Source of the DNA: Phoronis australis
Taxonomy: Eukaryota; Animalia; Phoronida
Assembly: GCA_002633005.1 (NCBI GenBank)
Contig: NMRA01000436.1
Location: forward strand, 270,127 to 334,126
DNA length: 64,000 nt
Reading direction: 5' to 3'
Under the pieces are notes generated by a model, which saw nothing but the letters and a program-made list of their open reading frames with translations, ran no database searches and was not told the origin of the DNA. Below are positions 1 through 64,000 of this stretch, piece after piece. Made by a program: the position numbers and the translations under genes. Each line of letters begins with the position of its first letter. The first letter of the stretch is position 1.

Positions 1-3000
1 GGCAAATGTTTTGGCTTTTCATAACGAGTGAAATGTATATTAAATGTGAGACTAAAACAGGCGACTGAAACATAACGTATTGAAAACGCGCAAATCATCC
101 GAAAAAAAAACAGTCTTTGTCGTCACAACTATGGGGAAATGAACAGGGTCAATGAATGCATTCAACTGGACATTACGGGTCATCTGACCAATACAAAGAT
201 TCATGACTTTGTAGGTTTATCATTTTGAGATAGTAATCTTTGACAAACGGTTGTTTGACTTTAACCTGGGGCTGCAGAACGGACATCCTTAGGGAAGAGA
301 AAAACTACTTTTTTCTTGTAACTCGAATTCATGGGTTCTTGGAATAAGTTAGATATTTTTACTTTGCTCAAACACCGACAATAAAACGACATGATGTGTG
401 TGCACAGTTGTATGAATACGAGGATCTTCGGATTCCGCCAGACTTTTAACGTTTTGCCTGGTCTTTATTGCACTTGATAACTCGTTTAAAGTTGAGCTTC
501 TGCAATCAGTTCCGTGGAAGTCTACTCCCTACTTTACTACAGAAGTCACCCGTCACCTGAAGTTTGTGTTGCGTTAGATACATTTTCAGCGAAGAAAATG
601 TTAGTGACCATCGTTGATTTTAATTCTGTAACCAATTTACATTTATTATGCAGTTTACAGTTTTGTCAACTCAGAGTCCACAGTACTGTTGCTTAATGAC
701 TAGCTGACCTAACAATTTACCAACAACAGCGAGGTGTTTCCAGACTAATAAGTACATCCCTCGCTTTACGGATGTAACACCACTGTGTTTCGATTTGTCG
801 TCATCAATGATATGGTCGAGTAGTCTAGCGCATTGAGTGTTCAGTGGAGAGTTACGTACAGACTGAAAATAAGTAGCATTTATTGATAACTCGTGCAGGA
901 ATGGAATCCATTTTGCTTGTGTTGGACAATTCGGCGGTGCTCCACCTTAAACTCAAAGGTTAAGCATAGAATTTGTCTGATGAAACTGACATTGTTCACT
1001 GTTTAAAAATCAACTGTGTAACCTTGAATTCCAATGCATACACACAGACTTTTTAGTGTAGCGCATCACAACAAAAAGAGAGACGCTGAGCATGCGTAGC
1101 TCAGCCTCAGGATGTTGTGATATAATGGGTTCAGCCGACGAATGGAGATGGATCTAATTACAATGACGTCACTGTGTCTTTGCAGACATGCATATTGGCA
1201 ATATATGTCTAATAATTTTCGTCTGGTGGCGCAGCCCATCATTACTTAGCGTTGTGAAATTTTGCCAAGTATGTGGAACTTTTCTGCTGTCAGATATTCT
1301 CGCTTGCTTTAACTGTGTTTCGTAGTGAGAAAAAGAAAAATGTGCATGCTACATATATATATAATATGGGGGACAACTTAGTTTCGGAAGGTGTTGCGCT
1401 GTCTAGACGTCATTGAATATGTGTAAGGATAAATCAAACTTACACACGTGTATAACTTATGTCAGAGCGCACAACAACTTAGAGAGAAATAAGTCCAAAT
1501 TATGAAGAGTGGTATGCTTTTAGATTATGTTTTAATGGAAATGAGAAAAGTGAGTATTGGCATGTTATTTTTGCAATGCAGAGTTCAGTACCTATTACTT
1601 TCAGCCACAAACAGTTGTTACTTGGCATAACTTAACTATATGTAAGCGTATTAACTGGTGGCACAGCAGGCGAGCTTGTAACCAGGGCCTGAATATGATC
1701 ATGAGACCTTATTTGACCGTGGCGGTGTCCAAGATTTACGGTGAGATTGTTCGTTTGGGGTCTACAAGAGTACTGAGCTAGGCTAAATTGGTGGTGATCG
1801 AGAGGGGGTGGGCGAAGTGGGGTCAATAAGGATTGTTGGTGATCGGAAAGGCGCGAAACTAATTTCGTCTGAGAGGAAACTTTGTGTCTAGCACTTTGGT
1901 ACGGAAGGGTGTCGACATTTTTTTTTTCGCCCCAAACAAATGAAATTTTTGCGCTTGTGCTGTCGCCAGTTAGGTGCAATTAAACTCGTACAATCTAGTT
2001 GGAAAGTGGCCCTCGTATAACTACCGGACATCAACTTCTAATTTGCGACGAAATTGTGAAGGATATTGGGCGGACTAAAATTGAAATTGACAACCCGAGC
2101 ACATTAGCACCGCCATTACTGAATTTTTGTACTTTTGCTCAATGGCTATATCATATAATCGAACACATTGTGCCGCTATACGCCTGTATGCGCAGGGTCA
2201 GGAATCATTAAAAAATTATCTTTTTTTCAAAATACTTGCTGTATCTAGTGTACGTGTAATAAACTAGCTATTATTATTGAATCTACATCCGCGGATCGCA
2301 TGAACTGTCGATAAGCATAATGAAAACACTAATACACGCAAATTTGAGTATTAAATCATCATTTAAGTGAACAAACTCCCAGCAAATGCCTTAACTGTAT
2401 CCGCTCCTGCTAGCGGGCAAGTTAGGCGAGTTTGTGAAGGTCCAGCGTTTCATATCATCCTCGCACTTGGTGTTACGTGAATCTTCCGCCCATTTGGTTG
2501 ATTACTTATTTTCTCGGCGAACTCAGTCAATTAGCAAAAACTGTTAGGTGGGACCACACGATTTACATTTTTGCCACATGATGACCTAACAATTTCCATC
2601 CTTATTTGATCAGGGAATTATCTCGCTCGAATACCTTGTAATACCGAAGGGAGGTGTACGTTACGAGGGTACTGGAATCGTTTCAGAACACTCTTTGACT
2701 TGGCCTTTTGTTGTCGTTGCACAATACTCATTCTATACTTACTGTTTCTGTAATGTAATTCGTCATAATCTTCTAATACATTTGTGTACTGTGTAGAGAC
2801 GTTGCGTGAAACTGCATGTGCTTGTAAATATTACGTGTTATGATTTTTGCTTTACCTGAATAGCCACAAACTCTAAATTATGGCGATTTCTGGCCAACAC
2901 GCGTACGTGTTAACGTGCAATTATATTTTATAAGAATTGTCATTATCACCATGAGTTTTTCTATCTAACATGTTTATTGATTATTGAGTCACACGGCATT

Positions 3001-3689
3001 TTGAAGCGTACTGGTTCGTGTTGACCGAGTTAATTGTGGCTGCCACTGGGCTATAAGGTCAACATAAGCGAAACAAAAATATTTTTGTTGCGGTTGTAGG
3101 CCTACTGTTACCCCTCGCAGCCGCATTAACACAAACCAGCAGTGATCACTGAAGGGTTTTGTTGAAAGTTAGGCGAGCTTCATCAATCGTAATGGTAACT
3201 GTCATTGCCCTATATATTAAAAAGTGTTTTGACCCTTGTCGCTCACTTATAGTGACAAGAGGAACTACCTTTGACTCGTTTCTGTGTCATTTTGTCGCAA
3301 TTACGCATTCATTTCGTTCGAGATGAAACTGTGTGGCCTCCTGTGGGGATAAGTGTCCTCTTCCTTTATTCAACGACTTCGAGTCTCACTGTAGGACACT
3401 CTTAGTCATACACCCTTGAGTCAGGTCTCTCTAGTTCCTCAGGTTGCTTTTAACTGTAGAGTGTATATTCAGGATCAAGCGTAAAATGATTCCACACGAT
3501 CGGTGCCTGCGCACGTCGACGTGTACTAGACCCCAATTATAACAACTCGTTCTCAGCATCGTGTTTCTGCCTTCCGGTTTGCTGAGAAATGGATGTGACT
3601 AACGTGCAGTTGAACCCATATAGTGATATTTTTACTCACCCTGTAGGCCTAAAGTGAAAACACCACTTATGCTCTTGTTATTTTGTCAG

Positions 3690-6600
3690 GTCTTATCTGA
3701 TGTCGGTGTACTTCAAAATATTCGACGTATTGCTGGAGCGTCTGGAGGCGCTGTCGCTGGAGCCCTTCTCGCTGTTGGCTACAGTCCCACTGAAATACAG
3801 GACAAGTTCCAGCAAACGATGGGATACGTTTCGGGTAAAACAGAATACTTTAATATGTCAGTTGTACAATGAAACCGGTGCTTTCCATTGAAGGCAAATG
3901 TTAAGAGAGTAAATTCCCCCCACCCCCATGCAAATCGAAGGACATCCCGATGCCTACGTGTTAAAGCCAACTGCCGGTACCCACGGTCATCGGCTGTTAA
4001 ATTGCAAAAAATCTTTTTTTTTGATAGTTTTAGTGTCCGTGCAATTCATCCGTGCCTTGAGGTTATTCTTATAAAATGCAACGCTCACTCCACCGAACGT
4101 GATTACCAGTGGACGGCTATAGTAAAATATGGAAGAAAAAAGCAAACAAACCACCCAGATCCAATGAACACGCTTTTGGTCATACCGACATACCGCGTAG
4201 ACGCAACCCATCAAATACGTTTAAACTTAACGTGTTTTTTGCCATGCAATTTGTCATAATTTTAATATAATTCCCGTTTTCCGCGGCCTTTAAAACAAAC
4301 ATCGTTACTATAAATGCACTATCTGATAATATCATGAACCGCAGATGGCGATTACAGGAACGTGAAGACGAGGCTTAAGAGTTGTTTTCACTTCCGGTCA
4401 CCAACTGTTCATACACATGTCTGTTTTTGTCAAAAACATTTGAACACGTGACTTCACTTTGCTTGAAAAATTTGAGAGTGTCAGACACCCACAGCATTCA
4501 TTCGCTAGCGAAAAATTCTGTTGTATCTGTGTAGTTCCTAAGAAATTTTCATGAAATTTGGCAAACATTTTTCAATGACCTGTCCAACTCTCGTGGCGCA
4601 CACTAGTGGCAGTTGACTGTTACTCAGTATCCGTAAATTTCGTGCTGGAACTGCGGCATGTGTATGTGTTTCTGTTCGAGAGATTACAAGTGACGTTGAT
4701 TTTGAGACAAATCAGACTAACGTGGAGTCCCCTTTTGACAGTTTCTGTCATCTTTTCGTTTGAGTTTGTTGCTCCCAAAATCTTTGATGGATGTTCATGA
4801 AATGTCTCAAATGAGTTAGTATATGAATAGGGCACCACTTGGCGTTCCTGATGGATTTGATCTACATGTACGTTGTGTCCCTTATAATGACCTCTTAACA
4901 AAGTTTACTCTTTGTTGTTCACTTCCCTGCCTACCAAACTGGTAACAAAAAAGGTAGGTGTGAGGAGAGCACTCATTTCCTGATTTAATTTGCACTCCTT
5001 TGAGAATAAGTCAAATTTACTAGACATTTAATTTGCACTCCTTTGAGAATAAGTTAAATTTACTAGACATTGCCCATGTCATTGAGAATGTTGAGAGTTA
5101 GAATCATCCGTTGTATCTGCGCTGTGTTTGACGCACACTGACGGCGCATATCAAGACTACGCGTTTCACTTATTTCCGATTCTTATTGTCCATGCAGACG
5201 ATCATGAAGGGATAAGGACCAAATTCGTTGTTAAAATGTTGAAACTATTCCAATCCTAAATGAAATAAGATCCGTCAACTGAAACATTTTTCAGACGCCT
5301 CGTTTGGAGTTTTGTCTTTACTGCCCAACATTGTCAGGAGGTTTGGTTGGCATCCCGGGGACAAAGCATTAGCAGCTCTCGAGGATGCCATTGGTGAAAA
5401 GACCGGTGATAGAAAATTAACATTTTCTGAGGTGAGTTTAGTTAGATAAGTTAGTGATTTATGACTTGATAATACTTTATGAAGCTGACAGCGAAGCTAA
5501 GCAGCATGAACAACAGAGAAGTTTTTCTCTACGTTGAAATCAACTTTCTACACAAATACGTCCAAAATGAAGAAATGTGTAACGAATCCCATGTTGCAGA
5601 TTTTGCAATTTCTTAATGCTTTTTTCGACAAGGACACTGCTTTTCGGAGTTAACTTTGTTGACCGAGTACAAAGAACTGTGACGTCTTTGAAATTAATAC
5701 AGTAGAATCCTAATTGAATTGACCACTGAGATTGAGCCAGGGATTTGCCTACATCAGCGATAGCTATGTGAACTATTTCTTGTGTTGTTCAGAGTAAAGT
5801 TCTCTCTTTCATTCAAGAATTTTATGTTTGGGTTATTTTTGCAGCTGTACAGGACCCGTAACATAGAGTTATGTATCGTGGCAACAAATATTACAGCCAT
5901 GACCCCCGAGTACTTTCATCCAAAGACTACTCCGGATGTCACTATTGCCGAAGCAGTGCGCATGTCCATAAGTATACCCTGTACGCGATAATGGCGTGCT
6001 GCAATAGCGGAGTTGCAACGCTGCCATATTAGAAATGGGTCAGAATGTTGCATTGTGGTTAAGCCGGTAAACAAGTTCGTCGGCAAGCGTGGGGGCGAAC
6101 CGGCCACAAGGAGGTTATACGTGTTGTGTGCCTGGCTGCTATAATAACAGTTAGCGAGATCAAGAATTTAATTACTACCTGTTTCCCAAGGATCAAGAAC
6201 TGCGTTAAACATGGGCCAGACACATCGGTAGAGCTGGTAGCAAAGGCCGACTTAGTGAATTCTTTCCGACTTCTTAGCATAAAGTATGCATTTTGAGGGC
6301 CACAAGAAAACGTATCTTGGAAACTGCCCCACAGTATTTCCCTTGAAAGAAACAGTAAGAAATACGCCAGGACCTGAACCAAGCCAACATGAGTAATTTT
6401 GAGGATAATGCCCGGTCTGCACAATCACCTGTTCTGGGTCGACTCGCTTAACGTACGCACACTTATGCATTAACGCACTAAGATAAAGCGTGCAGAATAT
6501 TACTATTTACTTTCTACAAAATTGTGGTGCATTGCTATCAAAATTCGTTGTTAAATTACGATCATTTTTCAGAAAATTGTGCTGAAATCCCAGGGCGAAA

Positions 6601-9600
6601 TCTCGCCGACAAATGCGTAGGTGCCGGTCTCGCAATCGTCGACAGGGCTTGAATTCCTGAATAAGAATATAGCTTCGACTCAACAAATTACCTGAAATCC
6701 CACTCAAGTTTTCCAAATAGCGTCTCTAAGATTTTTAAGTTCGTGTGGAGTTTGGATTAACTGCAGATTAAGTCCAAATCTGCGCTAGATTGTAGCCCGC
6801 AACACGAGAAAATTTTTCTGGATGAACACACATGTTGTTGTCACGTGACAGTTGTTTTGAAGTTCGTATGCGTGTGTGTGTGTGAGTAAGCGTGCGTGTG
6901 CTTGTCATCAGAGTTCATTTGTCAGGGTTAATGCGATGTAATGATCTAGGTGTGCATTGTAACCAAAGAAATTAACTCAAGCAGTCAAGCAGAGCGTGTT
7001 CTAATATTTAGCTTAGCACTTGCTGGCCTCATCTGCTAAAAAACGTTCGATAATTGTTTCGGTAAGACCGATATGTCACTCAATGAATCGCCAGGTGAGT
7101 GGATGGGCGACCGAAGTGAGCTATTTTCCGGAAGATTTGGGGTGTAAGGGTGCGAATGTGTTCACTATTAGTGGGTCATTTTGACTTCAGAAACACCAAT
7201 TATGATTAGTTAAATATTTTCTTTTAAAAATATTGCAAAAGTTTTTTACGGTATTAGAAACTTTCGGAAATTAGTGCCAATATTTATTTCTTGCCGATGC
7301 TATGTTACCCGTTTCATGAATAGATAGTTCCCGACTAACTGTCTTCAATGACAGCTGGTACATTATGCAGCGCTTCTTGGCCGCGTGCTAACACTGGTCG
7401 ATTTTTTTTATTAAACTTCTATTCACGGTTTTCACGTGTACAAAAAATTGGATTCCTGTTGAGGCCGGAGAAGATCTGTACCGGAAAGAAACATTGCAAT
7501 CCCGCTGACAAGTACGCTGCGTCCAGACCCGCGTAATGGGGCACATCCTTCGCGAGAGCAGCAAAACTTATGCGTTCTTTTTGAATCGCGGCGTAAGTTT
7601 GAAGTGTATACGGACATAACGGTGGGGCTCGTGGTCTACAAATTCAGGACTGTCGGATCTTTCAACTGATAAATTGGAAACGTTAGAACTGTATAGGTAA
7701 GGCATTTTTCACATGAAGTTCATGGGCTGGGCGCTTACTTTAGCGAAGTCTGAAAACGCGTTGGGGCACTTATTGGGGCATGGGCGCTTTTTTGGGCGAA
7801 TAGCGGCAGAATTTTATACAGCAGCGTAGTTTAATGCACACGAATCACACGTTGTGCAAACCAAAGGCGGCCATTCCATATACCCTAATCAATCCCAATA
7901 GCCTTTCCGCACCCTAATTTTCGGACATGCGCAATCGCTAAATCGATTCGGTTGCAACTCCGCTATTATACCTTTTGCATGTTATATAACCATTTAATTA
8001 AGTGAAGTGGTCTTGCATCATTTTGTTTATAAGAGCAACATTTGCTTTAAAGCACAGGGTGTCCCATCGAAACAGGAACCTGGTGTACACCCTCAAACAC
8101 CTAACCAGACACCAAAACACTGACCCTGACCTTTAAAACAAGATTGCTGGGGATGGACCAGGGAACGCTGACAATTTTTCAATTTTCTGAAACCGTTGTC
8201 AGACGGTAGACTTAAACTTTCAGTTAAAGCACCTTCACGTACTTTCCAGTTCTTTTCTGCATTAATTTGTTAAACTGTCAACAATAAAACGTAACATATG
8301 TTATATTGACTTTGCTATTTGATTTTTATCGGTTAAACTCATCCAACTTGTCGGTGGGTGAATTTCAGCATAATCTATACTCTCCACACGGTGTTATCTC
8401 GGTGAATGTTTCTCCAAAAATATTTTCAAAATGAAAACAAAAAATATCATTTCGATGTTCGAGTGTCATTGTTGATCAATCTGATGTGATATGTACGCCA
8501 GCTCGTGGAAGAAGAACGGTTGATTGTAGAATTGGGGGAAATTAAACTGGGTGCCGAATGCAGACACAAAAGATTGCACTTTAGCAGCAGAATAACGCAG
8601 AACGCCAGTCTGTCACAAGTTGTCTAAAATTCTCACATCAAAACAGCTATTTAAAGAGGGAAGAATTATTTTTCACCAAACAATGTTTGTCAGGGTGTGC
8701 GGGAGTGGTGTTTCAGTCCCCAGATATCCTATCCGATCCCCTGAATTCTAGGAATTTCCTGTTATACGGGTAAAAGTCAGGGCTCGAGTTTTTCGTGCTG
8801 GTTAGCTGGTTCGAAGGTACGGGGCTGTGGTTTCGACTCCGGGATATCTTTATCTGATCGGTGCTAATTGCTTCCAAGAGATGATAAACAGATTTTTCTT
8901 TCTTGTTATTAGTTATTTGGTTTATTTCAACCCAACGTTATTTTGTTTATTTCAACCCAACGTGTACAATTCCACTAAAACAAATAGTGTCTGCCAGTGT
9001 TTCCAAACTTTGGTTTTCGGCCACTTTTCACTAATTCCACTCTAGACTTCCGGAATGTTCAAGATATTCTAATGTGAATAATTAAACAATGACTGGCCGG
9101 GTTAATCAACTATTAACTACCAGCATGTCATGTAGAACAAGACTATGAAACTAGCTAAATCCGTTGCAGTCTCCTTATTACACAATTAAGTATAAATTGA
9201 TACCACTTGCTTCTCACCGCAGGTTTTATGGCTCCCTATAAACTTCGTTCGGCGGATGGCACGGATAATTATTTCGTTGACGGTGGTGTATTGTGCAATT
9301 ATCCAATACACGTGTTTGATGGTTTGTATAACATATTCATTACTACCTGCATACTTGAAGAGAATACTTGAATTCCGTCTGCATGAGTTACTTATCGTCT
9401 TATCCACAGAACCTTTTAGAAATGCTTATTTTGTAACTCAAAGAAGATGTTTCGCTTGCCTGTTATTCGCTGATTACAGAAATTTGGCATCTCGTCTGTG
9501 TGCGTTCGCTGTAACCATTGCCAATGAGTCCAATGTATATAATTCAAATTCTCGCAATTCAAACGCTGCACCATTGACGTGGCTATGGCGTTTCTTTCAG

Positions 9601-12600
9601 GTTGGTTTCTCTCTATGGATAGAAAAGACACGTTCTTCCAAAAACTCGGTGGTGACGAACCTCCATTTGGTACATATAATGACAAGACGTTAGGTTTGGT
9701 CGTGGTAAGACAGCTGTTGTAATTTAAATGACCATTATTTCAAGTAATGTTGTAGGCTTTTGATTAAAGACACTTTGTGTAGATCATATATAAATATTGT
9801 GGACAGGAACTTAGTTTTAGCAATGAAAATCTCAGTGAAAACTTCGGTCCAACCACTCAAATCTTTAACGAATTACATTAACCGTGCTATTCTTGTAAGA
9901 TGTATCTCAGAGGTTACTGCTCTGTAGCTGACGAATTGTGCCTGAGAAAGTTTCAATGATGGGCTGTGTTTATTTCCCCTGAACTGTATTGAACTTACTT
10001 CACTACTATTTGGTATACCAATGTGTCACCCTTCTGTGTTACTTTTGTTTTGTGCATGCAGCTAAGAACATCATGTGATACCACCACATACGTGTCTATC
10101 TATGTTGTGCCTGTTTTCAGTACGCTGCTGATGAGGTGGATGTCATGAAGTTATCAGTCCATGGCAGAACGGAAAAGGGGTTAAGGATTAAAAGACCCAG
10201 CACTAAATTATCAAGGTTGTATTCTTATTATTCTGCACGCTGAAAGTGTTGCTTGACGCCCGACCATCAGTTTAATTCATGAGTTTACAAAGTAAACTAA
10301 ACTATAGTCCCGAGTATTCACGAGCGGTTCACCTGCAGGTCAGATTGGTTAACTGAAAACTGACCAAATCACATCCGCATACACATGCATCAACGCATTC
10401 ACAAAATGAAAACCATGTACAATAAAAATGAAATGACATCAATCTGGAGCTTCAGTGTGCCATCATTTAGCCATGAAAGTGCCGTTTCCTTGTAAAACTG
10501 AAATCAGTGCCAAATGGTTGTTGTCAAATGGTAAATGGTTACTGTTATTTTGTGGTTTGTGTGAACCCTATCACACTACAGTCATCAGCCAATAAGATTC
10601 TCGGCGGAGCGCTATGCTAGAATAAAGACTACGTTAGAACTGCCCATAACCCTTGTACTTAAATTAAATGGCGCTAAGCTGATGAATGAGGTTCGTGGAC
10701 TAGTCTGAGTGAAAACGTGATAATCGTTGTGTTTTGAGGTTTTTTATGTCCCAACATTTGTAAGCTATATGTGTATATTGCCGTCATCTTTGTCCAGGCG
10801 TCCGGCTTCCGGCGTTCGCTCCTAATCCTCGTGTGCAGGATCTCCTTGAAAGTTGGACTACGGAGCTGGCAACGGATCGCGGCGTTTTGTGGATGGATCC
10901 GACTGCCGCTGTGCAGTTATCTTTTTTCGCAGAGACACGCGCGTCCGCGCGCAAACAAACACACACGTATATCAACATATATACATCATAGCTGTCATCT
11001 CCGTTCGGCGTCCGAAAACCGCAGATGAATAGCCTAAACCATTTGAAAGATGTTAGTCAGGGTTTCCCGGTGTGTTTCTTTCAAGAATGTGACTGCACGA
11101 TCGATTTAACTACCACTATTACCCCTAGTGGCAGTTTTATTTTTTAAGCTGCCCTCTCCATCTACCGATTTCGTCGGGGGGTTTTATGAAATTTGGGAAA
11201 TAGTGTCCAGTTATCATCGAACGGCGAATACTTCCCTGTTACTTCTGCGGAGTCCCCAAGTCGCAACTTAGTTTGATGCGTATGCTTCTATCTACCTGTA
11301 CCAGTTGTCGTCATGATTTTTGCTTGTCCTTGTTGAGTAGAGAACGAATGGCGATGATATCGGAAGGAGTCTGATAGCGGTGGCGTCCCCTAGTGCCAAT
11401 TTAGATTTTCTTCCCCTGTTCCTGATACATGTTCAATAAATTGCAAAACTTACTTTCTATGGATTAAACCAGGCTCCGACTCATTTTTCCGAGAGATTAT
11501 ACCTTATCGCGCCCCTTAGTCACCAGTTTTATTATTTTGTGCCTGGCGTATGTCATGATATCTGCAAATCTCTTGAAGAATCTTCGTAAATGTGAGGAGA
11601 TGCTACCTCATCGAGACAAATTAAATTTTTTGACTCTTTCTTAACATCTACCAAATTCTTTGATGGATAGTCATAGAATTTGGCACATGTGTTGTTACTG
11701 CAGACGCAATCATTCATATTGCCTGTGTATATTAGGTATTGTTCCTGTTGTACTCATTTTGAAGTACCCCCCCAGATTGTGAACTTGTCACGTGGTACTG
11801 ACATTTAAAAGCGTTTTACCCGCCAGTTCCATTCATTCGTATTTCGTATCTGTGTGCAGTGTATGCATCTCATTGGTTTCGTCGTCGAGATTGCAGGGTT
11901 TTCATGATGTAAGTAGTGTTCTTTTGCTTATCGTTATATTCTGGTTTGNGGATTAAACCAGGCTCCGACTCATTTTTCCGAGAGATTATACCTTATTGCG
12001 CCCCTTAGTCACCAGTTTTATTATTTTGTGCCTGGCGTATGTCCTGATATCTGCAAATCTCTTGAAGAATCTTCGTAAATGTGAGGAGATGCTACCTCAT
12101 CGAGACAAATTAAATTTTTTGACTCTTTCTTAACATCTACCAAATTCTTTGATGGATAGTCATAGAATTTGGCACATGTGTTACTATTGTTGGAAACATG
12201 GATGATGTTGATTTTTGGATGTATCTGTTAGTGCAGCGGTGCGCCCGAGTGACAAATCGCCATTGTGTTTGTCTTGATATCTACCAAGTTCTTCTATAAA
12301 ACTTTGGGAAATTTGTCCTATGCGTTCTTTATTATGGGAACCTGCAAAATACTGGAAATTATTGAAACAAATCAGCAGCCCTTAGATATCTTTACCGTTT
12401 GCAATGCACACAGTACGCCCACAGCAAAGCTCTGTCTTCCTAAATTGTTTCAGAAAATAAATTCTCGAGAATGTCGTGCTAAGTCGTAGAATAATGGCGA
12501 TGTGAAGTCCATACGCACTTGTAAAGAATGCCACAATCAAGGCGCAGTCGTTATAATTTTATTTGACTGTTTGAAGTCGACCCCTTTTTGCGTCTCTTAT

Positions 12601-15600
12601 CTTGCTCAAAACGCTAACCTGTTTTTTTTGTTGACTTCAACAGAGAAAGAGGAAAGAAAATTGATGAAGCAATGGCAAGAGTAGACCGGAAAGCAACAGT
12701 TCTCAGAGCTGCGCGTACGGTTATGGAGCAGTTCAGGAAGTACGACCGTGACGACAGCAGCACCATAAGTATGGATGAGCTTAATGACCTAATAACCAAG
12801 GTGCGTTGGGCTGATTGTTCTATAGTGATTATACCCACCGAAATGTTTTGGCGCTATGCAAGGTTGCCTTTAAACACACAAATGGGTGTGTGCATTATGA
12901 GCTGATTTGGACGTTTGTTGTAATTTATTGCTCAAAGAATGAATCTCTATGTTGACAAGTTTTCAGCTTGAACCAAACACAGAAGACGAACTTTTGGGGA
13001 ATGAACCAATTTATGCTTACTTTGCATAGGTGAACTTCCAAGCAATGGAATGTCCAAATGTTGCTTCGCTCTGTTAATCATTGAAAAACCAACGTCATCT
13101 TCATTTAGCAGTCCTGCGTGCTTTTCTCAGGACTGGAAACGAGTGTAGTGAAGAAAACATACGTCTCTTTCTAGAACAGGTCATCGCTGCGAAAACGCGC
13201 TTGTGGCCCTGTCGAATCCTTCAATGGGAAAGTGTACACAAACCACATGCTGTCACCCCTCTTCGTCCGCCAGGTGTCGGCTGCTGTTTTTAAATGCACT
13301 TGATGGGAAATTTCCTGACATTTGCTGTCAGAGATGGAACGACATGAACGAATTTTCAGACGGATCCGACCACCGCTGTGCCCCCTGGTGACAATTATAG
13401 GTTTTAACGTTTGTCCGATATTCGGAACTTTTCAGAATTCCTTGGGGGATTTTAATACAGTTTTGCAAATATGTTTATACTTCAAACTTTGTTCACGAAA
13501 ACTGTCGGGGTTTGCAATATTCCACATTGTCTAACAAGATAGCTTACACGCACCTTCATCCTCGGGGAACGTAAAATGTGAAATATATAACGTGAAAGGA
13601 AAAAATGTTGAACCACCTCAGTGGCGGATCTAGGATATCACAAGGGGGGGGCAACATTTTTGTACGGCTGTAAGCATTTGCGCAAACGGTTCTTAACAAA
13701 TTTGTTGTTAAAATAGTCTTCAAATGCCCAAAAGACCAAATGCGTTTTTCGTGTTGGCAATAATGACGGGATTGCTTTGACAAAGAGAGAATTATGAGTT
13801 TCTGAGTGATTCACTGAGGCTTCGATTAAAATTCACATCTTACCAGCAGTTTTTGTTTTTTCATCGTCACTCAGGCTCCATTTTCTTTAAAAATGAAGTA
13901 ATTTTTTTCATTGCACAGTGGAGCAGACGACGGAAACGGAGTCGTAGTGCGCAGCGCCACTGCCGGTCGCCTGGGATATCGCGGGAGGGCCTATACTTAG
14001 CCATAGTTTCGTTACGAATGCGCCGTGTTCCGAATTTGACACTTGAAACTGGATATGAGACCCCNCCTAAATCCGCCTATGCACCTTCAACTGCGTGTTT
14101 ACTCCTTATTCAGGTTAAAACTGAGGTTACAAAGCTTTCGCTCTAACAGAGTCTCCGGCCAAGCATGAAAAGTTCCCACAATTCATAGTCCTTTCATTCA
14201 CTGAGTCGCCATTATATTGAGTCAACAAGCTGTGTATAGCATAGAAAGAAGACGCGTAAAACGACGACAAAAACGTAGTTTTGATCATAAGGGAGTTGTA
14301 AGTCTACACACACGCGGTCGTTCATAATGTACGACGAATGCACCGAGTGGCCGCACGGCGTCTGTAGAGTGTCTGCCACTTTGTTTTAACGAACACTGCA
14401 AGTTGTGGAAAGTGATAAATCCTCACTCAAATTTATTCCTGACATCGATAATCTGACATTGCGCTGTTTCGATCTTCCTTTAACCACAGATTTCTATTCT
14501 CCATTTCGTAGTTGGTTTCTTAATATTTCAGTATCCCGTGTGGTTCATACAGTATGCTGTGTACCACAGTTCACTGTTGATCTACTGACTGGAGGCCTTC
14601 AAACCCGAATTAAACAATTAAAACCACGTTTCAGTGAAAATTAAGTTAATTACGCCCCTCAAGTTCAGCTGACATTGCAAATGATAGTTGAAATAATAAA
14701 CACGGCAATGCCATGTAATGATTATATCAACAAAAAACTAGTTTGCACTGAATAATTAATTGAAAACCTGGCTATTTTGACGAGCAGCGGCGTTTTCGGT
14801 CTTTTCTGGGCTCTAACAAATCGACTTAATTTGAAATTAGGAATATTTGCTCTCAATGACCGCTCGGTGGATTTCACTGAAATTTTCCGGCTTTAATAAT
14901 TATTCATCAATCTAAAAAATGCTTTAGTATTTTCATTTTCAACGCCTACTTTTCGCATACGGGAGGACTATTACGATTTCATTTTTCACAAAAGTACTAT
15001 TCGCTTTGCAAGTTCATTTTGGCAAAGAAATGAAACTTTATGTACATGTAAAATGTAAAATTTTTAAACGCGTTCTTGAGGTAAATCGTAAAGTTTCGTT
15101 TTAAAAAGTGTTTCATTTAAATCAACTGAGGGGTTATATTGCTGTAGATGTAGTTTTACTGAAATGAAATTTTGATTTAAAAATGGAAACGGAATAATAA
15201 TAACAATGCATGTAGATACAAAATATATATTTATAATTCCTGATATTTTTTCTTTCAGAAAATATATATGTTGACAAGTTGGCGTAGATTGCTTTTTGTC
15301 ATGAGTTAAAACGGAGATCACTTTCAAATAGTTCTGAGGTAACCTGAAGGAGGCGCTACCGCCTTCTCGTGTTCAGATGGAATTAAGTATTTTGTGCCTC
15401 CTAATGACCGTGTTTACTGATTTCAAATCTGTTTTTTGACGTCCGGCCAAACCACTCTAAGAATAATTGTGGAAATTGGAATATGTGTTGCTACTGGGAG
15501 GAGGTCGGGCGCTGATGATATTTGGACGTCTCCACCTAATGTGGCGCCTAATATAGCAGCAGTTTATATGTTATCGAATATTTATACAAAGTACATGTAT

Positions 15601-18600
15601 GTTTGTGCGTTATGCCGTCATCCCTCGTTCATCCATCCACCAAGGCGTCGTCTGCTGCTGTGTCTACAAAACCATCTGTTGATGTTCGTGAAATTATGCA
15701 GACCTGTTGCTATTATAAACGGAACGGCTATTTTTTATTATTTTCCATATTTATTTCTTTAGGACCTCACTAGGTGGTCATCTTTTAACACCTGATTACA
15801 TTCAGGACAGCACCAAGGGATACCACGTGACTACCTTGTTGCACAGAATTGGGGCAGGTGTACTGTTGGCAACCTAGTTTTTGTTTCTTATTTCAGAATC
15901 TATTGAGTTCTTTGATGTAGTCTACCTTTGTGATATTTGCATACGCGGACCACTTGGGGGAGCGCGACTGCCGTTGATTTATTCTCGGCAGATCGGAATA
16001 CTGTGGCGCCACCTTGTAGTAGCAATAGTCTGTACCCGGCTCGATATAAATCCAGGGGCTTGATGTCTCCACGTAGTTTTACTTAGGAGATTCTAATAAG
16101 AAGAACATGGCTGGGGTTCATTTTGATTAGATCTGCCTAATTTGCTGCTCCTTGTGGTACAGTGTAAATGGCGTTTCTTTGAGCCTGCCTCAGTATCTAC
16201 CAAGTTATTTGACGAATGTTTATGGGATTTGGCAAACTTATGTATTGTTAAATTGGAAAGGGAACAACTGACTTAGGTTTTAAACATGTGTGACTTGTAC
16301 CATTTTGCAATGTTGTTTGTCAAAACACCTACAAAACTCTTCGATAGATCTTCTTGAAATTTGACTTATGAACACGACTACCGAATGTGCCCCGCAACCA
16401 TATAAATATTTTAAACTGTGAACGCCTCTTGTATTGTCACCGTTTGACATTCACACGGCGCACGCATGCTGCTGTATGTGTCAACACCTCTCATTGCTCC
16501 AACTTTGTTATGTCTCTGACGGCATGAATGTCTCTCCATGTATCCGTTTCGTGAAACTTTTCTCTCTAAACTTAGACCGAAATCAAGCTAACTTAGGACA
16601 AAAATGTCTTAGCCCGGTGCCATGAAATTTCCCTTAAGACAAAAATTATGACTGAGAGGCTAAGCTACAGTAAGATTGAACGTTTGCAAGCTACGGAGTA
16701 GGCTCAACATTGCACTTTTGGTCTAAGTGACCAGAATTTGCGACTCTTTTTACAATAAATTTTGAAGAACAACTTTCGTTGATACATTTCCCTGTCTAAT
16801 GTTCCTAAATAATGTCAAATCGAATACGGTCTGTTTCGGTTCGAGAACCGGCGAAGCGACCTACACACGCAGAGACAATGTAGTGCGACTCACATGCACA
16901 TGTGAAATGTTTTCAGCCATTCCAGAGTTTTTGCACGAAAACGAGACACCAACTGTATCCAAAATATTGAAAATAAATCTCGCGTTTCCAGGCCAATATG
17001 ATTCTTGAAACCATATTTCACATACTGCTTCGCTTAATTTTGTAAATTTGCAACATGTGCCAAAAGCGTACTTCGTATGTTCACTTAGGTCAAACACCTG
17101 ACTTAATTTCCATCTAAGTTCAAATCAAAGACCAAAAACGTTCCTTGGTCTCATTAAATGGTCTTTTCTGAATTTTCATTTTGGGCTTAACTTAGACAAA
17201 CTTTTAGTCTGAAGACATAAGTCTAAAGTCATTTTTAATGAAACGCGCCACAGATCTAGTCATTCGTTTCATATATGTTTGGGCAAATGCAACCTGTCAC
17301 AACCATAACAAAAAAGATCAGGCGTCTACCTTATTGGGCACCAACGAGATTTCGAACTTCAGTTGGCGACTCTCGTAAAACAACAGACCTGGGCCCGGTC
17401 TCTAATCTTTGTACTCGAAACGAACTCGAAACTATTTTTGGCAATTTCTCTGCTCCTTTTGTGCGAACTTAAGATAATTGGTTATCAGACTGTGCTCGAA
17501 TACATTATAGTTAATGCATAGGAGTTTCTAATTCAGGTTTGCCCTTGAAGACCTTTATATTCGTGCTACAAACTAGAGTAAAAACTCGAAATTTCGAGTT
17601 CAAACTCGAACTTATTGCTTTAATATTGGGTTTACAAACTGTGAACTAAGGGCAATAAATTATCTACGTAAGTTATTGTGTACTCGAGCATAGAACAATA
17701 AACACTTATCTTGAGTTCGCCCAAAAGTAGAGTAGAAAATGCCAAACCTAATTTCGAGTTCCATTTCGAGTAAAAACATTGGAGACCGGGCCCTGGTTGC
17801 AAAAATATGTCCAAGTTATGATGGACTCATCCAAACGAACAACCGAAGTTGAAAAGGTACATACATTGGTTTACCCATTTGTCAACAGGCGGATCCGGAA
17901 ACTCGAGAAGCATTGGGTACATTGTTCGGCGCGAACTTCACGTTTGACGTCATCAGCAAAGAAGTTGACAAGGACGGAAATGGCGAGGTACAGTGTAACC
18001 AATAGACAATTTTAGTACTTAAGGTTTTGTGAGACACTGAAAAGTGTGAAGCTTTGGCCAAGTTCGGAACATGGCTGATGGAATTTACACGAAACTTACA
18101 GATACTATGCTTTATACATTTACATTCTACTCCACCATGCGGTCAACAATTGTTTATTAAAATCTTCCACTTCTGCCTGAGAGGCTATCATAGTAGGACT
18201 TACATGTCTATGGTTTTTATGATAAAAAATCAAAGTCGCATAAAACGAAACCAAAACTATAATTCAGATACCTGTAACACCGTTTTATAATTGTCTTGAA
18301 CGTAATTTGGTCACGCTATTGATCCTGCTGTTTTGTCATGAATGTAAGTTTCTTTTTTGAGTGATTTTTCTAACACGCTGTCACGTGGCCTGATTAGCGA
18401 CAGACTGGTATCAAGTCAAAAATCAAATTGTGCTGAATTTCTTCGTTTATAAAATATGACATTTGCTGGGTAGATATTTGGCTGAATACACAAACCTCCA
18501 CGCGCTCAAGGACGCTGAACGATTGTTTATGTCTACAATCCAGCGTTTTTAGAAGATCGCTAGAAAGTGTTTCTAGAGTTATCAAGTGACTAGGCATTAA

Positions 18601-20024
18601 ACCATGCTTTCTGACAAAAATGTTGATATGGGTCACTTGCTGTTGAAAATTGGTAAATGTGTCCCTACTGGGAAGAGCATGGTTGGGTAGTTTCAGGACA
18701 GTTTGATTACTGTGGCGCCCCCTAGTGGCAGTTTGCTTTTGTGCATCCGCATTTGTTTCTTTATGCAGTGTCATTGTGAAATTTGGCTAATGTAATTCTA
18801 TGAACGGGACAACAGATGACTACGGTTGGACGTATCTGCTTACTATTAGCATTATAGTATTTAGTGGACATGTTTGAAATAGGAATCATCCCGTGTACTG
18901 TATCTGCTTGTGCTCTATGCGAGGCACGAGGTGGGCTGATATCGACGCTCAGCGTTGCTCTTGTATAAATGACAATTTATGAAAATCAAAACATTTTTTG
19001 ACAGAAAGCAGTTATTTTATGCCGTCTTCCATGAATCTTTACTAAGAAATTTGGACTCTTGAAAAATCGTGTGATGTGGCTTTATTCTGATTTCAGATAA
19101 GCTTTGCAGAGTTCGTTAATTATCTTGAGAGAAAAGAAAATATCGGATTTAACGAATTTGCCAAGGGCGTTGCCACTCTTGAGATCTCGACATTGGCACA
19201 GTTCATCTCTGGCATAATTAATACGTGGCAAGTTAACAATGCCAGCAACTTACTGGGCGTAAGTGTTTGTCACTTGTCAATTTAGTGCTTTTATTGCCGA
19301 TGTGAAAACAAACAACATCGGGTGTCAAAACTTATGTTTGGTCAAGGCGATTTACATCTTTAGTTAGTTAACTTTTACTTGACTACGATTTTGTTAAATA
19401 ATCAACCATTGACAAGTAAACCTTACAAAACTGTGAACCAAAAAAATAAAATTAAATCCGGTCCATTCGTTGGTGTACATTCTGTTTTTCCTCAAAGACA
19501 CTTCGGATGACATCGCAATCAGCTCCCGGACCGATGAAAACTTAAAAAGTCAAAAGCCTAACTGCTCAAGATTGCTCACTTGGTCGGTCTTGGTTTCAGG
19601 CACATGCCATAAACCGTACTATAGGAGTGTTTACTGATTACATCAAAGCACTGGATGTCCACATGGAGCAACAAGACCTTGAATATCTTCATAAGGTATG
19701 AGTTGACTGCAAGTACACGTTGATGAATTAATCATTGTTTTACGTTATGTTAATATGTTACTACGGGTGGCTAGGTTTATTTATTTGTGTATTGAAAATC
19801 AACAGGCGTTCAGGTACATGCCCTATGCCTTCATTCAGTTTCTGCTCAATGAATGTGAAATTCCTGTTGCGATCATGTCATGCATACTGGTCTCAAGTGG
19901 CACAGAGTTTTCATGCGCATGTTTGTTAAGTGATTTGATTTTATGTTCACAGTTGGGCAAGATTGCCACGGTTGCGTTTCTGCGAGAACGCGTGCAGGAG
20001 ATGGAACGTACGCAGTCTGGATAA
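3690..20024 (+). CDS. Patatin-like phospholipase with two EF-hands (spliced, 5'-incomplete)
   Basis: Phase-consistent GT-AG exons: 3690-3834, 5295-5431, 5845-5980, 9223-9321, 9601-9704, 10121-10215, 12644-12800, 17889-17987, 19097-19258, 19600-19695, 19953-20024 (1302 nt, ending in TAA). Motifs: nucleophile GASGG (IAGASGGAVAG), AVRMSISIP, FVDGGVLCNYP (catalytic Asp), and EF loops DRDDSSTISMDE and DKDGNGEISFAE. The exon with the Gly-rich oxyanion motif was not found, so it probably lies upstream of the window. Confidence 0.9.
4983..5069. repeat. 43-bp tandem duplication
   Basis: Two copies of atttaatttgcactcctttgagaataagt(c/t)aaatttactagac. Confidence 0.8.
6003..7967. mobile_element. Non-autonomous TIR DNA transposon (~1.96 kb) in a patatin intron
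   Basis: Perfect 17-bp terminal inverted repeats: AATAGCGGAGTTGCAAC (6003-6019) and GTTGCAACTCCGCTATT (7951-7967). No intact transposase ORF. Confidence 0.65.
10742..12260 (+). mobile_element. Non-autonomous Helitron-like (HINE/pearl-like) element copy
   Basis: The 5' block 'tattgccgtcatc...gtccaggcgtccggc' matches the reverse complement of 30840-30925. It carries internal CCCCTAGTG(G/C)C units. A duplication of ~230 bp (11460-11692 / 11950-12182) spans the N at 11949. Boundaries are approximate. Confidence 0.5.
13619..14081. mobile_element. MITE-like element with CAGTGGCGGATCTAGG / CCTAAATCCGCCTATG ends
   Basis: Imperfect inverted termini. A related end (CATAGGCGGATTTAGGGGGG) occurs at ~33148. 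Confidence 0.45.
17392..17792. mobile_element. PIF/Harbinger-type MITE (401 bp)
   Basis: Imperfect TIRs of ~30 bp (GGCCCGGTCTCTAATCTTTGTACTCGAAA / TTTCGAGTAAAAACATTGGAGACCGGGCC) flanked by a CTG 3-bp target-site duplication (17389-17391, 17793-17795). Confidence 0.75.
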
Positions 20025-20759
20025 GGTTAACATCGTCCTTGGTGAATCCACGTGAGGAGTATAAGCTAGATGTTTACATCTAAACCTTTACACGCTATCA
20101 GAATACTGAATGTGCCGTAGTGCGTTGTTTGATTTGTGCTAAGGCTGATTCATGGCGAATCCTTTATATTTAATGCAAAATTATTTGAACGCAACATCCT
20201 TAATTTAAATAATTTAAATAAAAAATTACCATTTACACACAAGGATATTGGTTTCTTCTAGTTTTCCACTACCTTCTCAGTCTTAGTACACTTTAAAAGT
20301 GACCAGTTGCCCTCCAACACGAAGAAAGTTGGATTTCACAATGAGTCAGTCCCTTCAGTAGGAACGCACCATATCTTGGTATATGCGCGTGACTCGCTCG
20401 TAGCTCTTACATACGCACATGCGCATTAAAACTTTCTGCTCGCGGGAAGAGTTACATTTAGTCATTGTTGTATATTAACTTCGTTGAAAACACGACAAAA
20501 CTTTTTGTTTGAAAGCTTGACACTAAGTTGCTGGTAGTGTCGAAACAATCTCCCTTCTTCAGGTGTGCAGCTATATAACATAACACCGTGAGACATACAG
20601 TTGTACATGTAACAGACAAATTGTAAACACTCCCTATTTTTCGAGGCTGCATGTCTCATCATCAGTCGAAATAAACAGTGAAATACACGTGACAGAGGGA
20701 AGAGGGGCATACAAGCCGAGAGTGTGAATGCAATACACCGTAGGAAGCCCGCAACCCTA

Positions 20760-21791
20760 TCGAAACAGAGCCAGCGTGCGGAATAACCCTAACATTTTTA
20801 TAGGCAGTATTCCAATTTTTGGAACGACTGATTTCAAAAGCCGTATATGACTTAATTGGCCGTGACAAAGGCTATATTTGCGACTGCCATACCTTTTATA
20901 CACGGTTTCAATGTTGCCCTTGTATTACTCATTTACAAGGAATTCAAAGTCCAATGCTTCGTTCTTGGAATCATCTGAGAGCCAAGAGTACTATTAGGCA
21001 CTCAATTCTTTCCTGAACATATTTTTCGAATCTCCTCGGAAAATAAAGAGACGGGGAAAATTTATCAGTTATTCATTTCAAATTTTATTTCAAACCTGTC
21101 ACCGAATCGAAGTGGGATAAATTAACTTGGTCGACGCAATGAGCTAGATACACGATCTAGCTCATTGGCCGGTGATACTCAGTCTTGAAAAGAAATCCAA
21201 CCTGTAATTTACCACTGAACTTCTGTTGTAAGATTCTAATGGTTTCAATTCCGTACATGTATCATCCCCAGACTTAATGGCACAAACCCTTACTTAAAGA
21301 AAATAGGTGCAAGTCAAGCGTCTTTGTGTTTTTTCTGTGAGCAACACGAAGAAACGATTCTACATTTGCGTTGGGAATGTTCACTTGCTCAGGATTTTGG
21401 AGGTGTTTAGAACATGGATGATAAATCAGTGCGATGTCACTCTGGAGTTAAATATTTCTACCGTCTTGTTTGGAGATCCAACCTCTAGATTGGAAGTTGT
21501 AAATTTAATTCTTTGCTTATCGAAATTTCATTTCTAAAGGCAATGACTGAAAAAGCGCAAGTCCATATTTCAGTCATTTTACGGGAGGTTGGTGATTACC
21601 ATAACCTGGAAAAAACATTTACTATAATAAATTGGCGGCTGATATTCCAGACATGGCGGTCTTGTTTTTTTGCCTAGCAATTAGCTTTTGTAGGCTTCAA
21701 TAATGTTTCTAATCTGTTTGATGTACTCTTTAAGATTTCATATTGCTGTACATATATTACTTGTTGAATTAATAAATGTTTACCTAAAAAA
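20760..21791 (+). mobile_element. Degenerate L1/Tx1-type non-LTR retrotransposon 3' fragment
   Basis: Frameshifted ORF2 C-terminus: NPNIFIG.. and TNPYLKKIGASQASLCFFCEQHEETILHLRWECS (zf-RVT CCHC knuckle). It ends in AATAAA plus an A-tract at 21771-21791. Confidence 0.75.
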
Positions 21792-23027
21792 GTTGAGGAT
21801 GCCATTAATGGGTCAATAGGTGGCGCAACTTGTACTCGCCATGAGAAAGTGCGCAAGCAGACATTGCAGATTGGTGTGAGAGTTTGTTCGAAATTTTTGA
21901 TTTTTTGTACATGTGATATGAGGTATGTATCTTTCCTATGCGCTCGTAATATTTACTTCGATACCAAACCCGGTTTTGTCTGCCTCACTCCTGTAGTGAA
22001 TGTCTAAATCATTGCGGGAGTTTTGAAAACACTTGTTGAAAAACAAAATGTCTATAGTTAGGAGGGTTGAGACAATTAGTGTAGGCTGACCTGAGCCATG
22101 ACTCCTTTTACTGTTATATTAGTAAGTTATAAATAATTTAAGTAGGTCAGACAGTTTAGAATGTTTAATAAAATGTATTGTATACTACATCCATCTCGGT
22201 CTTTTAAGTTCGTGTCTCGTATACAAATTAAGAGGACTTGCTTCTATAGTTTTTTCTTGTTGTAAGAAATTATGATTGGTTAATGACACCCAAGACAATT
22301 TATTCAGACACAGGGGTGAAATTACCAAAATAAAACCAGCAGAGCATTTCTTTGTATAAAACTCAAGACTCACGGTGCGTGATATACGAAGCTGTTGTCA
22401 AAGCGTGAACTCAACTCTCCTACAGGGGGCGCTCGACTATTCTCAACATGCACGTGAGTTGACCCACTTAACAAACATCTTTCAACCACAACACATGAAG
22501 ATACATTGCAAGTTTTGGCGCCAGTTGGCTGTATCATTTTGTAGATTAATGATCAATCTTCAGTATAATTATAAGATCCGTACCTTTCATTCACAACTCA
22601 TGGGAATTTGAGCCACGAACAAAAAGTGGCCCCATACACCCTGGTCTCTCCTAAAATGGCTCCCTACCACGTGACCGGAAAATACTTGCGAGGGAATTGG
22701 ACGAGACCGACGTACTTGGCAGAGGATGCACATTTTGTCATTGAGCGGAGAGATCTGATGCCATATGATCAGTTACATGTACTATCTATTTCAGCAACAA
22801 TTGGCGGCAGAAGCGCGCATTATTTTATAGCTCGTTCGGCTCAGATTCAATGTCACTGATCGCCTTTATTCTTGTCCAAATTGCCTACAATCAAGTTCGG
22901 GGAGAATTGAGCAAAGCAAGCCACAATGTCACATTAATCACACTGACGACAGCGAAATTAATTCACAGTGCTGTGTTTGCCGCGTGTACCAACTCTTCTT
23001 TGCTAGCATGTAGATTATGACTTGGTC

Positions 23028-26000
23028 TCATATAGCAGATTCATACACAATTGACGTGCTGGATGATCTTTGGCTGATGTCACCTGCGCTATTGAAAGCT
23101 TTGTTACTAAACATTTCATCTGAAACTACTGAGACGTCAACCGTGTTCATTTCATCTTGTTTATTTTCATATTTCTGAAACAAAAATAAATTATTGTTGA
23201 ATTTGCATACTATACAATCTACCTTCATAGTTCCACCTGGGTGTTACGATTTTTATACACCGTATAATCGGTTACCAAACGAACTACTTTTATCCGCTTA
23301 AACTTGGGAAGGTCAGTGAAACACAAGAGTTAATCTACAAATTCAATTAAGTGGACACTTCCATATTGAGCGGTACTTCACTTACGTCTGCGTGACTGAT
23401 GCCACACCTAAACGGGCGCTTGATCGCCTCTGGGAGACAGCAACAGAACTCGTCCACAAGAGGGCTGATTAGCCGTGCATCAACGTGTTCGGGATGAGTC
23501 CTCCCTAAATCAAAAGACATAAATAGAGGGAGTATCTGACTACGCAGCGTATTTTCCTGCCTACGCTGTACTTTTGAGCATGCAGATTGTATTTGAGACT
23601 AGGATCAGTCTTTTTAAAACTGCTGTCATCAACAAAAGTATCAACTGACTTTCATGGGACATCATGCATTCAAGTGTGACCACGTGTTTGAGCACTAGTT
23701 ACTATGTAAAAGGACAGAGCGGGCCATGCAGCTTCCTCAAAACAGGTTGTTTACTAAGTCAGCGAGAGAGTAACTTACCTGTAATGAAGCTTACGACAAG
23801 TCCAACAACAATCACGATGAGTACCGCTGTGGCACTGTACCACATGTAAGACAAGGTGTAGAGCGCCGCAATGGCTGGCCTGTCAATGTAAGATGGGTTC
23901 ACTTATTGATTTATGATAAATGAGACGTTTTTGTTAACTTCATTTGTATCGTATTTCGCAAGAATGTCCATGCTTGGATTATGTCACAGGATCTGAACGG
24001 TGTAAGGCGTTTGCAGCACAACGTACGCAGCTCAGTTGCACACACGCCTTGTTGTTATAATACAGCCGGCATGTTCCGGTATGCGGATGGAAACACAAAT
24101 ACAAATCATCGATTGTCTTATTTCATGGCTCAGCGTAGCACTGAAATAAGTGGGCGGGGGCTGTAGCCCACCTCAGCCCCATATGGTGCACCACCCATGT
24201 CCATGAGCGCCGCAGCACTGAAATAAAGGAGTATAGCCCCCAGCCCAATATGGTGCTGGCACCGCCCATGTCCATTGGCTGTGCAACACTGAAATAAGTG
24301 TGGGGTGTAGCCCCCAGCCTCGTATGGTGTGCCGCGCCGCCCATGTATTTACACAGGTTTGGCTTGAAATTTATTAAAATATTCATGCATCGCCAAAGAT
24401 GATGTAGTGAGACTGCCTTGTTTATACTTTCCATTTGACAAACGCACCGCACATGGAGGATTCAATACAGGTGTGTACCTTTAGTAGATACAATTAATAT
24501 GACCACGAAAAAGCATTGACTTCATTGTTTAACATACTTATTAACAAACCTCTCTGCTGGAGTCTCTGTTGTAGTGTCCATAAACAGTGCTCCGGTTGAG
24601 TTCCTAAAGGTTTGGTTATCGCCGTTACAACCAATTATGGACACCGGTGGCTTAGGCTCTATAGGTTTGTAAACCTGTGCGCCAATTCCGATCCACAACA
24701 TCATAAGCAAACTGGTAAAATGACCCGCGTAGGCACCCTGTAAATTAGACATAATAGCCATGGGGCCAATTTCTCGAATAGGGCTATTGGGCGTCTGTTA
24801 ACTTGAGGATAAAATATGTCTACGAATGTCTGAGCCCCGTTTCACGAAAACAAGCCAGGACTGAAAGTCAACTCGTGGTAAAAAAATAATGTAGTTTTTT
24901 GACTAGACAGACGACAATTAAAACCTTTCGAGACACATTTCGAAACGTAAAAGAAAAAAATCCAATTTTAGCGATCGTAGCCACGTCCCTGACTTTTGGC
25001 GAAAGTACAACGACAACGTACAGCCCACGGTCTCTTCAAGAAACAAGACCCTGCAAATTTGACAGCATACAAGTCTTAATGAAAACTCAAATCACGGTGC
25101 TGAGGAGATACAGTACTGGAGGACCAACCGGTGTGTAGTTTTAATTTCCGATATCACGTCCCCTGTTGATCCTGACGTTATTTCAATAGTAATTTCTTGT
25201 AAATCAGCAAATCAAATGATAACAATTTGTTGACAATAACGTTATAATTTGTGATCGCTGGTGACGTCACTTTTGTTTTTTACGACACGACCAGGGTAAC
25301 CAACTTATCAGGCAACGGTATCTGATGTAGCCAAACGGATCCGAAAACAAATACAAACACGATCTCGCTCCATCATAAAAGTTTAAAGATCGGTTTAGGA
25401 AATGCATTGTGTATTTCAAGCTATACTTACCTTGTAGTTTGCCCACGGGAAGAACATTCCAAGGGAAAACAGGCCTAACAATGGTCCGCCGATTATTCCA
25501 AATAGCCCGAGGGCAGCTTGAAGTACACCGCCCATCTGAGCGGCGACGAAGGTCAGTGCGATGCAAAGGACTCCGTACGCCATTGCTAGAATAGCAATTT
25601 CATAATGGCAAGTGTTATAGCAACTCGGGCACGAATGCTGAGGTTCATTTTTTAGTTTAGTTGAGATAAAGGCGTCAGTTGGTCCTCCACATGTGAGTGA
25701 GTGGTAGTAATACAACTGAAAAAGCCGAGATACATAGGCACTNAATGAAAACTCAAATCACGGTGCTGAGGAGATACAGTACTGGAGGACCAACCGGTGT
25801 GTAGCTTTAATTTACGATATCACGTCCCCTGTTGATCCTGACGTTATTTCAATAGTAATTTCTTGTAAATCAGCAAATCAAATGATAACAATTTGTTGAC
25901 AATAACATTATAATTTGTGATCGCTGGTGACGTCACTTTTGTTTTTTACGACACGACCAGGGTAACCAACTTATCAGGCAACGGTATCTGATGTAGCCAA

Positions 26001-29000
26001 ACCGATCGGAAAACAAATACAAACACGATCTCGCTCCATCATAAAAGTTTAAAGATCGGTTTAGGAAATGCATTGTGTATTTCAAGCTATACTTACCTTG
26101 TAGTTTGCCCACGGGAAGAACATTCCAAGGGAAAACAGGCCTAACAATGGTCCGCCGATTATTCCAAATAGCCCGAGGGCAGCTTGAAGTACACCGCCCA
26201 TCTGAGCGGCGACGAAGGTCAGTGCGATGCAAAGGACTCCGTACGCCATTGCTAGAATAGCAATTTCATAATGGCAAGTGTTATAGCAACTCGGGCACGA
26301 ATGCGGAGGTTCATTTTTTAGTTTAGTTGAGATAAAGGCGTCAGTTGGTCCTCCACATGTGAGTGAGTGGTAGTAATACAACTGAAAAAGCCGAGATACA
26401 TAGGCACTTGCCGAATTCAAATCTTTTCTGTCGCATAAGAAGCATACAACGCATGTTATGATCGACCTATAGTTTTCGACAAGTTGAGCGCTAACTGAAG
26501 ACGTTTCTGTGCTGAGGCGGCCAAGACTGTAAAAAGCGACATGTCACAGTTTATTCAGTTTGTCAATTTCCTGTTGTAACCACTTGTACAACAATAACAT
26601 TGTGCTAGCTGTAGTGATCGAGCTATCGACAAATGGTTTCTGTAAAAAAATAAATGGTGTGGCAACAGAAATTCAGCGGCAGTACATGTGCCCTTATTAC
26701 GCTCAGAGTGAGGTCTTACCTAGAATCTTGGCCACGTATGTCGCTTTGGTATCGTCTAGACTTGGCCTGATGTATGGGATGATAATGTCCTTGAGAGTGA
26801 TAGCAGCAAGGGAGTTCAGTCCAGAGGACACTGTACTGGAAAAGCGACATTTTGGATAAACTTTTAGTGTGTGTACCATAACTTAAGCAGAAATGATTAC
26901 AGCATTATCGTTGCAGTTTATACTGTAAAACACTCTGTTTCACTACAGAAAGTGCAGAAATTCCTTCTCACCTGAGGGCGCCACTGAATATGCAGGCTAC
27001 AAACAATCCCGGAAGTCCAACCACAAACGATAACTTATCCATGACGAAGAGTGGTAGAAGCTGAAATTGACGATGACGTATAACTAACTGGGCATGAAAA
27101 CAGTACGATTCCAAACGGCAAGATAAACGTTCACAAGAGGTGTTATGTACCTGATTGTAAGTTTCAGGAACGTCGTGGAACTATAGGTGATTGTATTCAT
27201 ATCCGGTCGAGCACACTACAGAGGGAATTTCTGAAAACACCCTGGTCTGCTGGAGTCTTGAAGTGGCAAGCTGGAGTCACTTTCCAATGAACAGTGTCCA
27301 ATAGAAGAGTTTATCCCGGGATGATGGCCATTTTACAATGAACCAATGAGGTCCGTGACTCCGTTATCATCCGTCCATAAGCTATGCCATGTAACCAACA
27401 ACACTGAACCAATAGGCGGAGTCACAAATCATTGCGCAAGCACTCCTTTGATTCCTCGGTTGTGAAGTATGACGCAATACCTAATCCACCCACGTACAAG
27501 GCGGGTACGTTCCTCGGGAACGACATTTTCTAAGTGCACAAATGCTCAATGCTGAATAAATGACAACGTTCTTACCTACATGTAAGACTCAGGGTGGACT
27601 TAGACAATATATTTTAAAAGCTATAACGACGTTCTAGAATGCGTTCTCACTGAAGATGTACACTGTCGGTACCTTGTCTTGGTTGGTTGGCGAATTTGTA
27701 AAACTTTGTGTACCTGATCTGCGGATAGGATATCCTTGTTTGTGAGCGGGTCACATGTTCGATAGTTAGCGTAGATCGTTAAGCCTGACAAGGAAGTCAG
27801 TATCATCAGTGCTGTGAGTCCTGGAAAGTTGATCCACATGGCACTGGAATATAAGTGATTCAAATATTGTAGAGTACACTTAATCGTTAAGTTGTGTCGT
27901 TGGTAAATTACAAACAAGGATTTCTACTTCATTTTTGGAAATTTTAAGGTGTAATTGGAAATACAAAGAAAAAAATGCGCAAAGTTTGAATTGTTTTCAG
28001 TTCTGTGATGAGTTTTAGCGGTATTCGAAAATATACATACATTTGTGCATTCCGAAGGCTGGGAACTGTTAGTGCGCGCTGGACTTGCGCTTGGTTGACA
28101 CCGTACACAGCCAGCCAGGTGAAGGCACCGCCAATCACCAAAGACCAGACCGAGTGGCGAAGGCCGGGATCTGGATTAAAGCTAGAAGGGAACCAAGAAG
28201 AAGTCGACACTGACTAATAAAGTAATAAATCCGCAATCCATTCTTCACTTTGTTTTTCTCATAATAATGATAATGGCAAGCATTCATAGGTAACGGGATG
28301 ATGTGCGCCCAAGGTGCGATATCCATATGACCCGTTTTGTTATGTCGAACAAAGACGTAACAAAGGAAAACAATGGAAGTGTCCCATAGGCGATAACCAT
28401 GGATTCGTTTACGCCTGTCGCTTGAATTTCACAAATTAATCAATACCTTGTGATATTTATACGGCGTCATTTGGCATGGGCAAGCACAAGGGTACAGGTA
28501 TCAGTCGCATTGTATATATTATGAATTGCGGAATCATTGTCATTGTAAACAAAGAACAGCACAAAATTGTCCTTGTTCAAAGGTGGATCCTTTTTTGCGA
28601 AAATAGGTCCAAGTAAACTGAAACGACAGGTCTCTGAAAACAATTCTATAAAAAACGATTAGTAGAAAGCTGGTGATGAAATTTAGTATTGTAATCCTAT
28701 ACCTAGCAGTCTATAGAAATGAAACAAAAACGTACACGGTGTTTTTATTCCTAATGGCTGAAAGGGGGAAGAAACATAACGCTAAACCCTCGTGAGAGAC
28801 CGCCCCGAGTTGGCTGCTGGGGCAACTCGGGGCGGTCTGGGATCAAGCGGAAAAACCACAGGGTAAATCTGTGGTCGACGAATCTATTCGGTCGATTACA
28901 TTATATTGCCCGTGAAGCCGCTAAGGGCTGCCTGAAGAAATATGACTCGCGCGTTTGTATTTTCGCCTTTTTCAATGACATGTAAAAGATTCATCAACAA

Positions 29001-32000
29001 ATTCCTCGTAAAATTCTGAAAACAAGCGTTTTTCTCCCACNATGAAGTAAAAGAAAGTAGTTCTGCTTGTCGCGTCGGCTGTTGGTATCATTATCTCGAT
29101 TTATTACCCACAACGCGTGACTGGACAAAGCCTTTTCAAATTAGCCGGTGGAGCGTGAGACCCCTGAGGTCCCAATCGAGTCCTCACGACAACTTCGCGT
29201 TATGAAGTTGAAATCCACTGGACGCATCTGCTGCAATGAATACGCCTATGCGGTTATGTACTTACTTTAAAAATTCTACCCGACTGTCATTATACGCTAT
29301 CTCCCATATGTTGGAGAAGCCTCCCAAATCGATAGAACCTTGTATGAGCACAGCCAGGAGTCCAGCAAACATCATAAGAATCTGGAACACGTCTGTCCAC
29401 ATTACGGCTTTAATGCCACCCTGCAACGATGGAATTGAAGATGTCAGTATTCTTTGCATTACTGGTGTATGGTAAAAATAGAATAGTTTGTACATTGAAA
29501 GAAAAACAATGAAACAGGTATGTGTTCTCAGAATCCGTCCCCATGTACATTAAATACAAGAACAAACAAGAGCAACACGGAGCGTTGAAATGCGTCCACG
29601 AACGCAACGCAAACGGAGGGCTTTTAGTATTGTTTATTTGTTTCATAAAAATAGCCACCAGATGGCAAAAAAAATCCAAACCATCTGGAAATGGGAACAT
29701 GCCATCGCTTTTTATTAGAAAGCTATTTTACCAAATTTCATAAAAACCTGTCAATGAACTTCATAGTTCATAGAAACAAAGGAAAACAGAAAAATAATGA
29801 AATTGCCACTATGGGGCACAGCGTTCATTGGATCCGCCTGAAAGACGTCGTCATCTGTTGTTAGCTTCATTTAAATACAATTATTAAATTTATTAAAGAT
29901 CCTGCAGTAGTTTTACGAGATGCAGCTATGGGCGCAAAACAAAACGAAACTACCACTAGGAGGCGCAACAGTAGTCGAGTTTGTTATCGTCAACCGTCCT
30001 CCCACACTGAGAACATGTACGCCACTTTTTAAAATCATCCTCAGAATGGTTTGGTTGATCGGAGGGTGGACGCCAAAAAACAAGACTCGAAAACAGGAAA
30101 ACTAGCAAATAGGTGGCGCAAAGTACCTCGAATCCATACGGAAGAGGGAAGATAGCATCATCTCACCAATAAATGCCTATATTCCAAACTTTCTGATATC
30201 CGTTGAGGACCTTTGAAGATACGGAGATAAGCCTAAAAAATGAAAATTGCCACCAGGGGCGCACTGGTATTCAGATCCGTCCGAAAATTTTGTTGTCATC
30301 CGTTGTCAACATCATATAAATACACTTGCAGAATTTAGTAAAGGTCCTTCCAACGGTTTAGGAGATACAGCCATGGGCGCAAAAAAAAGACAAAACTGCC
30401 ACTAGGAGGCGCCACAATAGTCGAAATCGTCGAAAAATCATCTTCTTCAGTCGTCCTCTTCATATTAAAAACATACATGCCAATTTCCACAATCATCCTC
30501 AGAGCGGTTTGGTCGATAGAGATGTTGACGCAAAAAAAAACTCGAAAACAGCAAAAATGGCCACTAGGTGGCGTAAACTATGTCGAATCCATCCGAAAAC
30601 GGGAGGATAGCGTCATCTCACTAATATACTGTATGCCTATACGCCAAATTTTATGAAAATACGTTGAAAACCTTTGAAGATATAGAGGTAAGCGTAAACA
30701 ACTAAAATTGCCACTAGGGGGCACACCGGTAGTCAGATTAGCCCGAAAGTTCGCTCATGCCGTCCCATTTATGATAAGAACATATGTGCAAAATTTCATG
30801 AACGTACGTTAAAGAGTTTTAGAGATAGAGCAGCGGACGCCGGACGCCGGACGCCGGACGCCGGACGGACGAACCGAGATGACGGTATAACGCGTCCACA
30901 TATAAATATGTGGGCGCATAACTAGTAAATTAACAAAATCATATACCTATATCCAACATAAACTGAAAATTTGCGTTGCGTTGCGTTTCGTGGTAGTCGT
31001 ATTGCCAAGGAGTAACATGTAACATCAACAGATGTAGTCTGTCACTTACAAGAGTTGTGTAAAACGTGCACACGAGACCGACGGACATCACAGACACCCA
31101 GACGTTAAGACCTGTGACAGCATTTAGTGCCAGTGCTGGGGCGTATAACACTATAGCCATGTACATCACCTAGGGACAGAAAAGTGAAGAATGCTAGACA
31201 ATCATTGCTCCGAGCGACATCAGGTAATTGGGATTCACCGGCCTGCAAATGCAGAGTTAGCGCAATGGCTGCGCTGGGACATGAAAACAAAATTTGGATA
31301 AACCTCCCGCTTTGTTTCACAAAGGTGGGTCCAAGGATATACATGTACGACTAAAGCGTCATAATGGTTAACCGGTGTGGCAGATTTGACAGAGGATTTT
31401 TAACAAGTTCTTGTTGCTTACATAAATTTTATACGTGCGAAAGATTAAAATAATACGAAAAGGACCTGGGCACGAACTAAAAAAAATATTTACTTTGATC
31501 CCAGTGGTAATTAAAGACTAGATAATATACTTGCACGCAAATAGTACATGGCTTCATGGCCTCGTGGAACACTACTTGCAAATAAAAACCTTTTGGCACA
31601 GTAAAAGCAAAGTGATATTTTTTTGATAATCATTAGTATATTATGAATATAGCATGGATTTTATGACAGTTGTAAACATGGTGTGCACAAAAACAATTCA
31701 TTAGTTCGGTCGGCTGTAGATACACTTTTTCAATATTGTGGACCTTGTTTTATCGCTACTCAACGACCAAGGAATCTACTGCCTTTTCAGGTATTAGTCA
31801 TATAACAACCCAGAACTGAAAAGGCCTCTTTGAAAGAGAACTCTTTTTGAACCACATTTGTGTAATCTGTAGGAATCTTGTTTTCAAAATATAGTATGGG
31901 TTCGTGTCCACCAGGGGGCATGGAAGTGGTGGCTTGAAAACTGTAAATTTTGCGTTTTTGCGAACCTTTTTCGAAGCCTCGCTTCCATTATTGGTGTAAG

Positions 32001-34050
32001 TGAAAGGGTCAAGGATATGAAACTCTCAAAGTGACTGCCATTTATTTGTAGCGCTTTAGAGGTGAAATGATCGACTAACAACTTTCCATTTTGTCCAGAG
32101 AGTTTTCGACACTGTGGATGAAAGACCTGCCAAGCAAAACACATAGTGGGAACAGTGCAATGTGTCCTGACACCCACTACTCGTTTGGGAAAAACAGATG
32201 CTCGAAGTACGTCTACGATCGTCTTGTTATATTTTCCAGTTTTCGATAATTTTGATCGTCGGTAACGACCAAGGCAAATTTTAAACGATGGTTGTACACT
32301 TTTAAATCCTTACCATTTGAAATATGAATGTAAGGGACCCCGTGAGCCTCACACCCTTCGAAAATCTTCTCTCTAAATACTAGAAAGTGAATAAGAAAAG
32401 TTTATATTATACAGCAGGCGTGATACATAGAAAATCACGGTCGTTGCATTCCGTTTATTCAGTGTCCAACATGCAAAACGCAAATTCAAAATTCACTATT
32501 TGGTCAAAATCCCATTTCCATCACACAAAAAACAGGAAAATCAAAATTTTCAATGACCTATTAATGAAATGCATTCAAAAAATTAAAAATTCCAATGCAT
32601 CTTTGACTCAAATTCCGTTAAGTCAACAAGAATTCAATTCCGATCAAAGCATACACTTGTAACAGCAAAGGTACACTGTACATGACGTTGAAGACGTTCA
32701 CTGCTTGCGCGTTGCACTGCACGCACTTGTGTTTTAATCTACATGTAAGTGTACGCGTTGCTATAGCAATCACAGTCCTACCTCATAAGCGCTTGTTACA
32801 TTCAACTTGTAAAACATAGGTAGGTATATATGTGCAGCTAATGGAATGTGTATTGCGTAAGACAGACCAATCAGCATGTAGAGAGTGCCGTTGACGTAAA
32901 CTTCCGCCGGCGTGCCTAGTAGCGTTATCGCAGACATGAAACTGGCCAATAGTGACATGGCTACTGGAAAAATCTGGAACATAAAGATTGTCAAAGACTA
33001 GCCACCAAGACCAACGGACAACACACTAATACTGGAATAAGTCGGACACACACGAGTTGGTTACTGGCTTAACGCTTGGCTCGATAGTCGTTCGATGGGC
33101 TGCTGGGGGCCGGAGGCAGGGTGTGTCAGGGGGCATCCTTTATACGGCATAGGCGGATTTAGGGGGGCCCAGGGGATCCAGGCTCCCCCCTCTTGGCTGC
33201 CGCAAGTAAAATGAAACAGCAACAGCGTGAAGGAAATGTTGAGTTCAATAAGTAGGAGTGGAAGCGGAAAGGGGGGGGGGGTTAGACCCCAGGTCGCCAC
33301 CGAACGGAATCGCGTTCACGTTGTTTTTTTTTTTTGTAGCACACGTGCACTGATAAGTTTTCCAAACATTCCAGCCGCCGCAAACTTCCTCCTGTGCTGC
33401 AGACACAATCGTGCTTCGCCCAATTCCCCGAGGCAACATGTTCCCCTCCGGCCCCCGGCCCCTGATGGCATCCTAATTCCGTCACTGTATAGAAACGTAA
33501 TCAGAGGTGATGGTAAAACCATGGCAACCTGGATAGGCGTAAGAACAGGGGCAGGGATTCATGTAAGTCGAGAAAATAAAAATTCAGCGCAATATCCAGG
33601 GAACATTTAAGGGGCCAACTACCTAGACTTGAGTGGGGAACGTTGGCCAATTGTCAACGTTGTTGCATTATAGATAGCCTAAACATACTCATCTGACGTG
33701 CTCTTTACATTAAATACTACACGAGAACCTGTCACGTACATGTATCCAGAGTATGAACTCAGGTGAATACGGTAATAAAAACTGGCAGGCTTAAATTTCC
33801 ATACATTCATATCACCACCCGTAACAGGAAGCTGAGACAAAAACGTACACAGCTCCTCACCGTCCACAGTGTACACTACATTGGCGTGCTAACGTACTTT
33901 CATGCTGTGATCCGCCATGAGAAACTCCTCTGTCGTTCTCTGTTTCCCACCACTGCATGCGTAAAACAGTCCTATGAACGCAGACACCAACAGGCATATA
34001 CTAAACAGAACATAGTCGACAACGGAAAACTGAGCTCGCTCACTCGCCAT
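23028..34050 (-). CDS. Sodium:solute symporter, SLC5A8/SLC5A12 (SMCT) / SLC5A6-like, 14 exons, ~623 aa
   Basis: Exons on the minus strand: 34050-33898, 32973-32782, 32379-32314, 31169-31050, 29420-29266, 28181-28041, 27843-27714, 27060-26972, 26835-26720, 26251-26097 (duplicate copy at 25585-25431), 24737-24550, 23879-23779, 23504-23386, 23174-23028. Total 1872 nt, ATG to TGA, in frame. SSS motifs: [96 protein letters not shown]. The C-terminus ESAI fits a class I PDZ-binding motif. Confidence 0.95.
24137..24345. repeat. Tandem repeat, ~75-bp unit, ~3 copies
   Basis: Recurring units 'cactgaaataag...tagccc..cagcc..atatggtg...cccatgt' in an SLC5 intron. Confidence 0.7.
25078..26408. repeat. 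665-bp direct duplication including SLC5 exon 10, split by a single N (probable haplotype/contig-overlap artefact)
   Basis: Copies at 25078-25742 and 25744-26408 with N at 25743. The exon copies appear identical and there are about six intronic substitutions. Confidence 0.85.
29760..30926 (-). mobile_element. Non-autonomous Helitron-like element with an internal ~150-bp satellite array and a (GGACGCC)n microsatellite
   Basis: Terminal hairpin CCACATATAAATATGTGG next to ACTAGT at ~30921. (GGACGCC)4 at 30835-30870. Units of ~150 bp each carry a CCACTAGG-GGC-like motif. Confidence 0.6.
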
Positions 34051-34989
34051 CTTAATTCAGTGCACGGATATATTCGAATGCACAACACGGTTTAGGTAGT
34101 GAATGCGGTTTACACAATGTACTCCCGTATAGTACGGTCGACTGTATAGCCTTTTTCAATTTAACAATAGGGAAATCACATTGGCTAGACATGATCAAAT
34201 GAACGAATTGCCGGCTGAGACGATCACGTCTTAGGCACGTAGGGAGAAATGGTAATATTCAGTGGGCAGAAACTAATTAGACATCACTTCTGCACCCATG
34301 GACGTCGCCAATTCGTTCCCGGTCCCATAGGCGCGAGGATTTTATTTTGTAGTTTACTGGTCAAAATCTGAGGAAGCACTCATCAGAAACTCTACCCTTG
34401 TTTTAAAATTTCATTTCTAAACCTGAACACATCATGCGCGTTTCACGAACAGAATACGATTTCAACTTTCAGGTTTACTTCTAGGAAACTCTATTTTCAT
34501 GGCACCGAAATAATGTAATACATAATTAAACCACTCTTTAACTGACACAAACTTCCAACGAGCTGCGAAATTTGGAAAAATACCTGGAGAAACAGCATCA
34601 AATTGGAGCTGCGTAGGTAGAATATAGCCTCGGGAATGTACGAGTTCTAATTTCGCTCTATTTCAGTAACATCAATTTTGCGAAGGTACATGTAATCTTC
34701 AGACTAGAAAAAGCNACTTTCAGAATCACTTAGATGAAATTGTGCTTAATCAATGAGAAATGGTAGAGTTCATCATAAAACAGGCACTGGTTACGAAATT
34801 TGTAAATTCTGTGTTTCTAACCCTCACCTACTGTAAAGAAGGTTAACAACTAAAGTTCACACTTTGTAACGAAAAGAACTGCAGAATATGTTAGGCAAGG
34901 CAACACAGCAAATTATTCAATATCTAAACAAACCAAAAGCTTGGATATTGACTGGGTTCTGTTATGTTGAAAATGGGCCAAAAACTAAC

Positions 34990-36250
34990 AAAATGTAGTG
35001 TACGTACCCCGTGTGGAATTCAGTAACACAAATAGTTATTGCAAACGAAAATATAGTATTTTAAACAACAACATGGTGCTTATTATCACCAAAGAAAAAT
35101 AAATGGCCATGCAACATTATGTTACCATGTGATGCAGAAACAGTGATGTAGTGCACGTATCCCCTTTTGTAGTGTACATGTACGTACCCCCCCCCCTTGT
35201 AGTGTATGTACCCCCCTTGTAGTGTACGTACCCCCTTGTTTACAAATGCCATGAAATTAAAATATCACTTGCTTGGTAAGTGAGCAACATTTGTCATAGA
35301 CAGTTTCCTTCTTTAAAAGGGTGTTTATTGCAAATATATTTGTTTTGAGTGAACTATTAGCATTTGTGTAATGTACGTACCCCCATATTTCAATTTGTGC
35401 CCATTTTCAAAGTATGGCAAATATGCACATGAATGCTGTACTTTTTATTTTTTCTCTTTGAATTGATTTAGTAAATCAACTAACTCTTAGTAGATTCTTA
35501 GTATTCAATTACAAACCTGACATGTCATTAAAATGTAGTGTACGTACCCCGATGTGAACAAATACCTTGAAGCTAAAATAGTACACGGTAAGTACGCAAC
35601 CTTTGTCACAGACAGTTTCCCCCATTAAAAATGCTAGGTTAAAACGGTGTTAATTACAAATGTATTTGTTTTGATTTAAATATTAGCATTTGTTTAGTGT
35701 ACGTACGTCTATATTTTAACATTTGCCTATTTTCAAAGAATGACAGAGATATGCACATTTATGCTGTACTTTTGCAACAAAATAACCAGTAGAGGCAGCT
35801 CAAAACTCGAGATCACCCCATACATTTGTAACTTAGTCAAAATTTGACTTTGATTGACTGTGCGTAGTGTACGCACCCCCCAACCAGTACCATTTTTTAC
35901 TGTTTACAACTTGAACACTGGGTCTAGCATTTCTTTAACTATTTTGAACAACTGGTGAATGTGTTGAAAACTATGCAAATAGCACCAATGAAAATTTTGA
36001 AAAAGTAGTTACTTGTAATTTTCTTTTTGTGAGAATCATAATGCAAGAGAAGAAGTTCACATTATACTGTGTTAAGATATGCAATGTTTAATCATCTAGA
36101 ACAACTTGATCAGCACGGTAATGACTTTTCTTACTTTAATATGTGACACTTCTTCATTTTGATCAAGCTTTTAATAAATTAACAGCTACCTTATGAATTT
36201 TTGCATGGTAGAAGTGGGCTGTGGCCACAAATTGTAGTGCACGTATCATG
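34990..36250. repeat. Dispersed/tandem GTAGTGTACGTACCCC motif array (probable transposon-derived repeat)
   Basis: About 10 variants of the motif at ~34995, 35148, 35169, 35199, 35219, 35368, 35535, 35696, 35865 and 36234, embedded in larger imperfect repeats. Confidence 0.6.
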
Positions 36251-37703
36251 TTATACAACTGCGATGCATTAGGCCATAAAATTTTACTCGGTGGTTTTTA
36301 TGCAAAAATACTTTAGATGGCAATTCTGCTACTTTAAAATAACCCAATTTTTACAGTTATATGACAACCTTCATTTTTCACCGAAAGTAGCCACCGAATA
36401 TAAACCTTGACTGTGATTTGCCCGAGTGCCAACCGTACTAAGAGACAATGCACGGGTCTGACCTTCCAGAAGAAGACCCCGACTGAAGGACCACCCCTTG
36501 ACATCAAGGGCTACACATTGAGTGACAGATAGTCATCAGGTGAACCTCAGTTTAAGAGGTGGTCTTCTTACCATTTCACAAAAACAAGAAAAACTACTGA
36601 TCACACCATTGTCTCCCCTGTGAGCAGTCCATTTAGGATATCAATTAAAAAAAATAAAGAAAACAGTGGCCACGCTTGCTAATAACGAGTCCTTTCCAAG
36701 TCCGGGGTGGTCTAAATATTAAAGAATACATGTATACAACAAGAAACGCATGCGCAATGGGCAGCGGGTTGTTGTTATTCAATGTACCAAGTGATGATAC
36801 ATAATTTCAAAAACTTAAAGAGCGAGAGCTGATTTTATTTTAGCTGCTAGAGAGAAGTCCCGCGGGTCGACATACAGTTTTGCGGGCCCTATAATTTGAA
36901 AACCCGAGAGAATCAATTTGCTCATAAAAATCTGTGTGCATAGTAAGTTTCATTGTCTGATGCATGCACTTTCCAAGTAATGTACTGCACAGAAAACAGG
37001 GATCCGCCAAAGAAATGTGTCATGGCCAGAGCCCGCAATGGTAAATCAAACAGTAGTTGAAAAATGCTGTCTTAACATTTATGTCTTCTGTATGTTATTT
37101 TCTCGACTGCCCCGGGCGTCCGGCGCTCGCCAAGACAGTTAGACCCCGACGCCAGGAAGTCATTTGCGATCCACGACTCCCACTTTCTACATGTACGTCG
37201 ATCTTTCGAGGTTCAGGGTTCGTTTGTTTTTACCTGTGTGTCGAGGCCTGGATCAATAGAAAAAATACACGTTTATTTGTTAACAATTTAAATGCAATTG
37301 ACAAAAATGTGGCAATATTGTTTTCGTTTGCATTTTTTTAAACGTTAGTAAACTGCAACCACTTACGTATCCTTACAGCTTTAGCCATAAAAGCCTAAGC
37401 CCTTGGTGACACGAATCCTCGTCTTCGCCGCTTTTCAATGTTTGCATTATACATGTATGTCATAAACCACTTGTAAATTTGACCTTAAATTCGTGCAATG
37501 TCAATACAACCAACCAGGAAATTCCGCTCCCTTACATTGATGTGTTATTGGTTTCGGTTAGTAGGACACGGAGTTGTGATCGATGTGCTAGCCATGACTA
37601 TTTGGCAGAAATTCAACCGGTGTGTTCACCTTTATTACTGCACTGTTTGAGCGGACGGCTTGGTGCGGTCCCGTCATAGAGAGGGCGGGTTTGTCACCAG
37701 AAA

Positions 37704-40700
37704 ATGGCTCCATTCGCTGCAGTCATCGCAGTGGTAGTGGTTGGTGCGTTTATCGATGGCGGTGCTAAGATTGAAGCTTTGGAAGTCAACGGTCGTCTAA
37801 CGGACCACGAATTCAATGATCAGCAGCGCTTTAGTCACCCAGACACAGGAGAAGTATTGCACCTGAATAGTCAGGGAAAATTCAAGAATGTCATTAACCT
37901 GAACAGTGTTAAAGGTTTGAAGGTAAGTCTTCAGTTGCGGTATAGTTTTGATTAGACAATTACTGTCTGTATAGTTTTCTCCGATTTCTTTAAGTTTCGT
38001 TTTGTTCGAATGTGTACCAAACCTGTAACGCGGAAGAATTGGAGCCAATGGTGGTTCACACGCGTTAAAAATAGTCCGTGTATGATTCGGGCATTGTTTT
38101 TCGTATCGAGACCTTACCAGTACATACAATTCACAAGGTGATCTAAGGATGCTCACTAGTTATCAATATCACAATAATTTTGATGAGGTAACGGGCATGA
38201 TCAATGTGATTGTGCTAAACAAAAACACGTTTAGAGAAAATACCGCGTGACCTATTTATCGAGGCTTGACAACAAAAGTCTTTGTTAAACTATAAAGCCT
38301 GCTTGTATAGGAGTGTGCGACTAAATACACCTTAAACTTGTTGACGTAAAGGCAACATTCATGCAGGCGGTGTTCAGTCAAGCGATAACCATTTTATTAA
38401 ACGTATAACTTAGGTGAATACTAAGTTCAGCAACTGTAAGTCACTGCTTGTCGACCAGGAAGTAAAAATGTCTGTTCAGATTTGTGAAAGATGAGTTACA
38501 AACTTTACTTGAAATTTGCTAATAAGTTCCAAGGTCAGTAAAAGTGTCTACTTTTATTGAACTATTTCTCAACCTGAGTGCAACCGAAAAAAATTGTTCT
38601 GCTACCTAAATATAATTCATCTACATTGAACAATACATTAATCCACATGCCAGTTACAAAGTTCACTATTGCACATGTAGGTACATGTATTGTCGAGGTA
38701 ACAAAAAATCACACTTGCTAAGGTGTTGAATCTTCTTAAAATACGTACATGTATTTTAAGCTTTAAAAGCTTTGTTTGGAATGCTTGGGTTGGTGAACTC
38801 TACTCCTGAAGAAATGGATTTTTCATCGCAAAATTGTCATTGCGTTCTTTTCTTGATCAGTGAACAATACACAAGTCAGTGTAACACTGTGAAGTACATT
38901 TGGACAATACACATGTACGTGCAATACTGTGAAGCACAGAAGTTTACAGTTCATTCACCATATAACAATTGCGGCACTTAATATATATGTACCTAGGCCA
39001 GGTGTAGTCAAGGTGATTTATTTATGACTTCAGCCAATATTTCCTTTGTTCAATATCACCCATCGAGAACCATGTACCTAAATACAGGGCGAGTCTTCCG
39101 AAAAGTCACCTATTTTTTTTCATCTTTTTGTTTCAACAAAGGCACGAACTTCATATTTTGCAGACTCTCAATTTTATGTGCTGTGCTCATGCCGATGTTG
39201 AGCGTTTTTAATGCTTGAGTTTTCGGTCGTGTCCCGGAGGCTTTCATCGAGACTACATGTAGTTGCATTTAGCCCAAAAAGCACGAGGAGGCGTGAAATA
39301 ATGTCTATAAAGATACACGTACAACAATATGGCCTAGTTGAGGTGACAAGAGAATCTAATTGAGACAGAGTCTTACAATTATGAGTCCAAGCCAGGTGCT
39401 GAAAACGTACCCCATCATCATCCAAAAAGCACAATTCGATACGCCTTCGATACGCCTTTACAAATTGAAAACTACACATTAATCTATATGGAATACACCC
39501 ATCGAGTGCAAATTTGACACAATGCCGAAAAACGCTGATAGGCGACGTTGAATAACTTTTTAACATCGCGTGCTACAACGTTTGTTCGCTTTATAATTAA
39601 CCGCTTTGTGGGAAGGTTGCGTATCATAGCCCAAGGAGAATAACTCATTGTAAACGTTTGGAGCTTGTTTCGTGAGAGTCACCTTATAGCGCGAAGCAAA
39701 CTTGTATAGCCATTTTGAAGCTCAATTTTGTAAAATGGTTAATTTGCGACTGATATTTAAATTTGTAGCCACGCAGTTTTTGAAAAAACTGATACACATG
39801 TAGTTGTAAAATTCAGTAGTTTAACTTGTTTCAGTTTTGCTTACTCCGATAGGTACAACCCGCGTGTTTTAAGAGTTAAAAATTAAAGAACAATAATGCT
39901 TATTAACGTGATATTAAACACAAGGTGGTAGTCTATCACCACGCCACCTAGTGCGCATTAGGTTCCGAAGATGGCTGCTGTGAGTAGCCGAAACTGTCAA
40001 GGTATAACGTTTTGCTTGGTTGTGAAAATAAGAATAAATCCATGTGGCTACTGTCTTGTTTGCAGTTACATTGCTATTAAAACAAATCTGCATGATATTG
40101 GAAATCTCCAATCTGCTCAATGTTCCAAAACTGTGCAAAGTAACCAATTCAGACCAAAATATAAACAGTTGTAGACACTGGAGTGCAGTTAGATAAGACA
40201 GCAGTGTTTAAACCTACACAGGTATCGGCATTTCATTTGCTTTGGGTTGAAAATCTTTCTTATTTAGGTAATCAAACACAGGAATTCTGTGATCTGTCAA
40301 ACTGCAAGTGGGATTTCTCCTAGTCTCTATTCGATTTATCTTTTCAGAGAATAACATGCATTATGAACAAATTGTCGCTCGCATTTGAAGATTCAGACAC
40401 AGCCAGAAGCTGGCGGCCTGGTGACGTTATCATGGGAGACGAGACCTGGGAATGTCAGCTGGGTAAGCCGTTGTCTTAGCTTGAACGGTCTGTAGGAACT
40501 AAGAGACTGAGATGTTGATTTCAAACTTTATCGATCACAGTGAAACTTGGGACTCATTTAGATTACCAGTTTATTGGCAAGTCCGGAGCTGCGTTGAGTT
40601 TTGACTTCGTCAAAAACTGTGTCATGATTCACTTTCGAGGTTGTTTATGACGGGCCTAAATTTCAGGGGAACATTGCCGAAAAAGGTCCCAAGGGACATT

Positions 40701-43700
40701 GCTTCGACAGATAAATGACAGTGCAAAACGTGTTAACCAATCACTGAAATAAAAATCTCCCTTACATGAAAATGTGATCCGAAATGAATGTTTAATATTT
40801 TTGCAATTCTAAGAGGAGGAGACTTGACAAAGAGGCTCACAATCAGGGGTGAAGCGAAAAGTGCAGGTATTTGCAAAAGAAAATACGAGTTGCGACGAGA
40901 GGGAGGAAGGAGTTTGTGGAAGACAAGGTGCAAGTGTATGGAACACATATTACATGTAAACTTGTGTTTACTCCTAATATAAAAGTCGGCTTCGCCCAGT
41001 GGCAGGAATGCGAGCCGTCTCAGTTGTAAGCGTGCTTAGTGATCGATGTAGCATCCTAGGTGGTCTTACACTTTCGGCAACCGCCCTCAAATTCTTCCCT
41101 TCCCTCCGTCACGAAAATTTATCATCGTCCCACAAATTTTACTTTCTGTGCATCTTTAGAAATGACGCCCGAAGCACGTTCTTTGGCCTAAAACCACCAG
41201 CCAATTGAGCTAGTTGTAAGAAACTGCTGAATAATACCCGCTTTGCAAAACGACGAGTGGAATCATAATTTCACGAGGTCAATAAATAGTGATACATCAC
41301 CGATATGCAACAAGAATATTTCCCAGGTCTCGACTAAAATTGGCCAATCACTTCTCGTGAAATTGAAAAAAATTCTAGTGGAAGCAAAGTACTTTTAATT
41401 ATTAAAATAATTTGATTTAAGACAAATCTCGAGAAAAGACTCGTGGACCTTCATGTTCGTTGGTCTAATCACCAGCTCATCGCTGCGTAACCTTAATTAA
41501 ATTGCGTTTTGTCACTTTTATTTGTCAGGCCTGTCTCATGCTCCCGAAAAAGGAATTTTCCGAAAAATTGAAAGTATGAAGATCTTGGACGAGAAAAGAG
41601 TTGACCTGATTTCAACAGAGGCAAGGTAAGAAATTCTCCTCGACGAAACAGTTATGTGTACATGTATTAGGTTGATAGATCCACGAATGACGATGAATAC
41701 AAAATAATTGACCCTCGTTAGACATATGTGCATTTATGTATAACATTTGCTCGATTGTCACGACCATTGTCGCATCATGCATGTATACTGAAAAGGGCCG
41801 TGACTGTGGCTTCAGCTATATTTCACAGTGTAAAACGCCACAACAAAATAGATAAAGAGACAGATACAGACGGCTGAGAACAGTCATTTTCCAGAAAGAC
41901 GTCGCTCTAATCGGTTGGTGACACGCAGTTGGCTTACGCAGTAAACAGAGAACAGTCTGATTTTAATATACCAATACCGTCTGCATTCAAGCTTGTATCT
42001 ATGTCAATATAAATGTTACATACTTTCAGCTTGTTCGACATGTTTGAGCATGCGCACATCTTTTACCACCATACCCCAGCCAGAGGAAAACGTGCGGATG
42101 AAGACGCGGAGGCGCATGTTCGTACGAAAAGGGCTAGTTGGTTTGATGAACTTGTTAATGCAGGGAAAAGTAAAATACTGTCGAAGGTATTCCCCATCAG
42201 TTGGGGAGGGTCAAAAGGCTTGGTGAGAGACATCAACTATAATAATGAGACGGGTGAGGCGGCAGGCAAATTTGGCGTTGGAATGACTGCTACCAAGGAT
42301 ATTGGGTTCGACGCTAAGGAAAATAAATGGTTTGAGCACGAAAAAAACAAGGAAACAGATACTTCGAAATTTCATACTTCGTCTTCTGTTGTGTCACGGT
42401 TCGAGTGTGTAGCTTGTTACGCCTCATTCCATGCAGGCGTCACATTGTAAGTACTCATTAGCTGTCAAAAAATTGTTACGTAACATTGCTAAACAGTTCA
42501 TTATTCTCACCTTTACTCATTCAATTGTTCAAATCAAATAATCGTAGTTCGAGGAGAGCAAATTTTGGTATAGAGTTACGTTTTTTAGATAAAAAGGCGA
42601 CACAGAAGTTGTTTGTGCTTCGTGTTGCAGTTTCTATTATTCGTGTAAGTGAGACACTTCAAACATTTCACTGAATACGAAGCCAAAGTGGATGGTTGAC
42701 GTAAGCAAATCCGCATGGTTTAGGTCCGCTCTCCCTCGTGGAGGTAGAAAATTCAATGCATCAGTGGCCTACTTTTCAAAATGTTAGACAGTCCCCAGTT
42801 GATTGAAAAGGGAAGAACAATAGATTGCGCTGATTTATTTGCACTGTTCACTAATGGCAATCAATGACAAATAATATGTTAATTAGCCAGGACATGAGAT
42901 AGTGATTTTGTATGGCCTGCACTTGCCTCAGCTAATGTGTTACTACATCTTGGACAGAAAATGTTTCGCCAATCCTGAAATGAAAGGAATTTCTAGAGAA
43001 TGTTGAAGGTACAGTATGTATTAGCAAGACAATATCAAATAGGTTTACTTACTGTAGGAATGAATCCGAACTTAAAAACCTTATCATACCAGAATTATGA
43101 CGAACAAGTTGTTACCACTGGAATATTTATATAAGGGGACACAATTAGGGCGTAACAACAAAAATCTGCTGCAGCGGGCTTCACGTTTTGGGAGGCCGAG
43201 ATGGGGATAGCTGCGGAGACATGGTGAGTGCCACAACTTAGCCGCGTTACAACTATTCCCGCTCTCTTCGAACATGCAATTTTCAACAAATACCAGACAT
43301 ATTATGTTGACTGTTAATTCAACTGCATGCAATTCCTGTTTCCAGTGAATTGAAAATCCGACGAGATTCCAGGAACAGGATAATATTTGAAAAATACCTT
43401 CTTCAGGTGAGCAGGGTCAAGACACTTTGAGTTCGTGGAGCAATGATTGAGTCAGTGCTAAATTTCTATCATTGTGTTGGTGTTTTAAAAACTGTGATAT
43501 TTAATAGTTCTTGTTTTAGGCTACAATAAAACCAAAATGCAGTTTGCGACTTGCAGCACAAGATGCCTATTTGTATACAATTGCTACGTAGCGTAGTCTG
43601 TTTCTAAGATGACTAAGATGACTAAGGACATTTAACTGTTGCCTTTTGGCCAAAATAGTAGCAAGAGTCTGAATAAGGAAAAGAGATGAGAACAATTTTC

Positions 43701-46700
43701 AATCCTATGCATGTCCCGACATTCCGGAGCCACTCAAAGTCCTTCCGTTGAAATATCCATGTGATAGCGCATGGCCTTGCATCTCCATCATATAACATTC
43801 TTCCTGTACTCTCCTAAGCTACAGGCCGATGTGTTTAAAACATTTGGTCACCACCCAAAGCCGCCTAACTGGGTTGTAAAACCTAGTTATATCCTTGGTT
43901 ATGGTACTGACATCATGTTATGCATCATACGGTTGGTCATTGAAGTATACACTCATGTACAACCCGTCCTTAGAACAACTTCCAGAAGGTCGGCTATTCC
44001 AATATTTGTGCCGATTCAGTTAATTTTGGAACTTCTTTTTATATTTATCCAATGATACGCTGTAAGCGATGTTTAATTGTATTCATTAAAGTAACACGAA
44101 CCGTTATTGTATCCACAACAATAACACCATAGGTAAGGGTAACGAGGATAATTTGACGTGTTTCAGTTCGAAGCTGAAGCGAAAGTCAACTATGACGTGA
44201 GATTGACAGTAGAAGGGAAATATAGCATTGATGTAGCCAAACGGCTGTGGAGATCGGCTCGACCTTGGCCATTCAACATTCGTATTGGCCCAGGTATTAG
44301 CTTGAAGTTCACAATAGGAGCCGAACTGTGGCTTCAAGCCTCTTTTGAAGCTAATGCTGAGCTCTCAGTGACGACCGGATTTCATTCTTCCGCCAAATTT
44401 ACCGTGTGTAAGTGTCTTTTATTCACGTACGTATACTACATATGGGCGATAATTCTCCAAAATCCATTCGGGCTCTAGATAACGGGGGATAACGACTTCG
44501 CAATGTAATAATCTATATTTATCTTGGGAAAATGCACAAATGTATGTTGTGTTCGGAATTAAGCGATTCTTTACAAAATGGTTGTTAGCACTTTTTTATT
44601 CAAACACATTGACGATATGCGCTGATGAATTCTTGTTGTTGGACTCTGCTGTTTAGCTTCTGCACTGTTTGTGTACATAGAAGGTCTACATAAGGTCAAC
44701 TGATGTTCCAGCATAATATGTTCACAGCAAACCAAAAGCTGGGTTCCAATCCATCAACTTTTGACGTGTCCAGAATGCTCGAACCGTTCGTAGCTCACCC
44801 TCCAAGGCTTGACTTGAACGCAGATGCCACGGGGACGTTCAGTGTTTACCCAAAAGTAGGTTCATATTTTCAGTCATTAGAAGACTTTTCAGACACTGCA
44901 CACAACCCGCCCCTTTCCGATTTGAAGCGCACGGTCGGTTGGCCGTAATATTTAAGGTTAAGTTCAAGCCCATTTCGCAAATCGCTTTCAGCTGTACATG
45001 AGCATATTATGAGAATTTCAAATCAATTTAATCTCATTCAATTAGTTGTTTTTTGTTAAAAACTCAGTTATTGAAGGCTCTACCAAGCGGCACGGTTGTT
45101 TACGAGCCATGGGTTGTGAACCACCCATACAGTATAGCTTCAAGGTTCGGATTTTTTCTTATTGTTATGCCGCGTGAAAGTAGAATTCAGACTGTGAAGG
45201 AAAACGTTTCTCTGAATGCAAGATGAAGTGTGCGTGTAAGTAGAGTGTTTCGTCTACACGTTAAACGCTAACGCGAGATTCACCAGAGGTACCAAGTTCA
45301 AGCCCGCGCGTGCGTCGTGTTCAAGTAGAGAGATTCAGCTACACGTTAAACACGCGACTTAAGAAGATTTACATACTAGTCACTACCAAATACATGTCAA
45401 CCAATACGGAAATTACGCATTAGCTACGTATTTTTGCCATTTCTGAAGCGCCAATTGAAAATTCTACGTTTTTCCGGTAATTTATACATTTTTGCCGATG
45501 TTCATAATAAAAGTTCCAAACCTTAGGTTTGGCGTTTACTGGTAATTTCCTTTGTCGAAATAATTTCATATCACGAGCCTTGCTCGACAGGGCCAGGTTT
45601 CAGTTACAAAGAAAGGGGGGATCCAGGATTTTGAGTTAGGGGGGGGCACGGCTCAGGAATAACCAGAATTTTGCCATATGCGCGCGTCCAGCCTAAAACG
45701 TAGGGATGCAGGGGTCTCGAATTTTTGGGTTTGTGGACCTTATTACTCCTGCAATAAGTTGCCACGTCGGTACTTTTGACATTGCACGTCATAGGCAAAA
45801 GCAAAAAAAATCGTGTCAGCAGTTCTTGCGCGATGGTGCCGGTGTGCTTCGAAAACAACCTCCGAGCCTTCTGCTCAACAAAGCCGGCAAAGGCAATGCA
45901 GGCTCGAGGATTTATTGCAAGATTTGTGATTTGTTCCATGTCAAGGTTTTCTCCTCCAAATTTGTCTTCAACTTTCAGCGGATTTTGGTCTTGAAATGAA
46001 GGAGGTCATTCCATTTTGGTTATTTTTTCGAAAGCTCTACCCCACGCGCCGAAGCCATGCTCACTACAGTTTTCAGACTTACCTCCTTTAAACACAAATG
46101 GATTGACAGCTATGAGAAGTTTTCATGGATCTCAGTTACATTCCTGATTTCAGAATCAAATGCTTCCATTGAATAACGCCTGTTATTCTGATATCAGGGA
46201 CCCGTAAGTATGACTGTTACCAGCAACTGGCTGGCTGGTGATGACTGCATGCGTGAAACTGTTGTGGCAGCCGGGGGAGGCGGTAAAGCTACGACCGTGG
46301 TGACATGTTATGCCCCCGGTGAAAATGATCAACATACCAGTTACATAAATTCTAAGCCGTCATTTTCTTTTTTTACCAATAGTTGCTTTTTGGCAAAATG
46401 TACTGAGAAAAAGTTTGTATTTACATGTCATTAACAAAGTCTCAGTTATCACTGTTTGCTTGTAAAAAAGTATTCCTCTCATCTGCTTTTATGAAATATT
46501 ACCGAAATTGGGATGTTTTAGCACAAAATATGCGTATATTGTCGCCCTGTCACTTGTTACCGCCTTTTCATTACGTTTTTTCTTGGAAAAATCGAGGGGG
46601 TTCAGAACAAAAGTCACATTTCATACAATCAAGCAAGTAAGACACATTCACTAAGCTACACCATCTCTTGGATAGCTACATGTAAACGTTAGAGAAATAT

Positions 46701-49700
46701 TAAACAGTTGTATATATCAAACAATCTTTTACTATACATCGGCTATTAAACTTACGTTTTGCACTTTCGCGTGATCAGTGGTCTTTGCGTTGCTTCTACC
46801 AAGGTGACAAAACTGAAACTGAACCCGAGAATGTAGGTAAATATTGCGACGTAGTAAGCAAAGAAGGTCGACCTCACACGTTCGCGCTCAACGTGTAACC
46901 GAAACTCAAACAGAATACCCGCCCAAATCGTCAATTTTATTCCTGTAGCGGGCAAAGGTCTGAAGTTGTAATTCGGGGTCGTTTGGAATCATTTGCCTGT
47001 CATAAATACAACATAGCTTCAAAAATTGTTGCAGGTCCAAATCAAGCTCTGATATTTCCTCACACAAATTTCTTTGAACATTTATGTGCAGTTTCGTGTA
47101 TTTTTCCGTACTTCACCCGATGTTATCTGTGACCCACCCAAAGGTGACCTGCGGGTCTAGGTTATCTCCATCAACAGTAAATCACGTGACTGGCAATTGA
47201 AAACTTGTTTTAAACATCAGTGTTACACTACTTGATTCTTACCATTTTGATCAATTTAGTATCATTTTAGAAACTTAGAAGAAGAGTGGAACTTGAGAAC
47301 ATTAATGTGACTATCATTATGTAACGTCTGTTTTGGAATACCGACAACAAAACTGTGAAAGGTCGCGTTTTGACGCAGAATTCCGTTTTGAAGCGATTGC
47401 TGTTTAAAGAGCATTGACTCCTGATTTCGGTACACGATATCTTGAGAAAGACTCCACCAACTTCAACTATGTTTGATATTTCTGACAGGGCAACATCTTA
47501 TGGTCAAAATCACGTCTCTGTCTCTTATTCGGACACCTGGGAACGTTTATAATTTAAAATTAATTGTAGCATTATTCTTATAAAAATGTGTGTAAAGCAA
47601 TAAAATTAGTTGTGGTTAAGTAAACATCGGACATAGGTATTTAAAATCCCAGAAATGGCTTTGAGCCCTTTTATCAAGAGGTTTAGTACAGAAAGTTTGG
47701 TGAATGTTGGTAAATACATTACGCCCATCAATGTACAAAAAATTTACTAAACCATGTGATGACGTGACCACAAATTTGGTTGTTCGAGTAACTTTAAAGT
47801 GCCGAGTGTTGTTTTTTTTATTTAACACTAGTTTTTAGTTTAAATGCAGATTGTCCAAAAGCTGGCTTCAGAACTTTAAAAGACCGAAGGATATTCTACT
47901 CCTATGGCCGGGTCATCCTACACGAAATCGACGTCTTATGCGTTAGATTATGCTCTTGATGTTGATTTGCTCTTGTAGCCAAACTGATGAAGATGTAACG
48001 ACTTCAAATGAACTGTTTGTTGCTCGAGGTCATGCCTCTACTTTACGTCATCTTGTCATGGCGAGTCATTTTTGTGCGTTCAATATGGTCTCGATGAAAA
48101 ACAAACTGTAACGTTTTTTTCAAACCGAGAAATCTCTGCTCATCTAAGTAATGAGAAAGTTGAGACCAACTTTATTGCGGCAAGTTTTGTAAATCAAAGG
48201 TTGGATTCTTGGACAGAACGCCACCTTGAGAATGTTTACTTCATTACTGCGTTGCATATTTTACTACACCTGTAGTCCACAAATACCCCCAGTGCATGCA
48301 ATGCCTCGCGATCCTCCGCTAAAAGCATCGGACACCCTACATACTTGCACACGTATACTGTAAACCTACATCGAATGTTCAATAGTAATATGCACTAGGT
48401 CGTGTCAATTTTCCTTTTGTAGATTGAGATTGCAGCAGGGATTGCATGGGGTGTTTCAGAGTCAATATTTGAAATATCTTTAGCAGCACCTGTCGCTATT
48501 GGGTAAGTTTCTTGGTGTGTTGTGTGGATTACCGCATTCAAATTGCGACATAACGCTAGATTATCCCTTAGATTATAGGCAACAGATTCGCAACTCCGAC
48601 ATTTTCTTGGGAAATATCCTAGAGGAGGCGCCACCCTCTAAACAGAGCAAACTCAGCTTCCGGTTAGTGTGTTGTGACGGGAAATTCCTCCATGATCTAT
48701 TTTACTAGCACGTACAACGAAAAAAATGATTCCGGCATTGAAACGCTGTTTAAGGTCTTCCAACTCTAGAGTGCATAAATTTTGAGCGGCACCGGCGTGT
48801 ATTCGAGCATAAAATGAAACGCCTCGGTGGAGTATAAAACTGTTGATGAAATGCGAGATTGGTTTTTGAGTAAACCTGGAGGTTATTTCTTGAGTATTAA
48901 TATGATCTTTATTTCAGAATTTAACGTTTTACGAGCGTTCAATTTATTTAATTACGGATATGAGTTGAGCAAAATCCCCGATCCAATTCGCGACGAAATG
49001 ACTACAATTAGTAGACGAAGTACTTGCCGGAAGTAAAGCGTGCTATGTCTGCCAGGTGTCGCTAGTGTATAATGAAGTCACAGCTCATGCGTAAAATTAA
49101 TTTCGTCCTTTGAAAATATACGGAGTTGGCGTTGCATGATTATCAACACCGTTGTTTTCAGCACATTTGCCAATAAGATAATAGGCATCGAGTGACATTT
49201 AAAAAAATTCAAGTAATAATACGGATTTTTTCGAAATTCATGACACATGTAGAATCGTTTGTTATCTTCATCTTTAGACTTAAGCCCGAGTTGACCATGA
49301 CATTCAATTTACAATCATCAATGGGGTCAGCTATGGTTGGAGAATTCGATATGCTTCTCAACGTTGACATGAATTACGAAGTGCGACCAGTGCGATTCAA
49401 CCTTCACATCATTGGGAAGCCATGGTAAAACGCTTACAATTCTTCATAATCTTGTTATATTTGTGTTTTTGTAGACTGCCTGTTGGTTTTATGTACATCT
49501 GCACGTTATTTGTCACGCGCCATAGTACAGTATGATAATCAGTCTTACCCTATGAGTGATGTATGACTCGAGAAATTGGGCCATTCCTTTTGTGTTCTAT
49601 GTAGAAATAACTGACTAGTGCAATCATTACAAGCGCCAAACGGTGACGATTTAAAGTAACAAGCATTTTTTATCTGTCAGGAGATGGGATATAGTCCGAC

Positions 49701-52700
49701 TGTCGAAGACTGGGGAGTTGGCTTTGTTGAATAGACCACTGGAACTTGCTGTCGCCAACATAGTGACATGTCCAGCAACTTCGACCAAGCTATGTGACAA
49801 ACCAGGAACTCCTATAACCAGCCGATCCAGCAAAAGGTATCTTACTTACATTTTTAGGAGAAGCAAGACTCTTAAATTAACTATAGTTTACTAGTGTGGT
49901 TTCTACTCACAATATTGGCTTAAGCCAACCACTAATATTCAAGCATTTTCGCCTTCAGACTTGATGTAATGTAACATCAATTATTAAATGACGAATTGCA
50001 CTTGTTTTAATTGTGCCCAATGTCTTATTACCGAACCCATCGCCATAACACGTGCACGAGGTTTTACTCGTCGCCCAGACAGTAACAATTTGCCCGGGAC
50101 CTTTTCTAGATTGACCAAGGTAACGACATCGGGCATTGTGTTTGAAAGCAGCAACTCGAGGCTGATGGCAAGTGCAATGGCTAAGAAACTTCTTCGATTT
50201 TCGGAGATGATTAAGTACGTCGATGGATGGCAAAATCGTGAGTTGGTAGTTTTAATTTTACTCTGACACGCATAAGTCTCTTCTTGAAGATTAAAATCGC
50301 AGTCGTGAATGCACTAACAAGCATTTAGTAAAAATGAAATTGATTCTTACTGCCATTATAGAGTATTTGGTGTCCTCGATAAAAACACCCAAATCCAAAC
50401 AATACTCCTAAACAACTATTGCGATCTACTTTAGGAAAACTTGTTGTCAAGCAGGCGTGGAGTCCTACAGTTCAAGGTCTTGGCAGTGAGGGTAGAGAAA
50501 TAAAAGTCGGTATAACAAAACCATCGTCCGATTCCGAAGACACGTCTTCATCTACTGCCACGAAGTTAGGAAAGCTTGCCAGGTGTGCGCAATTCTGCGG
50601 AGTGCGTAAGGAATCTTCCGCAACCGTTATTGGAGTTAAGAGAGCGAGAACATTGAGCGATACAAACTACATCACGGGTATGTACGTGTAGATCAATCAG
50701 CAATGTAACTGCGATCGGTGGAACATTATAAACAGGTAGCATATTACACTTTAAAATGGTGTCAGCCAACCAACACCTAAGAAGAGGTGTGATTGTTGAT
50801 TGAAATCAAAGTGATTAGGGGCCCAGATTTGCTGTAAATTGGTGTGTTGAGACGTAGTGTGCTGGTACAAACAATATATGGGGTTTATTTCATTGGTCGT
50901 ACAGGTAAGTCAGACGGGAATGGGGTGAACTTGTGGCCAATTGTATTAGCCCCGTTTCGAAAAAAAAACTTAAAACATTTGGCTCTCGGCCTTAGTTTTG
51001 CTTTTAAATCAAAACTAAGACCGATTAAGTTTAGCGTTTAAATTGTTAGGTTTAAATTGGTAAATTCTAAAAACCAAAAGTGTTAGCAAAATTCTAAAAA
51101 TCAAGAGGGTGTTGTAGTAGGATAAGAAGTAAATGAAGCACAGGGCTTACATCACTTACTGTATATTAAACCAGCAGGGCTTACATCACTTACTGTATAT
51201 TAAACCAGCAGGGCTTACATCACTTATATTAAACCAGCAGGAAAATAGTTTCAATAGTTCAAACGGTTTCTAACCCATCCAGGCAGTTTCTGTGAAGACT
51301 TTACTAGCAAGACATTCATCCAAAGTTATAGGTCTTTATATATTAATTGTGTCTTTGGTGGTGTTCTAAAGTAAAAATGCAGGATGCAGTTACATTTACA
51401 AAAAAAAATGTGATAAAAAATTACTCGATTTGCATATCAAAAATTTGCAGATAAAGGCTTTGTGATAGATAAATTAGCAAAGATCTGTTGCTTAGCTTTA
51501 AATTGTACTGTGGACAGATCAAGGCTGCCGTTTTGGACTTTCCATAGAAGTTTATAAACTCGTTTTTTGTAAAGTAAAAATTAGTGATCCTGATACATGT
51601 TACCGTAAACAAAGACATTGGAATACATTTTGCGATTGACGGATTAATATGTTATTAAAGAATGTGGAATATGGAAAAAATATTCATCATATATGATTTT
51701 GAAGACCTGGTACAGAATTGTCAGTTTTCGAGAATGAAAAACAGGACAACTGAATTTAAAAGCGGGATTTCCGGACAAAAAGTGGGAAATCTTGGTCCAT
51801 GTCAACACGCAAAGAAGAAACGTTCGCCCAGCAGCGTTCTTTGTCAAACGGGAGACGTAACACAGAAAAGTGCCCGACTGCGGATTTTTGTTTTTTAAAT
51901 CGAATGGTAAATTGTAGGTGCCTAAAAAGCAAATGAAACGCCCCGTTTTTTCCTTTTAGTCGAACGAGTAAATAGGACCATGTCGCGAGTGAAATTACAA
52001 TAGTAGATGATGAAATGTCTATTTTACGTGTGTTAATAATCGGGCCATTTTGATGGTGTGGCGGGAAGGTGAGAAAAAATTAAGAAAATGGAAAAATCTA
52101 CCATGATCGGGACCGTTGGCAAATACAATATACATTGTATTATGTCAGCAGCGCAAAGTATTGGATTGGATTCTTATCCAAGGTAAATAGGTGAATTTTT
52201 CATTTTTTAAATTTTAGTTCACGGGTATAGGTACATGTAAATACCACGGATAACATTCACTGCTCAGAAATCGAATTACCAATAAGTATCTGGGCGACAT
52301 GTAAGTATTGCAATAACTAATTATCATAGGAATAATTGCAAAGAGTAATAATATATGTATACGGAGGTGATGTAACTACGCTCTGATAGAATATATTGGT
52401 CACGTGCGGATTTAACATTCCAGGTGTAGAGTTTTAGGGTCTACATGTACATGTAAGTTGAGACCAAAGCCCGATTTTGTGGTTCCCAATTTTCGTCTTA
52501 GACCTAATGCAGGTCTTAACTGATACAAATATTGGTATGAAAATCATATTTCATAAAATGAGTCCGTTCTTAGTTTAAAGACCATGTGCATGTGCTAAAG
52601 AAATTATCACGTGACTGTGAGGCTACTGCTGACAATGCTTGTTAGCCAACGGACCAATACTGTAGCTGAGTTGGATGCCACGGGTAATTTTTACGAAAAT

Positions 52701-55700
52701 TTCAGTTGTGTTTGCTCAAGGGAGTTTGCACGTCTGTTGAAATCATTATATTGTATACTAGAAATTATGACCGTTGTTGAAGTTCTATACGATCGAAGTT
52801 ATTTTTTGTGTTCTCTGTTGATTTCTTAGTTATGAAGACACCCAAGCAGAACAAGCTGCGTATTTACGAGTTGCCTGTCGGCCAAGGTGACGGTACAGTG
52901 ATACAGTGCTCTGACGGTACGGTGACCCTAGTTGACCTCGGCTCATCAACGTCGACATCCAGAGGATACTGGGGTTTCAATCATATATCCAGCTTTATGA
53001 CCAGAAGAAATATCAACGAAATTAAACACGTTTTCATAACGCATGGTGACCAAGACCATTTTAACCTTATACCTGGCTTGATTAACTCCGTAAACCGCGG
53101 TAAAATGAAAATTTACTACTCAGACGTTTTTAATACTTTGGCAAACACGTTTCCAAGAATCTCTACCAAACTCATTCGCAGGTGCACGGGGACTCGGTCA
53201 TGCGAGTCTTTCCCGTTATGTCCTGGTGTTGAGATGCAAGTTGTTGCGTCACAGCTCGGCTCCTTGCCAAACGAGAAAGGGATTGTACTGCGCTTAAAGC
53301 ACGGCGGCTTCACCATGTTGTTTGTGGGCGACGTCTCGGAGAAAGCGTCCTCCGATACCCTAAAGCGGTATCCGTCGGATATCAAGGCCGATGTCTATAA
53401 ACTTGGACACCATGGGAGTAAACGTGCCAAGACAAACACCATCAGTTTTTTAAACACAGTTCAACCGAAAATTGTAATTTCATCTGGAGACCCCTGGTAT
53501 ACCTATAAACACCCAAACTGCATATCATTAGAAACGGCTCTGGACTCGGGAAACATTTTAAGAAGTTCTGCATCAGGTTTTCGAATAAGAACCCAAACAG
53601 ACTTCACGTGCGGCGATTCGTCTGGTCGGGCAAACATTGACGGTTTCGGAAAAGCACTGTACACGCACGCCCCGACAGAAACTACGTTAAACCTTATAAT
53701 TATAACTTACGACGCTGTGACGAAAATAACCAAAGTCAAACCTCTGCAAATGTCCACAGACTCGCATTCTTCTGCCAGCTCGAGAGGGCGTCGTAGTACC
53801 GACTCAGAAATTGCTGACGACTCGTCATTTGGTGGCAGTGAGTATAAAGGTTTTTTATCAAATTCTGAAACATGCCCCACTTAAGAATAAGCGCAAGGCA
53901 GCACTGTTTTGAAAGGGCAGTGTTGTCTCGCATTCAGTTTGTTCTAGCATTATAGACTTGTGAACATCTCGAAAACGAGGTCATTTGGTACGATTTTTTT
54001 ATCAAACTAAGCTACTGTATAATCTTATTTTGTATACATATGCCAACCTGTCAGTTTGTGTCTTATTTCTCTCATAATGACTTAAGTTACACCGGTTCAG
54101 GTTGTGGAAGTACGTTTACATGTCCAGCTGATTTAAATACAACTGTGAACTGAAAAAATGACCAGTAGAGAACCACTTGTCAGAAATTGTCTAACGCTTT
54201 TAGATGCTAGGAATGAGACTAAACGTGTGTAAGGTTTTTCTCGTGAACGTCTCATCTCTTTTTCTTCATACAGATGATTTTTGAACCTCCCATCTTTATT
54301 TCCAATACAGGTGATTTCCCAGACATCAGTTGGTGCTCCAACGAACAACACCCTAACTTACAACCAGGCGAAAGTAGACCGCCTAGTAGAACTATGAACG
54401 AGGTGTGCAAACCCATTATACAACCGATAGGGCGAAGTGACGAAAGAGTTTACACGTAAGATATTGGCAAAACGTGGTTCACAATTATCTCGAACGTAGA
54501 CTCACAGTTTTTGTAGGCTCACACATGCATGCGCGTTCTCACTGACGTATTTTTTTTGCAATATTTTGCATTTTCATATTAACAAGTAGGCGCATTATGC
54601 CGCCATCCCTGTCCGTCCGTCCACCCGTTTGGGAGACCCCGGGATCGAATCCTGGCATTACTGGCTGACAATCTATTGTCGCACAAAGCTGTCTCCTACA
54701 CCTCCGAGCTCCATCTTACTCGTGAATGTACAGGTACGCAACGGAATGAATGAAAACCTGGGTATCATGCAAAAACCATTTCTGGGGCTGGGCTAGTTCA
54801 AAACAAACGACGCCATCTCATTTTGGGCGGACTTGATGTAGTCTGCGCAACTCGATTATACTTTTTTGATTACGTGTTTGACATCACCCTCTCCATCTGC
54901 AATACCGCTTGAAGAACAGTATTAAAATTTGGAGATGTGTTGGTGATGAGATGACCGACGCTGACGTTGATTTTCGGACGTGTATAACTACTCTGTCAGC
55001 CCGTATTGGAAATTTTATTTTTGTTTGCGTTCACGGCTTTATTTCCTTTGCCCTATGCAATAAATGTGTTCCTATGGAGATGGCAACAGTTGACGGCCAG
55101 TTTCAGACAATCCAACAACAGCTGTGCTCCCTAGTGGCATTACGTTTGCCCTCTTCAGTGTTTCCTAATGCTTTTTCAAGAAATTTGGCAAAAAATTATA
55201 TTATAAAGGTGACAGCTCCTTCCCTTTTGTGATAAATTTGACGTATTCTGCACCAACTAGTGGCCGTTTGAATTATTTGTTTACTCTCTTTTTGTCGCCA
55301 CCTTCTGCACTTGCCCAACCACGCGAAGGATGATTATGAAAATTGGCAGGTGTGTTCTTACTGACAAGAGTATGACTGACGTGGATTTTCAAACGGGTCC
55401 AACTACTGTAGTGCCCCACAATGATAGTTTTCGCATCTATGCCTCTATCTTCTTAGTCCCTTACGAGATAGTTTTGAAATTTTGCAAATGAATTCCTATG
55501 AACTAGAAATTAACACCCCTAGAGGCGAACCGTTTGCGGTTCGGTCGTGGGCGCATTGCAACGCTTCGCGTTGCACTTGTATAATGTTATTGTTATTGAT
55601 TGCGTTTATTGTTGGCGCCAATGTTATTTTTTTGTCATGTTATCGTTATTATCATAATGATTGATGATGCTGATGTTACTACTGCTGTTGGATAAAACTT

Positions 55701-58700
55701 TTTACAGCTGTCTATGGACCATGGAATGTAAATAACATAAATGTCATGGAATGTATTGTCATCTGCGTGAATCAACTTGCTTACAAAATGCGGAATGAAA
55801 TGTGTTATTTTCTCGTTGCTTGGCGACATCTAATTTTGCATAGACAGATCGCCGGTTTTCAAGTAGGCCTACTATTCCGGGTCAGTCACGATCAACGTCA
55901 TTGCCAAGTTGAAAAATAAATGAGACACCATAGACAGAGGCAATCTGTGTATGTAAGGGCGATAACCAGTCTTATTCAAAATCCGCCAACTGCAGTATTT
56001 GCCATGTTGTCTATGAGCACCGACAGAGGGCGCAGAAACTAGTCAGTCATAAATCCTCAGTAAAAGCCAAGAGACTCTGCAAAGTCGGAAATTTTTTGTA
56101 GTCAGTTCCAGGAGTGTGATTTTCGGACATCTAATTAATCACCGAGATAATACATGTAGACGGTGTCCATTATCTAACCAAAGTGCATTTTTCAGTTTGT
56201 ATTACTACCGCTTTGACGACGTGGTGTTTGGGAATGGAAACAACTCGTGTGATTCAGTGGAAGACGATGACATCGCAAATATGTGTGCTAGCAGGGTGAT
56301 GGCGTTTCGGCTTGCATTTCGACTAAAGCGTTTGGCGTTTTTTGTCGCACAACAGTGGAATGGTAATACTTGTACTTTACTTTAGAAAAACAAAAAGGTA
56401 CTGAAGTGTTTTAGTTTCTAAAAAGCAATCAGTTACCACTTGATTGCTTGAAACTTCGAAACGAAGAAACCTTCAAATATTTAGGGCAAGGTTGAATCTT
56501 TCCTTTAAAGGTCTTAAAAACTGAGATTTAATTTTAACGCTTTAGACGAGTAGAGTCAAAACCTCTGTCTGTAACTACTAATCAATCCAATTTAAGTATA
56601 AAGTGTTTCAGAGCAATGATACGGAATTTGGTTCTCGAATACATGNNNNNNNNNNNNNNNNNNNNNNNNNNNNNNNNNNNNNNNNNNNNNNNNNNNNNNN
56701 NNNNNNNNNNNNNNNNNNNNNNNNNNNNNNNNNNNNNNNNNNNNNNNNNNNNNNNNNNNNNNNNNNNNNNNNNNNNNNNNNNNNNNNNNNNNNNNNNNNN
56801 NNNNNNNNNNNNNNNNNNNNNNNNNNNNNNNNNNNNNNNNNNNNNNNNNNNNNNNNNNNNNNNNNNNNNNNNNNNNNNNNNNNNNNNNNNNNNNNNNNNN
56901 NNNNNNNNNNNNNNNNNNNNNNNNNNNNNNNNNNNNNNNNNNNNNNNNNNNNNNNNNNNNNNNNNNNNNNNNNNNNNNNNNNNNNNNNNNNNNNNNNNNN
57001 NNNNNNNNNNNNNNNNNNNNNNNNNNNNNNNNNNNNNNNNNNNNNNNNNNNNNNNNNNNNNNNNNNNNNNNNNNNNNNNNNNNNNNNNNNNNNNNNNNNN
57101 NNNNNNNNNNNNNNNNNNNNNNNNNNNNNNTCCTTGAAAATACATGTGACCTGGAGTTTGAGCAGCAGAGTTGCGCACCCTGGTGGTTGAGTCATATTGT
57201 TCTTATATAGGTTTTCCACGGTGAGGACGCTTAGAATTACGTGACTTTGGTTAGATTTTTCTCGCCGCGAGACGGCTGACACACAGTAATTACAGGTGGC
57301 ACTTGAACAGCAATAAACAACTGACAGTCTATAGTTACAGACGTATGTGTTAGTAAGGACTGACGTAATGTTTTTTCAGGCACGCTGCACGTTAAGGTGA
57401 AAGAGGCATGGCGAGAAAAGACAGGGTTGGAGAAGATCCGTGACAAAAGTTTACATTATGAAGGAAGGTAAGAAGGCGGAAACCTTTTGCGAAGTTTGCC
57501 GCAGCTGCTTGTGTAAAATAATTCCTGTTCTTGTAGTAAAGCATGGTTCTGATCAATCTTCCACGAGAAATTGGCAAAATTTCCTCGGATTACTTCGATG
57601 TCCTGTGGCAAGTTATTGATTTTCCACTGTATGACGTTGAAGTAAATGAGCTGTAAACTCATTGTATTAAGAGATAGACCATCGTCATCTCTATTGATAA
57701 GTATACGGGCCCGCTTCATTTCATTACAGAGCTCTGAGAATAGGACTAGTAGGTCGTCTGGTCACAAACACTGACGTGTCACTGCTCTCTCATCTGGCTC
57801 AATGTGCAGGTTTTGACTACGTCACGATCAATAACCACAAAGAGCTGGAACTATGTGGTCTTCTTCAGGAAAACGTTATTGGTGAATTTGTCTCATTTTA
57901 CAAGACAAGACTCTATGCAATTGCCGTACCGCCGTATTTGGAAGAAGAGTATGGTTATCCTGAGGCACTGGTGAACGAAACGAGGAAAACTAGACTATTC
58001 GACGGCATTGATGTGACCGAGAAAGTGTCAGACCACATAACTATTGGCGATATTGCACTGCCTGGAAAACGATTCTTCAGAATTGACCATCTTTTGGTTG
58101 AATGTCTCGAAGAGGTCAAAGGTGAAATGAGTGACGCTAAAATAATAAACCCCGTTTATAGAACGCTGCTGTTTAATAACCGCGACATCGATACAAGGCA
58201 CAGCGAAGAAAAGCACCGTTTCCACGCCGGTCAGGCCGCTGAGCTAAAACTGGCCGTTGGTTCTAAATTTACCCTGTTTGACTTGGCTAAAGTTGTGGTG
58301 CGCTCATGTTTGAAGACCTTCAACTTCGAGCAGCTGGTTCTAGGATTAGGAGCTCACCAACATCACCTGTACCTTGACTTGCGACCCCAAGAAATAGGAG
58401 AAAGTCGACGATTGGTGGTGTGGGAAGCAGAAAATACCAAATGGTTCAATGAACTGCAACCTTTTGCAAGGGCAATAAACCACGGTAAAGTACATGCATT
58501 GCGTCTGTTCCCCATGGCCTGAAAACTCTAAAAATCATCTTTAAATCTCATGTGCTAATAATTCTTCCAAACAAATTTGTGTTAAAATTTCAACGTTCTC
58601 AAAGCAATCTACATATGCCTGCATAAATTATTTTTCACCCTCTAGAACCTATATTTGTTCCGAATTGTGTAAATTTGCCCGCACGTAGTGACCTGCCAGT

Positions 58701-61700
58701 TTCAAAGATTTATTGGTTACTGTGTCCAGTTTTACAGAGTTATAAAGACGCTTGTTTTCTCATTGCCGCTTGTTGTATTCATTGCAGGAGGGCCTCTCAT
58801 TGATCCTGTCAGTCTGGCGCATGCGTGTAGGGAGCCAACACATGGTGAAAAGTTTCCTTTTATCTCTGAACGATCCAGCTCTGAAAGGTATGATCCTCGT
58901 GGCAGCCACTTTATAAAAAAAAGATTGGCCCTACTTGTTTTTAATTTCGTCTTAACTTCTTCTTTGACCTTTGAAACCAGTCATATGTACCATAATACGT
59001 GAACATTGGCAATATGATATGCATCAAATCGTATTTAATTTCTCCTATCCCAGATTATGATTGCTAGTTACTGTCTTACAGTTCTTGCATTTGACAACAC
59101 AACATTTGTTTTTCGGGACTACAGTGCAAGTAATGTCTTACTGAACGAATGTGAATGCATGCACTTGCGCAAATACACGCACACATGCACACGCGCGCAC
59201 GTGGCAAACACGCACTTGTATGTGTATGGTTTGTATATTTGTGTGTTTGTATTTATGTATGTATGTGCACGTATATACGGATGTAAGTATGCATGTACAT
59301 GTATTGTTTTATATGTGTATGTATAAGTGTAGATATAGATGACTATAAAGATGTATATGTAACACTCGCTATTTTCAGGTCCTGTCTTAACGAGGATGCT
59401 GGTTTTTGTCAAGAAACCAAGAAAATTAGACAGCAGGCGGTCAAAGATTTCATGAAGAAACTTAAGCGACTTGTCCGAGTTTCATCTCAAGTTCGTAGCT
59501 CGATTGAAACGTGCTTTGTCACGAGTTGTGGATGCGGAGTTGGCTTTGGTAAGACCAATAGCATGGTCGGGTCACTACCATGTCATTAGACCCGAAATCA
59601 TGCAAGTAGGTGACTGTCAAGGTATGGGAGAAAATTATAATTCATGTTCACCCTACCGTGAACTTATTACTTTTAAATTCAATTTTGTGGTTCAGCCTTA
59701 GGTACCTGAAATATACGAACTTAATGACAGCCACTACATTAAGACAATTGACACCTGTTTAGCGCTTGGATAGGGTTATAGATGGAGTTTTGACATAGCG
59801 CCCTTTCGTACCAGACGTTTGACTTGTTTGCATCCTGCAGCAGTAAAACAATCACCAGGCATTCTAGTTGTAACTGTACGGAATCTGAAGGTAAGATCAA
59901 CCCCGCGTTACTATACATGTTTGTCTACTTGTTACTTTAGGTTCTGCGTGGGAAAAAAAGATAAGGTCGTGCATGGAATTCATTTCCGATTACATCGAAT
60001 CATCCACTGTACCATTCGCCAAGCAAGACAAAGCTGCGTTCTTCAACACCGCTAACGTAAACTCTAGTGTTCATTCTCTTGCTTGTGACAATGGGCTTTG
60101 TCTGGAAAATAACCAGCTATATTCTTTGCTCAGTAAGTGTCAGATTAGGAAACAAAATCGTTAAGCGAATTGCTAATCAATGTTGGTTAGAAGAAAAGCT
60201 GCTCAGACTTGCTCATTTCGGAATTAACTTTTAATGCCCTACCGGAGTGTGTGAGATAGTTTAAATCTAGTGGCATCACTTGGAGATAAACATTCTAATC
60301 CACCCACTATTATTCATTGTGTTACTTGTAACTCTTGTAAACGACCTACATGTACCAGTATACCTTCAAAAATAAAGAATAGATATGTATTTATGCTGCT
60401 GGTACTATCTAATATACACCGGATAAGAACATTGGACATATTGAAAAAGCTATTCAGGCTGTCTTGGTCGCAGTTTCAAATTGATGTTCCTAAAACAATT
60501 TGACGAGAAATTCTTAAAAGACTAAATGTATGCATAAAACATACAGTCAGTAAAGCTCCAAACAGATGTTCAATTTAATTTGTATCTGTCTGGGGACAAA
60601 CTTGAAGACGTTCACCATGAAAAAATACTACGGGCCACATTTGATTAGAGTTTGACTTGGTCTAAACAGATACCTTATAGTCTGCCAAAGATTTGACAAA
60701 ACTGGGTCTTTTGTCCAGAACTGAATGTTATATATTCATTGAATGACAGTTAATAGTTTACTGTCCATGTATTACGCCACACTTCACAAACTCTAGTACT
60801 AAATGTATGCTCTGTCTTTTCTTCTGCTCTTGCGGCAAAAATGGAAAAACTACAGAAATAGGCTGCCAGATTTTTCTGAGATTGTCCATTTGACACACCC
60901 TCTAATCAAATGTTTGCAAATCTGCTATGGCTACAAATGCACAAGTTGTATCATTTTTGGCATACAAATATGTTTTCAAATATCGACGTCATGAAATGCA
61001 AATCATATATCTCATGCGGTTATTGTCACAATGTTAGAACTAGGTATGCTTTATCTGATAATTGTGTGATGTCTCGTGTTATACCTATAGTATTTAGCAA
61101 ACATTTTATTTTTGAGTCTGTCAGAAAATGGAGCATTTCACCACAGAACATCAACTGCATGTTTTAGTACTTTCAAAAAAATCTTTTATGTATTCTTTAA
61201 CTACACTAGCCTCTTTACTCTCTCATTTGTTTATAGCCAGACATTTTTTATGTTCAATTCTTAATAATAACCATTTTAACTTGAATTTATTTAATTTATT
61301 CACACGTTTATATTTCCTGTAGTTGTTTATTCTTTTGTTTTCAAAGGACCGTGTGGTAAATAAGTTTTTAAACGCGTTGTATCCTGTATAAAACCTATAA
61401 GTAAAGTTACAAGTATCTAATCTAATCTAATCTAATTTCACATCGAAATTGTGGTAGCGTTTCTAAAAATCTGATAGGATTGAACACCTTGAAGCACGTG
61501 ACCCACTTTTTGATTGCTATCATTTTACACGATTCTAATTGCATACTGGCCGTGTTTTTTTCCTTTCAAGCGCAAGAATTCAGTATTTATTGAAGCGAGA
61601 CCATTCTGGCCCACGGTTCTATTGAGAATCACCTACAAATGAAAAGTATGCACGGGGCTACTATCTTCTCGTTTCAGAGCAACTGTTGATCACAACTTAC

Positions 61701-63903
61701 AAGCCCGTTGATGGTGAAAGCATTGAAGAGATGGTCTTCAGCAGTCGAGATAACCCCAACCCGACCATCAGTTTGCTTGAACAGTTCATGGCCATGAATG
61801 CGAAAGGTCACGTGAATGTCTATATAGAAAAGCGCGGAGACATTTCTGCATTGAGAAAGCCTATAAAGGTACAACTATTTCGTATTTAATAGAGAAAATG
61901 GTACACAAACATCGTGGATGGTTGTATTTATGTAACTACGACCATGGCAATTGTCGCCCATTTTGCTGCGATTTGTGTGCAGTTGCCAGGTGAATGACCA
62001 TGGGTTAAAGCGAAATTTTCAAGTTCACCTTCGAAAAACGCGTTTTGGATCACGGCTGGATGGAATACGCTTTATGTAGTTATTTTTTGGATGGGCAGCC
62101 TTTTGAAGTTATTTTTGGATGAGAAAGGCTTGTTGAAATTAATGTTGGATCTCACAGACTTGTTGAAATTATTGATGGATGGGACAGACTTGTTGAAGTT
62201 ATTGTTGGATGGGATAGACTTGTTGAAGTTATTGTTGGATGTAGTACACGTCTTGAAATAATGCTGGATTGGACAGACCTGTTTAAGTTATTGCTGGATG
62301 GGATAGGCTTGTTGAAGTTATTGTTGCATGAGACAGACTTGTTGAAGTTATTGTTGGATGGGATAGGCTTGTTAAATATATTGTTGCATGGAGTACACTT
62401 CTTGAAATATTGCTGGATGGGACAGACACTTTTTGAAGTTATTGTTGGATGGGATAGACTTGTTAAATATATTGTTGCATGGAGTACACTTCTTGAAATA
62501 TTGCTGTATGGGACAGACACTTTTTGAAGTTATTGTTGGATGGGATAGACTTGTTGAAGTTATTGTTGGATAGGACAGACTTGTTGAAGTTTTTGTTCGA
62601 TGAGACAGACTTGTTGAAGTTTTTGTTCGATGAGACAGACTTGTTGAAGGTATTGTTGGATGAGACAGACTTGTTGAAGTTATTGTTGGATGAGACAGAC
62701 TTGTTGAAGTTATTGTTGGATGAGACAGACTTGTTCAAGTTATCAGGTTTGACTACAGCTTAACACAATCCAATCCAATGTGCTTTTGAGAATTTTATTA
62801 AACATCTCCAAATTTTCTTGTTGTCCATGACCAAAGATAATTACGTCACCACTTAAATACCCTTAAGATATGCTGCAACTTTAATCGAATGTTATTTAGC
62901 TAGCAATGAGCTTGACTGCATCCGCGAAATTTCCGGAGGCGATTCCTCACAATGGCTAATCCTAGAAATGTGTCGCCTATATCATTTTAAAAAGCTAATG
63001 TAAGATGACCCTGCGAACGTTTTTTATCTGAACAAATCGCCCGGGGCCTCACTTCAGTTTTCGTTTGGTGAGACAGACAACACAAGTTATATATTCCGAC
63101 ATGGACGTACCACTACCTATCCAAAACCAGATTGACCTATTTGAATAGTGACCGGTGGTCCCGCTAAACTCGCCACATCAATATGAGCGAACTCAATGGT
63201 GTGGGTGATTTTTTCGTTTAAGGACCGCCTATAACTGTTTTTTATGCTCGTAACAATCCTGGAAATATCCTTTAAGGCTAAGTAAGTGTTGTATTATTTC
63301 ACTTGCAAACAGGTTTGAAGTGTCTTGTAATTTTCAAGATATGGTGCCTTTGACTGGGTTGTTTATACAAATCACGTACTCACATACTTCCACGAAGCAT
63401 AACCACCTTTATATGAACACCGATTGTGCAAGTTCGTTAGCAATGATTGTAATTATCCGATCTCATCCTTTAGTAACCAAATTTCATGGGATTGGCCCTA
63501 TATCAATGATTTTCTCTGCACTGAGTGTGCTGGTAATGTTTTTACAATAGATTTGCAAACTACTGCCCACGGGTGTATTGCCTGTAACGGCGGTATCTTG
63601 GAAATCAAATTCTTTGTACATGTGTTTCAGGCTTTGCTGGTGTTCAACAAGCAAGTGAGTAAAGTAACTATCCACGTTTCTTCGGATGTTCATACCGGTA
63701 AAGTTGAGGATGAATTAGCCAGGAAGACGCAGTTTTGGGCTTCTGGGGAGTGCCCCAAGAGAACACGTGTCGCAGTGGCTCCTTTTAACGTTGTCGAAAT
63801 TCCACACCACAGAATACGACGTAGTATTGAATTATCTCACGTCAGGAATTTGAGAATGACGGACATTCACAACTGGGAGATGGCATGGCTTTCTAGAAAT
63901 TAA
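37704..63903 (+). CDS. Secreted mosaic protein: signal peptide, beta-rich region, Hedge domain, ComEC/Rec2-type MBL hydrolase, Hedge domain, M15A-like domain, Cys-rich C-terminal domain (22 exons, ~1706 aa)
   Basis: Phase-consistent GT-AG exons: 37704-37922, 40348-40462, 41529-41625, 42030-42446, 43346-43406, 44167-44407, 44728-44855, 48423-48502, 49278-49424, 49681-49836, 50110-50237, 50435-50677, 52830-53837, 54311-54455, 56196-56362, 57380-57467, 57730-58484, 58788-58887, 59379-59548, 59941-60132, 61678-61868, 63631-63903. Total 5121 nt = 1707 codons with no internal stop. The N-terminus MAPFAAVIAVVVVGAFIDGGAKIEA is hydrophobic. Joining the two halves depends on the donor A|GTGAGT at 53837/53838. 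Confidence 0.8.
49681..50677 (+). CDS. Exons 10-12 of the mosaic gene: degenerate Hedge (Hedgehog N-terminal-like) domain 1
   Basis: The spliced peptide TPITSRSSKRLTKVTTSGIVFESSNSRLMASAMAKKLLRFSEMIKYVDGWQNRKLVVKQAW...GSEGREIKV...LGKLARCAQFCGV aligns by eye with Hedgehog [73 protein letters not shown]. Confidence 0.7.
51141..51241. repeat. 34-bp tandem repeat, 3 copies
   Basis: Unit cagggcttacatcacttactgtatattaaaccag; the third copy has a small deletion. Confidence 0.85.
52830..53837 (+). CDS. Exon 13: ComEC/Rec2-family metallo-beta-lactamase-fold hydrolase domain (the ORF reads on to a stop at 53884 if unspliced)
   Basis: Motifs LPVGQGDGTVI, LVDLG, FITHGDQDH, NEKGIVLRL..GGFTMLFVGD, KADVYKLGHHGS, FLNTVQPKIVISSG and YKHP. 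This is the full ComEC/Rec2 MBL motif set. Acceptor ttcttag|52830 is phase 1 and donor 53837|gtgagt is phase 1. Confidence 0.92.
54311..57860 (+). CDS. Exons 14-17 (part): Hedge (Hedgehog N-terminal-like) domain 2
   Basis: Spliced peptide EVCKPIIQPIGRSDERVYTLYYYRFDDVVF...ASRVMAFRLAFRLKRLAFFVAQQWNGTLHVKVKEAW...KSLHYEGRALRI...LLSHLAQCAGFDYV. SLHYEGRA and LAxxAGFDxV are Hedgehog signatures. Confidence 0.88.
54585..55580 (+). mobile_element. Helitron-like element copy in intron 14 of the mosaic gene
   Basis: 5' block 'gcgcattatgccgccatccctgtccgtccgtcc', internal CCCTAGTGGC-type units, and a 3' hairpin TGCAACGCTTCGCGTTGCA followed by CTTGT. Confidence 0.55.
56646..57130. other. Assembly gap (N run), intronic
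   Basis: The flanking exons 56196-56362 and 57380-57467 join in phase and give a continuous Hedge domain (QQWN-G-TLHVKVKEAW), so no coding exon needs to lie in the gap. Confidence 0.85.
58010..58400 (+). CDS. Peptidase M15A/LAS-fold-like domain, apparently inactive (part of exon 17)
   Basis: KVSDHITIGDI..RIDHLLVECLEEVK..INPVYRT..N..RFHAGQAAEL..LGLGAHQHHLYLDLR follows the bacterial M15A pattern (LS.HF...EF..ID..LV..LE..I.SGYR...N..S.H..G.AADI..G+G.Y..F+H+D.R), with the metal ligands substituted. Confidence 0.6.
60830..61436 (+). mobile_element. Degenerate L2/CR1-group LINE 3' fragment
   Basis: Remnant peptide MEKLQK*AARF..TPSNQMFANLLWL..HNVRTR, typical of the CR1/L2/Daphne ORF2 tail. It ends in a (TCTAA)4 microsatellite tail. 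Confidence 0.6.
62070..62743. repeat. 30-bp minisatellite, ~22 copies
   Basis: Consensus tgagacagacttgttgaagttattgttgga. Copies are most homogeneous at the 3' end and more diverged towards the 5' end. Confidence 0.92.
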
Positions 63904-64000
63904 CTTAACATTAACTTGTTAATAACTAGATGTAACTGGCTTGTGTTATTTTTGAAGAATACTTAAAACAAATTATTGAGAATGCCGTGTAACCCCATGC

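What the first reader, a model, noticed from the sequence alone, without database searches (positions are those of the whole stretch)
52830..53837. ComEC-type MBL domain on one intronless, symmetric phase 1-1 exon: candidate horizontally acquired, exon-shuffled cassette
Seen in sequence: the whole catalytic domain is a single 1008-bp exon, the largest in a gene where most exons are 60-250 bp. It is flanked by phase-1 introns, so skipping it (50677>54311) keeps the frame and gives a Hedge-Hedge protein. The metal-binding and catalytic motifs (THGDQDH, VGD, GHHGS, HP) are intact. Established knowledge: 1-1 symmetric exons are the typical units of animal extracellular domain shuffling, and this MBL subfamily is mainly bacterial. 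Inference: a bacterial gene was captured and inserted between two Hedge repeats, and it may act as a swappable effector module.
Basis: partly seen in the sequence, partly recalled or inferred. Interest (0 to 1): 0.8.

Follow-up and report, generated by a model that had tools for sequence, protein, structure and literature searches.

The report
Hedge protein carrying hexaxilin-like enzyme exon
An animal gene for a large, likely secreted protein carries an intact bacterial-looking enzyme domain on one exon that the RNA reads always show spliced in; the domain belongs to an old eukaryotic family already seen in sponges and worms, so it likely came from another animal gene rather than straight from bacteria, and it is predicted to cut DNA or other phosphodiesters outside the cell.

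Summary
RNA reads confirm a 1008-bp exon 13 with phase-1 introns on both sides, encoding a ComEC-type metallo-beta-lactamase (MBL) domain with all catalytic residues intact.

The interpretation mostly fails.
- No exon-skipping joint appears in three RNA runs (32 and 65 inclusion reads).
- Lingula LOC106182095 has the same MBL in the same place.
- The domain groups with sponge-type, cysteine-rich secreted MBLs (100/99), not with any of three bacterial groups.
- This family is published as 'hexaxilin-like' (Shimizu 2024): sponges, jellyfish, annelids, Lingula, Oikopleura and marine protists.
- A stand-alone Capitella member already has its MBL on one 1067-bp exon behind a phase-1 intron; Oikopleura and Oopsacas members have introns inside the domain.

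Best reading: an old eukaryotic MBL exon was shuffled into a Hedge-containing secreted proprotein. It likely acts as a Mn2+ phosphodiesterase or nuclease freed by furin-type cleavage, not by splicing. The family's ultimate bacterial origin stays open.

What seems undescribed is the architecture: degenerate Hedge, MBL, Hedge, then a possible M15-like domain. Moderate interest.

The parts
37704..37922 (+). Exon 1, ATG and predicted signal peptide
   Evidence: Most hydrophobic stretch of the protein; aligns with the Lingula N-terminus from residue 29. Lies outside the stretch laid with reads, so this junction is predicted.
40348..49836 (+). Exons 2-10: N-terminal region of no known family (about aa 74-553), with RXKR sites at aa 165 and 178
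   Evidence: Junctions from exon 2 onward shown by reads; conserved in Lingula; no Pfam hit; Atlas gives only unnamed bacterial clusters at 0.90-0.92.
50110..50677 (+). Exons 11-12: degenerate Hedge-like domain 1, no zinc ligands
   Evidence: Junctions; weak colinear profile match; no Pfam or PDB hit.
50678..52829 (+). Phase-1 intron
   Evidence: 32 junction reads; phase.
52830..53837 (+). Exon 13, 1008 bp: hexaxilin-like / ComEC-type MBL domain plus linker
53039..53059 (+). Motif II THGDQDH (H71, D73, D75, H76; ComEC-type HxDxDH)
53270..53515 (+). Motif III N147, motif IV D167, GHHGS (H193, H194, S196), motif V HP (H227)
53783..53794 (+). RGRR, predicted furin-type site at the 3' end of exon 13
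   Evidence: KKR at the aligned place in Lingula, RGKR just after the MBL in P0123.
53838..54310 (+). Phase-1 intron
   Evidence: 65 junction reads.
54311..57870 (+). Exons 14-16 and start of exon 17 (end approximate): Hedge domain 2; HYEGR His kept, following Asp ligand replaced by Arg
   Evidence: 37 bits against a profile of 14 bacterial Hedge domains; weak consecutive Pfam HH_signal matches, E 0.15 and 0.066.
57730..58484 (+). Exon 17, 755 bp: possible peptidase-M15-like pseudo-enzyme domain
   Evidence: Atlas PF08291 score 0.93, 183 of 256 features shared; own profile only 2.3 bits against shuffle maximum 2.1; no Pfam, PDB or phage hit.
58788..63903 (+). Exons 18-22: C-terminal region of no known family; stop at 63901-63903 if exon 22 is terminal

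Best explanation
Exon 13 is spliced into every transcript the reads show and encodes an intact ComEC-type MBL of the eukaryotic hexaxilin-like family, likely shuffled long ago from a stand-alone animal gene into a Hedge-containing secreted proprotein, where it is predicted to act as a metal-dependent extracellular phosphodiesterase or nuclease freed by furin-type cleavage. Shown: exon structure, inclusion, catalytic residues, fold, clade and the Lingula orthologue. Inferred origin: stand-alone members have signal-peptide exon(s), a phase-1 intron, then one terminal MBL exon, so gaining a phase-1 donor in place of the stop would make the internal 1-1 exon. Inferred mechanism: the roughly 1700-aa protein is secreted and cut at basic sites (aa 178, about 554, 999) into an N-terminal part, a [Hedge1+MBL] enzyme and a [Hedge2+M15-like+C-terminal] part. 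The MBL would bind two Mn2+ as in ComEC and hydrolyse extracellular DNA or other phosphodiesters. The Hedge and M15-like folds lack full zinc sites and would be binding modules (bacterial wall or matrix glycans), pointing to digestion of, or defence against, microbes.
For: Inclusion 32 and 65 reads and no skip among all 10 joints listed. Residues equivalent to ComEC H598, D600, D602, H603, D700, H725, S728 and the motif-III Asn are all present. Model pLDDT 82.6, best fold match 9ic4. Lingula orthologue 30% identical over 1175 columns with the MBL in the same place. Window+Lingula 99/93 inside a 43-row clade 100/99 that holds Amphimedon and Sycon proteins; median 10 Cys against 2, and HPxC in 60 of 64 against 5 of 208. 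Three named members of my set (XP_013422193, XP_019857738, Sycon 70214) are listed as hexaxilin-like. Capitella exons 44+29+1067 give a phase-1 start. L003 and L007 show a scored phase-1 ATAG|G acceptor 18 and 21 codons before the domain; L006 has the same ATAG|G at 17 codons by eye. Five RX[KR]R sites against 0.85 expected; basic sites at about 178, 554 and 999 align with Lingula.
Against: No activity, localisation or cleavage was tested. The Lingula MBL has lost the HH of HHG (QY) and may be inactive, so catalysis is not conserved between the two orthologues. A tree with window+Lingula outside the other 41 clade rows is not rejected (AU p 0.255). Most clade members are unnamed; only Lingula, Amphimedon and Sycon carry names. 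L003, L006 and L007 come from one assembly and their acceptors are predicted. No paralogue lacking exon 13 was found, so insertion is not shown. Site 554 is SSKR, not a canonical RXKR, and one RXKR (1107) lies inside Hedge2. The M15-like call is marginal. Lingula exon structure was not seen.
Confidence: 0.55

Rival explanations
1. One reading: a bacterial MBL gene was captured directly into the intron between two Hedge repeats and serves as an optional, swappable module.
For: Intronless, 1-1 symmetric, in-frame skip possible. All PDB hits and most database hits are prokaryotic or look so. Conaco 2016 lists a single-exon Amphimedon MBL with top hit 'competence protein' as an HGT candidate. Family not found in choanoflagellates.
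Against: No skip joint. Same cassette in Lingula. Eukaryotic clade with Cys pattern. AU rejects three bacterial placements, though the groups were named after seeing the tree. Exon GC 0.46 and GC3 0.50 resemble the rest of the gene (GC3 0.46). Shimizu 2024 withdrew an HGT reading in review after finding protist members.
Confidence: 0.07
2. No insertion: a neighbouring MBL gene and a Hedge gene fused by read-through and accretion, and the 3' phase-1 intron is coincidence. The enzyme role is as in the best explanation.
For: 43% of introns here are phase 1 and three exons are 1-1. Hedge1 is very degenerate and the Lingula equivalent gave no profile hit. No MBL-less paralogue seen.
Against: Hedge-like domains lie on both sides of the exon in the window protein, and skipping restores a clean frame.
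Confidence: 0.15
3. The domain is a small-molecule phosphodiesterase such as a phosphorylcholine esterase (Pce/CbpE-like) acting on microbial or host surface glycans, not on DNA.
For: Pce is the next closest family by profile (E 6e-11) and fold. No OB-fold or other nucleic-acid-binding domain was detected in the protein. 13 of 64 clade members have Pce-type HxHxDH.
Against: This protein has the ComEC-type Asp in motif II and Asn in motif III, the two differences from Pce named by Silale 2021, and the Ser of HHGS that aids DNA binding in ComEC.
Confidence: 0.15
4. The MBL is a structural or biomineral scaffold like hexaxilin, patterning silica or phosphate mineral.
For: Shimizu 2024 propose this for bilaterian homologues including the Lingula orthologue. 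Lingula has lost catalytic histidines. Six Cys are kept.
Against: Hexaxilin-1 has lost several metal ligands (source alignment) while this domain keeps all of them. Hexaxilin-like proteins were never recovered from other sponge skeletons.
Confidence: 0.08

Closest known systems
Hexaxilin-like MBL-fold proteins (Shimizu et al. 2024, PMC10772126)
   Same: Same clade by shared named members, Cys pattern and N-terminal LPVGQGD motif; the Lingula orthologue XP_013422193 is listed there.
   Different: Most are stand-alone 330-480 aa secreted proteins. Here the domain is an internal exon of a roughly 1700-aa protein. In the parts read, the paper calls the Lingula extensions only 'long insertions'; 'hedgehog' has 0 hits in its main text and 12 readable supplements.
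ComEC C-terminal beta-lactamase-like nuclease (9IC4; PMC8579336, PMC12455585)
   Same: Fold (TM 0.63/0.78) and all named metal and substrate residues.
   Different: No competence channel, OB fold or membrane helices; 18% identity in the structural alignment; extra cysteines, likely disulfides.
Pce/CbpE phosphorylcholine esterase (2BIB)
   Same: Extracellular MBL of the same subgroup attached to binding modules.
   Different: Pce has His at the two positions where this protein and ComEC have Asp and Asn; no choline-binding repeats found.
Hedgehog and Hedgling-type Hedge proteins (PMC2362128, PMC6027127)
   Same: Signal peptide plus Hedge domain used as a module without Hog.
   Different: Two internal Hedge-like domains with incomplete zinc sites, no Hog, VWA, cadherin or transmembrane part detected, and an enzyme between them.

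Membership tests
Hexaxilin-like MBL family | Groups with the published hexaxilin-like sequences | tested here: met
   Clade 100/99 holds XP_013422193 and members of the clusters of XP_019857738 and Sycon 70214, all in Supplementary Data 1. The paper's protist, cnidarian and annelid members were not in my tree.
Hexaxilin-like MBL family | Six conserved cysteines | tested here: met
   Domain has six Cys at motifs matching hexaxilin-1 by eye. Five columns are conserved in 51-64 of 64 rows; the sixth (C118) aligns in only 15 of 64.
Hexaxilin proper | Hexactinellid protein with degraded metal sites | tested here: not met
   All ligands intact here; hexaxilin-1 lacks several.
Hexaxilin proper | Forms the axial filament of silica spicules | not testable with these tools
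   Needs proteomics or localisation.
ComEC | Competence channel and OB fold | tested here: not met
   TIGR00361 73 bits against cut-off 190, MBL part only; top hydrophobic windows are all in the signal peptide.
ComEC | HxDxDH, motif-III Asn, motif-IV Asp, HHGS, HP | tested here: met
ComEC | Mn2+-dependent nuclease activity | not testable with these tools
   Needs an assay.
Pce/CbpE | His at motif II position 3 and motif III | tested here: not met
   D73 and N147.
Hedgehog | Hedge followed by Hog/Hint domain | tested here: not met
   No Hint hit in the exon-wise Pfam scans (exons 2, 3, 5 and 8 were not scanned).
Hedgehog / DD-peptidase | Complete His-Asp-His zinc site | tested here: not met
   Hedge2 keeps His but has Arg for Asp; Hedge1 has neither.
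Hedgling | VWA, cadherin repeats, membrane anchor | tested here: not met
Shuffled symmetric exon module | Phase 1-1 introns at domain borders | tested here: met
Shuffled symmetric exon module | Relatives with the same flanks that lack or replace the exon | tested here: inconclusive
   Only one orthologue found. Searches hit the candidate ceiling, and one search missed even the Lingula protein.
Alternatively spliced cassette | Skipping isoform in RNA | tested here: not met
   No 50677>54311 joint at 3 or more reads per run, in 18-19% of each of three runs, tissue unknown. Skipping under roughly 15% is not excluded.

The most novel reading that the evidence does not exclude
This is the first recognised member of a third animal Hedge family, beside Hedgehog and Hedgling: a secreted antimicrobial or digestive proprotein in which zinc-less Hedge and M15 folds bind bacterial cell wall and deliver a furin-released ComEC-type nuclease. 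The same enzyme family was later silenced to become the silica-patterning hexaxilin of glass sponges.
Probability: 0.2. Interest if true: 0.75.

Novelty: new variant of a known kind. Interest (0 to 1): 0.4.

Why it matters
It corrects an apparent bacteria-to-animal capture into an old eukaryotic family. It also supplies a catalytically intact member with which the ancestral activity of hexaxilin-like proteins can be tested, which is open in Shimizu 2024. The Hedge-MBL-Hedge layout, shared with a brachiopod, adds a use of the Hedge domain outside Hedgehog and Hedgling and bears on whether Hedge began as a cell-wall-binding DD-peptidase fold.

Tried and rejected
No whole genome is held, so paralogues could not be searched.

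Homologue searches: the full-length search with the Lingula protein returned only itself among 7988 scored candidates. The 'longer' search gave 51 hits, nearly all bacterial ComEC, and missed the Lingula protein. Both are insensitive.

Structures: a single-sequence fold of the Lingula protein was unusable (pLDDT 31.6). Self-BLAST found no internal repeat. An hhalign of Hedge1 against Hedge2 failed on a script error.

C-terminal region: by eye it recalled ADP-ribosyl cyclase (recalled, not from a call). Pfam, PDB and a single bacterial PF02267 match gave no support, so this was dropped. A recalled DUF7029/DUF7223 likeness of the N-terminus got no Pfam hit.

Viruses: no viral relatives of the MBL clade or of exon 17.

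A Myxococcota-type donor, suggested by the shared LPVGQGD motif, was rejected: those ComECs fall far away.

No listed holder run was on record as RNA; the raw-read runs were laid instead.

Earlier-findings look-ups showed nothing (one search gave an error).

L001 and L002 look like transcripts, so they say nothing about introns.

Full report
1. Observation. The exon runs from an AG at 52828-52829 to a GT at 53838-53839 and encodes 335 residues without a stop. Raw RNA reads of three runs of the same species, plus contigs of a fourth, confirm the exon chain from 40348 to 63631. The joints 50677>52830 and 53837>54311 have 32 and 65 reads. Exon 1 (37704-37922) and the end of exon 22 lie outside the stretches laid and are predicted. 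The spliced product is open for about 1700 aa with an N-terminal signal-peptide-like stretch and no other membrane helix. Both introns around exon 13 are phase 1, and skipping would keep the frame. 18 of 21 bounded exons are 60-250 bp. However, 9 of 21 introns are phase 1 and three exons are 1-1, so symmetry alone proves little.

2. Is it skipped? In one search all 10 joints over 50400-62050 were listed and none skips exon 13. The listing threshold is 3 reads from 2 starts per run, 18-19% of each run was read, and the tissues are unknown. Skipping above roughly 15% is unlikely in these samples; rarer or tissue-specific skipping is not excluded.

3. The domain. All 6 PDB sequence hits are ComEC. 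The model (pLDDT 82.6) best matches 9IC4, then PNGM-1 and Pce. In passages read of PMC8579336 and PMC12455585, ComEC differs from Pce by Asp in motif II and Asn in motif III, and uses H598, D600, D602, H603, D700, H725 and S728 with two Mn2+. The window has equivalents of all of them (H71, D73, D75, H76, N147, D167, H193, H194, S196, H227). It works like the ComEC nuclease domain but is not ComEC, having no channel domain.

4. Relatives. Among 1.84 billion representatives the best hit is Lingula anatina LOC106182095. It is 30% identical over 1175 columns from the N-terminus through the MBL into Hedge2, so the arrangement is old. Its HHG motif reads QYG. A FastTree of 272 domains placed the window in a 64-member clade (0.985) rich in signal peptides and cysteines. 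Of 30 representatives looked up, only Lingula, Amphimedon (2 clusters) and Sycon carry organism names. An IQ-TREE run of 82 rows (41 of the 64 plus two locus proteins, the 30 best-scoring outsiders and 9 bacterial locus proteins; bootstrap not fully settled) gives window+Lingula 99/93 inside a 43-row clade at 100/99. Forcing the pair into each of three outside groups is rejected (p 0.008, 0.017, 0.018; groups named after seeing the tree). Placing the pair outside the other 41 rows is not rejected (p 0.255). So it belongs with the clade, but its depth in it is not fixed.

5. The family is in print. Shimizu et al. 2024 (PMC10772126; abstract, section 7, Supplementary Data 1 whole, part of Data 2, passages of the review file and source alignment read) define hexaxilin and hexaxilin-like MBL-fold proteins related to ComEC. 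They list this Lingula protein, Amphimedon XP_019857738 and Sycon 70214, plus jellyfish, annelids, Oikopleura and five marine protists; choanoflagellates had no hit. They favour inheritance from protists and dropped a lateral-transfer reading in review. Conaco et al. 2016 (PMC4784904; passages and supplement rows read) list a single-exon Amphimedon MBL whose top hit is a Clostridium competence protein as an HGT candidate. The deep origin is therefore unsettled, but it predates this gene. The main Supplementary Information of Shimizu (Notes 5-6, Fig. S3) was too large to read and may discuss the Lingula extensions. Ten literature searches showed no description of a Hedge-MBL protein, and the Lingula accession and locus name matched no main text. 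Most listed papers were seen only as listings.

6. Exon history. From CDS coordinates in that supplement, the stand-alone Capitella gene has exons of 44, 29 and 1067 bp, so its whole MBL sits on one exon after a phase-1 intron. Oikopleura has five introns and Oopsacas hexaxilin-5b two inside the domain. Three genomic loci from one metagenome assembly have an in-frame stop, then an ATAG|G at phase 1 lying 17-21 codons before the domain motif (14 in the window), then an unbroken terminal MBL frame (scored as acceptor in L003 and L007, seen by eye in L006). The 5' phase-1 border thus looks inherited from an animal gene, and only a 3' donor had to be gained. This is inference: no MBL-less paralogue was found, and the searches for one were insensitive.

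7. The rest of the protein. A profile of 14 bacterial Hedge domains scores aa 1086-1184 at 37 bits and aa 571-656 at 2.3 bits, with shuffles at most 1.5. Adding Hedge2 to the profile lifts the latter to 11.8 bits (shuffles at most 4.7 of 500), while the Lingula equivalent gave no hit. Neither domain has a full zinc site. Exon 17 resembles peptidase M15 by Atlas (0.93) but only marginally by my own profile. Five RX[KR]R sites occur against 0.85 expected. Basic sites at 178, 554 and 999 align with Lingula sites at 179, 548 and 997, and the last lies inside exon 13. That furin-type convertases cut RX[KR]R is established knowledge, not from a call.

8. Mechanism and verdict. Most likely a secreted proprotein is cut to free a Hedge1-MBL enzyme that hydrolyses extracellular DNA or related phosphodiesters, with the zinc-less Hedge and M15 folds as binding modules, in microbial digestion or defence (0.55; every step after splicing is inferred). 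The finding is a new variant of a known kind: the family and the orthologue are known, and the architecture appears undescribed. Interest 0.4.

Noticed in passing
window 27217-27530 and 29313-29432, minus strand: Exons of a neighbouring gene; the 29313-29432 exon reads [13 protein letters not shown], recalled as a sodium-solute symporter (SLC5) motif. Suggests an ordinary animal gene neighbourhood.
   Followed up: partly
window 56647-57130: Assembly gap (run of N) inside intron 15; reads join 56362>57380 across it, so no constitutive exon is hidden.
   Followed up: yes
window 62120-62740: Imperfect tandem repeat in intron 21 that creates spurious ORFs.
   Followed up: no
window 44444-44522, 45615-45723, 48569-48644: Intronic stretches with many divergent partial reads on both strands, likely dispersed repeats.
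   Followed up: no
P0123: Unnamed close relative with no signal peptide and RGKR right after the MBL; may be the internal MBL exon of a third orthologue.
   Followed up: partly
Rhopilema EP00795_P000726 (Supplementary Data 1 of PMC10772126): Hexaxilin-like domain at residues 983-1258 of a longer jellyfish protein, a second possible fusion.
   Followed up: no
L030-L043: 15 of 401 genomes of one bacterial phylum carry Hedge-like domains, many inside 550-840 aa open frames.
   Followed up: partly
P0166: Amphimedon model fuses a hexaxilin-like MBL to a G domain, perhaps a gene-model artefact.
   Followed up: no
window 53507: One-base deletion in 4 of 30 reads of run X4 (2 starts) inside exon 13; possibly an error or a rare allele.
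   Followed up: no
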